Source of the DNA: Marsupella aquatica
Taxonomy: Eukaryota > Plantae > Marchantiophyta
Reading direction: 5' to 3'
NCBI GenBank assembly: GCA_973895155.1
Contig: OZ316896.1
Coordinates: forward strand, 10,551,525-10,615,524
Length of the DNA stretch: 64,000 nt
Positions 1 through 64,000 of the stretch are shown one piece after another. Within the stretch, counting starts at the first letter, position 1; each line of letters begins with the position of its first letter. A program made the translations under genes and the position numbers. Under the pieces are notes generated by a model. The model was not told the DNA's origin, made no database searches, and worked only from the letters and a program-made list of their open reading frames with translations.

Positions 1-453
1 ACAATAGTATTTCCTGTCACTAACCTCCTAGCAAAAAGTTAAACCACACCTGCCACTATAAAAGCCTCATTCCATGTCTCACTACTCACCATAAAAGGTG
101 GAACACTAGCACATTTTGTGGAGTAGTTGCCAAAAAAAGGTTTTGCAGTCAGCACCTTTTGTGGAGCTCAAAGCCAATTTCTGAACTTGTACTCCTTAGA
201 ATGAAAGCTACGGGCTACCCGTAGCCCTTTATAGGGACAGGTGTGGTTTAAGGACTATGAATCCATAACCCATAAGGAATAAGAATATGAATACACAACA
301 CATAACTAGGGAGATAAGGTCCATCAAATTGTCAACTTTGAAGATGTACTATGTCACACCATACCATGAAGAACCCAATTATTTTGTTTTAAACCAGTGA
401 AATTCATAGTACACATTATATAGTCACGTTTTGATGTGCAATCATTAGGACTT

Positions 454-534
454 CACTAAACTGGGCAGGTAGGGTTCTCTACTCATACCACTAAACTGGG
501 CGGGTAAGGTTCCCTACTCATACCACTAAATTGG
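454..534. repeat. 35-bp tandem repeat, ~2.3 copies
   Basis: Unit CACTAAACTGGGCRGGTARGGTTCYCTACTCATAC at 454 and 489, partial copy at 524. Confidence 0.8.
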
Positions 535-709
535 AGCACTTGAAGCTCAAGCCTGGTATTGTGTAAGGTGACCCATCCCCAAGAGGGGGAAGTGGGATGT
601 AATCCCAAAGGGTGCTGAGCCTGAGGGAATTATAGCCATTATCTCCAAGTGGGGATGATTTACCGACCTAAAGCCTGTGAATTTTATGTATCATTCAGTT
701 CAGTTTTAC

Positions 710-2091
710 ACTGGAAAAGTTTTATCCGTCAATCTGAAAGATTGGAGACCACTAACAATGCTCAACACGGTCTACAAACTGATTGCCAAATTCTAGCTCT
801 GCGTCTCAAGCCATTCCTGCAGAAGCTCACAGCCCACAGCAAACGGGATTTATTCCAGGCAGACACATACTAGAAATATCTCCATTGTGTGGCTGACTGT
901 GGATTGGGTCACTCATCAGAAACAGGAGTCGCTATTTCTACAATTAGATTCGAGAAAGCCTTCGACCGGGTCTCTCATTCGTACATTTGGGAGACCATGC
1001 ACATCCTAGGCTTGGGACCCCACTTCATTAGTCTTGTCAGATCACTCATCAGCAACGCTAGCTCTCAAATACATATAAATGGGCTCTTTTCTAAGGATAT
1101 TCTGATGAGGAGAGGCGTCCGTCAGGGCTGCCCGCTCTCTCCTTTGCTCTTTGTTATTACTACTCAGCCACTGATGGATCATCTCGACACTGCAATTTTG
1201 AATGGGAAATTTAAGGGAGTACAGATATTAGATACTTTAATAATCAGCTATAGGCTTTTTGCAGATGACATGGGCCTGTTCATACAAGCTTCCGAGGAGG
1301 ACTTCAAAGGTGCCACGGAAGCAATTGCGTGCTACAAACTGGCCTCAGGAGCTAGGCTGAACCTCCTCAAGTCTACTGTTATCCCTTTGGCCTTGAAGAA
1401 CACTCCAGTGTGGCTAGCCAACACGGGATGCAAGATCAGCAAGTGTGGAGAGGTACAAAGGTATCTTGGAGCGCCAATGGGGTGGGGTTTGAACGATGCA
1501 CAACTGCACACCTTCTGCTTAGACAAGATTGATAACAGACTTTCTACCTGGGCAAATAGGTTCCTCTCATTTACCGGCCAGACAATTCTTGTAAAACGTG
1601 TATTGCAGGCTATTCCTATCTACCACATGATGTTTTTGCATTCTTTGAACAGCCTGGCCATCAAATTAATAGCACTTTGCAGGTCTGTCTCTGGGGTTAT
1701 AATGCTAATGGTGGACAAAAGATCCCTCTCGTTGCCTGGAAAATGCTCTCCAGGCCCAAGCTCGATGGTGGGCTTGGTCTGAAAAACTTCAGAGCCCATT
1801 CTGATGCCTTACTATGTCAATGGTTCAATAGGGCTTTAGACCGGCAATCCTTTGACTAGGATAGATTGTTTGCTGCTAATCTCTTTTGGCAAAATGGCGT
1901 AATGCTAAAACCATCCGGCGGAACAAGTATTCTTTCACAGATAGGCTTCTGTTCTGCTACCCACGTGCCTTTAGTGGACTGAGCTACACTGGAAGCCTAT
2001 GGCAAGCATGGGAGATGCTACGCACACACCTCATTTTTTTCTCCTAGAAACACTGCAGTAGACACTTGGTGGAGAGTGGAAGATGTAATCC
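710..2091 (+). pseudogene. L1-type LINE ORF2 reverse transcriptase fragment, frameshifted, cut at 2091 by the CACTA end
   Basis: DWRPLTMLNTVYKLIAK, FEKAFDRVSH, RGVRQGCPLSPLLF, LFADD, RYLGAP, GGLGLK motifs spread over several frames. Confidence 0.9.
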
Positions 2092-4471
2092 CACTAGAAG
2101 AAACTGGCCCATTTTGAGACCCTGCCTTTAGTGACTCCAATGAGACTGGTCAGAATTTGTGACTCCTAGATTGTTGGTGTCATTTTAGTTACAAGTTGTG
2201 GACTTAGTTCAGGGGTATTCCTGGGGAAGTCATTTGTATAACTATTGGGGAAGTTGTAACTTTAACTAAGTTAAGCCAACAAGAATGAAGTTATATAAGT
2301 GACTCATGAGTGAAGTTATTGCACCAGGCAAGGATGGTGAAACCTGGTTTTGTGTATAACGCATGGTTTTGTGCACTATAACGCATGGTTTTTCAGTTTG
2401 TCAAGACCTTATTTTAACACCTACTTTTATTCAATAAGTCCATGCAATTCTTTGTCTTACTATTTTTGACAAGCAATGCATGCTTCAGATTCAATAATCC
2501 AACCTAAATGTGACACATATTCACAATATGATCAGGTCTTCAATACCTTACCCAAAAAAGAATACTTTTCATAATGGTCATGTTTAGTCATACCTGACCA
2601 TTTGGCCCCGTTTTTCACCAAAGGGGGTGGTTCAAAGTTGTTCCTAGCCACTCACCCCACATATAACGTGTGCCTAAGTCCTTTGGTTCTCACAAAGGAA
2701 AATCAAGCTTAGGAAAATCATAGACTTTTGTGAAGTTGGGGGCAAAATACAAGGAGTACTCGGGGGCAAAATACAGGGTGGAACCGGTTTTGCCCCCCCC
2801 CCCCCCAACAACAGTCGGCCCTTCTCACCACGACTTAGGGTGAGGGGAGCCTGGCTGAGCATTGCCCAGCCCCGATCTGTGTTGCTCGATTCCCCCCCCC
2901 CGCCAATGTTGCGCTGCATTGTTGCGTTGTTGAGCTCCATTGCTGCGAAGAGTTTTATGGTCTAGGTGACATCGCTGCTAAGCTCAATTCGCGAGCTGCC
3001 TAGGTCCATTGCCAAATGCTGCTTCCTTCAATCGTCTGCTGCCTGCTGTTACAATCGCCTGCTCAATCGTGCACCCAATCGCCTAGAGCTCATTCACCTG
3101 AAGTTCAATCGACTGCTGCTCAAACTGCTATTGCTGCAATTGCGAGCTACTCAATCTGTTGTTGCTGCAATCGCAAGCTGCTCGATCACGAGCTACCTAG
3201 CTTCATTGTGAGTTGCCTCCCTGTTTTCCTTGTTCTCCCTCTTGCTTTCAGTAATTGTATTGAGGTCTTTCGATCAGTTTCAGAGGGGAGGCATTGTCTC
3301 TGCAAGTTGTTAGTGAGCTAAGTAGGTACTGTGTGTAGGTTTAGGCATCGGTAACTGAGTCATCGGTCACTGAGGCATCGGTCACTGAGGCATTGGTCTT
3401 TAAGTTGTGGTCACTGATGAGCTGTTTGAGTTGCGATGTCTGAAAATTGATTTATTTGAGCTGAATGCTAGCATTGAGGTGCCTAGCTCCACATCAATCA
3501 GTGCTTAATGAGAGTGAGGGCTACGGTGGGGGAGATGATTTGTGGCTTCCTGTGGTGCGTCCCATGGCTCCCTAAACCCAAGAAACCCCCCAGCTCAAGC
3601 CGATTCCCGCAGGTTTCGTGCTTGGCGAGGCCGTTTCCGCGGCTTAGCGGCATGGGATGCTGCTAACCTTCTACTACTACTATTAACATTTTACACACAT
3701 ATACTGGACAGATCCTTCATCGGGTCATGAGATACGTAGCCGGCCTAATATAGGCCTTCCCCTGTCTTCCCCTGTCTTCCCCTCCGTCTTGTTAGGTATG
3801 TTTGGATTCCGCCGCCGGAATGATCCCCAATAGGCTTGGTTAAGCCGCTAAGACCTCTCTCAGCTCGACACATCCAACTCTCACTCCCCTGCTTACTTTC
3901 CTTCCTTCTGTTGATGTGGGCACTCTTCACACAAGTTAATGCGACACACAAATAGCAAAATGACTCATTCTGACTGAGTCATACCATGCACTTGCCATAC
4001 AAACAGTACATCTCATACACAAGTTCTGCGAACTAAGCCGTGAGGCCAACTCTATTCAGCTCTTAGGCATGAGGAAACATGAATATATACAAGGGTCACT
4101 GTATGACTAACCGAGAGCTTCTCGTACTACTTGATCCCAGCCCGGCTGGTGCAAACTAAAAACTTGCTAAAGAAGAGGCCCTGAGCTCCCCGCTGCCCAG
4201 GTACTTATCCTGGTAGTGGATCCGCCATTCTTTGCATCGTAAGCCTAATCTACTTAACAGTAATCTACTTGCCCGAATCTACCTATGTACAGCAAGGCAG
4301 GAGCACAAGTGTTGCTCCTACCAGTGGGACCACAATCCCACTAAGCTAAGTGTCAGGGCCGCTCCTGGTTCTGATCCTAATCCTAAACGTGGAGATCCGC
4401 GCTCGCCCTGCCCACTCACGCCTCCTCCCTCCACGTCCGCCCTCCCTAAAAGGAACGGCGCCCTTGCACCA

Positions 4472-7400
4472 TCACGACACCGGTGGTGGATCCTTAATGG
4501 ACGCCCCCAACGCTTCCTCCTCAGCCACTGCCGTTGGCCCGCCTACTGACAGATTACCTGCCCTTGACTGAGTCAACTCTCCATCGGCCTGACTGGGTCC
4601 ACCTTCGGCTTCAGCCTCGACACCGGCCTCGGCAATACCCACGGCTTCGGCCTCAGCCACTCCCACGGCTTCGGCCTCCCCTTCCCCTAGGGTAGTTGGA
4701 TCCTTAGCCGTGACCCTGTCTAGGGTCGGTGCTGGGTCTACCTCCTTGATCACCACGGCCTGTGAAGTCGTATTACTCCTTGACCCTGAAGGTTTCCGCT
4801 TCTTCTTCGTTGGTGGCTCGGCAGCTGGTCCCTTCCCCTTCCCACTTACTTCTGGCACTGGTGCAGTTGGCGCGGCTTGTCCTTCGGCAATTACCACCCC
4901 TGGTAACTGGTTTGTCCCAACGGGAGATGGACCTGCTGCAGCTAAGCATTTAAATACTGCGGCTTGTTTCTTCAGCCGCTCTGTTTGGTTGTCGGCCCGC
5001 CGCTGTAGGTTCTCCATCTTCCTCGTGATTTCCTCCAACTCCTCTTGGGTTTCATCCAGGTCCTTACGTGCCCCCTCCAGCTCGTTTTTGGCCTCCTCCT
5101 GCTCCCTGTGGGCTTCCTCCAATTCCTTCTTCAAGGTAGCCCTCTCCTCCTGGGTTGCTCTTAGCTCCTTGTCGAGCTCTGCAATGATGACAGACTCCAT
5201 CTGGTTCATCTTGGCGTAAGTCTGTTCGAGCATCTCGTCCTTCTCCCTTAGGTCGGCCTTGAAGCTGGCCGTCAGGGACGCAAGCTCCTGCTGCAGCGCC
5301 ATAATCCCTTGATAGGATTTCCCTAACTCGACCTCCTTCTGCTCAAGGGCTCCGCGGATTTTCTCGAGCTCCCCTTTCAACGCCCATTCCTTTCTTTGGG
5401 TCTCCGCCATGGCCCGGCTGTTGGCTGTTATGTGGGCCTCCTCTGTATTCTTCAGCTCTTGCTTCCACTTCTCCCTCTCTTTGATCATGTCGGCCAACTC
5501 TTCCTGCGTCTGAGTCAATTTATCCTTGATATTCTGATTATCAGCCTGCGCGGTGTCCAACTGCCCCTGCATGATGTTCAACTCATGTCGTTTAATCCGC
5601 AGTTCATCTTGGGCTTTCTTGGCCGCCCTTAGATCTTCAATCTCAGCTTCCATCCTCCTAAGCCGCCGAATGACCTCGTCCTTCTTGCTTCTCTCTAAAG
5701 CCACCGCTTCTTCTAATTGGTGCTTCTCCAACTGCTCCCTATGGAAAAAGGGTCCTATCTCCAACTCCTCTCCAAAGATGCCGAGCGCAAGTTCCCCACA
5801 CATCTCACCATACTCCATGGCTCTATTCTTAGCGTAGGTGGAGTAAGTAGAAGTGATCGGCATCGCCCATCGTGGCCTCTGCTCCCAAGCCGTCCTGCGG
5901 ATCTCTTCAATCGTGGCTAGAGGTTTGCTTCCTTTTTCGGCTAGCCGCCTGATGTCCTCCGGCCAATCTCCTCCTGGTAAATCCTTTTCCTTAGCCAGGG
6001 CGGCCTCTTCCTCCTGCTTGATTCGCTCCTGAAATTCCTGCACCGTCTGTTTTATGCCGTCGAAGCTCGGGGGAGCAACATCTGGTGGGGGAGACTCAGG
6101 GCTACTCTGCTGGTTGGGGTCCCCTCGCACTACCCTTGGAAGTGTGGGGACAAACCGGCCATAGGTCCTTACTCCTGGAACGTGATGGTCCGACCCATAG
6201 CCGGAATTATCATGGCTGCAGTCCTCCACTGCCTCCTCTACCTCTTGGACGTCCGGCTTCTCCCTCTCCTCTTCGTCGGTAGGAGCTTCAGGCAATTCTG
6301 CCTCAGATTCGGAGCTTGAGGTTCCCACGTACATTCGAACACCTGGCTTGGATTCCGGCCTGATTCTCTCCTTGTCTCCAGCAAAGGGATTTTCTCTTGT
6401 GAGCCGGTGTAGGCCTACCTCTGTAGTAGTGTCCTGCATTGTTGCCGTTGCCGTTGTTGTTGCCGATGCCGATTTCTTTTCTTTCTCCAGTAGTTTCAGC
6501 AGACTCTGCATGCCTGGTTGCTGCATCGGCAAGTCTTCCTTCCTGGGCCTAAACACCTGCTCGATCGTAGGACTAACAGGTGGTTGAGGCTTCTCAGCCA
6601 ACGGCCTCGGCGTTGGAGCTTCCTCCGGTGCCCTTACCTGCAGGGGAAGTACCGGGGCAAAAGTCTGACCTCTGGCATACCGGCACAACAGCGGCATGTG
6701 ATAGCCAAGCCACGACACGCTCCCCATGCCGATTACCTGCTGCTCCTCCTTTAAGATCTTCTTCAATTGGTTGAGGAGGTACCCGTTGTAGTCCCGGCTT
6801 GGGTCTGGCCTTTCTGCCAGATAGACCTGTGCCTTGCCGATCTCTGCCCTCGGCAAGTTACAATGCATGGTCACCCGTAAGAAGTCGATCATCTCTCCTA
6901 TGTGCGGGTTGGTGCAGGTGTTCCGGAAGAAGCCATTCTTCGTTGATGGCCCGGGGAACAACCGGAACTCCTTATCAGGCAGGGTCTTCCTGGTATCAAC
7001 TTTGGTCTTATTGCCTATCGGCAAGCCAAACACTTCGGCAATTACCTTGGGAGTAAGATAGAAATCCTTCCCATATATCCTCGTGCAATTGGTCTCGGGT
7101 TCCCATGACCCCACGAATTCTAATAGGTCTGACTCCGGTACCTCCGGCTTCAGCCATGGTAATCTTACAAAGGCCTCCAAGCCAGATCCGGCCATGAAGC
7201 CTTGGTACTTCTTGGTCTGCATGGCCGTAAAGCATGCATCCTCCTCCCGTGCAAAATGTAGTTGCACCTCCACCGGTAGGGTTGCCGCCCAGCCCTTCCA
7301 GGTGTCATCCCTGGTTGGAATGGCCTTGATGGGATCGACCTCCTCCTCTTCGGCTTCTCCCTGCCTCCTGCTCTGCTGCTCGGCTGGCCTCTTTGGTGCC

Positions 7401-7489
7401 GCCGACCTCGCTCTTTTTGTCGGGGTGGCTTCATCGTTGACGGCCCCCTTCCTCTTCATCTCTGCTGCCGTGGAGGTTTCTCCTAGCAC
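4472..7489 (-). CDS. LTR-encoded ORF-B, ~1000 aa: N-terminal PMD/plant-transposon-protein-like segment, acidic linker, long coiled coil
   Basis: Uninterrupted 1005-codon ORF (first ATG 7459). LLEFVGSWEPET..IYGKDFYLTPKVIAEVFGLP resembles the plant mobile domain / Athila-type accessory motif. About 250 aa of E/K/L heptads; basic NLS-like stretches KRK and KKKRK. Confidence 0.8.
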   Translation of the reverse strand: MLGETSTAAEMKRKGAVNDEATPTKRARSAAPKRPAEQQSRRQGEAEEEEVDPIKAIPTRDDTWKGWAATLPVEVQLHFAREEDACFTAMQTKKYQGFMAGSGLEAFVRLPWLKPEVPESDLLEFVGSWEPETNCTRIYGKDFYLTPKVIAEVFGLPIGNKTKVDTRKTLPDKEFRLFPGPSTKNGFFRNTCTNPHIGEMIDFLRVTMHCNLPRAEIGKAQVYLAERPDPSRDYNGYLLNQLKKILKEEQQVIGMGSVSWLGYHMPLLCRYARGQTFAPVLPLQVRAPEEAPTPRPLAEKPQPPVSPTIEQVFRPRKEDLPMQQPGMQSLLKLLEKEKKSASATTTATATMQDTTTEVGLHRLTRENPFAGDKERIRPESKPGVRMYVGTSSSESEAELPEAPTDEEEREKPDVQEVEEAVEDCSHDNSGYGSDHHVPGVRTYGRFVPTLPRVVRGDPNQQSSPESPPPDVAPPSFDGIKQTVQEFQERIKQEEEAALAKEKDLPGGDWPEDIRRLAEKGSKPLATIEEIRRTAWEQRPRWAMPITSTYSTYAKNRAMEYGEMCGELALGIFGEELEIGPFFHREQLEKHQLEEAVALERSKKDEVIRRLRRMEAEIEDLRAAKKAQDELRIKRHELNIMQGQLDTAQADNQNIKDKLTQTQEELADMIKEREKWKQELKNTEEAHITANSRAMAETQRKEWALKGELEKIRGALEQKEVELGKSYQGIMALQQELASLTASFKADLREKDEMLEQTYAKMNQMESVIIAELDKELRATQEERATLKKELEEAHREQEEAKNELEGARKDLDETQEELEEITRKMENLQRRADNQTERLKKQAAVFKCLAAAGPSPVGTNQLPGVVIAEGQAAPTAPVPEVSGKGKGPAAEPPTKKKRKPSGSRSNTTSQAVVIKEVDPAPTLDRVTAKDPTTLGEGEAEAVGVAEAEAVGIAEAGVEAEAEGGPSQADGELTQSRAGNLSVGGPTAVAEEEALGASIKDPPPVS

Positions 7490-8114
7490 CGTTGCCTGGG
7501 TCCACCTTTCCGTGCTTTATACCCTTTAATTCCCAGTGTATGTCGTTGCAGTTCTTGATGGCCTCTCGGATGCCGACGACGCTGTCTTTGCAAAACAGAA
7601 GATCGTCGAGTTGATTGGAAGTAGGCGTCCACAAGAACTCGTCCTTGATGAGTTCGCCTCCTAAGAAAGCCGTCTTGTGCAGCTCCCACAATCGAGCAAG
7701 CTCCTGCCGTTCTCGAGCTGCCCTTTCTGACTCCTCGTCCTCGTAAGTCTTGATGTACTCAGTTGCCCGTTCGAACAGGCATCCCCAGAAATGTGCCGCT
7801 TGATTGACGTTGCTCATACCCTCCTTAGGTCGATCGTCGGTATCAATTCTCTCCCCGAGTGCTTGCCTAAGCAGCTGACAGTAGTTGGCCTCCCGTAGTC
7901 GTCTGCCTAGTTCGTGCTCGCAAATGAGCCACCATCTCCTGCAAGCGCTCCTTACCCCTCTCCTCTGCCGGTCCTTCTTCCCGTTGATCCTTCCTAGCCG
8001 CCGACGCTTAACGCGCCCTAACCCTAATCGGGTTTTCACCCTCTGCCTTACCTCCGGCCTCTGCCCGGGTTCCATGGTTGCCCCTAATTGTTTATATTTT
8101 CCTTGTTTTGTCAC
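7431..8114 (-). CDS. LTR-encoded ORF-A, ~214-227 aa, Arg-rich N-terminus, unknown function
   Basis: Open in both LTR copies (also 18295-18978); first ATG 8075; overlaps the start of ORF-B. Confidence 0.65.
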   Translation of the reverse strand: MTKQGKYKQLGATMEPGQRPEVRQRVKTRLGLGRVKRRRLGRINGKKDRQRRGVRSACRRWWLICEHELGRRLREANYCQLLRQALGERIDTDDRPKEGMSNVNQAAHFWGCLFERATEYIKTYEDEESERAARERQELARLWELHKTAFLGGELIKDEFLWTPTSNQLDDLLFCKDSVVGIREAIKNCNDIHWELKGIKHGKVDPGNGARRNLHGSRDEEEGGRQR

Positions 8115-8178
8115 TATACTAAGGTGTTCCTAGGGTGCCTTCCTGCTTTACCCACTTAACCGGCCGAGTGATTCCTGT

Positions 8179-11040
8179 CTAGGCATCACATAGCTCCCCA
8201 CTTAATTGTGAAGCGTCCTCGCGAACAACTTCATCTTTGTCCATATAGTATTTCTTGAGGCGGTCATAATGGATGCGAACTGGATATACCTCTCCCGTAA
8301 TGTTGGCCAATTGTACGGAGCCATTGGGGAACATCATGGTTACTCTAAAGGGTCCTAACCAGCGAGTGTAAAGCTTTCCTGGAAACCTACTATACCTACT
8401 GTCATAAAGTAGCACAAGATCACCGGTATGAATACTAACTACTTTTAACCTTTTATCATACTGCTGCTTCATGATATTCTGTCTATATTCTACTCTCTCG
8501 GCTGAAATCATTCTCGCTTCCTCTAAAGCTTCTAACCTATATTCTCGCTCCTTTAGGCTCTCCTCCGCTGAGGCTCTTTCCTCAATTGTAACTTGAAATG
8601 TCGGTATCTCAAGTTGCATGGGTACCAGGGCTTCTTGTCCAAAGGTTAAGAAGAAGGGTGTATGACCGGTAGTGGATTTATAGGCAAGATTGTAAGCAAA
8701 AACAGCAGCAAACAATTTATCATCCCAATCGAGTTTGTTCTGAGCTACTGTCTTGTTCAATATCTTTCCTATGATTCCGTTTGCTCGTTCTGTCAACCCG
8801 TTTGCCTTTGGATGGTAGGGAGTAGTAGGCCTATGTTTAACTAAATACTGCTCATTTAAACGACTAATTATATCATTCAAAAAATGGGTTCCTCTATCAC
8901 TAACTAATTCTAGGGGTGCTCCATACCTGGTGAAGATCTGCTCATACATGAATCTAGCCGTAGTAATTGCATCATCCTTCATTGTTGGTCTGGCCTCTAC
9001 CCATTTAGTTGCATAATCCGTAGCCAGGATTATGTACTTGTTCCGTCGAGGGTGGGTCAGTGGTTTCAGAGGTCCAATGTAATCAATACCCCACTTCTCG
9101 AATGGTGCCAGAGGTAGAATAGGGTGCAGTGGATGCCTGGTGGACGCCCTTGGTCCTCCCACTCGTTGACAAGGATCGCATTGTTTGATAAACTGATAGA
9201 CATCTTTGTGCAAGGTGGGCCACCAGTAACCGGCATTTAATATCTTCTTAGACGTGGTTACTGGGGCAAAATGTCCTCCGGCCTTCTCTCCATGCATGGC
9301 CCGTAGGACTCGTTTTACCTCTCTCTTTTCCAAACACCTTTGAATCGTGCCGTTGATTCCATGCTTGTGCAGTATGCCTTTAATGCACTGATATTGTCTG
9401 ACCTTCCGCACAAAGACTGCGGCTTGCTCTCGGCTTAATCCTGGCTGTAATCTGGAAGTGCTGAGAAATTGTAAAATCTCAGGGTACCATGTACCAGCTA
9501 TTTCCACAACGAATAGCTCCTCGTCGGGGAATCGATCATCGATGCAATCCGTGGCAGGTTTTCCTGTGATCCTTGAAAAGAAGTCGGCATTGGCATGTAA
9601 CTTTCCCGGCTTGATCCTCAGCTCATAGTCAAACTCCTGTAATAGCAAAATCCATCTTGCTACTCTGCCTGTAAGGTCCGGCTTATTGACTAGGTACTTC
9701 AAACTTTCATGATCAGTATGAAAGATTACCTTGTACCCTAGTAAATAATGCCTAAACTTTTTACAAGAATAAATGACTCCTAATGCTTCTCTTTCCGTGG
9801 TAGAGTAGTTCCGTTTGGCATCGGCAAGCTGACGGCTTGCGAAGTATATGGGATGGTCCCTTCCTTTCTCATCCAACTGACTTAGTACTGAGCCAATACA
9901 GAAGCCCGAGACATCTACAAAAACATGAAAATCTTTGTTCCAGTCCGGTGCTATCATGACTGGGGCCTCTACTAACATCTGCTTCAATTCTACCACCGCT
10001 GTGACTCGTTCAGGTGTGGGTTCGAAGTCTGCTCCTGCCTTGAGCATATTGGTTAATGGTAAAGCCAGCTTGGCAAAATCCTTGATGAACCGGCGATAGT
10101 AACCAATGCATCCCAAGAAGGATCTTACATCCTTTATGTTCTTAGGTTGCATGATATCTAGCCATACTGCTAGCTTACCTTTGTCAATCTCAATGCCCTT
10201 CCTTGATACCTTGTGACCTAGTAGCACCCCCTCGGTTACTGCAAAAAAACATTTATCTGGGTGTAACTTGAGACCCACCTCTCTACATCTCATGAAGGTT
10301 TTCCTGAGGTATTTAGCATGTTTCGATGCCTTCCCGAATACTGCAAAGTCATCAATGAAGATTTCCATGAACTTTCTCAAGTAATCATGAAAAATGTTCA
10401 CCATTAATCGTTGGAACATAGCTGGTGCGTTGCAGAGTCCAAACGGCATACGATTGAAGACATAGATCCCCCATTCCGTGATGAAGGCCGTCTTGATTTG
10501 GTCTTCTTGCCGAATCCTGATTTGGTTATAACCAGAGTATCCATCCATGAATGAATATAGTTCATGACTGGCTACCATGTCTAGTACCATATCAGTAAAC
10601 GGTAAAGGAAAATGGTCTTTTAATGTTGCTTCATTCAGCTTCCTGTAATCCTGACAAACCCGGATCTTGGGTTTACCATCAGGTCCAGCTTTCTTGGGAA
10701 CTATCACAATTGGAGACACCCAGTCTGAATGCAGGACTGGAGTGATGAATCCAGCTTCCACTAGTTTGTCGATTTCTGTTTTGACCAGCAGGGAATACTT
10801 CGGGTTCATCCTTCGAATTGGTTGTCGAAATGATTTGGCTCCTAACATGAGATCAATTCGATGTTCCCCTAGTGTTGGATCTACTCCCTTTAGATCTTGG
10901 TGACTCCATGCAAACACATCCTGAAATTCAATCAATAAGTCACTGATCTCTTTCTCAAGCTCAGGTGCTAGGTTTCTCCCTAAGTTCAGTTCTCTTCCCT
11001 CTCCTAAGTCGAGCTTCCGATATTGCCGTGCTTGGATCAT
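8179..11040 (-). CDS. pol: Pol: reverse transcriptase, RNase H, integrase
   Basis: RVCQDYRKLN, MDGYSGYNQI, MPFGLCNAP, FIDDF; RNase H DVSG/EREAL/TDH; integrase H..H..CDPC, WGIDYIG, SDRGTHF, NGLTER, WLGPF. The ORF runs through the PPT and stops 12 nt inside the LTR. Confidence 0.97.
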   Translation of the reverse strand: MIQARQYRKLDLGEGRELNLGRNLAPELEKEISDLLIEFQDVFAWSHQDLKGVDPTLGEHRIDLMLGAKSFRQPIRRMNPKYSLLVKTEIDKLVEAGFITPVLHSDWVSPIVIVPKKAGPDGKPKIRVCQDYRKLNEATLKDHFPLPFTDMVLDMVASHELYSFMDGYSGYNQIRIRQEDQIKTAFITEWGIYVFNRMPFGLCNAPAMFQRLMVNIFHDYLRKFMEIFIDDFAVFGKASKHAKYLRKTFMRCREVGLKLHPDKCFFAVTEGVLLGHKVSRKGIEIDKGKLAVWLDIMQPKNIKDVRSFLGCIGYYRRFIKDFAKLALPLTNMLKAGADFEPTPERVTAVVELKQMLVEAPVMIAPDWNKDFHVFVDVSGFCIGSVLSQLDEKGRDHPIYFASRQLADAKRNYSTTEREALGVIYSCKKFRHYLLGYKVIFHTDHESLKYLVNKPDLTGRVARWILLLQEFDYELRIKPGKLHANADFFSRITGKPATDCIDDRFPDEELFVVEIAGTWYPEILQFLSTSRLQPGLSREQAAVFVRKVRQYQCIKGILHKHGINGTIQRCLEKREVKRVLRAMHGEKAGGHFAPVTTSKKILNAGYWWPTLHKDVYQFIKQCDPCQRVGGPRASTRHPLHPILPLAPFEKWGIDYIGPLKPLTHPRRNKYIILATDYATKWVEARPTMKDDAITTARFMYEQIFTRYGAPLELVSDRGTHFLNDIISRLNEQYLVKHRPTTPYHPKANGLTERANGIIGKILNKTVAQNKLDWDDKLFAAVFAYNLAYKSTTGHTPFFLTFGQEALVPMQLEIPTFQVTIEERASAEESLKEREYRLEALEEARMISAERVEYRQNIMKQQYDKRLKVVSIHTGDLVLLYDSRYSRFPGKLYTRWLGPFRVTMMFPNGSVQLANITGEVYPVRIHYDRLKKYYMDKDEVVREDASQLSGELCDA
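8191..8205 (-). promoter_or_regulatory. Polypurine tract
   Basis: Minus strand TTAAGTGGGGAGCTA directly precedes the TG of the 3' LTR. Confidence 0.8.
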
Positions 11041-11046
11041 ATTAAT

Positions 11047-11445
11047 CTACTTCTTCAAATTCGGGTCCAGTTCGGCTTCCAGTCTCTCTAATCTCATACC
11101 TCCATAAACTGGGATCTCGGCTGGACTAGCCGAGTCGGTCCCTTCCTTGGTGTCCATAGATTGTCCCCTTACCGGTCTATTCGGTTTTGAATTAGTGGTC
11201 GGCTCCCCTTCCTGCCTTGGCTCTAGATCGTGTCTGTCCATCTCATCCACCTCTTGCTCCTGAGAGTTAGGCCGCTGTGCTCTCTCGGCTTCTAATAGGG
11301 CCTCAATTTGTTCTGCCCTCGTAATCGGCTTGTATGCCGATCCCTTGGTATTTAATTCCTTGCCGATGATCGATGGCATTGTGGACCCCGTCGGCTCTGC
11401 CACAACGCCTGCAGAAAATCCACTGTCCCTGCTACTGCTCCCCAC
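11047..11445 (-). CDS. PR-RT linker in the pol frame, separated from pol by a single TAG
   Basis: Same frame as 8179-11040 (405-nt offset) and -1 relative to gag. Reads LKK*INMIQ across TAG 11047-11049. Confidence 0.7.
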   Translation of the reverse strand: MGSSSRDSGFSAGVVAEPTGSTMPSIIGKELNTKGSAYKPITRAEQIEALLEAERAQRPNSQEQEVDEMDRHDLEPRQEGEPTTNSKPNRPVRGQSMDTKEGTDSASPAEIPVYGGMRLERLEAELDPNLKK

Positions 11446-14345
11446 TTAGCCGTTTCATCCAATTGGTCTACATCCTTTACTTCCTCCGGAATTGCAGCTA
11501 AAAAGGTGGATTCTATTGTAAAGCAGTCCTCGACCTCTTCGTCTTCTTCTTCCAAGTCACCTTCCATTGGTTCTTGCCATAATCCGCTGGGGGGTACCTC
11601 TGGTCCAAAGACACCTTCTTCGGTTAGGTTAGTGAGGCATTCTAACCAACGTACTTCATCGGCTGACTCCAGTCCACTGTCGTACCCATCTACTTCCCTT
11701 ATGCTTTTCCTACGGTCATCCTTAGTGTCCCAGGATACCGTGATAGAGGGGGTCCCGAAAGTGAACTGCTTTTTACCCCAATCTTCTATTACCTCGGCTA
11801 GGTACAGCCATGGCCTACCAATCAATAGCCGGAATGACGTAGGATTTACCGGCTTCATTACTACATAGTTAATGCTAAAGAAGATACCTCCTATCTCTGT
11901 CTTGATGCCGGTTAACACTCCCGTCGGAATGACCTGATATCCATTGGCCATGTTCAACACTCTTCCAGTCATCTCCGGTGTTAGACCCCACCCTTTTGCT
12001 GTTGAATCAATCATAATACATACCCCTGATCCTCCATCGATGGGTACCCGTAGTAATAATTCTCCTTGAATCATTAATGGTAATGCTGGGGCTCCTTGAT
12101 CTTCTTCTATCATTAGTACGTCGGATCTGGTTGCTACCTTGGGTAATCTCGGCTTGCCGAGAATAGCCTTCCTTAATTGCTTCCGGAAGTACGGGCTATT
12201 TTTCAATAGTTGACCTACTGTTGCCGAGACTCTAGATTCTAGTACATCTTTAGCCAGGTCATAGGGAACAATCGGCTTCTCTTCTGGTGGTGTTTCCGTC
12301 TTGGATTCGGCCAGTTTTGCCATGCTAGTCTCCACAGCTGTTGGGTCTTCCGAAGCAAACAATGCTTTTGCTCGTTTTACATCCTTGGCAATGGCTTCGG
12401 TATTCTCCAGGGTTTCTAATTCTCTTAGTTGTTCCTTAACACTAGCCGTAATAGAGGGGTAGAACAACTTAGGATGATCTCGATTGAAGTCGCTATCTTG
12501 TGAAGGATTGGTTTCACTGGTGGGCTCATGGCTTACCTGTATTGCCGGAGCCCTCCCTTCTCCTTCTGTTGATGTTGACGAAGAGTCGATCCTTTCCTCC
12601 GTAACCTTCCCTTTATTTTTGGCCAGCCCATCCCACCTTTCCTTCCTTCTGGTAGATCGAGTAGAGACCCGGTAGCAATCATGATCTAAATCCTCCTCTG
12701 AGAAGGTTGATAGGGCTTCGGCCTCATCCTCAGATGGTACGAACTCTGCCTCGGCATCCTCTTGCCATCCTAGTTCGATGTGGTTGATTTGAACTCCTCC
12801 GGGGGTAGTACCTGGCGGTAAGATCTTGATAGGCAAAAGCTTATGATTTGCGGCCAGGCCTGCCAACCAAGTAGGACATTGCCCTAGCATATGACCTTCC
12901 TGTCGGCATCCCATACATAGCTGAGCTGGTTGTCCATCACCCTGTTTGCGTGCATTCGGGCATTCTCTAGCAAAATGGTCAGGTTGACCACAATTATAGC
13001 ACGCCGCAAATCTTTGCACATTCGGCCTAGGAGGTACTGACGGGTTCTGAATAATCCGAGGATACATCTCTCCTGGATTGTTCCTTAACCCTGACCACAG
13101 AGATGCAGGTCTGTTGGATAGGTCTCGTGCTCCAGTCTCACTGATGCCGAAAACACTATCAGCGGCATCTCCCAAAAAGTACTCTACTTCTCCCTGACAT
13201 GGTCTGATCTCGGCCACATGCCGAACATGATTAGTATTAAGCTTAGGACACGCATCTTTATGGTGTCCGGTTTTATAACATAAGGCACACCATACAGAGC
13301 TATCCTCCTGTACTACCTTCTTCTTTGGTTTTACCTCTGCAATGATAGCCTTAAGTTGCTCGGTAAGGGCTACGATGTTATCTGGTGGCTTAGCCTCCAT
13401 CTTGACTTTCGTCTTCCCTCTCCTTCTGTCCTTCCTTTTCCTAGTTTTTTCTTCTTCAGAACTCGAAGATGACTCACTCTTGCTACTCCCACTATTCGAG
13501 CTTGACTTATCACTTCTAGACTTCTTGGGATGTTTCTTCTTCTTATCTTTTTTCTTATGGGGTGATCCCTCCTCTGATGAGGAACTCTCAGACTTAAGCT
13601 GTTTCTTCCGGCTTGTGATATCTGCATTAATGTATAATTGAATATCCTTAATTGCTTCGGCTAAAGTCTCCGGGTTCTCCTTCCTAATTGCAAAACTCAT
13701 CTTCTGTGGCAAAGCATTCACCAACCATTGAAGTTGCATACCTTCAGATGCATTGGTCTTTGTACGTCTTACCAGTTTCTGAAAGCGTTGCAAGAACTTC
13801 CTGAAGGATTTGTTCTCCTTGAACCGAAGTTGTCCCAACTTCAGCACTGCTAGTTCTGAAGTTCCAATGGGTCGAAACTCCTTAACAAAGAGTGTTTTGA
13901 AGATATCCCAGATGGCTTGATCTTCCATATCTAATGCTCTGTACCAAGGCCTAGCCTCACCCTTGAACAGGCCGGGAAGAATCTGCATCTTGATGGCCGA
14001 TTCTCCATTTGCTGCAGCGGTTCCCTCGAAATCGTCCAACCATTCGTCCGGATCCTCATCTCCTCTCCCATGAAATGTCTTGTAATGTATGCGCGACCGC
14101 TGGCTCAATCTGGTCCCTGGCCTCTCGTCTGGCCGTGCCTCTGGTTCCCCCATGTCGGTTGGAGACTCACTTCTCCTTACCGACTCTTCTTCTGGTATGT
14201 CTTCTTCGACGCCACTTCCAATTTCGGAGCTACCAGCTCTTTCTGCCCCTCTCAGTCGCTGTGTATCATGCCACCCGGCGAGCTGCTGCAGTCGAGCTCT
14301 CTCCCGTTGAATCACTCTTTCTTCCCTCGGCGTAAGGTCAGTCAT
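11352..14345 (-). CDS. gag: Gag-protease polyprotein, 997 aa
   Basis: Retrotransposon gag core (FHGRGDEDPDEWL..ARPWY). Three CX2CX4HX4C knuckles (CALCYKTGHHKDAC, CYNCGQPDHFAREC, CMGCRQEGHMLGQC). Aspartic protease IDGGSG..LLIGRPWL. Confidence 0.95.
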   Translation of the reverse strand: MTDLTPREERVIQRERARLQQLAGWHDTQRLRGAERAGSSEIGSGVEEDIPEEESVRRSESPTDMGEPEARPDERPGTRLSQRSRIHYKTFHGRGDEDPDEWLDDFEGTAAANGESAIKMQILPGLFKGEARPWYRALDMEDQAIWDIFKTLFVKEFRPIGTSELAVLKLGQLRFKENKSFRKFLQRFQKLVRRTKTNASEGMQLQWLVNALPQKMSFAIRKENPETLAEAIKDIQLYINADITSRKKQLKSESSSSEEGSPHKKKDKKKKHPKKSRSDKSSSNSGSSKSESSSSSEEEKTRKRKDRRRGKTKVKMEAKPPDNIVALTEQLKAIIAEVKPKKKVVQEDSSVWCALCYKTGHHKDACPKLNTNHVRHVAEIRPCQGEVEYFLGDAADSVFGISETGARDLSNRPASLWSGLRNNPGEMYPRIIQNPSVPPRPNVQRFAACYNCGQPDHFARECPNARKQGDGQPAQLCMGCRQEGHMLGQCPTWLAGLAANHKLLPIKILPPGTTPGGVQINHIELGWQEDAEAEFVPSEDEAEALSTFSEEDLDHDCYRVSTRSTRRKERWDGLAKNKGKVTEERIDSSSTSTEGEGRAPAIQVSHEPTSETNPSQDSDFNRDHPKLFYPSITASVKEQLRELETLENTEAIAKDVKRAKALFASEDPTAVETSMAKLAESKTETPPEEKPIVPYDLAKDVLESRVSATVGQLLKNSPYFRKQLRKAILGKPRLPKVATRSDVLMIEEDQGAPALPLMIQGELLLRVPIDGGSGVCIMIDSTAKGWGLTPEMTGRVLNMANGYQVIPTGVLTGIKTEIGGIFFSINYVVMKPVNPTSFRLLIGRPWLYLAEVIEDWGKKQFTFGTPSITVSWDTKDDRRKSIREVDGYDSGLESADEVRWLECLTNLTEEGVFGPEVPPSGLWQEPMEGDLEEEDEEVEDCFTIESTFLAAIPEEVKDVDQLDETAKWGAVAGTVDFLQALWQSRRGPQCHRSSARN
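11362..11421 (-). promoter_or_regulatory. Putative -1 programmed ribosomal frameshift: G GAU UUU plus H-type pseudoknot
   Basis: Slippery heptamer 11421-11415 in the correct phase, 5-nt spacer, 10-bp stem GGCGUUGUGG/CCACAAUGCC, and loop GCCGA complementary to downstream UCGGC. Confidence 0.75.
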
Positions 14346-14390
14346 TACCTACGCTTCCGTTCTAACTTCATATCTCACGGCTTAAGAAAT

Positions 14391-14410
14391 GCCCCCTCCA
14401 TCTAGCGCCA
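14391..14410 (-). promoter_or_regulatory. Primer binding site
   Basis: Minus strand TGGCGCTAGATGGAGGGGGC, after a TTTT spacer following the 5' LTR; not a tRNA-Met type PBS. Confidence 0.8.
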
Positions 14411-15335
14411 AAAATGTGGTGCGTCCCATGGCTCCCTAAACCCAAGAAACCCCCCAACTCAAGCCGATTCCCGCAGGTTTCGTGCTTGGTGAGGCCGTTT
14501 CCGCGGCTTAGCGGCATGGGACGCTGCTAACCTTCTACTACTACTATTAACATTTTACACACATATACTGGACAGATCCTTCATCGGGTCATGAGATACG
14601 TAGCCGGCCTAATATAGGCCTTCCCCTGTCTTCCCCTGTCTTCCCCTCCGTCTTGTTAGGTATGTTTGGATTCCGCCGCCGGAATGATCCCCAATAGGCT
14701 TGGTTAAGCCGCTAAGACCTCTCTCAGCTCGACACATCCAACTCTCACTCCCCTGCTTACTTTCCTTCCTTCTGTTGATGTGGGCACTCTTCACACAAGT
14801 TAATGCGACACACAAATAGCAAAATGACTCATTCTGACTGAGTCATACCATGCACTTGCCATACAAACAGTACATCTCATACACAAGTTCTGTGAACTAA
14901 GCCGTGAGGCCAACTCTATTCAGCTCTTAGGCATGAGGAAACATGAATATATACAAGGGTCACTGTATGACTAACCGAGAGCTTCTCGTACTACTTGATC
15001 CCAGCCCGGCTGGTGCAAACTAAAAACTTGCTAAAGAAGAGGCCCTGAGCTCCCCGCTGCCCAGGTACTTATCCTGGTAGTGGATCCGCCATTCTTTGCA
15101 TCGTAAGCCTAATCTACTTAACAGTAATCTACTTGCCCGAATCTACCTATGTACAGCAAGGCAGGAGCACAAGTGTTGCTCCTACCAGTGGGACCACAAT
15201 CCCACTAAGCTAAGTGTCAGGACCGCTCCTGGTTCTGATCCTAATCCTAAACGTGGAGATCCGCGCCCGCCCTGCCCACTCACGCCTCCTCCCTCCACGT
15301 CCGCCCTCCCTAAAAGGAACGGCGCCCTTGCACCA

Positions 15336-18300
15336 TCACGACACCGGTGGTGGATCCTTAATGGACGCCCCCAACGCTTCCTCCTCAGCCACTGCCGTTG
15401 GCCCGCCTACTGACAGATTACCTGCCCTTGACTGAGTCAACTCTCCATCGGCCTGACTGGGTCCACCTTCGGCTTCAGCCTCGACACCGGCCTCGGCAAT
15501 ACCCACGGCTTCGGCCTCAGCCACTCCCATGGCTTCGGCCTCCCCTTCCCCTAGGGTAGTTGGATCCTTAGCCGTGACCCTGTCTAGGGTCGGTGCTGGG
15601 TCTACCTCCTTGATCACCACGGCCTGTGAAGTCGTATTACTCCTTGACCCTGAAGGTTTCCGCTTCTTCTTCGTTGGTGGCTCGGCAGCTGGTCCCTTCC
15701 CCTTCCCACTTACTTCTGGCACTGGTGCAGTTGGCGCGGCTTGTCCTTCGGCAATTACCACCCCTGGTAACTGGTTTGTCCCAACGGGAGATGGACCTGC
15801 TGCAGCTAAGCATTTAAATACTGCGGCTTGTTTCTTCAGCCGCTCTGTTTGGTTGTCGGCCCGCCGCTGTAGGTTCTCCATCTTCCTCGTGATTTCCTCC
15901 AACTCCTCTTGGGTTTCATCCAGGTCCTTACGTGCCCCCTCCAGCTCGTTTTTGGCCTCCTCCTGCTCCCTGTGGGCTTCCTCCAATTCCTTCTTCAAGG
16001 TAGCCCTCTCCTCCTGGGTTGCTCTTAGCTCCTTGTCAAGCTCTGCAATGATGACAGACTCCATCTGGTTCATCTTGGCGTAAGTCTGTTCGAGCATCTC
16101 GTCCTTCTCCCTTAGGTCGGCCTTGAAGCTGGCCGTCAGGGACGCAAGCTCCTGCTGCAGCGCCATAATCCCTTGATAGGATTTCCCTAACTCGACCTCC
16201 TTCTGCTCAAGGGCTCCGCGGATTTTCTCGAGCTCCCCTTTCAACGCCCATTCCTTTCTTTGGGTCTCCGCCATGGCCCGGCTATTGGCTGTTATGTGGG
16301 CCTCCTCTGTATTCTTCAGCTCTTGCTTCCACTTCTCCCTCTCTTTGATCATGTCGGCCAACTCTTCCTGCGTCTGAGTCAATTTATCCTTGATATTCTG
16401 ATTATCAGCCTGCGCGGTGTCCAACTGCCCCTGCATGATGTTCAACTCATGTCGTTTAATCCGCAGTTCATCTTGGGCTTTCTTGGCCGCCCTTAGATCT
16501 TCAATCTCGGCTTCCATCCTCCTAAGCTGCCGAATGACCTCGTCCTTCTTGCTTCTCTCTAAAGCCACCGCTTCTTCTAATTGGTGCTTCTCCAACTGCT
16601 CCCTATGGAAAAAGGGTCCTATCTCCAACTCCTCTCCAAAGATGCCGAGCGCAAGTTCCCCACACATCTCACCATACTCCATGGCTCTATTCTTAGCGTA
16701 GGTGGAGTAAGTAGAAGTGATCGGCATCGCCCATCGTGGCCTCTGCTCCCAAGCCGTCCTGCGGATCTCTTCAATCGTGGCTAGAGGTTTGCTTCCTTTT
16801 TCGGCTAGCCGCCTGATGTCCTCCGGCCAATCTCCTCCTGGTAAATCCTTTTCCTTAGCCAGGGCGGCCTCTTCCTCCTGCTTGATTCGCTCCTGAAATT
16901 CCTGCACCGTCTGTTTTATGCCGTCGAAGCTTGGGGGAGCAACATCTGGTGGGGGAGACTCAGGGCTACTCTACTGGTTGGGGTCCCCTCGCACTACCCT
17001 TGGAAGTGTGGGGACAAACCGGCCACAGGTCCTTACTCCTGGAACGTGATGGTCCGACCCATAGCCGGAATTATCATGGCTGCAGTCCTCCACTGCCTCC
17101 TCTACCTCTTGGACGTCCGGCTTCTCCCTCTCCTCTTCGTCGGTAGGAGCTTCAGGCAATTCTGCCTCAGATTCGGAGCTTGAGGTTCCCACGTACATTC
17201 GAACACCTGGCTTGGATTCCGGCCTGATTCTCTCCTTGTCTCCAGCAAAGGGGTTTTCTCTTGTGAGCCGGTGTAGGCCTACCTCTGTAGTAGTGTCCTG
17301 CATTGTTGTCGTTGCCGTTGTTGTTGCCGATGCCGATTTCTTTTCTTTCTCCAGTAGTTTCAGCAGACTCTGCATGCCTGGTTGCTGCATCGGCAAGTCT
17401 TCCTTCCTGGGCCTAAACACCTGCTCGATCGTAGGACTAACAGGTGGTTGAGGCTTCTTAGCCAACGGCCTCGGCGTTGGAGCTTCCTCCGGTGCCCTTA
17501 CCTGCAGGGGAAGTACCGGGGCAAAAGTCTGACCTCTGGCATACCGGCACAACAGCGGCATGTGATAGCCAAGCCGCGACACGCTCCCCATGCCGATTAC
17601 CTGCTGCTCCTCCTTTAAGATCTTCTTCAATTGGTTGAGGAGGTACCCGTTGTAGTCCCGGCTTGGGTCTGGCCTTTCTGCCAGATAGACCTGTGCCTTG
17701 CCGATCTCTGCCCTCGGCAAGTTACAATGCATGGTCACCCGTAAGAAGTCGATCATCTCTCCTATGTGCGGGTTGGTGCAGGTGTTCCGGAAGAAGCCAT
17801 TCTTCGTTGATGGCCCGGGGAACAACCGGAACTCCTTGTCAGGCAGGGTCTTCCTGGTATCAACTTTGGTCTTATTGCCTATCGGCAAGCCAAACACTTC
17901 GGCAATTACCTTGGGAGTAAGATAGAAATCCTTCCCATATATCCTCGTGCAATTGGTCTCGGGTTCCCATGACCCCACGAATTCTAATAGGTCTGACTCC
18001 GGTACCTCCGGCTTCAGCCATGGTAATCTTACAAAGGCCTCCAAGCCAGATCCGACCATGAAGCCTTGGTACTTCTTGGTCTGCATGGCCGTAAAGCATG
18101 CATCCTCCTCCCGTGCAAAATGTAGTTGCACCTCCACCAGTAGGGTTGCCGCCCAGCCCTTCCAGGTGTCATCCCTGGTTGGAATGGCCTTGATGGGATC
18201 GACCTCCTCCTCTTCGGCTTCTCCCTGCCTCCTGCTCTGCTGCTCGGCTGGCCTCTTTGGTGCCGCCGACCTCGTTCTTTTTGCCGGGGTGGCTTCATCG

Positions 18301-18353
18301 TTGACGGCCCCCTTCCTCTTCATCTCTGCTGCCGTGGAGGTTTCTCCTAGCAC
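15336..18353 (-). pseudogene. 5'-LTR copy of ORF-B with one nonsense change
   Basis: CAG>TAG at 16971-16973 splits it into 460- and 523-aa pieces. Confidence 0.85.
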
Positions 18354-18978
18354 CGTTGCCTGGGTCCACCTTTCCGTGCTTTATACCCTTTAATTCCCAG
18401 TGTATGTCGTTGCAGTTCTTGATGGCCTCTCGGATGCCGACGATGCTGTCTTTGCAAAACAGAAGATCATCGAGTTGATTGGAAGTAGGCGTCCACAGGA
18501 ACTCGTCCTTGATGAGTTCGCCTCCTAAGAAAGCCGTCTTGTGCAGCTCCCACAATCGAGCGAGCTCCTGCCGTTCTCGAGCTGCCCTTTCTGACTCCTC
18601 GTCCTCGTAAGTCTTGATGTACTCAGTTGCCCGTTCGAATAGGCATCCCCAGAAATGTGCCGCTTGATTGACGTTGCTCATACCCTCCTTAGGTCGATCG
18701 TCGGTATCAATTCTCTCCCCGAGTGCTTGCCTAAGCAGCTGACAGTAGTTGGCCTCCCGTAGTCGTCTGCCTAGTTCGTGCTCGCAAATGAGCCACCATC
18801 TCCTGCAAGCGCTCCTTACCCCTCTCCTCTGCCGGTCCTTCTTCCCGTTGATCCTTCCTAGCCGCCGACGCTTAACGCGCCCTAACCCTAATCGGGTTTT
18901 CACCCTCAGCCTTACCTCCGGCCTCTGCCCGGGTTCCATGGTTGCCCCTAATTGTTTAGATTTTCCTTGTTTTGTCAC
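18295..18978 (-). CDS. 5'-LTR copy of ORF-A
   Basis: Near-identical to 7431-8114. Confidence 0.65.
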   Translation of the reverse strand: MTKQGKSKQLGATMEPGQRPEVRLRVKTRLGLGRVKRRRLGRINGKKDRQRRGVRSACRRWWLICEHELGRRLREANYCQLLRQALGERIDTDDRPKEGMSNVNQAAHFWGCLFERATEYIKTYEDEESERAARERQELARLWELHKTAFLGGELIKDEFLWTPTSNQLDDLLFCKDSIVGIREAIKNCNDIHWELKGIKHGKVDPGNGARRNLHGSRDEEEGGRQR

Positions 18979-21059
18979 TATACTAAGGTGTTCCTAGGGT
19001 GCCTTCCTGCTTTACCCACTTAACCGCCCGAGTGATTCCTGTCTAGGCATCACACTTCCAATGTAAACCGTTCAGGTATGATTTATGTGACATTGTGTAC
19101 AGTGATAGTGGCTCTGCTTATTGACTCCTTCACATTCTTCCTGCAAGTTATTTAAGCTGAACTGATCTGAACAATAGAGATCAAGCATGCTTAGCTTAAC
19201 TAAACTGTGGTTGAATAGCGACAGGGCGCTGCCAGGCAAGAGCTTGGGTTGCGACTTGCAACTAGGAGCCAAGACAAGCTGCTGCTTTAGAACTGGACCG
19301 AGAGCTGGACCTGCAACCTGGGGGGGAGCTACGATCATGCGGAGCTGAGTCAATGCATGCATGAGGTAATCACGTGTTGCGTCCACATTCTTGCTCCAAT
19401 CATATATGTGTCTATTCACTAATGTCTTCAGAATAAAGTCAGGGCTTATACTAGTGCCATATATGATTGCAACGTAACCTCTCTCTCACTCTCACAACAT
19501 GTCATGGCAGAAGTGGGCTTTCACAAAATTTGCAAGAATTGACTATATTAAGTGGAAGGAAGAGACACTTTGTCCATGCTGCAGTTGCATCCACATAGAC
19601 TCTAACTATGTCGGGATTGGATCCATGAAGCCCTGCATTGCCAATTCCATGTAGCCACATTGTAATGTAGAGTTTGATCTATGGTCACTGAGAGCTGAAA
19701 CTTGCTGATAGCTGTAGTCGTTGCGACCTTCTGAGAACAGGTGTTGTGCCATCAACGATGACTGCTCTTTGCTGGATTTGGTGAGGCGGGAGGTTCAGAA
19801 CGTGTTGTGGACAAGGGGCTGAGTGACTTTTGTCCAGCTGCGCTGAGCTGACTGGGTATGCTGAAGGTTTGATAAATCCAGAAGAGGTCAGTATGATCCC
19901 TAACCAATGTGAATTGAATATACGGAATGGGATATTTCCTCTAACTTTCAATGTTGCATTGTATGACATTAACCACCATGGGCCATTCTGACGTATTGAG
20001 TGTCTGAGTAATTCCTAGCTTCTAGTTGTGATGTCCGCATGAGCCCAAGTGAGGTCCAACTTGGAGCCTTAATAATATTGTTGTTGTGGGGCCAATACAG
20101 GAGGTTCCGTCTAGGACTTGTTGTACTGAAGCGAGCTCCTGCTCTGAGGTGCAACGTGAAGCTGAGCAATTTACATCTAGCTCAGCTCATGTATTGAAGT
20201 GAGCTCCTGCTTGGAGGTTCAGAGACAAGGTTTTGTGGAGCTAGGTGACTTTTGTCCAGCTGCGCTCAACTGAGTGACTGAGTATCTTGAACCTGGAATC
20301 TTGAGTGAAGATAGGCCAGCAATATTGCTAACTTCTTTTTTGCATACTATTATGGTTCCCAGAGAGGTCTGCTTATGAAAGACACATTTGAATTGGCTAC
20401 AACAAGGAATAGAAGAAGCCATTGCCTGGGTCTGTTGGAGTCTGTAAGGCAGAATAGGTAAATTTGGGCTCAAATCAGCCCTTCTCATCATAGAAGATTT
20501 CTTCTACTATAGATTCACATGACTTCCTCACCTCACTCCTGTCTGAACTCCTGAACTAGATGAAGTCCTGTCTGAATCTGAAGTTCAGATCGTCAATCTC
20601 AAATGGCAAGTTCTGAACTCCTGTCTGTTGAGCCTAATTATTTGTTTATTGCTGTAGTAACATGCATGGCCAATTGGTTTCTCTTCATGTAAAGGGAAGT
20701 TTCTGAAACTTACAAATTGAAATGGTGGTTTAAATTTTGTTAAGTGTTGAGAAATTTGCATTCACACTAACTAAATTCTTGTGTGATGCAGATATCTTTG
20801 CTATTGACAACCTTGAAAAATCATTTGATCACAGAAGTTTTCAGAACAAACACGGCAGAATTCAGGTTGAGGATTGGACATTGAGGCTCAAGACATTGAG
20901 GTAATAAACTGGTTGTGGTCCGGGTCACAATGTTAGCAAATGATGCTTCTTCAGGGGAACTGCCCATGTGTAGTTTGTTTTGCCATTTGAAGGGGGTCGT
21001 TCACTATATGCAATAGTAATAACTTTCTACATTTGTCTGTTTAATGTTCAGTCTTGGTA

Positions 21060-21732
21060 ATGGCTAGGGAGAAGAGGAAAGCCATAAAGAATGCCACTGA
21101 AACAAAAAAGTGAAAGCATAATGAGGCAATTGAGCAGGGACTTCATTGCTTGAAGATTGAACGTTGGTCAGACATTGAGAAGCGTCAGTGTAGTCCCCAA
21201 TTGTGTGCGATATGTGATTTCCGTGGAGATCTGGCCATGTGTGATGGGTCTTGCCATTGTCATTTTCACTATGTCAGCAGAATTGGTGACATTGTAGGCA
21301 GGTGTCCTGTAGTGGTTATTGCACCAGGCAAGGATGGTGAACCCTGGTTTTGTGTAGATTGCAAGAATAAGATACATAAGTGTTTCAAGTGTGGCGTGGT
21401 CTCTCCAGCGGTCAGACAGTGCCCTCAGCCATATTGTGTTCGTTTTTATTGTCATGAGTGCTTGCCACTTGATGTGGAATCTTGCCCCATGCATGCATGT
21501 ACAGCATGCAAGCAAGATCACAAAGACCCTCATATGGCAAAGGCAATTCAATGCTTGAGATGTCCCACCACCTGGCATGAGGGTTGCTTAAGAGAGAGTC
21601 AACGTCATGGTTTTGCAAGAACCCTGGCAGTACACTGCGCACCGGCAGCAGCAATGGATGATTTACTGCCTGAGGCATCCCATTGACCCTGTACTTGGCA
21701 CACCTGCCCATGATCATATCTCCTGGCTTTGA
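21060..21732 (+). pseudogene. EDM2/NSD-type tandem PHD finger protein (CACTA cargo)
   Basis: CAICDFRGDLAMCDGSCHCHFH..WFCVDCKNKIHKCFKCG..CPMHACTAC..CLRCPTTWHEGCL, then after a frameshift IYCLRHPIDPVLGTPAHDHI. One in-frame TGA at 21111. Confidence 0.85.
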
Positions 21733-22039
21733 TGTGGTGGAGTTTACCATGCGTTCACTTTAGGGGTTAGCCAAGTTTTGTCTTAGGCAGGATACCTGCA
21801 CATTTTAAACTAGTCAGGATTCCAAACTTGCCTATTGTATTATGGTTATTCCCACTGTGTACACGAATATCATGCATGTTTATGGATGTCATGGTGAATG
21901 TGAATGTGGCGATACCCAAGTTTGTTGTGTAGCTGTGCCAATCCTTGTATGAATTGCATATTTAGGCATTCTCATGGATCTGCAGGTGATATCAGGGGTG
22001 TCCACTTTTTCCTTCACACTGTCAAATGGCTGCCTACAC

Positions 22040-22954
22040 ATGGCTACCACCAGTAGGACACTGAAGAGGCTTGCCTCAGACCTTCCTCCTACACTGTTTG
22101 CTGGAGTTAGAGCAATTTTTGTTCCTCATACTAGGGGAGAGGACACGAATAGATGGGAGTTCATGAAAAGACAATTGGTTGAGAATGGAGGGATAGTGTT
22201 GAAACAAATCAGTAGAGACACCACACACATCATCGCTTATGATTGGTGTGATGTGATGCAGAAGTGGTTTTGGAGCACCATCAACTTTTATAGAGAGTCC
22301 TATGGTCTTAAGGTTGTTGATGCCTCTTGGATGTATGACTCTCTAGAATATAGCACCCTTCAGGACCCAACAGAGTATGGTATATGGTTGAACAAATGGG
22401 CCACCAAAGACATTTTTGCAGTTCAAAGCACAATATGATGATGCTTCACAGGGAACTAGGCAAGAGCTCTTAGAGCATCCTATGCCTATCATAAACCCCC
22501 ATGTGCGGGTCATATTTAGGGGGGTTAAGGTCATGTTTGTGGGTGTCGGGATTCCACTGGGAAGGTTGAGATGTTTCAAGCACAAAATTCTGCACAGGCA
22601 GGGTGAGGTGCATGAACGCCTCATAGATTCTACCACTCATGTGGTCACCCTATCCTATTCCAGACTTTGTCGTATGGTTGGAAAGACTTTAGTTTGGATG
22701 ATGGTTAATAGGGGCCTGCAAGTGGTTTCACCTGTATGGATGAAAGAGTCACTAATAGAGGCATTGTACTTGATGAAGCAGCCTTTGATCTGAATGAGGT
22801 GTGGCCTCAGAAGCCTAAGTACAAAAGACGTAAGAGCTGGGATGGAGGTGATGAACCATTAGTTAATGATGTACTCAGGGAGACAACCACAGAGTGGGAA
22901 ACCACGAGCGATGAGGACGAATACTCTTCTGACACTGGCAAATATAGTGATTAG
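22040..22954 (+). pseudogene. Tandem BRCT domain protein (CACTA cargo)
   Basis: Two repeats: LFAGV..NGG..TTHIIA..VVDASWMYDSL and IFRGVKVMFVGVG..RL..TTHVVT..VVSPVWMKESL; two frameshifts. Confidence 0.8.
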
Positions 22955-23449
22955 TTTATCTGATGAAGAGCCATGACAGTGTTAGTCATTTAGACAATGA
23001 ATACTTGTTGAGTGGTGAACTTGTTTCCTTCAAATTCCATCTGTAATAAAAACATTCATTGTCCTCTCATCATGTCATTCCACAATGAAATCATCTCTTT
23101 GCTTTGGATTCTGTTCAAATTCTGTTCAGTGTTGTGTGTCGTGTTGGCTTTTCCTTAACCAAGGATGTGGCTTTGTCCTCATGTCTACATACAAGGTTGC
23201 AAGGCCCCTACGGAGACAGTATGTACTGAAGGGGGTGTTTACAGAGCTGGGCAAATGTCCTTTGCTGTTTGTATTGTTGACAACTTCAACTCAGGTACAT
23301 GACCAATTCACATGACAACAATGCACTTCTTCTTTTGACCATTATTTAGTAGGCTACTTTGTTACCCTTTTCACCTATTGTTCATCACTACAGAGTTTGC
23401 AGTCTGTTACAATACACCCTGGTCACCACCCTCCCCAGACCCAACGCAA

Positions 23450-23989
23450 TGCACAGCCATTGCCTTTACATCATCCCATAAGGGTTGCACGCCATGACAA
23501 TAAGCTTTGGCAGCGTGAAACATTAAGAAATAGACTTGCAGGAGCCAGTAGGATGAGATGTCCTTGTGCAATCTGCCAAGGGACTCGTAGCACGATCCTC
23601 AGTGAGGTTTGGCAGCATATTGCAGTGAATGGGCAAGATCCACGACATCAAGTTTGGAATGATCTAGCAGAGGAAGATTCTTCTGATGAGGAGTGGAGGC
23701 AGATTTTGAGGCTGCCAATGTTGTGCGACGGTCGGAGGTGGATCTGCCAAGTGATTTGGACAATGCTATTGCTGGTCTATGTGGGATCACTGACCACCAA
23801 CAGGATGTGTGTCGGGCAGAGCCACATGACGAACGCATTCGTGTGGAACAGATGGTGCAAGACATCTTCCAGAACTTGGATGCATTTCATGATGGGTTGG
23901 ACAATGAAGACAACACTGATGCTGATGCAAGTGTGCCCCTAGTTGACAATCCTCTAGATGAGTTTGAGATAGGGCAAGATGTTGAGCAT
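23450..23989 (+). pseudogene. CACTA transposase N-terminal part (transposase-associated Cys/His domain)
   Basis: RCPCAICQG..VWQHIAVNG..VW. Joins in frame (GQDVEH-DWMFGSL) to 33353 when the insertion is removed. Confidence 0.8.
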
Positions 23990-24683
23990 AAATGACACTC
24001 ATAACGGTAAACACATGACACATCCAACACGTAAGTAGTCGACACAAGAGATACGTGGTTCACCTCCTCTCGGGGGCCTCAGTATACAGAGGCCCCCATA
24101 CCACGCTCGACGTTTTGGTCCCTTGTGACCCTAACTTATTAAGTAATTTTTTTTTTCTCCCTCCCTACCATGCTTAGAAGAATTCCAAATCCTTAAATTT
24201 TGACCCCTAAAAAAGGTTGAGTAAATTTTTGTCTTCATTTAAACATACCTTACTAAGAAAAGAAAAGTTCTTTCAAATGCGCACCTTTTTTGAGTGTTTG
24301 TCAAGATTATTTGAGTCTTATTGAAGCCCTCCTATGCTCCTTTGCTCCTTTGCATTGGCATCCATGATGTCTCATCATAAAAAACTTATAGTATATAGTG
24401 TTGATGCTTCCACTAAGAATCTCAATTCTAGTAGAAGCTTCAGCAATATACAATATGAGTTGTTCATATTTGCAATCTCCTATGCTTACAGTCTCATGTG
24501 AAAGGTAGGTGCACCAAAAGGAAATTGAGTTAACAATCTGAATGAGTGTATGTGGCAGAGGGGAATTGAACCCTTGATTGAGCAAGAAGCTCAAGTATCC
24601 AAATCTGCCACCCCCTAACCTATTCCCCTAACCTATCCCCTGTACCTACTTAAACCACTACCATGACTATGGATACATGCACA

Positions 24684-27600
24684 TCATTCAACTCTAGACA
24701 TGGTCTCTAGATAAGTATCCAAAGCTTGTTTGTCAACTCGATCTAACACATACACTAAGCCAATCCCTTGTTTCATGGTCAAAGTAACATTAGTCATCAC
24801 CATTTCTATATCAATCCATTGTAAATCAGTAGTATCATAAGTGAATTCAACCTTGCTTGAGCTTGTTGGCTTATACCAATTAAATAAAAAGACAAATACT
24901 CCCTATGTGTCCATGAGGAGGTGTAGGCCTGTCAAGCAAATCAATAGCAGATCTCACTCTAGTCCATTGTCCCTTAACTTTCTGTCTCATCATCATAATC
25001 CGACCAAGCCAAAATTCTTTCTTGGCTTGAACTTCTAGTTCCTGAGTCCTAGCTTTACCTCTTCCCTTACCTTTCCCCTTCTTTGATCTTGTAGAAGGGC
25101 CTGCAGCATTAGCACTTTCAAATGCTACTCCACAATCACTCCCAACATCAACAAAATAGGTCACAGTATTTGGATCACATTGTTTCCTCTTACCAAGATT
25201 ATATGCCACTTGTTTCGCCCTTGTGAGCCTATCCTTGGACAAATGAGGGTTGCCCACTAGTTGACTCACCAAAGTAGATTTGTAAATTGTTCTGCCCTCA
25301 TAGGTAACTGTAGGCAACACCTTCCTCTTTTCCTGTAGAGGGCTCTGAATAGACTCTGTAAGATCAGTCACAACAGAAGACAACACATGACGAACCTCAT
25401 GCCCCAAAGTATCTATCTCTATAGAATGAGGTTCTGGTACATCTAACTCAGCCCCATCCTGCAAAACATCGTTAGGAATGGTTAGCTCATCTGTCAACCA
25501 TGCATCAATTCGATTTAGATCTTCCTCAGGGTCTTCAAATTCATGAAACTCTCCTTCTGGACGAGGTCCAATTGGAGATCTATGCTCTACATGGTCTTCA
25601 GAATCGTCAACAACAACTGCCTCTGCTATGACAGTTGAATCTGGCCATGTTTCAACTTCCACATGCCAGGGGTGAGTCCACCATCGCTTTCTTGATGCTG
25701 GCAGATCACTTCGGGGAGATATTTGCAACCTTCTAAGGAACTCTTTTGCTTCTTCAAATCCTTCTTTCAAGGCTGTAACCACCAACTCATTAGTTTGCAC
25801 TTCAGAGTAATCAAAAAGATTAGGTGCATCTTCACCTTCAAGTAAAGGATGAAGCTTGGCCCACACATGATCTTGATTCTTATGTGATCGAGCTACTTTC
25901 AAGCCCTCTGGTCCACTTTCTAATCCAGCAAGACGATTCAACCCAACAGCACTATCTAACAAAGAGCCAAAGTCATAATTCCTCTCATGGCCACTCATTC
26001 CACCTACCTTGCTTAAAAAGATCTCACAACAATCAGAACCCAACTCATGAAATAGAATACACAAGTGAGAAAATTTATCACGAAATGCACATACAAGCAA
26101 CACAATGAACTGGCAAGACATATTAACATCATGAAAAGCTTGGATTGAAATCATATTTTTCTTTGTATGTGAAGCAACATTTCCACCTACAGCATGATCA
26201 CCATACCTTAACCACAACCTCCACAGTCGAAAGAACCAAGAAACTTTGCCTGCCAGTTTCACTCTAGTCCTTAGATCATGTCTCTGGGAGTAGAAAATGT
26301 CAATATAATCTGCACAGATCTGCAGATACAACTCTGTCCCCAAGCTTCGTTCATACAACATATCAGTTCTTGCATGTAGATCTGTTAAACATTCACGCAC
26401 CTTGTCTGATGCTATCCTCTGAGGACCAGCCCAATTCTGACGGTCAGATCTATTTACATCATCCCAATTCAATCCATGTTGATGAATTGGGTAATGATTG
26501 TACACATTACAAACATGAAACAGAGAAGCATGTTGGTCTCCAAGTGCCATTATTGAGGACACTCGATCTAGTGGGTTAATCAATTTTTTCCCACTGTGAG
26601 GTTGGTCTTGATCACCAAAACCATAGAGGTCCCCATTAGGCAATATGGCAACTGAGTAAGACCATCCTTCCCACCCTACAGAAAATCTAGGGTAAATGCC
26701 ATTTGCTCCTCTGTAGTCTTCTAACATCAATTTTCTGCGTCTTGCATCACCATCACTAGCATGCCCAAGCAAAGGACCTACAGAGTCTCTGCAATGCACA
26801 TCCCAAGATTCCTTCAATTGCACCCAATGCTCTCGAACCCATTCTGCCTTGAATTTGTTACATGTTGAAATAGCACAGAGGGCCAACTTTGGCATTCCAA
26901 CATGCAATGGATTCACAATGACAACTCTAGCATACATGCCCTTGTTAAAATCCTCAAATGTATTTACAATCTTGTTATAGCCATCCTCACCATCACCTAC
27001 AAGAATTTCTAATCCAAATTCATAGGTGTGCCCATCCTTATGGCCACAGAAACCAATCAGAGTGTCATATTTGGCCTCCCACCTGCACAGAGCCCAATGA
27101 GAACCAAGTCAGATTCAAAGAATTGGTTCAAAACTACATGCATCACAAATAGTCTTCACCTCCAATCACATCATTATGTGCTATTGCAATTGACGTACCG
27201 TGGGCTTTCCTTGATCCTGGTTTCATCCTCTACAAACATGACAGGCACATCCCCTACAATCCCCAACATCTCCTTTGTAGCAGACAGAATTCGAGCCACC
27301 TCCTTGAATGTTTCTGGCCTAATCCCAACACAAAATTGCACAAATTTTGCTCTGTCTCGTTTTAGTATCTTCAGGCTTGGCCCAGATAAGTTTCTTGCAA
27401 AAACATGTGCCACCTGCCGGCCTCCATATTGAAACATAGCCTGAGCAATGGCTTTTTTTTTTTACTGTAGCGAAACCCCCTTGCACTTCTCTCCAAATTT
27501 CTACCTACATCCTTCAAGAAATCCCAAAGACCTTCTTTTCCACCAAATGCACCATTCCTATGACCATTGACAATACTCCTTAAAAAAAGTCTCAAATCTT

Positions 27601-29119
27601 TTCTGTCTGCAACTACTCCTAATAGTTCTTGCAATTTTCTCTTCCTAGTACTCAAGGCACACACTTTCTGAGTCTGTAGTGCCAACAACCATCTCTCCTT
27701 TCTTCTCTTGATATTCAGGCCATGCATCTGTGTACTCAACTCTGGACGTGTCAAATAATGTGCATTCAAACCACCCTCTGTGCTTCTTTCCCCTCTCTTT
27801 GCTAAAGCCTCCGCTTCCCTGTGCACCCATCCACGAAAGTCATCTTCTAGTGTTATAGCATGACATCTACTGCAAGTTAGGTTCAGAAAACCCCCACCAT
27901 ACAAGGACAACCTACAACAATCTTTATGCCTAAATAATCCTTCTATATGTACAGTAGAATTTGTGTTAGGATTGTAGACATGAACAGAGATTGTAGCATC
28001 CATATTCCAGACATGTCCTCCCTGCTGATCATGCAAGATACCCTTCACAGCATACTTCACATTCTTCCACTCTACATATTCATCCCATATTCCCCAACAG
28101 AGCAAACTTAAGCCCACATCAATGTCTCTAGACCCACTTGTGCCAGAGCTGCTGCTTGCATTGGAAGCATCCTCCTTGAAGAATTTTAAGATTGAATTCT
28201 ATGAAGGATGTTGATCCCTCTCATCTGGCTTCCTTGGTCTTCCCCTCTTTCCAGATCTCAATGCAAGTTCAGCAGTATTCTCTCTGGCTTCAACTACATC
28301 CAGGTGACCTCGACTGACCAAGTGTGTCCTCAAGTTGTGATCCAAAGTCCTTTTCTTACAAACCAAATCCATGATTGCCCCACAGACTTTGCAACGAACC
28401 TTATAAAGGAACCACTTGTTTGCATTATTGGCTGGACCAGGCACAAGGGGCACATGAAATAACTCATCATCACCTCCACACTCAACATTCAGATTCTAGA
28501 CTATCTCTAGGCCAGTTGCTATGGCACCCTCATAATCAAACTCAAGCTTCTGTGCAAGATCAGAGGGCTTCAACCCAGTCATAGCAATACCCCTTCTCCT
28601 ACAGTAATTGTCTTTGTGTTTAGCAAAGGCAAGGTGCTTGGTCTTAAAATTGCTGAACAAATTAGCAATTGACTTCTTATCTTGGGAATTATCTGCCCTC
28701 CCATAGACCACTCTACACTCAAGACACTCCAGATGGCCTCTCACATCCTGTCCTTCATCCCATGTTCGAACTCTCCAATTATGATTTTTATAACCATTCT
28801 TCTGAGTCCACTTCTCCAGTCTTGTAAATTCATCATTCCAGACTTTGACAGCCACCTTAGACATCAGAATAGACTCAAAAGAAGCTCTCACAGGGGGAGC
28901 TTCTTGAAGCTGTTCACCCTGGGAAGAGTCCACTGCAACCGATTGGGTGACAGCAGCGGAAACTGATGGGAACCCTGTCCTAGCAAAAGGTAGGGATCCA
29001 ATTTGTTCAATGACAACAACTTTCCCATCCAATTCAGACAACTCAGTCATTTTCTCACTATTGACCTTCATGCGACCAGGAAGCCTATAATCCCAGAAAT
29101 CAAAATCAAAATCAACCAA
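24684..29119 (-). pseudogene. Large (~1400 aa) DDE transposase of P-element-like type with two N-terminal C2H2-like zinc fingers
   Basis: EDETRIK, ASDGD, DQPHSGKKLINPL (DxxH) and LGSDCCEIF occur in P-superfamily order. Fingers CLEC..HLAFAKH and CKVC..HLVSRGH. Two in-frame TAGs (28496, 28199), a poly-A frameshift near 27455 and an intron near 27090-27198. Confidence 0.7.
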
Positions 29120-29509
29120 TTCAGGAATTTAACTTCAAAAATCAGCTAAGGTTTGTCCTTCTTTGAAGGCCAACACAGCTATAGGTTCTTCATCTTTCCC
29201 GTCAGTCACCCAATCCCTTTTTTTGTGCAATAGCTTCACAAACTGGGTAGCCATTTCAATCAACTGGTTCAAGTAAGTTAAAGCATCAAGGGTTCTAAAT
29301 ACAATCACAGACACATATTGAACCTGCCATACATAATGAACCTGCCATCCAGCACAGTAAACAACACAATATGAATCAAATTAGAGACTGCTCAAAAAAC
29401 CTTTTCATAACCACATTTAAAGACCAACACAAACAATTCTTGTTGGTTATTGTTCACATGTGATTAGCCCAGTGAAGAAGTTTGCTTTGTACTATCAATT
29501 TCACAAACT

Positions 29510-30177
29510 CTAAGACGTATGAGGCTGAACAGGGACCAAGTTGCCCTCAGATATTGCATGCCTATGACAATAAATGAAACGCCACCCTTCCACATCCCAG
29601 TGGTCCCTGCCCTTCACACACTTCCTGAGGTGTTTCACTCCCCCAGAGGTCTCATCATGACACCAACTTCGAGGGCACCTGCGACACTATACAAAGTCCT
29701 TAATCCCATCCTTGTAGACTTTACAGTACTCAAAAAAATGCCTTGGGCATATTAGGGTTTTTGGATTGGTTGGATGAGACCTCTGAGGCAGTGCCCCAAC
29801 CATAAGTAGCACCCTAAGGCAGCCAGGGTGATAATGAGAAAAGCAATCCGAGTGGGCACAATGGAGCACAAGAGATTCCTGTGTAGTGGGATGTTCAAAT
29901 CTTCCAATGAGTCCACAAGCAAAGCATCTAGCTTTGCCGGCAGCACACAATTGACAAACCCAGGGTGCCCTCCAGTCATTGTTCTCAGGCAATGTGACAG
30001 GAGTGCAAATGGGCCCCTGCATACCTTTTCCACCAACAAAGTGAAAATATCTACTACAAGGCCCATCACAGAATACCACATCATCTGTCTCATCACAAAA
30101 GAAACAACAAGGGGGATCCATGCGCGGTGGTGCTCCTTATGGGAAAATATATCAATCCTTGGCACATCAGAAGCCAT
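29510..30177 (-). pseudogene. Second EDM2/NSD-type tandem PHD finger protein
   Basis: CFFCDETDDVVFCDGPCSRYFH..WVCQLC..CFACG..CAHSDCFSHYHPGC..ICPRH..CRRCPRSW..WD..FIYCHRHAI; one frameshift and one TAG. Confidence 0.85.
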
Positions 30178-32039
30178 CTCGGCTTGCCAGATAGTGAGTT
30201 TACCTCTGCACAACAGATCATTCACTTAGAATCCGTTTTCAGCCCCTTAACATTCAACATTAACTTGGTAGTTATTGGTCAAACAACACATACTTAACAT
30301 TTAAGCATACCTTTAATGCCTTATCAAGCAAGAGATGTAGCAAATGCTGTTTGAGGTCTGCTCCTTCCACAGTTTTTTGGATCTGAACTGTGGTATATTG
30401 CTGAAGCTTCTGAGATGCCTTCACTATGCCCTAAACCTATCAGGAAACCAACCCATCCTGCAAGAACAGTTGAGAGCATGTACTAATTTATCAAAAACCT
30501 GACTGATTTCAAAGAGATAACCTGCATGCGGCCAAGTTCATTCTTGGTAGAAATTGAGTCCTTGGTAGAGCACAAACCTGCTTAGATAGGAGACTAAATA
30601 GAGAAGGAGGAAAGGCAATTGAACCCCTACCATGAAACATCCAATAAGACCAAAAACAAAAGAAGAATCTAAATGAAATTCAAGCTGAGCTCACTAGATT
30701 TTAGCATACCTTGGCAAATACTGGTTCGAGTTTATAGACTTTAGACAGCTCCTCGACAATCTGCCATGTAATCTTCTTTGACAAACTGCACAACACAATG
30801 GCAGATGAATGTCAATCAAAGCTTTCTTTTTTTGACTGATTTTATCTTGAAACATACAAACACAATGTCAGAATCATAGGATCACAAAAGCAAATCAATT
30901 CACCATTCATAAAACTAATAAGCAGAGCAGTCATTACAAAGCTTCCAAGAGTACTCAGTATTCAACATTGTTCAAGACTTAGTAGACAGCCTCAAGTGAC
31001 TTCGACAGCAGATTGAACTCCAGCAACAAGTTCTCCAGCCTCGAGTGAACTTCAGCTCAGATTGAACTCCACCCTCAAGTGACTTTGACAGCAGCAAGTT
31101 TCTAATCTGAGCGAGAATCTAAGACATCTGAGGCAGGATTTGAGGCTTAACCAATGTGCATATTTATAAGTTGAATTGACGTAACTGATAATAATTTGAT
31201 TGGGCCTGTCTACTGTAATTATTTGGCATTATGTTGATACATTGGAGCTACTTGAAACTGAAGAGACAACGCCAAGATGGGTGCATGCTGCCAACCTAGG
31301 ATGCTTCTGCCAACTAAGGACTTCTTTGGATGGAGCTAGTGAGCATCGAGAGGAAGCCCCGGAGGAAGCAATGAAGACAGACCTGGCTGCCCAACTGCTA
31401 GCTACACAGAAGCTGACTCTGAAGATTGAAGACTATTGACTGAAGACAATTATAAAGAACTGAATCTTGATTTACTATAGTGATGCTACACTGGATCCTC
31501 GATATCGTTCACTTAGTTACTACTACATTGATAGACTCAAGGTGCTACGCCTACTCTATCGGGAGTGGGCTCAAGATTGATGAGCTTTCCTGTTGGACAG
31601 CTGCCACTTTAAACCTTTAAAGTGGGGTGAAAAGGCAGCAACTAAATTAAAGCTGAAAGATAGATCGACAGAAAACAGATTTGATAGACCTTGATGAGTG
31701 CAAATGGACTAGATAGCGAAGGAAAAAGTAACAACACAGTTATCTCGCAACTCAAAAGCACCAAGATTGAGATAGAGAACTTCACCAAAAGTAGTTGTAG
31801 CAGATGAAGCACACCCAACCAAGCTTGATCAGCTCACAATGAGCACTTGTGCCCAGCCTTGGTTCACCTTGAACTCTCTATTGCAGCCCACAATGCAGCT
31901 CGCAACTCAGCACACCCAATCACAGTATGACGATAGCAGCAATGGAGGCAGCAACGCAGGCAGCAACGCTCGGTTCGAACTTGCCCAATCAATAGCCTCA
32001 CCAAATCATTGATAGCAGCAACTCCTTCCAAACTCGCCC

Positions 32040-32350
32040 CCAATCACAACCTTCCCCAATCAGAGAAGCAATCAATGCCTCAATCAGAGCAGCAATATTA
32101 GCGCCTCAATCGTAGCGCCTCAATCATAGCAGCAATCGCAGCACAACACCTCAAGCCACAATCGCCATAGCAATCGTAGCGCAACACCTCAAGCCTCAAT
32201 CGCAGCAGCGCAGCTAGCACCTCAAGCCTCAATCGCAACTAGCACCTCAATCACAGCAGCACAGCACCTCAAGCCTCAATCAATCAGCACCTCAAGCCTC
32301 AATCGATCAGCATTGCAGCAGCGCAGCGCCTCAATCAATCAGCATTGCAG
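32040..32350. repeat. Degenerate CCTCAAG/CCTCAATCGCAGCA repeat array
   Basis: More than 10 imperfect CCTCAA(T/G)C units. Confidence 0.7.
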
Positions 32351-33352
32351 CAATGCAGCCCCTGCATCACAGCCCCCGGCCCACTTCAAAGCTTTTTCTT
32401 TGTAAAAATGTTGATGCAACACCCAGCCCCCGATCCCCAAATTTTCCTTCACAAGCGCATTCGAATCATGTTCCCTAACCAGCCATCGCAAACTACAGCC
32501 GATGGATGGCCCAACAAATGGATGGATGGATGGCTGCCCAATTTTACCCTAAACTTGGTGTTGGACGGCTACGGCAACTAGTAACAAGAAACGGTCCCTT
32601 CCATGGACCCGAGCGACCAAATGTATGGCCCCATGATTTCACCCAAACGGCTCTAACTAGGATCGACGGACCTAAGTGACCCTCGAGTGGCTACCCTAAC
32701 CCTTGCTCTCCCCCCCTCCCTGTCCACCTCCCGCTCACACAAACAATTTGAAATTTTCCCTCAAAACTCTATGAAACCCACATGTTGCCCCTAAACCATG
32801 TTTATGCAAGGGAGTGCCACGTGGACCAATTAAAGGTTGACGCGTGTCACTAGTATATTTTCTTTCCCAACATACCCTATCTTAAACGTACAACTTATAT
32901 TGAAGAATTGAGTTTTTACCCATCCCTACCAAACTTCTAAGTTGCACTATTTATTTTTATACCCCTAAAGTTCTTCAACAAAACTTCTTAAGTCTTCCGC
33001 AACATCGAATTAAAAAACCCTATACTTAGTCGTGCGTGATGGGTCGGAAGGAAATAAGTGAGGACCCCGGGCACCTCCTTGAGGCTACGTCCACGGGAAC
33101 ACACAAGGAGCTTTACTGAACTCTAAGCCCATCGGCCATACCAAGTCTCCACAGTGTAAGCTCTCCTCATCTCTCAAGTGGCTCCATAACAATGAGCCTA
33201 AGTTCCACTTATCCAAGCAAACACCGCTTGGCATATAGTGTGCATCCTAGTTAACCTAACCACGTCTACGACTATGGTTAGCCTAACTACGGTTACATTC
33301 ATAAGGTTCCCTAGACCTTGAGTAAATACCTAACACAAGAAACCCTGGGCAT

Positions 33353-36300
33353 GATTGGATGTTTGGCTCTCTTGTGCAAATTCAGGAATGCAGGCACCCC
33401 CTGTATCCCGGTAGCAAGTGTTCCAAACTAGCATTTGTCATCATGTTCCTGAACATTTGCGGCAACCACAATGTCCCCAACATTTTTGTTTTTGAGTTGT
33501 TGGCCTTCCTAGGACTCACTGTGCTACCGCCTGATAATCTTTTGCCAAAGAGCATGTATGAGGCTAAAAGATGCATATCTAATCTTGGATTGAACTATGA
33601 TTCCATCCATGCTTGTCCTGATGGGCATATTCTCTTCAAAAATCAGTATAAGGATCTCTTGAGATGCACTGTCTGTGGGAAGCACAGGTATCAAAACGCA
33701 GGGAAGTCTTTAGTTTCAGCAAAGGTACTTCGTCATTTCCACTCATTCCTAGGCTTCAACGGATGTTTAGAAGCCCTGCTATCTCAAAGATGATGACTGG
33801 GGCAACTTAAAAAAAAAGCTCAGATGGGATGCAGGGACATGCTGCCGATTCAAGACAATAGAAACTCATAGATGAGATGTTTCCAGAATTTGCAGCAGGA
33901 GCCAAGGAATGTGAGGCTTGGGTTGTCATTGGATGGGGTAAAACCATTAGGAGACAAGAACAATAAGTTCTCATGCTGGCCTGTAACTATTTTGAATTAC
34001 AACCTTCCTCCTTGGATGACTACAAAGAGATTTTTTGTTCTCCTGGTTCTGCTGATACCAGGGCCAGACTCTACTGTGTCTGCCAACATAGACGTGTACC
34101 TGGCTAGCTCCCCTTGTGGAAGAATTGAAGAAGCTATGGATGAAGGAGTTCTCACATATGATGTGCTGCAGAGGCTTGGGAGGCTGAACCCATTCAGACT
34201 TAGAGCAATCATCATTTTGACTATAGCTGACTACCCAGCCCATGGTATTACTTATATTAGGACAAGTAACAAAAGGGTATCGGGGATGTACTATTTGTGG
34301 GCCCAATGTCACTAGTGAGCACTCTAGAGCTTTGGGGAAAGTGATATACATGGGTCATCGTCGTTTTTTGAGGCCAAATCACCCTTACAGATGAACGTGG
34401 GCACTCATTGCACACTTTGACCACACCATTGAGGATCGCGGACCCCTAGAACGGGTGACCAAAGAAGAGATCAAGCAGTGGGGAGCACTCAGGGATGACT
34501 ATATCAAACGAGGAAGCAGGCCAAATGCAATGGGTGATCCAGGAAAATGATATGGTGTGAAAAGACAAAGCATATTGGACTTGGAACTGGAGTATTGGAG
34601 GGTAAGCCTCTGAGGCTCTCTGCTCCTTTGAAAATGATTGTTGCTTTGGAATGCTTCATATGTTGTGCATGAATTTTGACTAGACTCAACTGGATGCATT
34701 TGCATACTCACTTTATATATATTGCAATTGTGCAAAAGTTTGAGCCAAGCAAACATAACATTGATGTGATGCACATTGAGAAGAATGTTTGTGAGAGTCT
34801 TCTGCAATTTTTGTGTGGAGAGAAAGACATTTGTGCTGTAAGATTGGATCTTGAACGGAGGGGTATCAAACCCCATTTGTGGTTGAGGCCACATGCCACC
34901 AAAGCTGATGTATTGTTAAAGTACCAAGCGCCTTATGTTCTGACAGATGATGAGTGGAACCTATTTGTCCAAAGGTTGGGTTCTTTGAAAGTTCCTTCAA
35001 ACTATGGGAGTGCTTTCAAGAAGCACATTATGAGTAGGAAGCTTGGTAGTATGAAAAGCCATGATTATCACCTGTTGATGCAACAGGTGTTGCCTTTATG
35101 CTTGAGGGGCCTCTTGCAAAAGCCTGTTCGTAATGTCATCATGCGATTGAGTGATGTGTTTTGCCGTATTTGTGTGAAGGTTTGGGATGAAGCCCACTTC
35201 CCACAACTCACAGAGGATGTTGCTCAGGTGCTTGGTGACTTGGAGATTTATTTCCCCCCAGCTTTTTTTGATGTTATGACTCACCTACTTGTCCATGTTG
35301 TGGAAGAGCTACACCAGTTTGGGTCTGTTAGTGCTCGTTGGCTGTACCCTTTGGAGCGATACATGAAGTTACTGAAAGGTCACGTTAGAACATATTACAA
35401 GCCAAAAGCAAGCATGGCTAAAGGTTACATCAAGGATGAAACCCTAGGATTTCTGGCCGAATACATAGCACAGTATGAGCATGTGAATATCAAGGTCTGG
35501 AATTTTGATGAGGAGGAAGGGGTCTGAATAGGGGAAGTATTGGAAGGGGCTGCAACAACAAAGAATTTGACAAAACTATGAGAGACTTGGCACATGTCTT
35601 TGTATTGCACAACACTGTGCTCATGGATCGGAACCTTGGATACAGTGAGTACAATCATGTCCTACTAACAACCTCCTTCATAACATATCATTGTCTGCAT
35701 GTGATTAACTCCCAACATTTGAATGTATTGCCAAGCTAATGTTGTGAGATTGTTTCTTCAGGGAGTACAAGTCATTGAAGGCTGCCCATCCCACTGTTGG
35801 TCCAACCTTTCCAAGTTTGGTAGAGTGGATCCGGCTAGCGATTAGGGAGCATCATACAACCCATCCAGACATGGATACAGACCTTTACCTCCTATCCAAT
35901 GCCCCTAGTCTGAAAGTGAAGAGTTACAAACGGATGAGAGCATATGGGAATCACTTTCGAGTGAATGATGTTGAGAGTGCGTACAGGGTGACAAATGAAT
36001 GTGGGCTCATTACTGTATTTCAATAGCAGAGCCATGACCATGATAGGGCCTGGATGGAGATGGGATATATGGGTGAACTAGTTGACATATGGGCTCTAGA
36101 TTATGGGGCCATGTCCAGCCCTGTCATTGTTATGAAAGGTTCATGGGTTCGGCAGGATTGGGACAGTAATAGGGCTACCATGAAGAGAGACAGTGATGGA
36201 TTCTTGCTTGCCAATTTTAGAGGGAAATTGCCTGAATGGTCTGAGCCATTTGTCTTTCCTAGTCAGGTGGAGCAAGCTTTCTTCCTGGATGTGGAAGACT

Positions 36301-36527
36301 CCTCAGGTTGGCGTGTAGTCTATCATAAACAAGCTAGGCAACGTCGGATGGAAGGATCTAAACTTGAGTTCCATTTACATTCTCATAGTGCCTTTGATCG
36401 TCGACGTGCACACCAAGTGTCTGTTGTTCATGATAGCAGGGACCTCATTCCTGTGACAAGGGTCGAGGCATTTGCTGAAGGGGATCAACTTATTGATCCA
36501 GATGCTGATAGTGAACCTGTGCCTTGA
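33353..36527 (+). pseudogene. CACTA Tnp2-family transposase (Transposase_21, DUF4218- and DUF4216-like regions), with introns, stops and frameshifts
   Basis: PLYPGS, IHACPDGHILF, RNVRLGLSLDG, YNLPPW, DYPA, HNIDVMHIEKNV, MKSHDYH, FFDVMTHLLVH, WLYPLERYM, EPFVFPSQVEQAFF. Confidence 0.93.
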
Positions 36528-36590
36528 GTAACCTGCATTGTTTGCATGGACACAAATAGATTTTGTAATAAATTAATTGTCAAGGAGCAA

Positions 36591-37144
36591 ATGCATGGTC
36601 AAGTAATTGGATTGTCTTTCAGGGTGACCATAGATGACATGTGTTTGTGATCCAATAGGATGGAACAGATTGACACACATATGTGTGAGTATGAAAGGCA
36701 AGCCATGGAACGTCGAGCATACGTGAATGCCAGAATAGCCGAACTGGAAGCCTCCTTGAAAATGGATGTGGCTGAATTGTAAGGGAACAATTTTCTGCCA
36801 AAACTTGATGTTGAGTTGGGTGTGACCTGAACATTTGATTGTGGCACTAAAATTGTGATTTGATTCTTGTATTGGTGTGTTGCAGATGCACAGACCTTTC
36901 AAAGCAACAAAAGGAGCATCAAAGGAGGGTGACTAGCAGTACCATTGGACCTGTGCGTCAAAGTGAAAGGTTGAGCAACAAGGTAATATCTACAATGACA
37001 AAATGTGCAAATGAGATAGATCCTGCACAAGTGGGTGACGATAGGAGACAAAACGATCCAGACGATGAGTATTTTCCACAGGAAATGGATGAGGATGGTG
37101 GATATGAAGATGAACACATTGCAGAGCCACCAAAGAAGAAGCAA
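36591..37144 (+). pseudogene. Possible small spliced CACTA accessory gene, unknown function
   Basis: Coding-like segments separated by GT-AG introns, acidic stretch and PPKKK; the LINE sits in its following intron. Confidence 0.3.
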
Positions 37145-40100
37145 GTATGTAGTTTTCTAATGATGGTATTGGGTTGCCTGTCTCAGATTGACACGACTGT
37201 CTTGGCGGGCCCCCCTTTCCTCTCTTGAATTAATTTTCTTGGGTTGGGTGGTGTGAACTTTCTGTGACTGACATAAGACTTTTCAATTTTGCCTCATGGA
37301 ATGTTTGCGGTCTCTACGACCCTATCCGTAAGAATGTGGTACGTCCTTAAATAGGTTTCTTCTGTTTGCCCTTCCCTGGACGCTCTTGCCTTGCAGGAAT
37401 TGAAAGCCGACTCCTTCAGATTGGATAATGCTCTTCGCACTATTCTCCCCTCTTACAATTTCTTTTACTCTGTCCCTGAGGAGGGCTGCGGAGGTGCTGT
37501 CATTTTGATCAACCCGGCTTTCAAAGTAACTTCCAATGGCATTGTTGGGGGAGGTTGTGCTGTGTGGGTACAATTGGAGCATTCGAAGGGCAATTTTGGC
37601 TTTCTTAGCATGTACGCACCCAACTCCATTGGTGATCGGATCTTGCTGTGGAACAACCTTCTCAACGTGCTGCCCCATAATCGATGGATCATTGGTGGAG
37701 ATTTCAACATGACTGAGAGCCGCTCTGACTCTACGGGCCCGTCCCCTCTTCTCTAGGGCAGGGAATTGGAATTCTGGCGCTTCTTACAAAGCCATTTTGA
37801 TTTGCTAGATGTCAGAGACATTTTGGGTTTGGTGTCGGGTGCTCTTTTTACCTAGCGCATGATTTGCAATGGTAGGCTCTTTCAATCCCGACTTGACCAC
37901 TTCTACATTAGTGAGAAGGGGTTATGGATTGATGAAATTCTTGAGCTTAAGCATGATGGATCATCTGCCCTCTCGGACCATGATCTTGTTCTCATTTCTT
38001 TTTGACTCACACCCATCCGCTCGGCTGCATCAGGTTGCAAAGGAGCTACCTACTTTTAGGCCAATCCTGCGGTGCTTAGGGACACGGGTAATTTGGATTT
38101 GTTGGCTGTTGCTTGGCTGGGGGATTCCAATCCCCCTCTCAACCCCCACCTAAGATTTGCCACTACCTACCAGAGGTTTAATTAGAAGATGCTACATTGG
38201 ACCTACAATCTACTTCGGTTCCCAGGGAGGCGGAAATGGAAAGATTGAGGAATAAGTTGCGCATTCTAAAAGTGGCAATTATGGAAGACTATTCACCAAA
38301 CACCCTTTTGGAATTTTACTATGTTGATGCTTGTGTTCATGAGGTGGAGTTGGAGGATGCTCACCACTATCGAAGACTATCTAGAATCAATTGGCTGGGG
38401 CATGGAGATGAACCATCCAAGTTCTACTTTGCAATGGTGAAAGCCAAGCGCTCTTGTGAGAATATGGGGTTTCTTATCACCGAGGATGGAGTTGAGATCC
38501 GGGAGGAGAAATTGGTAATACGAGAAGTTCAAAGGTACTGTGAGTCACTTTACTCCCCCATTGTGAAGACTTTTCAGGAGTTGACTGAGATGCGGGCTGC
38601 TCGCCGTAGACTTTCAGAGCATACACATTTTGCCCCTTCTGCGACTGAAAATAGAAGATTAGAGGCAGTACCATCATTGAAGGAGCTACATGAGATCCTT
38701 TTGATTCTACCCTGTGAGAAGGCACCTGGTATCGATGGGATGACTGCTGAGGTTCTACGCTCTTGTTGGGAGTTTATGAAGGCGGACCTCTATGCCATGG
38801 TCTGTGATTTCTGGAGGACTGGTCATCTTGCTTCCGGAATCAAAGATGGGGTAATTTGATTCATTCCCAAAAAAACTGACAAGAGAAGACTTAGATATTG
38901 GAGGTCGTTGACCATGTTAACCATCACGTACAAACTCATTGCCAAACTGCTTGCAGTGAGATTGAAAGCCCTCCTCCCACAACTTATAGATCCTCAGCAA
39001 ACCGGCTTCATTCCAGGCCGCCATATTCTTGAGAACATTTCGCTGGCATGGCTGGTGAACGATTGGATCAACTTAACTCAAACACCTGCGTTGTTCCTGC
39101 AATTTGATTTCGAGAAGGCTTTTGATAGGGTCGATCACTCTTACATCTAGGAAACTATGAACCTGCTGGGCCTGAGCTCTCGCTTCATCTTCTCGATAAC
39201 TTCGTTGCTGAGTAATGCTTGTTTTGAGGTCCTGGTGAATGGACTGTGGACTGAGAATATTGGCATGACCCGTGGGGTGCGACAAGGATGTCCTCTCTCA
39301 CCTCTACTTTTTGCTATCTCCACACAACCTTTCATGGACTTTTGTCATGCTGAAATTGATGCTGGTCGACTGCATGGGCTACAGATTACCCCTTCTTTGA
39401 ATATTTCTTTTGGCCTTTTTGCTGATGATCTGGGTTTCTTTCACTGCTGTCGCTGTTGATCAGGCTTGGGGAGCTCTTGGCTGCTACGAATCCGCAACGG
39501 ATGCTAAGATCAATTGGGACAAGTCGACCATATATTATCCCTCTCTCAGTGGAGGGAATCCCCCCTTGGCTCCATGCCACTGGCTGCAGGATCAGCGAGC
39601 GAGGTTCTATTCAACGCTATCTGGGGGCCCCTTTTGGTTGTGATCTATCTGAGAATCAGCTGCATGATTTTTGTCTGGATTGTATTGGTGCCCACTTATC
39701 TTCTTGGTCTACTCGATTCCCTTCTTTCACTGGGCGTCTAATGTTGCTTTGGCATGTTCTCCAAGCCATCCCGATCTATCATATGATGTTCCTTCGATCC
39801 CTTGCCTCTCTCACAAAGAAACTAACAGTTCTCAATCGCATCTTCTTGACGTGGGGCTCTAATCCGGGCGGAGGTCAAAGAATACCGCTGGTTGCATGGG
39901 ACAAGATGGCTCGGCCCAGGTGTGAAGGTGGACTTGGCCTGAAGGATTTCAAATCCCACTTTGATGCTCTGTTAAGCAAATGGTTTACTAGTGCGCTTGA
40001 CCATCCTGATTCCGAATGGACCCACATGCTTGCTGTGAACCTCAATCTGACAAAGTGGTGCAACTATAAGACCATTCGCCCCAACTGCTACTCTCTGGCT

Positions 40101-40645
40101 GACAAGTTGTTACTGAGTACCCCCGATCTTTCAGGAAAATTGACTACACAGGAAGGTTGTGGAGCTCATGGGTGCTGGTAAGAGAAAACCTCATTTTCTG
40201 TCCTGGCGCCCTTGTCATCCCTAGACACTGGGGTATGGAAGATATGCTGAGATGCTCGCTAGGTTTTTACAACCTACCTGAATGCACCATAATGGAAGTT
40301 ATCAAAGCATATGGGCAACTTGGATTCAGGACTGTAAGAGATCTCTGGTCCCCGGGTGACGACTCTTGGAGGAATATTGCAGACCGGCTGACTTGACTGC
40401 GGGGTCTCACCTATCATGGGACGTCAACAATGCTTACTTCTTACTAACACTATTCACAGATCTCATATTGGTGGACGAGGGACTGAACTCTCTACCAGGC
40501 TGTGGAGGTGGAGTGACTGTGAGAAGGTTTTGAAAGGTTTTGGTATTGCTAACTCTTGAGTGTATGATATGCTTCGCCCTAAAGGCTCTGATCATATTCG
40601 CCTTAATAGAATCTGGGGTGTCAATCTCTCTGATGAGACCTGGAA

Positions 40646-43238
40646 TGTGACAGGGCCCCAAACCCGATAGTAACTTAGTGATGACTTATAATTGCGTATA
40701 TAAGTAGAAAGACAAGTAGGTGTAGTAAAAATGGTTGGATTTTTAATTTTTTAATTTTTGTTAGTTCTAATAAATGGATGCAACAACTGGAGGCCGGAGT
40801 TGAGAGGGGTGCCGGGCGGTGATGGATGACAAGGGAACCATTGAGGTGGTACAAGGAGGCCACAAGGCAGCCCAAGGACTTGGAGCCAAGGTGTGGGCAT
40901 CTTGGAGGGGTGGGGGCTGGTCGGAGGCTCCACGTTAGGGGCAAAATGGGAAGAATAACCAAAATATAGAAAAAACATTGAAACTTAAAACAGACGTTGC
41001 TGCGCTAGTACGATTCCAAACATGGTCATGTTTGGATTCATTTTGAAGCCCTCAATGAGTCCCATGAGAAACTTAGGTTCTCTAGTTGATTTTAGGTCTA
41101 TATCAAATAGTGACATCTTGAGGGACCTCAACACTCGTAAAACGGTAAACTAGGCAATCTTGGAGTAGTGATGGTGGGAGGGCCCTTAGAAGGAAGGGGT
41201 TCCCACAGTTGCGTTCCCCTTCACCCTTTGTGTGGTCCTCACATGGTTTTTGCTCTCTTTCCCTTCCCCACTCCGTGGAGGGGCACTCCGTAGAAGAACA
41301 CATTCGTAGAAGGCGCCCTCACACTTTCTTCCTTCCCTTTTTCTCCATTCTCACTTGTGGGGTTTCCACCCATACCTAAACCCTAAATCCTTTCCCTCTT
41401 GTGCTTGCTTTCAACGTGTGTACGAACCCTGGTTGTATGAACATCAGATTTTAGACCATCTCAAAATCAGGAGTCTATGGGCTTGTTGGAAAGAGCTCGC
41501 CAAGCTGAATCCAACGATGTGTCACACGGCCAAAACGGAGCTAAGACGGAGGAGATACAACAGATCGTATTTTTTGAGAATACGAGGGTTGTAAGGTCGT
41601 ACGGACGTCTGTACGGTAGGAGGTCCCGGCTTTGCAAGGGAGGGAGGAGGTAGCAGCACATACGGGGAAACCGTGATCTGTGTTTTGCAAAGCCGGGGCC
41701 CCCTGGTGTTGTACGGAGGAAACGGAGGGAGACGGTGTCTCGTGAAAAGTTAAACGATCATATCTTGGCCGTTTGACCTCCGTTTTGTGCACCGTTTACG
41801 GAGCCGTGATCAGGAAGAGGAGGGCTCCTCATATATGTTTTCAGAAGTGAATTCTGAGAAAATTTTAGTTTCGACAATTATAGGGGCCCCCTCCTTTTAC
41901 AATGGACCGGTGGTGGCGATCAGGAGGATTGAGGCTAGTAGGCAGGGTAGATAGATAGGATAGGAGGTGGACTCAAGTGAGTCCTTGTTTAGCGGAGTGG
42001 TATCCACTCCAATAGAGAGGGATGAGGAGACCAACTCACGGGGCTCAAGCCAGGGCACCGTGAGTGAGGAGGAGGAGGACCGATGAGGAGATCAACTCAC
42101 GGGACTCAAGCCATGGCACCGTGAGTGAGGAGGAGGACTAGGGTGGCCGTACGGACTTGGTCGTACGACCTCTTGACTTTGAATTTTTTTTGAAAGTGGG
42201 CACTCACAGGCTTGTTGGAAAGAGCTCGCGGAGCTGATTCCAACAAGAGGCGGCGCTCCTCAAACGGAGCCAGGATGAGGAAGATAGGGCCCCGCGAAGT
42301 TGGTTGGTAAGGGATAGTGAAACAACCATAACTGGGTCGTCCAGAGTCCGTTTGCGGAGCCATTTACGGATTCGTGATCAGGAGGAGCAGAGCTATCCAG
42401 GGCTCCCCTCAGGGGAGTAGTTGGACATATTTGAGGTTTCGACCATGAGTGGCCTCCTCACTTCCCCGAGACTACGGATGATTACAGTTGGAACCGTCGA
42501 AGGCACCGACGGTCCCGTAGTTAGTTTAGGGTTTTTAGGAGCATATGTGTGCCGCATGTTTTAGGTTATGGATTTCTTCATGAAGGGTTTTAGCGGCACC
42601 GCTAGGGTAGCCGCCATCGTGGTGACCCCGTGAGGGGTGCTTTGGTGTGTTTTTTCAGTATTTAGGGGGCAGTCCCCGGTAGGAGCAGGGGGAACTCAGT
42701 CTAGTGTTGGTCTTAGGGAAGTTAGCTCATAGCCAGAAGGGGAATTTGAGCTAGAGTAGTGAGGTAGAGGTGTAGCGCTTGCCCCAGTGAGGCAGGAGTT
42801 GGGCAGACGGCAGGAGGTCGGGTTGTCCTTGCAATGTGTTATCGCTTTTTGCCAAAAGATATGGATTTGGTTTGATTTCTCAAGTTTTGGTGGCATTACC
42901 TTTTCTGGTTCACGATTGTGTTCTTTCCCCAAGAAGTGTCTAAGGAATCCTTGCACGGTTTGGTCAACCATGTGAGTAGGAGGGGTGGTGACAGCACTCC
43001 ACCAACAACCAGTGGGGGTGTGTGTGTGGCGTAGTCCATGGGACTTGATCAAAAGCAGAGCGGCTAGTCGGTAGACTTGATCAAAAATTATATTTCCGGG
43101 AGCGGAAATAAACATACTCATCCTACATGCAATAGAATCCTAATAGCGTCCCTCCACGTTCCCGTCATACGATAACAAACAATTTTAGTAGAAGTAAATA
43201 CGTATTTGTCGTGTAAATTGTTTGGTAAGCAGGTGACA
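40646..43238. mobile_element. Solo LTR, 2593 bp
   Basis: TGTGAC..GTGACA ends, TSD TGGAA (40641-40645, 43239-43243); the LINE frame ETW-NLTW rejoins; internal duplications near 41480/42210 and 42020-42140. Confidence 0.9.
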
Positions 43239-43370
43239 TGGAACTTGACTTGGAGAACCCTGTGGTCTTCTGACCTTGCTTCTCGGGCTAAGGTTTTCAT
43301 TTGGCGGATCCTTGCTCAGGGACTTTTCTCTAGCTCTAGAGCCTTAAAGATAAAGAAATCCGACGGTACT

Positions 43371-45250
43371 TGTTAACCACTGAAGTTGGCTGGTTGCCAA
43401 CCCCTGGAGTTAACCCTCCTCCGGAACTCCTAACTCCTCCACTATCCTTCTGTGTATCAATTGAACATCATACGACTTCAATTGATCAAATTTCTCATTC
43501 ACTTGTCATCTACCATTTAACCTTTTTGTCAAACAATTAGTGATGACCTGTACGATTACTCGAGATAGCGATCTAACTATCTTAGTTTGATCCTCCGCCT
43601 GTTACTTGAATTGAATGTCAATTTCCCTTTCCCCTTTTAGTTAATGTTTCTTCAAAGAGGATTTCCAAACCCATTGTAGAAAGTTCCTCAGACATTGACT
43701 CTTCTTCTTCCTCTCTAATAATTCTCACCCAACTCTCAATCATGGCTTCACATTCATTCGGGGCATTATGTAGCCCAAATGGGATGTGTTCCAATTTAAA
43801 CGACCAATCAGAGGTAGCTAATTCCATGTTACCTACTCTGGGTCTCTCTCAGAATTTGCATCTTATCCATTACTCAACATTTCACTTTGGCAGGGATTCC
43901 TTTAACAATTTGTAATCTCAATCACTACATGCCATACGATTATGATATTTCCTTTTACAGGTTCCAACCAAATCCAAATGAATTCTCCATTGTCAAAATG
44001 TTAATATTTCCAGCCATCTCTTTTTCAGTATCAATTCCTTAGTTTTGATTTTACTGACATACAACAAATATAAGCTATGCAATCGAATGCTTCCTGAAGT
44101 CCTGCCAACAGCCTTGATTGCATCTTTCATTCTATGAACACATCAATTTCTTTACATGGTTTTTCTTCCATGGGCTTCCATCCACATCCAGGTCTAGCGA
44201 TCTGGCACTACCTCCTCCTGGGCTACCTCTCGAGCTTCCTGATCTTGAAAGTTTCCACAACAAAAGGCCCCTACCACTCCTACTTTGCTATCCTATATCT
44301 CTTCTACAGGCAGGTTTGTCTAACTCCTCTAACAATTAGCAGTTGTAACTGTCAAACTGCTTATTCAGTTTTTCTAACCGCTTTATTCCACTAAAGGCAC
44401 ATGTTAATCGTTACTTGTCATAGTAACTCTTAACTGTTACTTGCTACTGGATCATGCATCTCTTAACTGGTTGTCTTTTAGTTAATCATTCTTCGAAATG
44501 ATTAGTCGAAGTTTCATCCTCGGGCTCGGTGGCTCCAATGTTAATCGCTTGAATGGTGACTTCCACCGATTCTACTTGTGTTTCACCGACTCCTGCCTCT
44601 GATCGCCGGTATGTGGGGTGGATCCTCATTCTCTGGAATCCTAATATTTGTTGAGTTTTCTTGCTGCGGTTTTCTGCAATTCTCACTACCCAACACTCAT
44701 TCATTACACGGTGACAGTCTCTCTCTTGTGCACCAAGTTGCTTGTGAAATTCATGGTCGGGCACTCCAAACAATTGACATCCAGCTTCTTCCCACACTTG
44801 ATACACAACTATATTGATTTGCACAAAGAAATTGTACATGTGTTGGTCTGATCCAACCATTCTACAAAAATGATTGGTTCGCTTCCGCATCGACAACCCT
44901 ACATCTTGGTGTTCTCTGTTCAGTCTAGCTCTACGAGCACTTGGACCTAAAGCGCACATTTTCCCATCTTCCAAGGGAATATCACATCCTTCATAAACTA
45001 ACTCGCTACCATGCATGCCCCAAATCGCCTCAATGGTTACTCCAATCAGGCAGAGGACTCCAGATTGCTCCATCTTTGTAAAGTTGCTGCTATACCACAA
45101 AAACTGAACCTCGACTGGAAAAATGAAGTTCGTCTAGAGGTTTTTAGGGTTAACATAGTGGAGGCCCTAAAGTCCCGACTTCTACTTAACTATAACTCAA
45201 TGATTAGCTTAATTGCTACTAATCCTTACTTGCTAAAATTTAACATTTCA
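43371..45250 (-). mobile_element. 1880-bp TG..CA insertion (solo LTR or deleted LTR element)
   Basis: TSD GTACT/GTACC; the LINE zf-RVT (DGT-YLLCPGTIESIAHIFFLC) rejoins across it. Confidence 0.75.
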
Positions 45251-45887
45251 GTACCTATCTTCTCTGCCCTGGTACTATTGAATCTATCGCACACATCTTT
45301 TTCCTCTGCCGATATGCCTCCTGATGCTGGACCGAGATATGGAGCTGGATGCATGGGGCACTCTTTGGAGGATCTCAGACTCTACTGGATATTATCCTTT
45401 CCTGTCGCCGGCGAATACCCTTACTTTCACTTCGGATGTTCATTACTTATCAGGTTCTTTGGCACATCTGGCTGGCGCGAAATGCGCATGCTTTTGATCA
45501 TTCATGTGTTAGGTCTTTTGACCAGGTGGGTGTGATTACCAAGACCTTGGATCATCTCACCGCTGTGGCTTAAAATTAAATTAAAAAATGATGGTATTGG
45601 GTTCAAGTGTTAAGTACAACTTAGGTCTCATATGTTCACTAGCTATGACCATAATGTTTTCTGAAATTATATTTGGTGATGTATGTCATGCAGGGTCCCG
45701 TGACTTCTGCTTTGCTTACTCAACCTGTCCCTCCACGTCCTATGCCTTCTGCTTTGCATACTCAACCTGTTAAATTGCCATAAAAAGGTGGAAAAGAAAA
45801 GAAGAAAAAAAACCATCCAAGATGTCCAACTATTTTGCCATCTTGGTAGCCCTCATCTTGGTCATTGAGTGTTCAAAAAGGGAGGGG

Positions 45888-46694
45888 AATCGTACATGGG
45901 GTATCACAAAAACAGAATATGAATGGAATGCAGGTTGGAATGGATTGTGGCGCTCTGATCTGTCCTCCCGTGCTAAGACGTTTATTTGGAGGATATTGGC
46001 TTCAGGTCTCTTTACCGGGGTACGAGCTAGGCGCATTGACAAAGGAGAAGGGTACTGTAAACTGTGCAGTGGAATAGTAGAAACTATCCCCCATCTTTTC
46101 TCCCAATGTACTCATGCCAAGAGATGTTGGTCATTAGCTGCAGCGTGTTTCTCAGGTACCTTTACTGATTATGCGGATAGGATACTTGAGCTGTTGCTTC
46201 TCACTACTAAGGAAGACCCTGGCACAATTGCAAAGCTATTTATGTTCTATCAGATTCTATGGTCCTTATGGCAGAGTAGGAATGCGCACATGTTACAAGC
46301 CAATGGCTTTAGGACATTCAATCTTCGCTTTATTCTCTCAGAAGCTGTTGACCATGCATCGGCAGTGGGCCTGTGTGTGCCCCCGAGTAGACGACACACA
46401 CGATTGCTACGAGTGAAGGAGATACTTATACAGGAAAGAATATTTTGGTTGAATAGCCGACAGATCTGGATTACATCTAGATAGGACTTTCTCTGGCCAA
46501 TGGGGCTTGTTGGTCTTGAGATCCCTGTGTTTGAGATTGACAGCCTGGTCTCTGGGCTTTCATCACATGTTGTTGTTGCCGCACTCCAGGTGGGGTGGTT
46601 GATTGTGTGTTATGGGATCACTCTTTCTATTCTTCCTTGCCATGGGGTTTTCGTGGTCACTATCTAAAAAAATCATGAAAAAACATTTCCAAGG
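45888..46694 (+). mobile_element. 5'-truncated LINE (zf-RVT and 3' UTR)
   Basis: LWRSDLSSRAKTFIWR..CKLC..ETIPHLFSQC; 13-bp TSD AAAAAGGGAGGGG at 45875-45887 and 46695-46707. Confidence 0.88.
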
Positions 46695-47755
46695 AAAAAG
46701 GGAGGGGGATATCTTGGACATCCTTACTGAATGGACATTAGGGACTTCCCCTAATTGTCATCTTGGCTATCTCATTTTGGGCGGATGTTGTCTTAGGGTC
46801 AAAGGCTGGACGTCCTTAAAAAGGGATGTCACTTGTATTTGGGTCGGCCACCTTGTAACCGCCGTCTTTATGTCTAGGGTTGTCATGGAAGAGACGCCAT
46901 TGACGTCCTCACAAAAGGATGTCCAGACTGTCACTTGTTTTACCCCCTTTTTCTTCTAAGCCGTCCTTGAAACTCCATTCAATCTTGGGGATAGCTTAAT
47001 ACCACTTAAGAGGACCTTATAAATTCTAGAAATTTAAATGTTTTATAGTTTTTCATACTTTAACTCACTTTTAGGAATAATCACCATATATTGCAGTACT
47101 CATTGTGGTGATCATGAGACTACAGTTGAGAACATTTGTCTAATACAAAAGTTGAGAGCGTGCAACTCACCATCGTATTTAGAATAATAGAAAAATGGCT
47201 ACCTTAAATACTCTGTTTTGGTCACATATTGGGCACAATTTCACTCTTTATAGGGAGGTGTAGAACAAGGGTCAGTATGAATTTCCCGTTCTTGCATTGG
47301 CAATGTTATTGGCAACTTATTTAGACAGCTTCTGCAAGTACATATGCTTTTCAAAATTCAGGACACTTAGTTTCTCATCCAAAATGAGGTACAGTGAAGA
47401 TTTTTTGTTGATATGAAAGTCTTTGTGGCAGAATGAGGCAACAACTGGGCAGTGCAATGCCCAAAAACAAGAAGCCAACAGGCTATCATAACACATAGTC
47501 CACCTAATGGCCCAATGCTCCACAAAATTAAGCAAGTCATCAATTAACCGAGCTACCGTAATCCTCTCACTAAGGGCAAAAATCCAACAAGTAACTCTTC
47601 TCCAATCACTAAGTACCCTCATAGCACCTCCATAACACAACACATAGCCAAATTAAAGAAACATAGAGGCTAATTGGGACTATATCACCATCCATGTACT
47701 TCTCAAACTTAAGATGGATATAGTGATATAATTGTAATTATTAGTTTTACTAGTA

Positions 47756-48027
47756 CTTAGCATTCCATTTCCACCTAAGTTCCACGTGGAAGCTCTCCAA
47801 CTCCAGATCCAACTTTAGTGTACATGAAGCTACCACATGATCATCCTCATAAACTAGTATGCAAGCATCCGCTTTTCCTGTTCCTGGATCCTAAAAATGC
47901 TTGAGCATGCAAATTTTGCCTGACTGTGCATGCTTCTATCCCAAAAATTCTGCATCTCATATCTTAGACAATGAAGACTAAATTCAAATCAATCTATCTG
48001 ACTTTATCACTCCCACATTGAAAGTTT
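47756..48027. repeat. 272-bp direct repeat, copy 1 (copy 2 at 61110-61381)
   Basis: Near-identical from CTTAGCATTCCATTTCC to CACATTGAAAGTTT. Confidence 0.95.
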
Positions 48028-48311
48028 CCTTGGAATTGATTTTTTTAATAATAGTTTTAACACGATTTCGGACCGACCGAGAAGTGTGACACACTTCTCG
48101 TTTAGCCCGATTCCATTTTTTTTCTAAGGCAATGCAATCTCTGATAAAATTGGTGAAAAATTAAAAAACACCACTTTCCTCCACTGCATCGTCGCGGGAA
48201 TGTAGGGAGCGATACGTGCATCGGGTTTTATATTCGGTCTGTGAAAAAGTCCAAACTGCGAGTAACTTGGTCCGAACCACATAATCGAGGAACGACCACG
48301 CACTAACCCGA

Positions 48312-48398
48312 GTTAAGGGGGAAAGTAACCACGGTTAAGGGGAAAGTAACCATGGTTAAGGGGGAAAGTAACCATGGTTAGAGATTCCCCTATATAAA
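48312..48398 (+). promoter_or_regulatory. Three ~23-bp tandem repeats followed by a TATA box
   Basis: GTTAAGGGG(G)AAAGTAACCAYG x3, then TATATAAA at 48391. Confidence 0.55.
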
Positions 48399-48689
48399 GA
48401 GGAGCGGGCTGCCCATAAAACGTTTGTTTTTGCCGGAGCGAACATCACCTCACTCAGAGCGAATATCGAACTCCCATTGAGTCTTACATTCCTCCCAAGA
48501 GACTTGACTCTTTCTCCAGAGAACCCAATAAATTCATCGGAACTATCATTCCTGTTTGAGTATCATCTATGTAAGGTTAACAGATCATTTGGTGTCAATG
48601 TCCAGATCCGAGCGGACTGCGATAAATTTATCGCATTCTGCATTCCTATGTTGCATTCATTGGATCCAGAAACATTAAGGTGTTGACTT

Positions 48690-48900
48690 CATTCCGATAA
48701 ATATATCGGAGTCTTCATTCCTTTGATGGATAAAGGATTAATTGAGACTGCGATAAATTTATTGGAGTTTCCATTCCTGTGATTGATTGAATATTGTTTG
48801 AGACTCCGATACATTTATCGGAATTTCCATTCCTATGATTGATTTAATATTGTTTGAGACTCCGATAAATTTATCAGAGTTTCCATTCCTATGATTGATT
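48690..48900. repeat. 56-bp-period tandem array, each unit with the CGATAAATTTATCG palindrome
   Basis: Palindromes start at 48693, 48749, 48805 and 48861. Confidence 0.9.
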
Positions 48901-49640
48901 GAAGAACTGTGATGGATTGAGGGCTTAGGTGTGGGGGGAAGTCATATCTTCAATTTGAATGCAAAGTGCGATAAACTTATCGCACCCTCCTGTGAGACTC
49001 ATTTCCTGATGTTTTGTGTATAGACTCATCTTCCAATCTGATGTCGCAGTGCTGCCGGGTGAAGGAGGTACAATGGAAGGTTGATTGCACTCGGTGGATC
49101 AAAGGTATAGTGACAAATGGCTGTCTTAATTCAAAATCGTGTCAAACGTGCACGCCGGTTGTACAAGGAACTCGTGCAATGTAAAGTTCTCCCCATTGGT
49201 GTGGGAGCGTTGTGGATGGGTGGGACTGATCCCGGAGATAGGCAGAATCCTCTCCGGATTGAGTTCTACGGAATGAATGGTGTTGGAGTTCCAATTTGTT
49301 CGAGGTTGATGTTAACGGCGTGTCTACATTCTTTGGACTTTTCTTGTAACAATTGTTGTTGACGTCTTAACAACAAGTACCATAAATTGGCATACTTATG
49401 TTGTCAAATTTGGAACAAAGACCCGTGGGTCAACCTTTCACGCTAAGTGTTGCAACCTTCACACTGAGGCGCGTTTTGTAAGGACATATTTAATTAAACA
49501 AGTCCTACCCTTGTGCAGCGAATATAATACATCCCGAGTCCTAATCGTTAAACTGTCATGTAGGGTTGGTACTGTGGATATCTTTGGTTACACCTGGTGA
49601 TTGAAGGTACTTTTATTGGTGGTTTTGGTAGCTCTGCTTC

Positions 49641-50174
49641 ATGGCTGCGTCAAAGAACCTAATCGTTGCAAAGATGGCATCTGAATTGGCCCACAAGCGT
49701 AGGAAATATATTCAAGGAAAAGTGGCCGGTATGGAAAGCAGAATTTTGTTGAATGGACTTCCCCATCCTTTCGTTGAATCTCATATTTGGCCTCTCTTGG
49801 CATTGTCTTGCACACAAGATGAACACCTTGGCCATGACCTAAAACTTTTACCCGAAGAACGACTGACTCGAATGAGAACAATCATTTGTCTTGGAGCCAC
49901 CTCAAAGAAATGGAACCATCTTGTTGTTGGTACATGATTTTGGGCGTTATTGAAATACGTAATCCATGAGATCAAGGACATAAACGAAATGCTCGCAAGC
50001 ATTCCTAATGTCAACCTTCTCTCAAACCTACATATTGCTAGGGTCTTTCGAGAGGAAACTCATTTCCTCCCTCCCATAGATATGCTTGGGTGCTTTTCGT
50101 ATGACCAATTAGATGCGTTTCTTAGAGTTTGGATGAATCTTGGAGAAAGCGGGAAGCGGACAATTCTTGCATGA
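49641..50174 (+). pseudogene. F-box-like small protein, one in-frame TGA
   Basis: LLNGLPHPFVESHIWPLL..IICLGATSKKWNHLV..FW resembles an F-box with an insertion; ORFs 49641 and 49950 are in the same frame. Confidence 0.45.
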
Positions 50175-50520
50175 CATGGACAAGTCTGAGTGGATTAGGC
50201 ATTGCTGCGCACATCCGATAAATTTATCGCGCTCCTCATTCCTCTAGTCGATTTAGGAGTCAATTGTTTTTTTGTGCTCTAAGGTTTGCTCGAGAAGAGC
50301 TTGTAAAGAAACACTTTGAATGTATATGACCCTGCCTCGTCTGACTTTGGGTTGTGTGGTCTAGAGTGTAGTTTTTTGCGCCTCTACGGACGATTACCTG
50401 ACAAGTGCATTTTCTTCACAGCCCGTTATACAAGGTACTTTAAAGTTGAATGAAACTTGTAGAATTGTAATGAGTATGTTCTCCAAAATGTATTCCTGAT
50501 TTCTATTCGCTGATCAGGCC

Positions 50521-51243
50521 ATGCTCGAGCGACGCATTTTTGTACCCTTCGTGGATCCTCCAGAATGGGGGAATGGCGCCATTATGGACCAGCTAAGGAG
50601 GCTGGATGAATCACTAATTTTAAAGATTTGCCATCTGGTAGCAAAACCATTTTATAATAACGCATATCACTTCTACGTAGACCAGGTAGGGGGAGAAATT
50701 TATATCCGGTGGGATAGATATGTTGCATTTTCTAGAAGAATTATCCTGCTCTTTCTTAAAACCGGTGCAGTAAAATGTTTTATACTGCACCGTTGTCATG
50801 TTGTGAAGGGCAATCGTGCTTATGAACCAGAATTCTATGCTCACAATAGACGTAGAGCATTCGATGAGATTCAGGATGTGATTGACCAGCTGGACAATCC
50901 TCTTGCCACCGAGTTTTTGATTGACACTGGTGGGAAGTTATATTCATACAGGACTTGTCAACTCCCCCCTCGGCCTCTTTGTGCGTTATTTAGGTTAGTT
51001 TATGTATCTTATTTATGGACAAATGTCCTTGACAATGGTGAGATGTGTCAGTGTTGCACAAATGCCTGTTGTGACGTTCCGTCACGCCGCTGTTCAGTAG
51101 CTGTAGTTAATCCTGAGACCTGTGCCACAGATTTTCATTGGTTGTGGGCCTATGATCATAGGATCACTCATATACCCCAATGGTCCAAGAAGCTAATCTC
51201 TCGCTGCGCTGTAGCGCGGTTTGATCTTGGGTGGGATGATTGA
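50521..51243 (+). CDS. Unknown 240-aa ORF/exon with Cys-rich C-terminus
   Basis: Uninterrupted ORF, CQCCTNACC motif, lies between palindrome clusters. Confidence 0.5.
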   Translation: MLERRIFVPFVDPPEWGNGAIMDQLRRLDESLILKICHLVAKPFYNNAYHFYVDQVGGEIYIRWDRYVAFSRRIILLFLKTGAVKCFILHRCHVVKGNRAYEPEFYAHNRRRAFDEIQDVIDQLDNPLATEFLIDTGGKLYSYRTCQLPPRPLCALFRLVYVSYLWTNVLDNGEMCQCCTNACCDVPSRRCSVAVVNPETCATDFHWLWAYDHRITHIPQWSKKLISRCAVARFDLGWDD

Positions 51244-51455
51244 TTAGGCACATTATCACATGTACACTCGGCCGTCAATTTAAAGAAGGCTCACTTTTTG
51301 TTCGGACCACTTTTGCGATAATTTTATCGGTCGTCTTCATTGCGGGTCTTTTGTCCTTATGTGTTATGAGATTTTGTGTCCACATGTGCTGTGACATTGG
51401 AGGCGATAATTTTATCACACTTTGCATTGGAATTTGTTTATTTGCAGACTTTTCC

Positions 51456-54400
51456 ATGGCTGCTAGTGGAAAGAGTGGATCTGCCAAGGCTGAAAGGCCT
51501 TAGTTTATTGACAATGTGCGGACGCAAGGGTTTCACATTTGTCATTGTTACTCTAGAAAACTTTGATGAGAAATTGATTGACTGTTATCCAGAAGATCCC
51601 CTTGTCGCCGAAGTTCGGACAGCAAGAGAGATGAATGTTATGGGTTCGGCTTGGGTGTGCCAGTATGTCCAAGATTGTGATGCGATCATGCTACCAAAGG
51701 TGAACGCAGAGTACAAGAGACTTGTGGGTGAAGAGTTCAAACCCGTCCAGAAAATTGTTTTCAAGAAACCTGGTTCAAGCGGCAACGGTGGTTCTTATGC
51801 CGATAAAAGGTCGGGCGGTAAAGAACCATTGCAAACCTCTACATATATTGACGTGGATGAACGCACAACTTCTGGTCGGGTTTCGGGAAGTGGAAGAGGG
51901 AAAGGGAGAGGTAGCAACAGGGGAGATGCCACGGGACCTTCTGATGGCGGGAAGAGGAGCCAGGAAACTGGCGGTAGTGGGAGGGGACGGGGCAACCATC
52001 AAGGACGTGCTTCAGAAGGACCGTCCGTTAATCCAAGCAAAAGTAAAGGATCCAAGGGATCTGGGCCATCTGGTTCTGGACTTAGCACAAAGAGGAAGAA
52101 GACTGGGTGGAGTGAAACGGTGGCTCCAGAAGTAGATAGAGCTCCATCTAATACATCAATTCCTTCAGTTCTCGTCGAGCTTCCTGCAATGCCATTGGTA
52201 AGTATAACGTCGTTTAGTATTGTTAAACAAATAAGGAATTCGATAAAAATCTTGCTGTTGATTTCCTTAATTGAATTCGCACATCATTTAGTTGTGTTGA
52301 ACAAATGTGGACTCCGATAAAAATCTCGCAGTCTCTTTCCTCAATTGAATTTGACACGCTTTTGTAGACAAATGCGGACTCCGTTAAAAATATCGCAGAT
52401 TCTTCGCTTAATTGAATCCGCAACGCTTTTGTAGGCTGATCAGGAGGAGGAGATGGCTCTTTCGATGTATGAGACTGACGCCATCAAAGCAGAGCTCAGT
52501 CTATTGATGCAACGAAGGGTGCACAGGACAACTGTCCTTCTGCATGTCGACAATCTGATATTTGATGAGGAGGGGGATATGTCAACTTTGATTAGACCAG
52601 TGGATAGATTGCATGTAAAGAATATCAAGATACTTCTCATGAAAAACCCCACGAACTTCAGTCCCCCGTTCGTGCTGTGTGTGGATTCGAAGGATTGTCC
52701 CACACCCGCAGATTGGGACATCTTGAAGTCCAGGGTATGGAAGTATAGAATTATTGGAGGGAACCATGGTGCTCGGGCAAAGTCCGAGTTGTATAAAATG
52801 TACAGCAAGCAAATTTATGGCGAGCTGGAAGCTTGGGTTTACACTGGGCTTACAAGATCCAAGGTCTGAAAGTTGGGCTTCCATCATAATTATGACCAGG
52901 AGTATCGGAAGAACATGACTCACATTGACCAAGTTCGTGCTTGTCATAATATTTACCTAGAAATGGGTGTGGGCTCGACTAAAGATGTTCGCGAAGCATG
53001 TTGTCAAGAATGCATGATGGATTACACACCAGGCGTTCGTGACTCCATGGCCAAACACAACCCAGCTTTCCAAATTGCTTTCCGAACAAGTGAAATTTGG
53101 GATCTTCAGGAGAAAATTTTCCAGATGTGGGAGAAGGGTGTTGTCTTAGGACAACCCAAAAAAATTGTGGCAATGACAAACGCAAAGGGAAAGGTAAACC
53201 CTTTGACGGTAAGGGAGATTAAAATGAATAAACTTGCTGGGGACCTCAACTTAAATTCATTTCGAGGTCTACAAGGACTGGCAAATAAGGAGCACGTCAA
53301 GCGTATCTTGAATAGGGTTATCGGGAAGGTGATCACTTTGGATCAAATGCACAAGGAAGGTGAGAAGCTGAAAAAGCTTGCCAAGGTGAAGAAACTATTT
53401 TTGCAGATATCTGGTCAGCTAGATTGGGCAACGTGCAGAGAAATGTTTCCCACTGAAACAGATGTCTCGGTCCTTGGCATATGGGCGGAGAAATTGAGTG
53501 ACGCGGTAAGCATTTCTCTGACCGCGAGATTTTTATCGGCTTTAGCATTCCATTGTAGGTTTCTAAGCGGTTGTATTTATCGGCTATCGTGACCCATCGT
53601 GAGATTTTTATCGGGTTTTGGATTCATCTCACGTTATTCTAGCTGTAATGTGTGTGACATTTTTACAGCTGAAGATTAGTTCAAAAAGAAAAAACAAAGT
53701 GGTTCCGGCTGTTACTTATAATTCTGTGGGGGAGGTTATTGTTCCCTCGGCTGACATCCCGTATGTGTTTAAGAATTTTGTGCTTGCTGCAATTGATAAG
53801 TACAACTGGCTCTGGTCCTTAGGCCAGGGCACAGCAGAAGCGTTGGAACAAACATGGAAAAATGCTGATGGGGATACGTTCCCCTACTATCTCCATGTTG
53901 GTAATGTTCGAATTTTGGATTCTTTTGTTGAGCCAAGGGCTTACACCCTTGCGGTCGCGGATATTCCGTATGGTTTTAATGCTCCTGGTTTGGAGTTTGA
54001 TGAAGTGTCCTTCACACAAAAGGACGTTTTAGATATGGTGACAAGTTTTTCAAAGATGATGACCACTAAGCAGTGGAGGTTTGTTGTGATCCATTCACTA
54101 CAACAAACTCATATGGTGATGTCTGCACTTGAGAGTGTATGCAGCTGTGGGGTCAAGGTTGGAATCTGGGAGAAGACTAATGTTCATGAGCGTCCCGCTG
54201 GCGCTCGATTGGCGTGGGGTTTTGAGAACTGGTCGATGGGTTTCTATAGCGAGGAAGGCATTCGGAACATGAACATGTACAATTTTCAACCGGATGAGTC
54301 TCGCATCAATATCATCAAGGTTCCATGTGTAACCAAGAAATCTGTTGATCCATTGGGATGTGTTGTGAACCCGTATCAGAAGCCTGTTGGTTTGGGGGCT

Positions 54401-54781
54401 TGGTTTGTTTCCCATTTCTCTGAGAAAGAGGATTGGGTTATAGATCTTTGTTGTGGAACCGGATCAATGTTAGTTGCTACGCTCCTCAATTCTCGGCAGG
54501 GTTGTGCTGTCGATAAGAGTTCTACCCAGATTGATTTTGTGAAATCCCGGATCATGACTCTAGAGTTAAACTGGAATCTATTTGAAGAATCCCAGATTGA
54601 AGGGCACGGCGTCAAAGGTCATGAGATTCAACCACCAATTGCAGGCCAATTGGGTGTTCTCAAGACATCAACTTACGCAATTGAAGTCGTGAAGGAGACT
54701 GAAGAGGAACAAGAAGAAACTGAGGAAGAGCCTCCCAGAACACCAAATGAGGATGATCTCAACGCCATGTTATTAGATTAG
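51456..54781 (+). pseudogene. Three-exon gene (~970 aa): G/S/K-rich linker, ParB/Srx-like domain, beta-class N6-adenine/N4-cytosine DNA methyltransferase
   Basis: IRPVD..YRIIGGNHGARA (ParB-like). VADIPYG precedes NPYQKP..VIDLCCGTGS..AVD (motif IV before motif I). Phase-0 GT-AG introns 52198-52434 and 53506-53668 join the frames. Lesions: TAG 51501, a nearby frameshift, TGA 52867. Confidence 0.85.
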
Positions 54782-55145
54782 TTAGTCAGATGTGCTAGTT
54801 GGAATTTCTTGGCATCACAGTCAATGAGAAATAGAGTTGTCGATAAATTTATCGGATTCTGTATTCCATCAAGGAGAACCGTTGTAACCTTTCTTCATGC
54901 GATAAATTTATCGGACTTTGCATTCCACGGTCTAGCTATCCGACGCTCTAGCAATTCCACTCCCTCCGCTCTAGCTTTTGCACTCCCTTGTTGTCGATAA
55001 TCTTATCGGACTTTGCAATCCACGCTCTAGCTGGTCTGTCATTACAATAATTTCAAACAAAAAAATCATTATAGCTTTGGAGAACAACATAGTCCCAGAT
55101 GTTCACGACTGCGACCATCCTCATGGGAACGATAACGATTATAAC

Positions 55146-57383
55146 TTAAACCTCCACTTCCATCACTGAGCAAGTTCTTGCCCAAAATGGTTCCAAGATG
55201 GACTCCTTGCCATCTCCCAATTCAAGATTCTTCATGGTAGAGGCACACATGACCCACACACTTTGTGAAGCCTTGAGTACCTCTTCTTGACTGATTTTTG
55301 CCACTTCTTGTGACTTGTCAAACTTTTCTCCCATCAATGGTTCCCATCTTCCCAAGTCCAATAGCTTAGCTTCTAACATCTTTGGTTCAGAAACTACCTC
55401 CTTTGAAGACTCTGGCATCTGTGGTCCAAAAACTTCATCATTTGAAAACCCTAGCATCTGTGGTCTAGGGATCTTCTCCTTTGAAGACCCTGGCATCTGT
55501 GGTCCAGGGATCTCCTCCTTTGAAGACCCTAGCATCTATGGTCCAGGGATCTTCTCAACATTCACTTGATACACTTGACACTCTGTATTAGCTCTTGAAA
55601 ATGAACCTTCTCCATCCTCTCCAACTTCAGAATAAAACTCTACTCCCAATGCATGAGGTCCTTCTTTATAAAATCTTTTTCGCTTCACCTTTGCAAGTAA
55701 AGCATCTTGAGCTTTGGAGTTCATGCAAGCAAAAAACTCCTCATTGGTGACTCCATTCACTGTGGCTTTCCAAAACTTATCAGCAACTTGGTCATACTCT
55801 ATGTGTTGCTCCACATCCCTTCCAAGTATCCAACCAGGTCCTTTCTTTTCTACTTTCTCCTTTTTTACTACTTCCAACTCCTTTGAAGGGGTTGAAGTAG
55901 ACTCTTTTGGTGTGCTTGCTCTGTCCTCAAATCGAACACTCCTTCTCATTGGCACATCAGATGATGGTCTAGGAGTAGAAGGTCCAGAATCCACTTTCTG
56001 TTTTCCTTTAGCACGTTCTTCCAAAGGCTCCACAGACTTCCTCTTCTCCTCCTCCATAGAATCCCATAGAGACCCTACCTCTACAGTAAAAGCAAAGATC
56101 AAAACAGGATCATTTCAACCTGATTTTCTCCTTACAAACTCTGTCAGCCTTTTCTTCTCTGTCTCTGAGGATGCTGCTGATGAAGGATCCCGAAACACAG
56201 TGTAGACATCTGCTTCATGCTCACCTTTGTCCCCATAAGTTGCAGCAATGGCTGAGTTATGATGTTCAACCATTCTCTTCTCCACTAGTACCTTCATGCC
56301 ACCTTTGTTGGCATTGACTGGAAGAAGTTCACCCGAATCATGATAGGCAAGCTTTCTTATGCCATCATGCTCAACAAACTTAACCATTCTCTTCTTTAGA
56401 GCAACAGACAGCTCAACACACTCTCTTCTAGAGTGCTCTTTGCTATCACACCAAATACAATTCCAGCTTCTTGGTCCTCCGATAGAACTTCCTGCTCCTC
56501 CACTACCTCTTGATGGTGGTCTCAATGTGTTGCCTCCAATTTGTCCCAAAGCTTGGGTGGCAAGAATGGTAAGATTCTTTATGAGTTCAGACAACTCATC
56601 CATCTTGTCCACACTCTTCTCACCCCTACCGGTTGTTGACTCCATCTTCTCCACTCTCCTCATAGAAGCCATAGGTGCTACTGTATCCAGAACACCTTCA
56701 TGACTGAGTTTCTTCCTTTTGTGTTTTTGACTGACTCTTAGCACAGCAGTCTCAATCTCCTCCCAAGTTGGCTGATTAGCCCCATGACTCGGGTTCAGTA
56801 GTTCAAGAGCAAGCTCTAACTCATCTTGAAGCTTCTCATCAGCAGCCCGGATGAGTAGAGTAGCCTTCTGGACCTTGATAACTTCAGATCCTATCTCAGG
56901 AAGTTGATTGAACTTCTTGACAAACTCCCTCATCAACTCTTGAGGTCCCAACTTCTTAATTCTGTCAGTCACCCAATCAAGGAAAGATGCCCGGGTGATC
57001 CTATTTGGATCTTCCAGCTTAAATTCTTCTTTCATTCTCAGCTCAAAAATATTCCATGCCTTTTCTCTATTAGCTCCCTCTGTCAAGGAAATAACAATTT
57101 CCTTGAGTTCAGGTTTCGCCAAAGATACAAACTCCTTGACTGCTATCTCACCATCAATCTTGTGAATTGTAGCCTCTGTCCAATATCCCTTGAGATACCT
57201 TGTCACATACCTCCGATCAAATTCTCCTTGCTTAGTAAGAACTGAGTGCAAGTACTTTGTGGTCCTTCCAAGCAACTCCTTCTTCTTGTTCTCCTCCATC
57301 TCCTTCTCCTTCATTCCATGTAAGTATGCAGCAACCAAAGATGAAAACCTCTCCATGTCAATTGGATTAATCTCAGTTCCCAT
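55146..57383 (-). pseudogene. gag: Gag with CCHC knuckle, two in-frame stops
   Basis: CIWCDSKEHSRREC; three same-frame ORFs; 39-bp coding tandem repeat x4 at ~55398-55556. Confidence 0.75.
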
Positions 57384-58394
57384 GATTGCAATTCTTCCCT
57401 CTTGACTAATGATATATTAAAAACTCAAAGACTCATAGTTCCAAAAGTCATATCACTCTTCTTCAACTAGAACTTAGACTTGCACAAGCTAACTCCAAAA
57501 TCCAGCGGTTCCCCAGTATGGTCACCACTTATATCCGGGTGACCGTGTTTTCTGGTAAGAACATGTTGGCTCTTATGAAGTCAACCTTGCATGCCCATAA
57601 GTTCTACACTAAAACCAAAATGATAACTCTTGTAAAAAGGGTGGTGGGTATTAAGAAAGGTTCAGGTGAAACTAATATACTATTAAATCCTACTTCACCA
57701 TACTTGCGGATCAACACATCTCAAAAAATAATTTTTCTACGACATACAATCCTAATATCTCCAAGAGAAAATGAGATAGGAATGTCATTTGGACTCCTAT
57801 TTAGATCCATGACTTCAATAAAGGACAAAGATAATGCACTCCCACTCCTCTCGATAAGACACTACTGGGTATACTATTGGCTCATTAGAACTCATAACAA
57901 CAGCTGCAAATTGAGCTCCAAAGTGATAAGTTAAATACTGCCTCATGGATGGCTTGTCTAAAAGATGGACTCTAACCAAAAATGGATTACAAAGGGGAAG
58001 ACTAGGGATATCTCTCCCTCCTGGATTCATAATGATTCTCTTGTTCCTTTGCTATCCGGGCCAAAGGATGCTCCACCCCTAAGTTCCCAAAGAGACCTTG
58101 TTCCTTAAGGTCCCATCTATAAGTCTACCACTCATTCCTTTGCTATCCGGGCCAAAGGATGCCCCACTACTATGTACATAAGGCAAAGAATAGAAGAGAA
58201 AGATGAGAGAAGAAAAGAGGATTGTTTCGACGCGGAAATTATCAAAATGTGGGAATGAGGAGAAAGTGCCCCTCACCACTTTATTTATATTGAATCCAAG
58301 AGGGCATGGATTACGCCCAAACACTTGGATGAAAGCCAAGTGGCACACATCCAACGTAGGAATGTGTGCTAGTACTATTGCAATCAAAACAAAT

Positions 58395-58730
58395 AATGCA
58401 TGCAAGTAAAACAACTAATGCATGCACCTAAAATAATTTGTGCATGCATGCACCTTGTGGCTTGCACATTTGCTCATCTTGCATGCGCATAAAATAACTA
58501 ATGTATGCAAATAAAACAATTTGCATGCATCTAAAACAATTTGTGCATGCACCTTGTGACTTGCACATTTGCTCACCTTGCATGCACTAATGCATGCAAA
58601 TAAAACAATTTGCTCACCTTGCATGCACATAAAATGACTATTGCATGCAAATAAAACAATTTGCACATGCATCCAAACAATTTGTGCATGCATCTTGTGG
58701 TTTGCATAGTTGCTTACCTTGCATGCACAT
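58395..58730. repeat. TGCATGCA-rich tandem repeats within the LTR
   Basis: Repeated ATGCATGCAAATAAAACAATTTG and TTGCTCACCTTGCATGCAC units. Confidence 0.85.
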
Positions 58731-59704
58731 ACATAATAGTCAAATTATTTAATTATCTCGTAATAATATATAAAGCTAACCTATATACTTACTTATATAC
58801 TTAGTGGTAATGATTTCATCATGAATAATTGAATTATCACGACACTGTCGCCCTAAACGACAAAATAACAGAGAAAGGTATATTTCTTGGATTTATAATT
58901 TCATTCTTACACGTGCAAAATTATATAGTTTTGAATTGAAGCGATAAATTTATCTGATGTTGGTATTGCAAAAGGTGTTTCTTTCATATGGAAGTTGCAA
59001 TTTTGAAATTGAAGCGATAAATTTATCTGATGTTGGTATTGCAAAAAGTGTTTTCTTCATATGGATAGTTGCAATTTTGAAATTTAACCGATGAACCGAA
59101 GCATCTTAGTATTGTCAACAAGTATTTTTGCCGTCCGTAGTTTTCGCGATAATTTTATCGCACTGCGCATTGCTGTTGAAACAATGGCATGTTGACTATG
59201 GTCACTTTGGAGGTAACTATGGTCAATTGCGGAGGTAACTACAAGGTAAGTCTGACAAACCGTGCAGTAATTTCTTATCGACTATGATATAAAATAGTTA
59301 CGGTAAATAACCAAAAACTGAGAAAACTGAGATTGAGTCGGAACTTTCATTGTTGAAATCCGGAGTCCGATACAATTATCGGACTTTGCTCGAAAAGTGG
59401 ATATGGATTTCTAGATAAGACCTTTCATATATCTTTGGAGAGCGTGAATATGAGGTTCAGGCAAAAGTTTTTCGTATCTAATTTTTCCTTGATAAATTGA
59501 ATGTTTGTGAGCATTAATTTCAGTGGTTTGGAACATTCCTGAATTTCCTGATTAAATCCGAACTCCGATACGGATTACATTATTTCCCCAAAAACCTATT
59601 TTTGATGAAAAAAACCACTGATTTTGCGAGATTCGGCGTAAAATGAAAACATACTTCTTGTTTGCGGAAATAGTTCTCGTTCGGTCGGAAATTGTATTTT
59701 TTAA

Positions 59705-61109
59705 CCCGGAAAAAACCCCACGGGCAGGGCAAACAAGCCACACGGCAAAACAAGACAACCCCCCCTTGGGGGGGAAACACAAGGGGTACAAAAGAAGCCG
59801 TCACCAAGACAAACCAAAACCAGCAAGTGAGGAGAGAATAGCAGTAGCAAATGAGAAGAGGGGGTCTCATGTCAGGACCACAGCTAAGACCTAATCACGC
59901 ATTCTAATCCAATTATGGGCACAGGGTCATCCACCAGTGGAAATACAGCCCCTGCCATCACTAAGCCAGAGCCTACGTAAACTGTCAATCCTATCTTTTG
60001 CCCGGCACAACCGGGTATTCTTTCTACCAGGGGGTGAGCATCTGCTCACAGCATTCAAGCACTGAGCAGCCTCAGAAAGCACTAGGCCCATATCAAATGT
60101 ACGTCTACCACCTGCACTGAACATATGGGAGTTCCTGCCTAGCCACAACCTCCATAAAATCTATTGAAAGACAAATAGTTTGGCAATATGCTTAGGGTCC
60201 CTCCCATAAGCAGAGTCCAACAAAGTTAGCAGCCCCTGGCCGATTGGTAAGCCCTGCTCACGTAAGAAGCAGTGGCAGAGTCCCCAACACCTCACAGCAA
60301 ATGCACACCCAAAGAACATGTGGGGGATGGTCTCTAAGGTACCGCTACACACCTTGCAATCACCATTGCTCACACCAATTCTAAGTGCCCTAGCACCCGT
60401 GAATAGACCCCCAACAATAATTCTTCAGATGAATGTCTTGCCCCTGGTTGGCAGATCAGAGCCCCACAGTCTAGACCACCCCAAGTTCCATCTCAATTCA
60501 GGTCGAGAAATGGACCAGATCCGGTTAAGGTGACCGTGATTTGAGCTTTTGGGTCGTAGAAATTCATAAACACGACAATTATCCACCCTGAAATCCTTCA
60601 ACTTCTCTATTTTGTCAGCCCACCTCCACTGTTTGGCATATAGGTAAAAGTCAGTCCTACATTCATTGGTGTTCCACAGGTATTCTAGGAATGAGTGTGC
60701 AAGTGCTCAGTAGTGAAACCTCGCAAGCTGTGCCATTTCATTGGGAGGTCCTTCCAGGCTCCATCCTCCAAAGACCATCCGTCCCCAATAGATCTCATTC
60801 CTAGTCTACCACAAATGGTAGCAACCCCAACAATGGCCTCATTCAAAAGGGAGTGAAATCCTGCAAGGCAATGTAAGGTGTCATAGATGCTCCATCGCGC
60901 CGGAACCCCAAGCCTGCCAGGCTCAAAAGACAGGTGTGCTCTGAGCATCGTCCAACTCCTCCATAGTCCACTCGTATATGGAAGGCCACTATATGACCTC
61001 AGTGTACACAGTAATAGCTGGTCTTGAAAGGAATATTGGTTTTGTCTAATCACTTTGTAGTTCATCCATCCCATCAGAGCTAGATTTGCAGCAAGCATTC
61101 TAGACCATT
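59705..61109 (-). mobile_element. 5'-truncated LINE (C-terminal ORF2, zf-RVT, 3' UTR); its extreme 3' end lies at 48028-48060
   Basis: GDCKVCSGTLETIPHMFFGC; homologous to the other LINEs in the window. Confidence 0.85.
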
Positions 61110-61381
61110 CTTAGCATTCCATTTCCACCTAAGTTCCACATGGAAGCTCTCCAACTCCAGATCCAACTTTAGTGTACATGAAGCTACCACATGATCATCC
61201 TCATAAACTAGCATGCAAGCATCCGCTTTTCCTGTTCCTAGATCCTAAAAATGCTTGAGCATGCAAATTTTGCCTGACTGTGCATGTTTCTATCCCAAAA
61301 ATTCTGCATCTCATATCTTAGATAATGAAGACTAAATTCAAATCAATCTATCTGATTTTATCACTCCCACATTGAAAGTTT
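61110..61381. repeat. 272-bp direct repeat, copy 2
   Basis: Matches 47756-48027. Confidence 0.95.
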
Positions 61382-63900
61382 GATATATGATTTCCAGATT
61401 GCCCTTAAAATCTAGCAATAGCTTTCATAGGATGCATAAAATGTTGACCAAAATGTGCAAGGCTTTTGTCAGGCAATTCTACCAGCATAGCATTCCTTCC
61501 CCAATGTCCAGCACTTTGGAGTCCTCCTACATCCATAATTGCAGTTGAACAAATTATGCAGAATTGTTTGCCACTATGAAGTTGCATGTACAGGCCCACT
61601 TACTTGTTGAGAAACTTGAGCACAAGAAGACAAGGCACTACATCAACAAGTATGTGCGCAATTGTATGACTCAAACTTTAGGATTAAAAAACAACCTTGA
61701 ATATTGTACAAGCTTCTATCCTGCAAATATCCCTATGCTTTGCCATTTGCAGTGTTGAAACTTGCAAGTACCAACTTTGTGTGCATGATGTCTGCATTAG
61801 GATATGGAGGAATGTACAGATGCTTGGAACAAGTAGATGCAATTGGCAGAGAGACTGCATAGCGTTGGACACTAAACTTAATATGACATATTGTACTACC
61901 AATGTACTTCTCATTAGTGATAAACTTGTATAATCTGTAAGTTTCAACAGGAGAAAATTGACCCACCGCTTCTTCAAAGAAAGTCTTCAATGTAGACGGG
62001 AAATCGGAATATCTAACCCTTGCCAAGAACTCTACACTTGTAATTCCTTGTAAAAAATGCTCTCATTGCCTTCACTGTGACATCTTTAAATGTACTTTCC
62101 AATACAATCTTCTTTCAATTTCACTCATGGAGCGAGAAAGCATAACAATTTTCACCAAAGAATAAAAACCCTCATGAAGTAATGCACCAACTATGGCACA
62201 AGCCCCAAATAATGTGTCATACACCATGTCTGCATATAGTGATGTCACTGCCATTTGAAATCCTTCATTTGACACGTTGGGGTCCAGACTTATAATACTC
62301 AGGCATTATCTCCTCCATGCTCTCAACTAGACTCCTCCTTCAGTCTTGAGGACCAGTAATAAGGGATTGCATTAAATTGTACCTGCAATAATATGTGTCA
62401 TGTCTCCTATCACATAGGCTTGCTGAACCCAAATGATTCCAATTCATTTGAGTTCATATTCTCAAAAAAATCCCCCAAATCAAGAAGGTACATAACCCAC
62501 CTAAAGTGTGTTCTCCTCGGATTGTAAACATGCCAATGAATGAACTCATTTCCTTTCATAGATGGTATATTAAACTAATAGTGTTTAGAGTTCTGAAAAA
62601 AATAATAACTTAGTAGAGAATATGCAAAATCATGTACAAACAATCAAAAATTGGGAATGTTAAGTACCACATAGGTCAAAATCCTCAAAAATCCTCTGTA
62701 TATATTGATGACTTTTGCTGCAACACTTGCATGTGAATTTCATCCTTTGATGGACAAATGCCCATTGCATGAGCAATAGTTGCCATTGTCATTGGACGTT
62801 GTACTTGTTGTTTCTTTAAAACAAGAAGAAACCTGAGTTGACCAACCACACGCACCTACAAAACCAGTCATGGAAAAAGTTACTTATATTGTTCAACATT
62901 ATGACACAATGCACTCTGTCTATTAAAAATTTTCTAGTCTCATACTTCAAATTGGTAATAGTAATTAAGTGATTCAGGGTTATGTAAATCATTATGGAAG
63001 GGGGCCATCAATGAAAATAGGTGCTAGTCTCACATCTTTTTTGGATATCTCTGTAAAAAAAAATTAGATGTAAGGTGATGAAGTCCGAAAGTACCCTGCT
63101 TGAAAACCTCATGGAACTCCTGCAATTGAGTCATGATGTGACATGAACAAATGTAATTTCATACTTAATCATTGAGTAAATAATGTCAAAAATCCATCAT
63201 TGAGCTAATGAACTTCAAAGATTTGCACTAAGACAACTTACTGAAGAACCATTGAATAAACTTTTCCAAGCCCCAATAAGAAATCGAGTTGCGACACCAC
63301 CGGCATCCAGTGTCAAATTCATCCAATGTTGCTTCACCATCATGCATCACATAGGTCAGTTTTGCTGAGAAGTCAGCAAATATTTGTTGTTTCTTCATGG
63401 CATTTTGACACATCTTTCGAATCACAGACAATTCATCTCCATCGTAGAACTACACATACCATGACAAAAGTGTACAATTAGTTTACCTCAATCAATCATT
63501 ACTTTGTGAAAACCATTCATTGTCAACAAAACCAACAAAAGTAAAGCTATATAGGTCTATCCATGTATAATAGCCTGAACGCGTATCTAAAATGTTACCT
63601 GAATCTATATACATGTGGTACTTGCCGTTGGAATCGTCAAAATTGAAATAGTCCATTGTCAGAGATTTGATGGACTCTCAACGACACAATGCTTTGTAAT
63701 TTTTGTCTCTTTTTTGGCCTTTATGTACAAATCATCACAGTTTATTTGCAGTGGTGATGAAGGGCATTTTCCAATCCAGTCAATATATTCTTCTCATAGT
63801 GAGATGATCTGGGCTTCTGAAAATTTGCCCTTGGCAAATGAGTTTGGGCAATCCCTATCATAAGCAATCCAAGAATTTGTTGAATTATTACATATCAACA
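61382..63900 (-). pseudogene. Degenerate multi-exon coding-like remnant of unknown type, probably continuing at ~47300-48027
   Basis: Short minus-strand ORFs bounded by plausible splice signals; no motif recognised. Confidence 0.25.
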
Positions 63901-64000
63901 AATCCCTCAATGGACCCTGCTTAAGTTGAATGATTGCAAAGTAAAATTTTAAAATTGGTAGCAAGAGAATCCAATGGAGATGAGATGCAAGCTTTTGGTA

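Follow-up and report, generated by a model that had tools for sequence, protein, structure and literature searches.

Both LTRs of a 15,504-bp Ty3 retrotransposon of Marsupella aquatica contain a long accessory reading frame, and the 4.64-kb LTR that holds it is a family-wide unit. The element lies in a 64,000-nucleotide stretch of contig OZ316896.1 (the window; Table 1). We regard the LTR-borne feature as real and conserved, and a role of its product in chromatin as plausible, though unproven. The reading that we prefer, at just short of an even chance, is that of a young Ty3 non-chromovirus with a 4.64-kb LTR and one accessory gene, likely in U3, that has its own promoter and encodes a nuclear coiled-coil chromatin factor resembling VANC and PMD proteins.

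Table 1 Features of the element, in window positions
Feature	Position	Strand	Remarks
Target-site duplication, left copy	3546..3550	.	5 bp; same 5 bases as right flank
3' LTR	3551..8190	-	4,640 bp, TG...CA; edges recur in other copies
LTR non-coding end	3551..4471	-	921 bp; likely accessory-gene 3' UTR, main promoter, R, and U5 (putative)
TATA-like box	3746..3752	-	behind short purine-rich tandem repeat; candidate genomic-RNA promoter
ORF-B	4472..7459	-	995 codons from ATG; C-terminal part of accessory gene
Coiled-coil-like tract	4955..5737	-	ORF-B ~575-835; E/K/Q/R-rich, almost proline-free (composition)
Conserved globular domain	6650..7327	-	ORF-B ~45-270; 18 relatives; weak VANC21 resemblance
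ORF-A	7431..8075	-	214 codons; likely N-terminal part of same gene as ORF-B
Four bases absent from many family copies	7516..7519	-	equal to the A/B frame offset
TATA-like word near LTR start	8090..8096	-	altered in 5' LTR; candidate accessory-gene promoter
pol frame	8179..11445	-	RT, RNase H, integrase; no additional RNase H
Polypurine tract (PPT)	8194..8203	-	within last pol codons; abuts 3' LTR
gag	11352..14348	-	998 codons; capsid, zinc knuckle, protease-like segment (by eye)
Primer-binding site (PBS)	14393..14410	-	putative resemblance to plant tRNA-Asn
5' LTR	14415..19054	-	4,640 bp; ORF-B prematurely stopped at 16971-16973
Target-site duplication, right copy	19055..19059	.	5 bp; same 5 bases as left flank

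Overall structure of the element

Comparison of the window with itself reveals a gapless direct repeat, the two LTRs, with 99.33% identity and 31 substitutions over 4,640 bp. Identity drops abruptly at either edge. The element is oriented on the minus strand, and the left copy is the 3' LTR. The TG...CA LTR pair, the target duplication, the PBS, and the PPT of a Ty3/gypsy element are all present; the PBS starts with TGG, 4 bases inward of the 5' LTR. Pfam models find gag, RT, RNase H, and integrase in Ty3 order, and the protease is identified by eye only. A preliminary description of this DNA had delimited the LTRs by the same four features, which the analysis confirms. Its measurements hold as well: the LTRs account for 59.9% of the element (about 60% claimed), the non-coding stretch after the ORF-B stop is 921 bp (about 920 bp), the stretch between ATG 8075 and stop 4472 takes up 77.7% of the LTR (about 78%), and the pol stop codon (8179-8181) falls within the LTR, 103 bases ahead of ATG 8075 (65-105 nt ahead of ORF-A).

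Among the LTR–LTR differences, 28 of 31 are transitions and 24 of 31 lie at CG/CHG sites, indicating two real methylated copies and not an assembly duplication. The K2P distance between the LTRs is 0.0067. With a plant substitution rate near 1e-8 per site per year, the insertion is a few hundred thousand years old.

The pol frame of the window copy has an in-frame stop (11047-11049) that is absent from nearly all family contigs. In the 11047-11445 region, gag and pol, which are in different frames, share about 94 bases. No indel is listed in this overlap, so a programmed frameshift or a splice is possible.

The giant LTR is the family norm

The family was surveyed with contigs from seven distinct sequencing runs, in which variants, depth, and joints were read against the window; 13 runs were listed, six of which contain 43-73% of the sampled words, and one may derive from the same source as the window. 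In all four runs compared, the median depth of 12 LTR bins exceeds that of 9 gag bins (ratios of 4.2, 3.4, 2.9, and 3.3), and in runs X1 and X2 every LTR bin is deeper than every gag bin. Intact elements alone would give a ratio of 2, so solo LTRs are likely, with the qualification that summed contig depth is not copy number. Contig joints connect the PBS side to the LTR end (14414 to 3553), and others tie the two ends of the LTR, at 3550/3551 and at 8190, to positions in other copies. Contigs of X6 and X8 pass from the LTR into unrelated flanks precisely at 8190. The preliminary description had left room for short LTRs in other copies; the LTR-level depth along 4.64 kb and the recurring edges instead establish the giant coding LTR as the family norm.

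ORF-A and ORF-B are probably parts of one gene

The preliminary description saw two ORFs, of about 227 and 1000 aa, as the design of the LTR. The size of ORF-B agrees with this, while ORF-A measures 214 codons when counted from the first ATG and 232 from stop to stop. The two-ORF design itself is not supported, since many copies have A and B in a common frame. Four bases (7516-7519) carry the stop that opens frame B, and they are missing in 62% of the depth in X1 (15 contigs), 36% in X2 (8 contigs), 81% in X3 (1 contig), 100% in X6 (2 contigs), and 86% in X8 (1 contig), site 7516 being outside the contig coverage of X7 and X9. Single contigs (X6 record 7 and X8 record 23) bridge the site. In copies that lack the four bases, the reading frame would span 1,199 codons when counted from ATG 8075 and 1,113 codons from ATG 7817. 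Within the A/B overlap, frame B has the better codon-usage score (-0.08, versus -0.40 for frame A).

Three relatives (P0143, P0146, and P0147) have a domain of about 110 residues fused ahead of the B domain, and their first Met aligns with the second ATG of ORF-A (7817). From Met87, ORF-A aligns with this domain end to end and with matching motif spacing, but the alignment is not significant: 399, 66, and 197 shuffles per 2,000 score as well, and HMM and hhalign comparisons of ORF-A with the domain gave no support. In Calypogeia, the N-terminal and B-like domains occur as separate products under adjacent accessions on one contig (P0017, P0149, P0150, and P0151), and in fused form in P0147.

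Judged from these copies, A and B probably form one long accessory gene, in a single frame in many copies, and the two-ORF form is that of one sub-lineage. The split form makes up 38-64% of the depth in X1 and X2 and is found in both LTRs of the window copy, where ORF-B of the 5' LTR is additionally interrupted by a premature stop at codon 451. Since the split form is widespread, either it is functional or an element can do without an intact gene in cis. The extra bases also overlap a TATA-like word about 60 bases ahead of the ORF-B ATG. This overlap may be a chance coincidence. On a speculative and rather unlikely reading, the sub-lineage may even have turned one gene into two, the four extra bases splitting the frame and completing a TATA-like box.

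Conservation of the accessory ORF

A search of 1.84 billion representatives gave 20 matches to the globular domain of ORF-B, of which 18 conserve it with 24-52% identity (two, P0006 and P0020, were left out as repeat proteins). The best match has 41% identity (E 7e-48), and 4 of the 10 clusters looked up among the relatives are Calypogeia fissa proteins. Word-indexed searches returned no relative of ORF-B 35-300 and none of ORF-A; the ORF-A search covered lengths of 117-375 only, so fused forms could not show up. An Atlas search gave no usable ORF-A match. Both the ORF-B domain and the N-terminal domain of its relatives are absent from all 80 pol-related metagenome loci described below.

The LTR ORFs have 45 variant sites among the best 40 of 1,119 and the best 40 of 287 rows. 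Eight are private to the 3' LTR of the window and were dropped, and sites were scored one at a time. Among the remaining variants, 18 of 37 are synonymous (expected share 0.31, p=0.019), and none of those listed creates a stop. In the structured parts alone, 8 of 18 are synonymous (p=0.16); the figure for gag and pol together is 7 of 15. Purifying selection, whose absence from ORF-B would have counted against the preliminary description, is weakly supported by these counts. Conservation of the domain in distant relatives argues more strongly for constraint than the variant counts do.

Position of the gene within the LTR

TATA-like words occur in the LTR at 8096, 7521, and 3752; a further one at 4089 is disregarded, as position 4088 is different in almost every family contig. 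At 200 bases from the end of the LTR, the box at 3752 occupies the expected place of a genomic-RNA promoter and would put the ORF in U3. We consider this placement plausible. Genomic RNA would begin about 170 bases before the LTR end and would read R-U5-gag-pol-U3(accessory gene)-R, so that reverse transcription would place a copy of the gene in both LTRs. The TATA-like word at 8096 could drive the gene from ATG 7817. Each LTR, solo or not, would be a self-contained unit with the TATA-like word at 8096, ATG 8075 or 7817, stop 4472, and a 3' UTR. Any LTR could supply the protein in trans, so split or broken copies such as the window copy could go on spreading.

To account for a gene in this position, the preliminary description proposed that the PPT had moved upstream of an accessory cassette. 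That move is unproven. The last pol codons and the PPT (8184-8227, about 40 bases) are common to many other families in runs X7 and X9, where the 8199-8300 bin reaches a depth of about 8,200 versus less than 30 in all but one LTR bin, and the EDA motif that ends the window pol ends 2 of 14 related pol proteins. A pattern search for a PPT near the pol end was unmatched in 14 of the 80 metagenome loci. The shared pol end suggests that the PPT sits there in this clade anyway. A cassette gained downstream of pol would then land in the LTR without a move of the PPT.

Relationship to known elements

The nearest named pol is that of Calypogeia fissa (68-70%), which forms a clade with the window pol (support 100/99). 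In an RT tree without labelled references, used to look for an Athila affiliation, the window and Calypogeia fall among Riccia and unnamed rows, and the branch that joins these to the angiosperm rows has a support of only 86/83. There is no chromodomain match, and pol ends at the PPT, which speaks against a chromovirus. The window pol has no additional RNase H, which sets it apart from Tat elements (TatI-III, Ogre, and Retand). Athila, Ogre, and Retand resemble the window element as Ty3 non-chromoviruses with a long sense extra ORF downstream of pol; in the window element, however, the LTR holds the entire ORF, a 3' internal spacer is lacking, and the ORF has no match to a Pfam model, PF03078 and PF20167 of the Athila type included. 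The extra-ORF domains known from such elements are Athila ORF-1 (PF03078), Transposase_32 (PF20167), PMD (PF10536), and Transposase_28 (PF04195), and LTRs of plant non-chromoviruses reach about 5 kb (PMC6317226, partial text). Reviews place plant extra ORFs in the internal region (PMC7264820 and PMC11728184, partial texts).

Phygy and Selgy are likewise non-chromoviruses of non-seed plants without an additional RNase H, and their polyprotein fills the internal region. They have 4-bp duplications, sizes of 4.4-10 kb, and no extra ORFs (for Phygy, 4-bp NCGN and 7.7-10 kb), whereas the window element has a 5-bp duplication, a size of 15.5 kb, and a large LTR ORF. Retrosat2, RIRE3, and Tekay share with it LTRs above 3 kb, an extra ORF, and many solo LTRs; unlike it, they are chromoviruses, and their ORF0 is described as lying upstream of gag-pol, apart from the LTR. 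Accessory genes in or overlapping U3 exist in retroviruses (MMTV sag, HIV nef, and foamy-virus bel). These are much shorter than the window gene, and no homology is implied.

Features of the predicted protein

The accessory product is predicted to be a nuclear coiled-coil protein. It has basic K/R motifs and no transmembrane helix (best 19-residue Kyte-Doolittle mean 0.46 for A and 0.98 for B), and its coiled-coil-like tract matches ATG16 weakly (E 0.002). VANC21 (9lnk_A) ranks first of 48,161 chains in a sub-threshold match, with 179 aligned residues versus at most 88 for the others. No sequence similarity between ORF-B and VANC was found, and none of 23 alignment members matches the PMD or DUF1985 Pfam models. 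With Foldseek, nothing in the PDB and viral libraries reached E<=0.001, sequence searches of the PDB with A1 and A3 found no relevant protein, and single-sequence fold prediction was unusable (pLDDT 34).

ORF-B is like VANC21 (VANDAL21, DUF1985) and MAIN/MAIL1 (PMD-C) in combining a globular domain with a coiled coil, and VANC21 is also a transposon accessory protein. VANC differs in coming from a eudicot DNA transposon, and DNA binding of ORF-B is a prediction. VANC has a fold in common with MAIN/PMD, and coiled-coil oligomerisation is predicted for VANC as well as for the Athila ORF (PMC13547354 and bioRxiv 2024.09.27.615353, partial texts). PMD and Transposase_28 domains are frequent in Ogre/Retand extra ORFs (PMC6317226, partial text). 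By analogy, the accessory protein may act on host chromatin like transposon anti-silencing factors: the globular domain is predicted to bind DNA or chromatin, the coiled coil to oligomerise the protein, and the protein to counter silencing of its own retrotransposon family. No over-represented or repeated target-like motif was found in the element.

LTR-borne ORFs in Tat-type elements

We compared 80 pol-related metagenome loci, which are short-read contigs and may be collapsed. Seventeen of them contain parts of a long sense ORF and belong to a Tat-type family in which RNase H precedes RT. This is the TatI/TatII arrangement, which has been described in elements of clubmosses and gymnosperms. 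The LTR ORF is seen in eight loci (L028, L030, L042, L051, L061, L066, L067, and L077). In these short-read contigs the LTRs are about 7 kb long and start at a PPT shortly past integrase; the ORF begins 2.0-2.4 kb past the PPT (6 loci) and 4.9-5.0 kb ahead of the LTR end (4 loci). In L030 (3360-10733), whose RT is identical to that of L028, it is open over 1,236 codons. The 7,175-bp LTR of L077 (11429-18603) has both ends in common with a complete, ORF-free 2.9-kb LTR in L024 (3521-6453), which fits gain or loss of the ORF inside the LTR.

Both families thus have a whole sense ORF inside a long LTR that starts at the PPT. The Tat-type family differs in its separate RT clade, its additional RNase H, and the position of its ORF, about 2 kb into the LTR, and the two ORFs have no significant homology (hhalign P 0.15). 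As far as short-read contigs can tell, the LTR-borne design recurs beyond the window family. Forward extra ORFs of TatII occur on the 5' side in 23% and on the 3' side in 26% (PMC6317226 Additional file 5); we infer that such two-sided rates may be the product of an LTR-borne ORF. A wider claim, that Ty3 elements of non-seed plants and of gymnosperm type placed a PMD/VANC-like anti-silencing gene and its promoter inside the LTR at least twice, solo LTRs serving as hundreds of trans-acting counter-defence genes, is speculative and in our judgement rather unlikely.

Other features of the window

A degraded CACTA-like transposase (DUF4218, DUF4216) lies at 33326-36527. At 21114-23942, PHD-finger-like (E 9e-5), BRCT (E 8e-7), and transposase-associated (E 2e-5) pieces stand in a row, possibly cargo of a CACTA-like element. 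ORFs of 742, 275, and 210 codons at 24880-29128 have no significant Pfam match; the longest bears some likeness, by eye, to a P-element-like transposase. Plus-strand ORF pieces at 50500-54781 end in a weak match to N6/N4 DNA methylase (PF01555, E 0.0015) and may be a transposon-borne methyltransferase. A 272-bp direct repeat (47756-48027 and 61110-61381; 98% identity, 13.4 kb apart) has no TG...CA ends and no target duplication, and a gag-like ORF (by eye) lies between its copies at 56115-57416. LINE fragments (RT, zf-RVT) are found at 874-1782, 38182-40181, and 45774-46484.

Alternative explanations

No contig among the aligned runs spans the whole element, which would be compatible with a misassembled long repeat or with a single recombinant derived from an element with short LTRs. 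However, both outer edges are directly flanked by the target duplication and the inner edge by the PPT, the 31 LTR differences are scattered and of methylation type, LTR-level depth extends over all 4.64 kb, and the edges recur in other runs. Depth, joints, and edges in other copies largely refute an artefact, and we reject it as extremely improbable. With the LTR real, its gene could still lie in R/U5. Transcription would start near the LTR start, the accessory ORF would come first as in Ogre ORF1 or Retrosat2 ORF0, and gag-pol would be reached via splicing or re-initiation. The TATA-like word at LTR position 95, the high CpG (o/e 0.8-0.96) across the first 700 LTR bases, and a 3.2-kb Retrosat2 LTR whose U3 is described as ending near base 243 (PMC3485330, partial text) are consistent with this. 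But only about 120 bases of U3 would remain, about 4.5 kb and a 3.3-kb ORF would precede gag, and the TATA-like box with its upstream purine tandem stands 200 bases from the LTR end, which makes the R/U5 placement improbable.

The function of the gene is open to two further explanations. The ORF could be a decaying passenger, formerly useful and now trapped inside the LTR, as the abundance of the split sub-lineage, the weak selection signal, the stop in ORF-B of the 5' LTR, and the ORF-less LTR variants of the Tat-type family would allow. Yet the frame is open over more than 1,000 codons, the 37 shared variants include no stop, frameshifts among those listed are few in four runs, the synonymous share is similar to that of gag and pol, and the domain is kept in distant relatives; we judge decay distinctly improbable. 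A functional LTR-borne gene might instead serve particle assembly, RNA transport, nuclear import, or cell-to-cell movement (env- or Nef-like) and not chromatin. This explanation is unlikely, though it deserves weight: it agrees with the roughly 260 coiled-coil-like residues and the long disordered tracts, and such roles have been proposed for plant sense extra ORFs (PMC7264820). The lack of a membrane helix and the sole whole-domain structural lead, a DNA-binding protein, speak against such roles.

Implications

In the literature searched, whose coverage was partial, we found no account of a plant LTR that contains an entire gene, and what the extra ORFs of plant LTR retrotransposons do is described as an open question (PMC7264820, partial text). 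An ORF wholly in the LTR is duplicated with each insertion and would survive solo-LTR formation. Solo-LTR recombination is the main route by which the host deletes such elements; here it would leave the gene behind, which alters the outcome of that route. LTRs are usually taken as neutral, non-coding sequence for dating and annotation, an assumption that fails in such families. If the VANC resemblance holds, the family would offer a counter-silencing gene of a bryophyte retrotransposon with natural fused, split, and solo forms.

Follow-up and report, generated by a model that had tools for sequence, protein, structure and literature searches.

A repeated transposon in the 64-kb window (the whole stretch of DNA analysed here) carries two-part sites in its non-coding DNA, built from a 16-bp palindromic core and an ATT box at a fixed distance from it. 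These sites are likely bound by a dimer of the element's own ParB-HTH-methyltransferase, which would methylate them; we place the probability of this reading at about 0.62. Related elements carry sites of the same construction with other core sequences, and the three cores correspond to three clades of the methyltransferase.

Ends, class and state of the element

The element spans 48059-59698 and is bounded by 25-bp terminal inverted repeats (TIRs) and a 4-bp target-site duplication (TSD), TTTT (Table 1). The original prediction had set the ends at 48061-59696, which was wrong by two bases on each side. An 8- or 9-bp TSD, as in hAT, KDZ or Mutator elements, was ruled out because the ends are symmetric, with TTTT, once the terminus is placed at 48059. 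An empty-site-like joint (48051 to 59699) was seen in runs X1, X3 and X4, and in run X4, 14 contigs depart from the sequence at 48059 into unlike flanks (agreement 0.4).

The element is a repeated cut-and-paste transposon, likely of the Sola-1 group and from a land plant. A target preference of AWWT is given for Sola-1 (PMC3845634), and target sites of the Ectocarpus Sola1 family are described as biased to end in A (PMC12477816); the target of the element in the window, a single site only, is TTTT. This copy is broken and without transposase: no Sola-1 DDD transposase was found in it, and a nested retroelement occupies the place that the transposase gene has in relatives. Other contigs differ in sequence left of 58845. 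Three related loci (L003, L004 and L001) carry a convergent gene, and that of L003, of which only the C-terminal part is covered, contains GHTHD..DQMF and DUF7869 (E 3e-7). The GHTHD..DQMF motif would link this gene to Sola-1. Genes 2 and 3 had no match in Pfam or in the six related loci.

The observed/expected CpG ratio was 0.60-0.69 in the five coding parts of the element and 0.15-0.25 in five other relics, the nested gag included; a Ty3 element gave 0.58-0.64 and LINE-like parts 0.41-0.50. Because age confounds this contrast, we regard it as a weak hint at most and do not count it as support.

Table 1. Features of the element, with positions counted from the first base of the window
Feature	Position	Strand	Remark
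Left TSD, TTTT	48055..48058	.	sequence; empty-site-like joint
Left TIR, 25 bp	48059..48083	+	21/25 identical to right TIR
TAACCA(T/C)GGTTA x3, then TATA-like CTATATAA at 48390	48326..48397	+	likely promoter
Leader cluster, 7 sites (48525, 48619, 48694, 48750, 48806, 48862, 48968)	48525..48983	.	partly 56-bp tandem units
Gene 2, broken ORF	49671..50174	+	stop at 49935-49937
Intergenic site with ATT box	50215..50230	.	
Gene 3, 240-aa Cys-rich ORF	50521..51243	+	
Two sites upstream of ParB-methyltransferase gene	51315..51418	.	
Exon 1: N-terminal domain and low-complexity linker	51456..52197	+	likely deletion or frameshift near 51496
Intron 1, GT-AG	52198..52434	+	sites 52314, 52381; degenerate 52240
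Exon 2: ParB-type nucleotide-binding fold, HTH-type domain, helical C-terminal part	52435..53505	+	in-frame stop 52867-52869
Intron 2, GT-AG	53506..53668	+	site 53524; degenerate 53568, 53599
Exon 3: beta-class amino-methyltransferase (ADIPYG, NPYQKP, DLCCGTG), acidic tail	53669..54781	+	
Three sites, 3' flank	54840..55009	.	
Nested LTR-retroelement fragment, truncated (LTR from 58844, gag-like ORFs)	55041..58844	-	no sites; left edge approximate
Four right-end sites (58941, 59014, 59146, 59367)	58941..59382	.	likely promoter region of the lost transposase, from gene order in L001, L003 and L004
Right TIR	59674..59698	-	
Right TSD, TTTT	59699..59702	.	

Two-part sites and switching of their cores

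With at most three mismatches, SCGATAAATTTATCGS has 20 matches in the window, all within 48525-59382; in shuffled sequences the mean was 0.58 and the maximum 3. When four mismatches were allowed, 24 sites were found in the element's own DNA, none in the nested retroelement and two in the remaining window. About 21 copies had been predicted. Nineteen of the 21 coordinates were recovered at three mismatches or fewer, including the perfect 18-mer at 48618-48635, while 52240 (five mismatches) and 53599 (four) were not; a site at 48525 (two mismatches) and degenerate sites at 48209 and 53568 (four each) had been missed. The predicted confinement to the element's non-coding DNA outside the retroelement was confirmed: 53% of the element's own DNA is modelled as coding and contains none of the 20 sites, and each of the seven non-coding segments contains at least one.

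The palindrome proved to be only part of the site. Its 16-bp core stood as predicted, and a second part lies beyond it. Across the window and five related loci, L001-L005 (75 sites, 150 arms), ATT stands at a distance of exactly 7 nt from the core in 94 arms, versus 2.2% at other offsets, with the box consensus (C/T)ATT(C/G). ATT at offset 7 was the top offset-and-triplet pair in five of these six sources, L003 being split between offsets 7 and 8. The spacer between core and box is variable in sequence (distinct in 14/18, 18/20 and 31/56), and 19 of the 20 L001 sites have the box on the side of GGATCGG. All three cores keep the frame S-CGA-N8-TCG-S; the composite CGA-N8-TCG-N8-ATT was counted 14, 20, 20, 4, 10 and 8 times in the six sources, with shuffle means of at most 0.10. 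On the opposite strand the box reads GAATR, which resembles targets of beta-class methyltransferases such as the GANTC of CcrM, a resemblance only. Among 40 listed differences between the window copy and other copies (there are 74 further ones), four fall in cores, where three restore the palindrome and one is a G/C exchange at the S position; a perfect core at 48525 and 48806 is present in most of the contig depth of the runs.

The comparison set consisted of six loci (L001-L006), all from one metagenome; genome contigs, in which one stretch but no locus was confirmed, and viral contigs yielded no further related loci. As predicted, sites accompany the ParB-methyltransferase gene in relatives, namely in five of the six loci and in the same non-coding places, but with other cores, CCGATCCAAACATCGG or GCGA(G/T)ACnnGTCTCGC. 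At two mismatches or fewer, the window core was found 16 times in the element and in none of the related loci, the core of L001 20 times and in that locus alone, and the third core exclusively in L002-L005 (16, 6, 8 and 5 times). The palindrome sequence itself is not conserved between subfamilies. In the window and L001-L005 together, coding DNA holds none of the 75 sites, and all 22 non-coding segments hold one. The intron 2 junction is common to L001-L005, and in L001 and L002 a site-bearing intron also precedes the ParB exon. The most distant locus, L006 (44% identical, DIPY present), was free of sites over 1986 bases, two introns and a 3' flank among them.

In a tree without L006, each of the three cores belongs to a methyltransferase clade of its own (support 100/99, 100/99 and 91/94). 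The expected covariation of motif and protein is therefore seen at clade level, where it represents only about two independent switches. Covariation within the HTH is anecdotal: at residue 210, L002, L004 and L005 have H, and the window and L001 both have P despite their different cores.

The ParB-HTH-methyltransferase protein

From about 51499 onward, exon 1 is weakly homologous to its counterpart in L001 and L002, and a loose end was observed at 51496 in run X2. The predicted ParB-like fold was borne out by the structural model of exon 2 (pLDDT 88.8), which matches Noc and ParB (E 1e-5). Its N-domain aligned to Caulobacter ParB with Z 11.4 and rmsd 2.2 over 99 residues, and its DNA-binding part alone to Spo0J-parS with Z 5.8 and rmsd 4.1 over 102 residues; when both domains were compared with ParB/Noc, 174-188 residues aligned at rmsd 8-9. 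An HTH DNA-binding domain after the ParB N-domain thus has moderate support from modelling. The Pfam scan missed the ParB domain, and a profile search of solved sequences returned methyltransferases only.

In the window, L001, L002 and L004 the arginine of the GxxR motif is replaced (GGNHG). This arginine is described as required for nucleotide binding in ParB folds (bioRxiv 2025.10.10.680097), and clamp sliding is therefore doubtful. The proposed analogy with parS accordingly extends to the ParB fold and to 16-bp palindromic sites in cis, and stops short of the CTP-binding arginine. Pfam matches to a ParA partner were absent among the scanned ORFs of this element, part of which is missing.

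Exon 3 is modelled as a beta-class fold, in agreement with the predicted amino-methyltransferase. CcrM was its best match (E 5e-13; identity to solved enzymes below 20%), and the order of motifs IV (ADIPYG), X (NPYQKP) and I (DLCCGTG) is that of the beta class. All 22 aligned sequences share the D, P and Y of DIPY, and those long enough to include the SAM-binding motif DLC(C/S)G retain it, suggesting that the enzyme is active. A D-type catalytic motif favours N6-methyladenine (6mA), and the top fold matches also include the N4-cytosine enzyme N4CMT, both product kinds ranking at the top.

A homodimer model of L001 exon 2 scored 0.48, compared with 0.00 for the best of three controls, with contact agreement of at least 46% and pLDDT of at least 72. 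This mark was reached by 21/30 solved microbial dimers and 17/29 eukaryotic ones, and by 0/23 and 0/30 single chains, respectively; since few dimers without an older solved relative pass (1/7 among the eukaryotic ones), the result for L001 may reflect likeness to solved ParB dimers. Longer fused forms were not found with a methyltransferase query or with the transposase fragment, both being weak negatives.

Proposed function and known systems

ParB is known to use its HTH to bind palindromic parS, as a pair with two-fold symmetry (PMC7383237). By analogy, the HTH dimer of the element would quite probably read the core as a subfamily barcode. The fused DIPY enzyme would, slightly on the favourable side of even, be active and make N6-methyladenine. 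It is conceivable, at somewhat below even odds, that the bound dimer holds the ATT/AAT box at a fixed distance and that an adenine there is methylated. Similarly tentative is the proposal that the mark, or the bound protein itself, keeps copies of the element transcribed against host silencing as VANC does, self-repression being the main alternative. New barcodes would spread through an element by tandem duplication and would keep subfamilies separate.

Binding by the same protein could also serve nucleoprotein assembly or self-repression, with the ATT box as a second protein-DNA contact and methylation absent or not aimed at the box. Phage P1 parS has two box types, the repressor KorB is among the fold matches of exon 2, and the protein has extra domains (exon 1 and the helices after residue 300). 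In the window, L001 and L002, moreover, the densest site cluster follows closely on a TATA-like box. Nevertheless, the invariant catalytic motif and retained SAM motif suggest an active enzyme, and the box resembles beta-class targets, so we consider this reading unlikely.

A role for another protein appears less probable still. Were the sites bound by the transposase or a domain derived from it, pairing ends or activating transcription like Spm TnpA, the ParB-methyltransferase would be unrelated cargo. Eleven of the 20 sites do lie within 1 kb of an element end, and transposases and TnpA are reported to act sequence-specifically on their own elements (bioRxiv 2026.08.24.746577); clade-level covariation cannot separate the two proteins because they are co-inherited. 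However, the other nine sites, those in both introns of the ParB gene among them, lie over 2 kb away from either end, the core is absent from the TIRs, TnpA effects are described in the same source as limited to termini, and a 16-bp dyad fits the ParB-type dimer encoded alongside, which makes this explanation distinctly improbable. Neutral products of tandem duplication or gene conversion, or sites for a host factor, would involve no element protein at all. Many sites do sit in tandem units (56, 59 and 73-74 bp), and L006 has none, but the cores changed jointly across leader, introns and 3' flank and in both orientations, while length, CGA-N8-TCG frame and ATT offset stayed constant and spacers diverged; a host factor is not expected to switch its target between subfamilies. 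We regard this origin as very improbable.

Binding by the element's own ParB-HTH-methyltransferase remains the preferred reading. A wider generalization, that land-plant transposons possess a barcode-addressed adenine methyltransferase that places a subfamily's own 6mA self-mark at ATT/AAT boxes, protects against silencing and has had its barcodes swapped over time as in ParB/Noc, is doubtful when taken as a whole. Self-binding and self-modifying ParB accessory proteins were proposed in two algal genome papers of 2025 (PMC12477816, bioRxiv 2025.02.11.637652), the available portions of which name no target sequence; according to one of them, VANDAL is the sole group of transposons in which this is known. 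The present analysis resolves the candidate target to single bases and finds it in three natural pairs of protein and site, each a control for the others, and the constant second box predicts the position of the methyl group. Self-marking thereby becomes directly testable with the apparently intact L001 gene and short oligonucleotides. If the hypothesis holds, VANC would have a writer-based counterpart, the ParB/parS logic would be in use in a eukaryote, and plant DNA would have a local source of 6mA or 4mC; an addressed adenine writer would provide a mobile source of site-specific plant 6mA and a natural two-part targeting module.

Both a ParB-methyltransferase cargo (Ectocarpus Sola1) and a ParB gene beside inverted-repeat arrays (red algal Plavaka) have already been published; core switching and a fixed second box were not found in the literature searched. 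Sola1-1_Ec32 of Ectocarpus has an accessory gene for a ParB-like and N4C/N6A methyltransferase protein, for which self-binding and self-marking were proposed (PMC12477816). It shares with our element the domain pair, the gene strand opposite the transposase, the 4-bp TSD and termini beginning with AAC (AACCG, versus AACAC in the window), but it comes from a brown alga, is 21.5 kb long and has a 282-bp TIR. The main text of that paper does not mention palindromes, the lone mention in its supplement concerns another family, and the portions available describe neither a target site nor a subfamily switch or second box for Sola1. Plavaka PAG3 of Bostrychia likewise combines a transposon ParB-domain accessory gene with tandem inverted-repeat arrays as proposed binding sites (bioRxiv 2025.02.11.637652). 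In contrast to our element, its ParB has a 2OG oxygenase as fusion partner, the N6A methylase is encoded separately (PAG2), the arrays adjoin the gene rather than being spread through introns, and the element belongs to the EnSpm superfamily of red algae; Supplemental Fig. 13A of that paper may show the repeat sequences.

As in VANDAL elements of Arabidopsis, short subfamily-specific motifs occur in intron, intergenic and terminal non-coding DNA, are multiplied in tandem and vary with the accessory protein. VANDALs are Mutator-like and encode VANC, whose causation of 5mC loss was shown experimentally (PMC5735166), and their 9-base motif is non-palindromic, whereas our element has a 4-bp TSD and joins a ParB fold to a predicted writer enzyme, and its site consists of a dyad and a fixed box. 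There are further parallels with bacterial ParB/parS and Noc/NBS (PMC7383237), in the fold, the HTH-type domain, the predicted dimer, the 16-bp palindromes and the existence of paralogs whose site sequence has switched. Differences are the missing GxxR arginine, the absence of a visible ParA, the fused methyltransferase, the spliced eukaryotic gene, the site sequence and the extra ATT box. Motif order and fold of exon 3 are like those of CcrM, M.RsrI and bdelloid N4CMT. A ParB-HTH protein fused to a different, chlorophyte-type Dam class has been described (PMC4738411), and the same domain fusion as in our element, ParB with an N6N4-methyltransferase, is reported to be common in prophages (bioRxiv 2025.10.10.680097); among the phage matches listed in our search, sequence identity was 22-28%.

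Palindromic sites of the window element

Recurrence of the palindrome, a 16-bp core, proved real: 20 matches with at most 3 mismatches were found in the 64-kb window, all inside 48525-59382, compared to 0.58 expected (maximum 3) in 100 shuffles. Nineteen of the 21 positions listed in the original prediction were among these matches, the remaining two, 52240 (5 mismatches) and 53599 (4), being more degenerate, and the site at 48525 was absent from that list. When 4 mismatches were allowed, the element's own DNA contained 24 sites and the nested retroelement none, as had been claimed; the related claim that no copies occur elsewhere in the window held at 3 mismatches, with 2 sites appearing in the other 52 kb at 4. 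The predicted non-coding placement was also found: modelled coding DNA, 53% of the element's own sequence, contained 0/20 sites, and each of the seven non-coding segments had at least one. Other copies of the family had a perfect core at places decayed in the window copy (40 differences listed of 114).

Several core departures in the window copy, including those at 48527, 48763, 48876 and 51417, were C-to-T or G-to-A changes at CpG. Departures of this type suggest that cores can be 5mC-methylated, which might be an off-switch for binding.

Core types and a second box in related loci

Six related loci from one metagenome (L001-L005, 55-61% identity; L006, 44%) were compared with the element, and the window palindrome was present in none of the six. 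Instead, L001 carried 20 copies of CCGATCCAAACATCGG, and GCGA(G/T)ACnnGTCTCGC occurred 16, 6, 8 and 5 times in L002, L003, L004 and L005, respectively, with no crossing over of cores between the window, L001 and L002-L005 groups. All three cores are 16 bp long and have the frame S-CGA-N8-TCG-S. Across the window element and L001-L005, coding DNA held 0/75 sites and 22/22 non-coding segments were occupied. L006 had no such site in its 1986 bases, so not every member of the protein family is accompanied by sites. The original prediction had proposed comparing motif and protein sequences among subfamilies; the three cores do lie in three methyltransferase clades (tree of 19 rows, L006 left out), but this amounts to some two independent switches, a number that does not suffice as proof of coevolution. 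At position 210, in the likely recognition helix, H accompanied the third core and P the other two, an anecdotal observation.

ATT was found exactly 7 nt outward of the core end in 94 of 150 arms, versus 2.2% at other offsets (window, 18/40; L001, 20/40; L002, 29/32; L003, 5/12, with 4 more at offset 8; L004, 14/16; L005, 8/10). The consensus of this second box is (C/T)ATT(C/G), and the bases between it and the core varied widely. The L001 core is asymmetric, and the box was on one particular side at 19/20 sites; in L002, L004 and L005 it often flanked the core on both sides. A generic pattern that ignored the core middle had 4-20 matches per source in the element and L001-L005 (shuffle means at most 0.10); L006, the retroelement and the window DNA outside the element had no match.

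The mobile element and its fusion protein

Four public sequencing runs from two studies were compared as contigs; one run may be the source, and depth does not equal copy number. In one of them (X4), 14 contigs with unlike flanks diverged from the window sequence at the left end of the element, and a joint skipping the whole element was present in three runs; the element is therefore a repeated mobile family. It is likely a Sola-1 transposon, because it has a 4-bp TSD and AAC termini, both also features of Ectocarpus Sola1-1_Ec32. The repeat content of the window, and more weakly the taxa listed in the Atlas, point to a land plant as the probable host. The main gene has three exons and GT-AG introns, and its window copy is broken.

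Features of the window element, one related locus and neighboring elements
Feature	Position	Details
Element	48059-59698	25-bp TIRs, 21 positions identical; TTTT on each side
TAACYATGGTYA, 3 copies	48326-48380	Upstream of left TATA-like box
TAACYATGGTYA, 2 copies	59193-59225	Near right end
TAACYATGGTYA, near match	L002 4-15	Upstream of L002 TATA-like box
Extra ORFs, two or three	49030-51243	Between leader sites and ParB gene
Likely deletion	near 51496	Window copy
Stop	52867-52869	Breaks main gene
Truncated LTR fragment	about 55041-58844	
Ty3-type retroelement	4472-18993	gag-pol between near-identical ORF regions
ORF-region repeats	4472-8129, 15336-18993	Unusually long; long antisense-side ORF
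PHD-like (Cys-rich) and BRCT-like ORFs	21114-22438	By eye
Broken transposase-like gene	24880-29128, minus strand	Opposite PHD-like/BRCT-like ORFs
CACTA/EnSpm-like transposase relic	33326-36527	Broken; by eye

The short palindrome TAACYATGGTYA may be a promoter element common to both ends. The extra ORFs were covered by contigs from all four runs; L001 and L002 lack them at the corresponding position. Left of 58845, other copies differ in sequence and have CACGTG, GGCCCA and CCAAT-like words, plausibly the promoter of a lost transposase. L001, L003 and L004 contained a convergent minus-strand gene downstream of the methyltransferase, with DUF7869 and a GHTHD motif in L003, and no match to this gene was found in the window. 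The region 21114-29128 is possibly a further DNA transposon with chromatin-reading cargo.

Both predicted parts of the fusion protein were recovered. The exon 2 model was confident (pLDDT 88.8) and best matched Noc and ParB, with Z 11.4 and rmsd 2.2 for the N-domain, consistent with a ParB-like fold, and a more moderate Z 5.8 to Spo0J-parS for the DNA-binding part. In the ParB-part alignment, the GxxR arginine was missing, with GGNHG in place. Exon 3 encodes a beta-class amino-methyltransferase whose DIPY residues D, P and Y were invariant in 22/22 aligned sequences (21 of 30 database matches were taken in), and its model was closest to CcrM, followed by M.BceJIV and bdelloid N4CMT. Among 143 relatives of the ParB part (E up to 0.001), 38 were scanned and 9 also matched N6_N4_Mtase, so the fusion represents a family. 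For the ParB exon of L001, modelling as a homodimer gave a score of 0.48, versus 0.00 for the best of three controls (contacts agreed to 46% or more, with pLDDT of 72 or more). The mark passed by this model was reached by 21/30 solved dimers and 0/23 single chains from microbes, and by 17/29 and 0/30 from eukaryotes. Its pass may reflect similarity to ParB dimers with solved structures.

In an Atlas feature search with P0032, a ParB-part sequence, fungal DUF3723 proteins ranked first (0.95, 173 shared features), which suggests a related ParB-like family. DUF3723 proteins are cargo of Starship elements. Distant relatives included P0058 with a SAM domain and P0076 with a weak Tudor match, and P0038 apparently has two ParB-methyltransferase units.

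Proposed function and known systems

Most likely, the core would be bound by a ParB-type HTH dimer, as parS is by ParB, and the fused methyltransferase would thereby be placed on DNA nearby, with the second box as its natural candidate target. Targets of beta-class methyltransferases include GANTC, and the opposite strand of the box, GAATR, resembles them, a resemblance only. We infer all three of core binding, the identity of the methylated base and an effect on silencing. CpG depletion gave no more than a hint, confounded by age. The box could instead have a structural or repressive role, as an additional point of protein-DNA contact, which we consider unlikely. A transposase reading the sites appears more doubtful still: 11/20 sites lie no more than 1 kb from an element end, but 9/20 are more than 2 kb away from the ends. 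That the sites are neutral repeats is very improbable; a constant box at fixed spacing next to a changing core would be difficult to obtain by repeat drift, and is the trace that a two-domain protein would be expected to leave.

ParB binds parS (PMC7383237), and VANDAL elements carry subfamily-specific motifs in their introns, between genes and at their ends, through which VANC is recruited (PMC5735166). The window system resembles VANC/VANDAL in layout and ParB/parS in fold and site, but belongs to neither because the element is not Mutator and its protein lacks GxxR. Published descriptions also include a Sola-1 element with ParB and N4C/N6A methyltransferase cargo, for which self-marking was proposed (PMC12477816), transposon ParB cargo adjoining inverted-repeat arrays (Bostrychia preprint) and phage ParB-N6N4-methyltransferase fusions (bioRxiv 2025.10.10.680097). 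Neither subfamily-specific cores nor a fixed second box was found in the literature searched, whose coverage largely excluded subscription journals. The window system is a real feature and a variant of this recently proposed kind, and it provides the published self-marking hypothesis with a base-precise candidate target, a predicted position for the methyl group and three naturally occurring protein-site pairs.

Follow-up and report, generated by a model that had tools for sequence, protein, structure and literature searches.

Why would a plant transposon carry an intron-containing gene that joins a ParB-like domain to a DNA methyltransferase of bacterial type? The question is raised by a gene at positions 51456-54781 of a 64,000-nucleotide stretch of Marsupella aquatica DNA (hereafter the window), for which a sequence-only reading had proposed three exons, two phase-0 introns and the motifs IIGGNH, DIPY, YQKP and DLCCGTG in the order of beta-class enzymes. 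Our answer, to which we assign a probability of roughly 0.55, is that this is a decayed accessory gene of the transposon, whose intact protein would bind palindromes in its own element and write 6mA, so self-marking the element copies; this reading draws on sequence, structure models and analogy. At the sequence level, the proposed gene structure was confirmed, with GT-AG ends on both introns, an ATG at 51456 and a stop codon at 54779-54781 (Table 1). IIGGNH lies in exon 2 (52750-52767; GGNH at 52756-52767), and exon 3, an open frame of 370 codons, contains DIPY (53960-53971), YQKP (54374-54385) and DLCCGTG (54443-54463), placing motif IV before motif I. The codon position and phase of intron 2 are identical in all five related loci that span the site (L001-L005; intron lengths about 210-490 nt), while candidate phase-0 splice sites, both donor and acceptor, occur in L001 and L002 at places comparable to intron 1. 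Exon 1 matches its counterparts in the same two loci (tblastn, E 5e-8 and 1e-9, respectively), in both cases from 51493-51499 onward only.

Table 1. Features of the transposon and its ParB-methyltransferase gene (window coordinates).
Feature	Position	Strand	Details
TIR DNA transposon, Sola1-like	48059-59698		about 11.6 kb including nested insert; non-autonomous copy
Left target-site duplication, TTTT, 4 bp	48055-48058		sequence
Right target-site duplication, TTTT, 4 bp	59699-59702		sequence; empty-site form
Left TIR, 25 bp, begins AA	48059-48083	+	21/25 positions match reverse complement of right end
Right TIR	59674-59698	-	pairs with left TIR
Degenerate ORF pieces, cargo gene	49114-50171	+	ORF listing; no Pfam match at E<0.1
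247-codon open frame	50500-51243	+	ORF listing; no Pfam match
Exon 1	51456-52197	+	small uncharacterised domain, then Gly/Ser/Arg-rich linker; probable deletion near 51497 breaks frame
Intron 1	52198-52434	+	237 nt, phase 0, GTAAGT...TTTTGTAG; predicted
Exon 2	52435-53505	+	predicted ParB/Srx-fold N-domain, then helical ParB-like DNA-binding region; premature TGA inside
Intron 2	53506-53668	+	163 nt, phase 0, GTAAGC...TTTTTACAG; predicted
Exon 3	53669-54781	+	predicted beta-class N6/N4 amino-methyltransferase domain and acidic tail
Nested insert with gag-like frame	55080-58844	-	left limit approximate; 3 runs show loose ends before 58845
Seven palindromes, left subterminal region	48210-48982		pattern match
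Palindrome between two upstream ORF regions	50216-50229		pattern match
Two palindromes just 5' of start codon	51316-51417		pattern match
Three palindromes in intron 1	52241, 52315, 52382		pattern match
Two palindromes in intron 2	53525, 53600		pattern match
Three palindromes 3' of stop codon	54841-55008		pattern match
Four palindromes, right subterminal region	58942-59381		pattern match

The gene had been described as carrying three lesions, of which the disabled state stands and the count does not. Four contigs of run X1 diverge from the window directly after 51496, and the matches to exon 1 of L001 and L002 begin around this place, so that the TAG at 51501 and the exon 1 frame change probably stem from a single deletion near 51497. 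Together with a premature TGA in exon 2 (52867-52869), where homologues have Arg, this probably makes two disabling events; three separate lesions were rejected on these grounds. As it reads, the window copy of the gene is dead and cannot make protein, and its element would rely on other copies.

Exon 2 has nine homologues with 51-78% identity. Its fold was assessed on a model of the homologue P0045, which is 78% identical to exon 2, and not on the window copy (pLDDT 58, pTM 0.42). Foldseek returned B. subtilis ParB as the best match (6sdk, E 3.6e-5), with top rows all from the ParB family (ParB, PadC, Noc, KorB), and VIA aligned the model with PadC (Z 8.1, rmsd 3.5, 100 residues) and C. crescentus ParB (Z 7.5, rmsd 2.9, 99 residues), the best Z being close to the level that this tool rates as common. 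On this low-confidence model, P0045 has a ParB/Srx N-domain fold followed by a helical, putatively DNA-binding region. The earlier assignment of a ParB-like domain is thus upheld by the fold of a close homologue but not by profile, as Pfam ParBc had no match in 11 exon-2 sequences; a PDB sequence search with the ParB part yielded Spo0J at E 0.087 only. The nucleotide-binding motif of the ParB family is GxxR. At this place, the exon-2 family has GG[NGT]H and next to it one of G, S and T, with Arg in none of the 21 aligned rows, which makes a CTP clamp doubtful; we therefore class exon 2 as ParB-fold, and not as a ParB CTPase.

That the gene is carried by a transposon, as previously suggested, is borne out by the ends of the element, its 4-bp duplication and its many other insertion sites. 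At the left end, contigs with unrelated flanks, which represent these other sites, stop in all four runs (6, 14, 2 and 15 contigs; flank agreement 0.40-0.75), and an empty-site joint (48051->59699) with a single TTTT was found in three of the four, its short side comprising only 27 letters. The TIRs and the 4-bp target-site duplication are both features of Sola1 elements. Sola1 prefers AWWT targets (PMC3845634), from which the single TTTT site departs, although one site gives no preference. In the related elements L003 (E 3e-7) and L006 (E 9e-50), a DUF7869 gene lies convergent to the ParB-methyltransferase gene, and L004 retains its C-terminal end. We take DUF7869 to be the Sola1 transposase. 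No transposase was detected in the window element, where the nested insert occupies the place of this gene and has no match to the L006 transposase; the insert's frame at 56115-57416 is gag-like by eye, with nothing significant in Pfam. Given the lack of a transposase in this copy and the provisional link between DUF7869 and Sola1, we label the element only as Sola1-like. A CACTA identity was rejected, as the element has no CACTA ends. Separately, CACTA-type domains at 23-36 kb of the window belong to another element.

The DNA of the element contains a candidate binding site, which the sequence-only reading had overlooked, as it had the ends of the element. The 14-bp palindrome CGA[TG]A-N4-T[AC]TCG has 22 matches compared to 2.2 expected, a number reached in none of 100 shuffles. 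All 22 lie within the element and none in coding-like frames, which cover about 60% of its length (binomial P 1.7e-9); they are confined to its non-coding DNA, including both introns of the ParB-methyltransferase gene, and are absent from the nested insert. The introns and spacers of L002-L006 contain the same 14-bp core, even though the synonymous sites of these genes are saturated, and L001 has a variant with the same spacing, so that the candidate site differs between element families: L001, L002-L006 and the window. The pattern had no match in L007-L010 (1.5-2.3 kb), which are more distantly related. TIR elements often have transposase sites in their subterminal regions, and a less probable alternative is that the palindromes serve the transposase, with the ParB-methyltransferase being an untargeted or differently targeted passenger. 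Half of the palindromes (11/22) do cluster in the two subterminal regions, at both ends, and in L006 a palindrome adjoins the DUF7869 gene. However, the other 11 are located deep inside, near the start codon of the ParB-methyltransferase gene, within its two introns and beyond its stop codon, intronic palindromes recur in L001-L005, and, as far as the accessible account of them goes, the Plavaka elements of Bostrychia, whose transposase is unrelated, also have inverted-repeat arrays by a ParB gene.

For exon 3, which has 25 homologues with 52-71% identity, an AF2 model (pLDDT 69.5) folds as a permuted Rossmann-type, beta-class amino-DNA-methyltransferase, in agreement with the original assignment: CcrM was matched at E 5e-13 by Foldseek and at Z 19.8 by VIA (rmsd 3.6, 217 residues). 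CcrM, M.BceJIV, M.MboIIA, M1.HpyAVI and N4CMT all scored between Z 18.7 and 19.8, while METTL3/MTA1 reached at most 12.9. An RNA or METTL3-type enzyme was rejected on this basis. In Pfam, PF01555 matches the window exon at 19.1 bits (E 0.0013), under the gathering cut-off of 26.7, which the relatives P0059 (65.7) and P0092 (54.5) clear; a PDB sequence search with the methyltransferase gave no match under E 0.03.

Motif IV reads DIPY in 17 and DVPY in three of 20 close rows, keeping the D, the second P and the Y of (D/N/S)PP(Y/F/W), with the first P replaced. DIPY as a decay mutation of the window copy was rejected, the departure being family-wide. In a wider set of 138 rows, motif IV is Asp-first in 129, including 13 with DPPY, and Ser-first in only four, of which one has SPPY. 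According to the accessible text of one study, DPPY versus SPPY distinguishes N6A from N4C enzymes (PMC8885841), and the prevalence of Asp-first motifs leads us to lean, without proof, to 6mA as the predicted product; the initial view that the target base could not be predicted was too pessimistic. We see a smaller chance, though one to be reckoned with, that the protein binds the palindromes and makes no 6mA, but either 4mC or, as a silent methyltransferase, nothing at all, serving instead as a scaffold or reader to keep host methylation off the element. Such a role would suit the CG at the start of each palindrome half-site, a target of host 5mC, as well as the non-canonical motif IV, which in deeper relatives varies further (DAPY, DFPY, DLPY, DSNY), and the 4mC enzymes N4CMT and PvuII have the same fold (Z 17.6-18.7). 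Against it, the Asp, second Pro and Tyr are kept in all 20 close rows, as is the SAM-binding motif (with A for D in one row), Ser-first motifs are rare, and the deeper fused relatives P0092, P0097 and P0156 have the canonical DPPY.

The fusion is found well beyond the window. The exon-2 profile and a methyltransferase occur on one polypeptide in 20 of the best 150 profile hits (E<1e-4, among 201 proteins), and the nine of these 20 for which a look-up gave species names come from Chara braunii (4), Adiantum nelumboides (3), Riccia sorocarpa (1) and Ginkgo (1). As fused gene models exist in all four of these genera, the family is, by its sequence distribution, old in streptophytes. Synonymous sites are saturated in 14 of 15 gene pairs (pS 0.75-0.89) at pN values of 0.05-0.25, and the single unsaturated pair has a dN/dS of 0.06, indicating selection on the protein. 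In the literature that we searched, most of it open-access, no account of such a family from land plants came up.

The proposal of an old horizontal acquisition agrees with the bacterial-type fold and the age of the family; no close prokaryotic relative turned up in phage records, IMG/VR or GTDB genomes. A quick midpoint-rooted methyltransferase tree of 113 rows, each with 150 or more aligned positions, comprising at most one multi-domain bacterial-type row and neither DN4MT1 nor N4CMT, placed the window within an unnamed clade of 41 rows (support 100) and gives no donor or order of events. Phage records matched the methyltransferase weakly (at best 26% identity over 65% of the domain) and the ParB part not at all, and no viral contig in IMG/VR qualified among 57 candidate stretches for the methyltransferase alignment and seven for P0092. 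Searching GTDB genomes with the fused P0092, which finds close relatives only, gave 0 of 18, and longer fused homologues were absent among 2,617 candidates, a weak piece of evidence, whereas the profile search did recover fused proteins. The genes closest to this family are themselves eukaryotic, so that the acquisition lies too far back to be placed. The family had also been considered a source pool for domesticated plant amino-methyltransferases such as Marchantia DN4MT1, a notion in keeping with their common beta class and with the relative in the liverwort Riccia. We consider it very improbable: DN4MT1 has TSPPY, found in no row among the relatives, groups with 4mC enzymes of prokaryotes and lacks extra domains, while the Riccia protein is a ParB fusion; nor is N4CMT structurally any nearer to the exon 3 model than CcrM or M.BceJIV.

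In the self-marking scheme that we favour, the exons would be spliced into one ParB-methyltransferase polypeptide, whose helical ParB domain would bind the 14-bp palindrome as a dimer, like ParB on parS, and thus bring the methyltransferase in cis to the DNA of the element. There, its Asp-type motif IV would methylate adenine on or near the palindromes, and the element may gain a self-mark that aids its expression or transposition, or that weakens host 5mC silencing. The weakest step of the scheme would be a nucleotide-gated sliding of the ParB part. A broader version, which we advance only tentatively, is that land-plant transposons have kept, since the streptophyte algae, an address-and-write system of bacterial style, in which every element family has a parS-like palindrome of its own, where a fused ParB-methyltransferase loads and deposits 6mA on the element. 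If true, this would provide an enzymatic source, confined to particular transposons, for the 6mA whose presence in plant genomes is debated, an example of ParB-type DNA addressing in eukaryotes, and a transposon-owned pathway of sequence-targeted adenine methylation in plant nuclei, possibly opposing host 5mC silencing. If false, the gene would still represent a widespread, unnamed streptophyte family mostly missed by standard domain scans.

Among known systems, the bacterial beta-class methyltransferases (CcrM, M.BceJIV, M.MboIIA, M.RsrI, M.PvuII; PF01555) share fold and motif order with exon 3, from which they differ by an identity of about 10-19%, and by its D[IV]PY motif, spliceosomal introns and N-terminal ParB-like module. 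In ParB, Noc, KorB and PadC, an N-domain of the fold predicted for exon 2 likewise precedes a helical DNA-binding region, and the palindromes of the element are similar in length to their parS-type sites, but here GGNH stands for GxxR, the domain is fused to an enzyme and no ParA partner is seen. N4CMT of bdelloid rotifers and DN4MT1 of Marchantia are likewise eukaryotic, bacterial-type beta-class amino-methyltransferases. Both are host genes for 4mC, the former with SPPY, fused to a chromodomain and silencing transposons, the latter stand-alone, in contrast to a transposon cargo with an Asp-first motif IV. The 'Chlorophyte-type Dam' (Iyer, Zhang and Aravind 2016, PMC4738411) also combines a eukaryotic adenine methyltransferase with a ParB-derived module; in the accessible portion of that work it belongs to Group 2, is not permuted and has the HTH only, as opposed to a permuted (beta) enzyme with a whole ParB N-domain fold, and none of the Group 1 clades described there matches the present family.

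Both the ParB-methyltransferase architecture and the idea of self-methylation are, judging by the accessible parts of two reports, already published, for Plavaka elements of Bostrychia and for Sola1-1_Ec32 of Ectocarpus, a precedent that the sequence-only reading did not take into account. The red-algal accessory genes PAG2 and PAG3, from Bostrychia among others (bioRxiv 10.1101/2025.02.11.637652), comprise a transposon-borne PF01555 methylase and a ParB-like domain, divided between separate MTase-SET and ParB-2OG-oxygenase genes of an EnSpm/Plavaka element, where we find one ParB-methyltransferase gene; their inverted-repeat arrays, proposed as ParB binding sites, lie beside the ParB gene, whereas our palindromes are dispersed, introns included. 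Sola1-1_Ec32 (PMC12477816) is a giant element with AA...TT termini, a 4-bp duplication and a different target bias noted for the Ectocarpus family, whose accessory gene encodes a ParB-like and N4/N6 DNA methyltransferase protein of about 1,100 residues on the strand opposite the transposase, a convergent layout like that with DUF7869 in L003, L004 and L006. Compared by description and not by sequence, it differs in its brown-algal rather than streptophyte host and its TIR of 282 bp versus 25 bp, and the accessible text mentions neither palindromes nor a motif-IV variant. Its authors propose that the accessory protein binds and modifies its own transposon. Self-marking by transposon ParB-methylases has thus been put forward for algae, with no exact site specified as far as these texts go; the palindrome supplies a candidate site at single-base resolution that differs from one element family to the next, making the idea directly testable.

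Re-reading the window sequence in three-frame translation returned the gene structure that the sequence-only reading had proposed, with its start codon, its two phase-0 introns and, in order along the gene, the motifs IIGGNH, DIPY, YQKP and DLCCGTG. A scan of metagenome contigs yielded 49 pattern matches that resolved into ten related loci, five of which (L001-L005) span the exon 2-3 boundary; in each of them a GT donor follows one shared codon, an AG acceptor precedes one shared Phe codon, and the intervening intron measures about 210-490 nt. Because these positions agree, there is comparative support for intron 2 being a real intron conserved across related loci. Exon 1 (window 51500-51820; L001 393-1100; L002 640-1200) encodes a conserved domain of ~170 residues, for which Pfam returned no match, followed by a low-complexity linker.

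Predicted parts of the ParB-MTase gene and distribution of the palindromes
Feature	Window position	Strand	Detail	Palindromes
Start codon	51456	+	window sequence, three-frame translation	
Intron 1	52198-52434	+	GT-AG, phase 0	3
Exon 2	52435-53505	+	357 codons	
Intron 2	53506-53668	+	GT-AG, phase 0	2
Exon 3	53669-54781	+	370 codons, frame open	
Left end region				7
Between upstream ORFs				1
Before start codon				2
After stop				3
Right end region				4

Three separate lesions had been counted in this copy. The TGA in exon 2 (52867-52869), where homologues have Arg, stands, but the apparent stop and frameshift of exon 1 are better read as a single deletion event, since four contigs of the public run X1 diverge from the window directly after 51496 and exon 1 of L001 and L002 becomes alignable only from 51493-51499 onward, with about 75 further conserved codons upstream in both loci. 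The window copy departs from the other rows at five columns where those rows are conserved to 90% or more, and in three of the five a lone C>T or G>A step accounts for the change. Decay of a methylated copy would leave such a pattern, but the numbers are too low for it to carry much weight.

Among 1,632 candidates, 25 proved homologous to exon 3, at 52-71% identity, and the match of the exon to Pfam PF01555 falls below the cut-off (E 0.0013). The AF2 model of exon 3 (pLDDT 69.5, pTM 0.69) superimposes on CcrM (E 5e-13; Z 19.8, rmsd 3.6, 217 residues), with M.BceJIV and M.MboIIA level to within one unit of Z, then M1.HpyAVI and rotifer N4CMT at Z 18.7, and METTL3/MTA1 at 12.9 or less, in agreement with the beta-class identity assigned from sequence. 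Look-alikes in the ESM Atlas are phage N6_N4 methylase clusters (score 0.96-0.97), but the best phage protein by alignment shares 26% identity over 65% of the domain. In six coding sequences compared, synonymous sites were saturated in 14 of 15 pairs (pN 0.11-0.25), and the single unsaturated pair gave a dN/dS of 0.06. The unusual motif IV belongs to the family, as all 20 aligned rows carry DIPY (17) or DVPY (3). The sequence-only reading had held that DIPY leaves the target base unpredictable; in a wider profile set, which includes redundant cluster members, motif IV is Asp-first in 129 and Ser-first in 4 of the 138 rows with the full motif, and under the DPPY versus SPPY rule, as stated in the available part of PMC8885841, the family leans towards adenine and thus 6mA. 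A protein that binds its sites but makes 4mC, or nothing, is an improbable alternative, to be judged against this Asp-first majority on the one side and the Z score of N4CMT on the other.

For exon 2 we found nine homologues (51-78% identity, among 1,203 candidates). Pfam ParBc recognised neither it nor them, and the ParB domain claimed earlier is supported by the predicted fold: a model of P0045, the closest intact homologue, folded in place of the window copy (pLDDT 58, pTM 0.42), retrieved B. subtilis ParB (E 3.6e-5), PadC, KorB and M. xanthus ParB as its best Foldseek rows and aligned with PadC at Z 8.1 (rmsd 3.5, 100 residues). The alignments to ParB, Noc and KorB extend into their DNA-binding domains. 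A ParB fold for exon 2 is a reasonable reading, though the homologue model is weak. Where ParB has its GxxR loop, the 21 aligned rows show GG[NGT]H and then G, S or T, while an Arg upstream of it is conserved. For P0045, the ESM Atlas placed fungal DUF3723 clusters (PF12520, Ascomycota) at the top (score 0.94-0.95); DUF3723, which Starship elements commonly carry as an accessory gene, may be related to the ParB fold.

Judged by sequence, the fusion is widespread. Among the best 150 matches of a profile search over 1.84 billion representatives, the exon-2 profile hit the same polypeptide as the MTase in 20 (E<1e-4); nine of 20 proteins looked up from these 150 carried species names, all of them streptophytes. 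These nine, all predicted gene models, are GBG86584, GBG66685, GBG87022 and GBG90283 of Chara braunii, three of Adiantum nelumboides, KAL3696720 of Riccia sorocarpa and Gb_37443 of Ginkgo. GBG86584 (P0055) contains two tandem ParB-MTase units in one 1,825-aa model, possibly two merged neighbouring copies. Five proteins of 690-995 aa from short ENA contigs (P0092, P0095, P0097, P0156, P0158) likewise contain the two domains within a single called frame, and three of the five have canonical DPPY; P0092 aligned with 271 columns of the exon-2 profile (probability 96.8). Viral contigs yielded no relative of the MTase family or of P0092, and the prokaryote genomes searched with P0092 yielded none either. 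In a quick MTase tree, the window copy fell inside a 41-row clade (support 100), nested in a larger group with the named plant proteins (support 90). On this distribution the host is probably a land plant; a moss would be a guess, prompted by the listing of Sola1 for Physcomitrella in PMC9033089.

That the gene is carried by a transposable element, as first proposed, is borne out by the element ends, a 25-bp inverted repeat (21/25 matching) with TTTT on both sides. Comparing contigs of four public runs with window 43000-62500, we found a joint skipping 48052-59698 in three of the four, its short side of only 27 letters being weak alone, and contigs with unrelated flanks that end at 48059 in all four (6, 14, 2 and 15 contigs), which marks this position as a repeated mobile end. 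L003, L004 and L006 carry a convergent DUF7869 gene where the window copy has a nested insert of ~3.8 kb; searching the window with the L006 transposase brought up no match (E 0.29 at best), and the window copy is non-autonomous. Short repeats of the GGTAAC/TAACC type near both ends (48304-48380 and 59200-59250) are possibly the true transposase sites. Further cargo genes lie on the plus strand at 49114-50171 and 50500-51243, one fragmented and the other a 247-codon open frame, neither with a Pfam match and with a palindrome between them. A 272-bp direct repeat, 98% identical, flanks the element outside its ends (47756-48027 and 61110-61381). Elsewhere in the window, NSD-type PHD and BRCT coding frames beside the CACTA-type transposase-associated domains PF13963, DUF4218 and DUF4216 (21114-22438 and 23316-36527) probably mark a further DNA transposon whose cargo is of the chromatin-reader type and into which another element has inserted at ~24.9-29.1 kb. 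An LTR-retrotransposon-like element (3551-19000) has gag-like and pol-like frames at 8179-14348, identified by eye, and a pair of nearly identical repeats, several kilobases long and spaced by 10,864 bp, both of which contain a long coiled-coil frame.

Searched with the pattern CGA[TG]A-N4-T[AC]TCG, which was derived from repeats in the element and related loci and allowed up to one mismatch, the window has 22 palindromes where 2.2 would be expected, a number that none of the shuffles attained. All fall within 48210-59381, none in coding-like frames (P 1.7e-9) and none in the nested insert. L002 (18 matches), L003 (6), L004 (7), L005 (5) and L006 (4) share this core, though their central bases are different; two of the L002 matches lie inside exon 3 and look like chance, and L007-L010 have none. 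L001-L007 all come from a single metagenome assembly and are thus not independent hosts, though different element families. L001 (62-4864) lacks the window pattern and has the variant CGATC-N4-CATCG at unchanged spacing, a possible change of specificity; its motif IV is DVPY. ATTC follows eight bases downstream of 11 of the 22 window copies and 9 of the 11 exact L002 copies. As the simplest explanation we propose, with a probability of about 0.55, that the ParB region would recognise the palindrome as a dimer and so bring the methyltransferase onto the element's own DNA, where it would write 6mA, each functional step being inferred. That the palindromes serve the transposase instead, one of the two main alternatives, seems unlikely to us; sites in both end regions would suit it, those in the two introns less so. 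The existence in land plants of such a transposon-owned, palindrome-addressed 6mA pathway is a tentative proposition. A parallel may lie in the VANC anti-silencing proteins, whose targets are short motifs within the non-coding DNA of the elements that encode them.

The suggestion that such elements were a source pool for DN4MT1 and N4CMT found no link, both differing from the window protein in motif and architecture as far as the available descriptions go, and the accessible part of Iyer et al. 2016 (PMC4738411) does not list the window clade among those described. The excerpts of PMC12477816 describe Sola1-1_Ec32 of Ectocarpus, a 21.5-kb element with AACCG-CGGTT ends and a 4-bp duplication, which encodes a 1,104-aa ParB-like and N4/N6 methyltransferase protein opposite a transposase closest to that of Physcomitrella Sola1, and for which modification of the element by its own protein was proposed; a table in PMC9033089 lists Sola1 for Physcomitrella. 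In Bostrychia Plavaka elements, inverted-repeat arrays adjoin a ParB-domain gene, according to the portion consulted of bioRxiv 10.1101/2025.02.11.637652. Measured against these partial accounts, the window locus belongs to one type of system with Sola1-1_Ec32 and the Plavaka cargo, to which it adds a streptophyte range, a conserved intron, a motif of the Asp type and a candidate site that is defined and specific to the element family.
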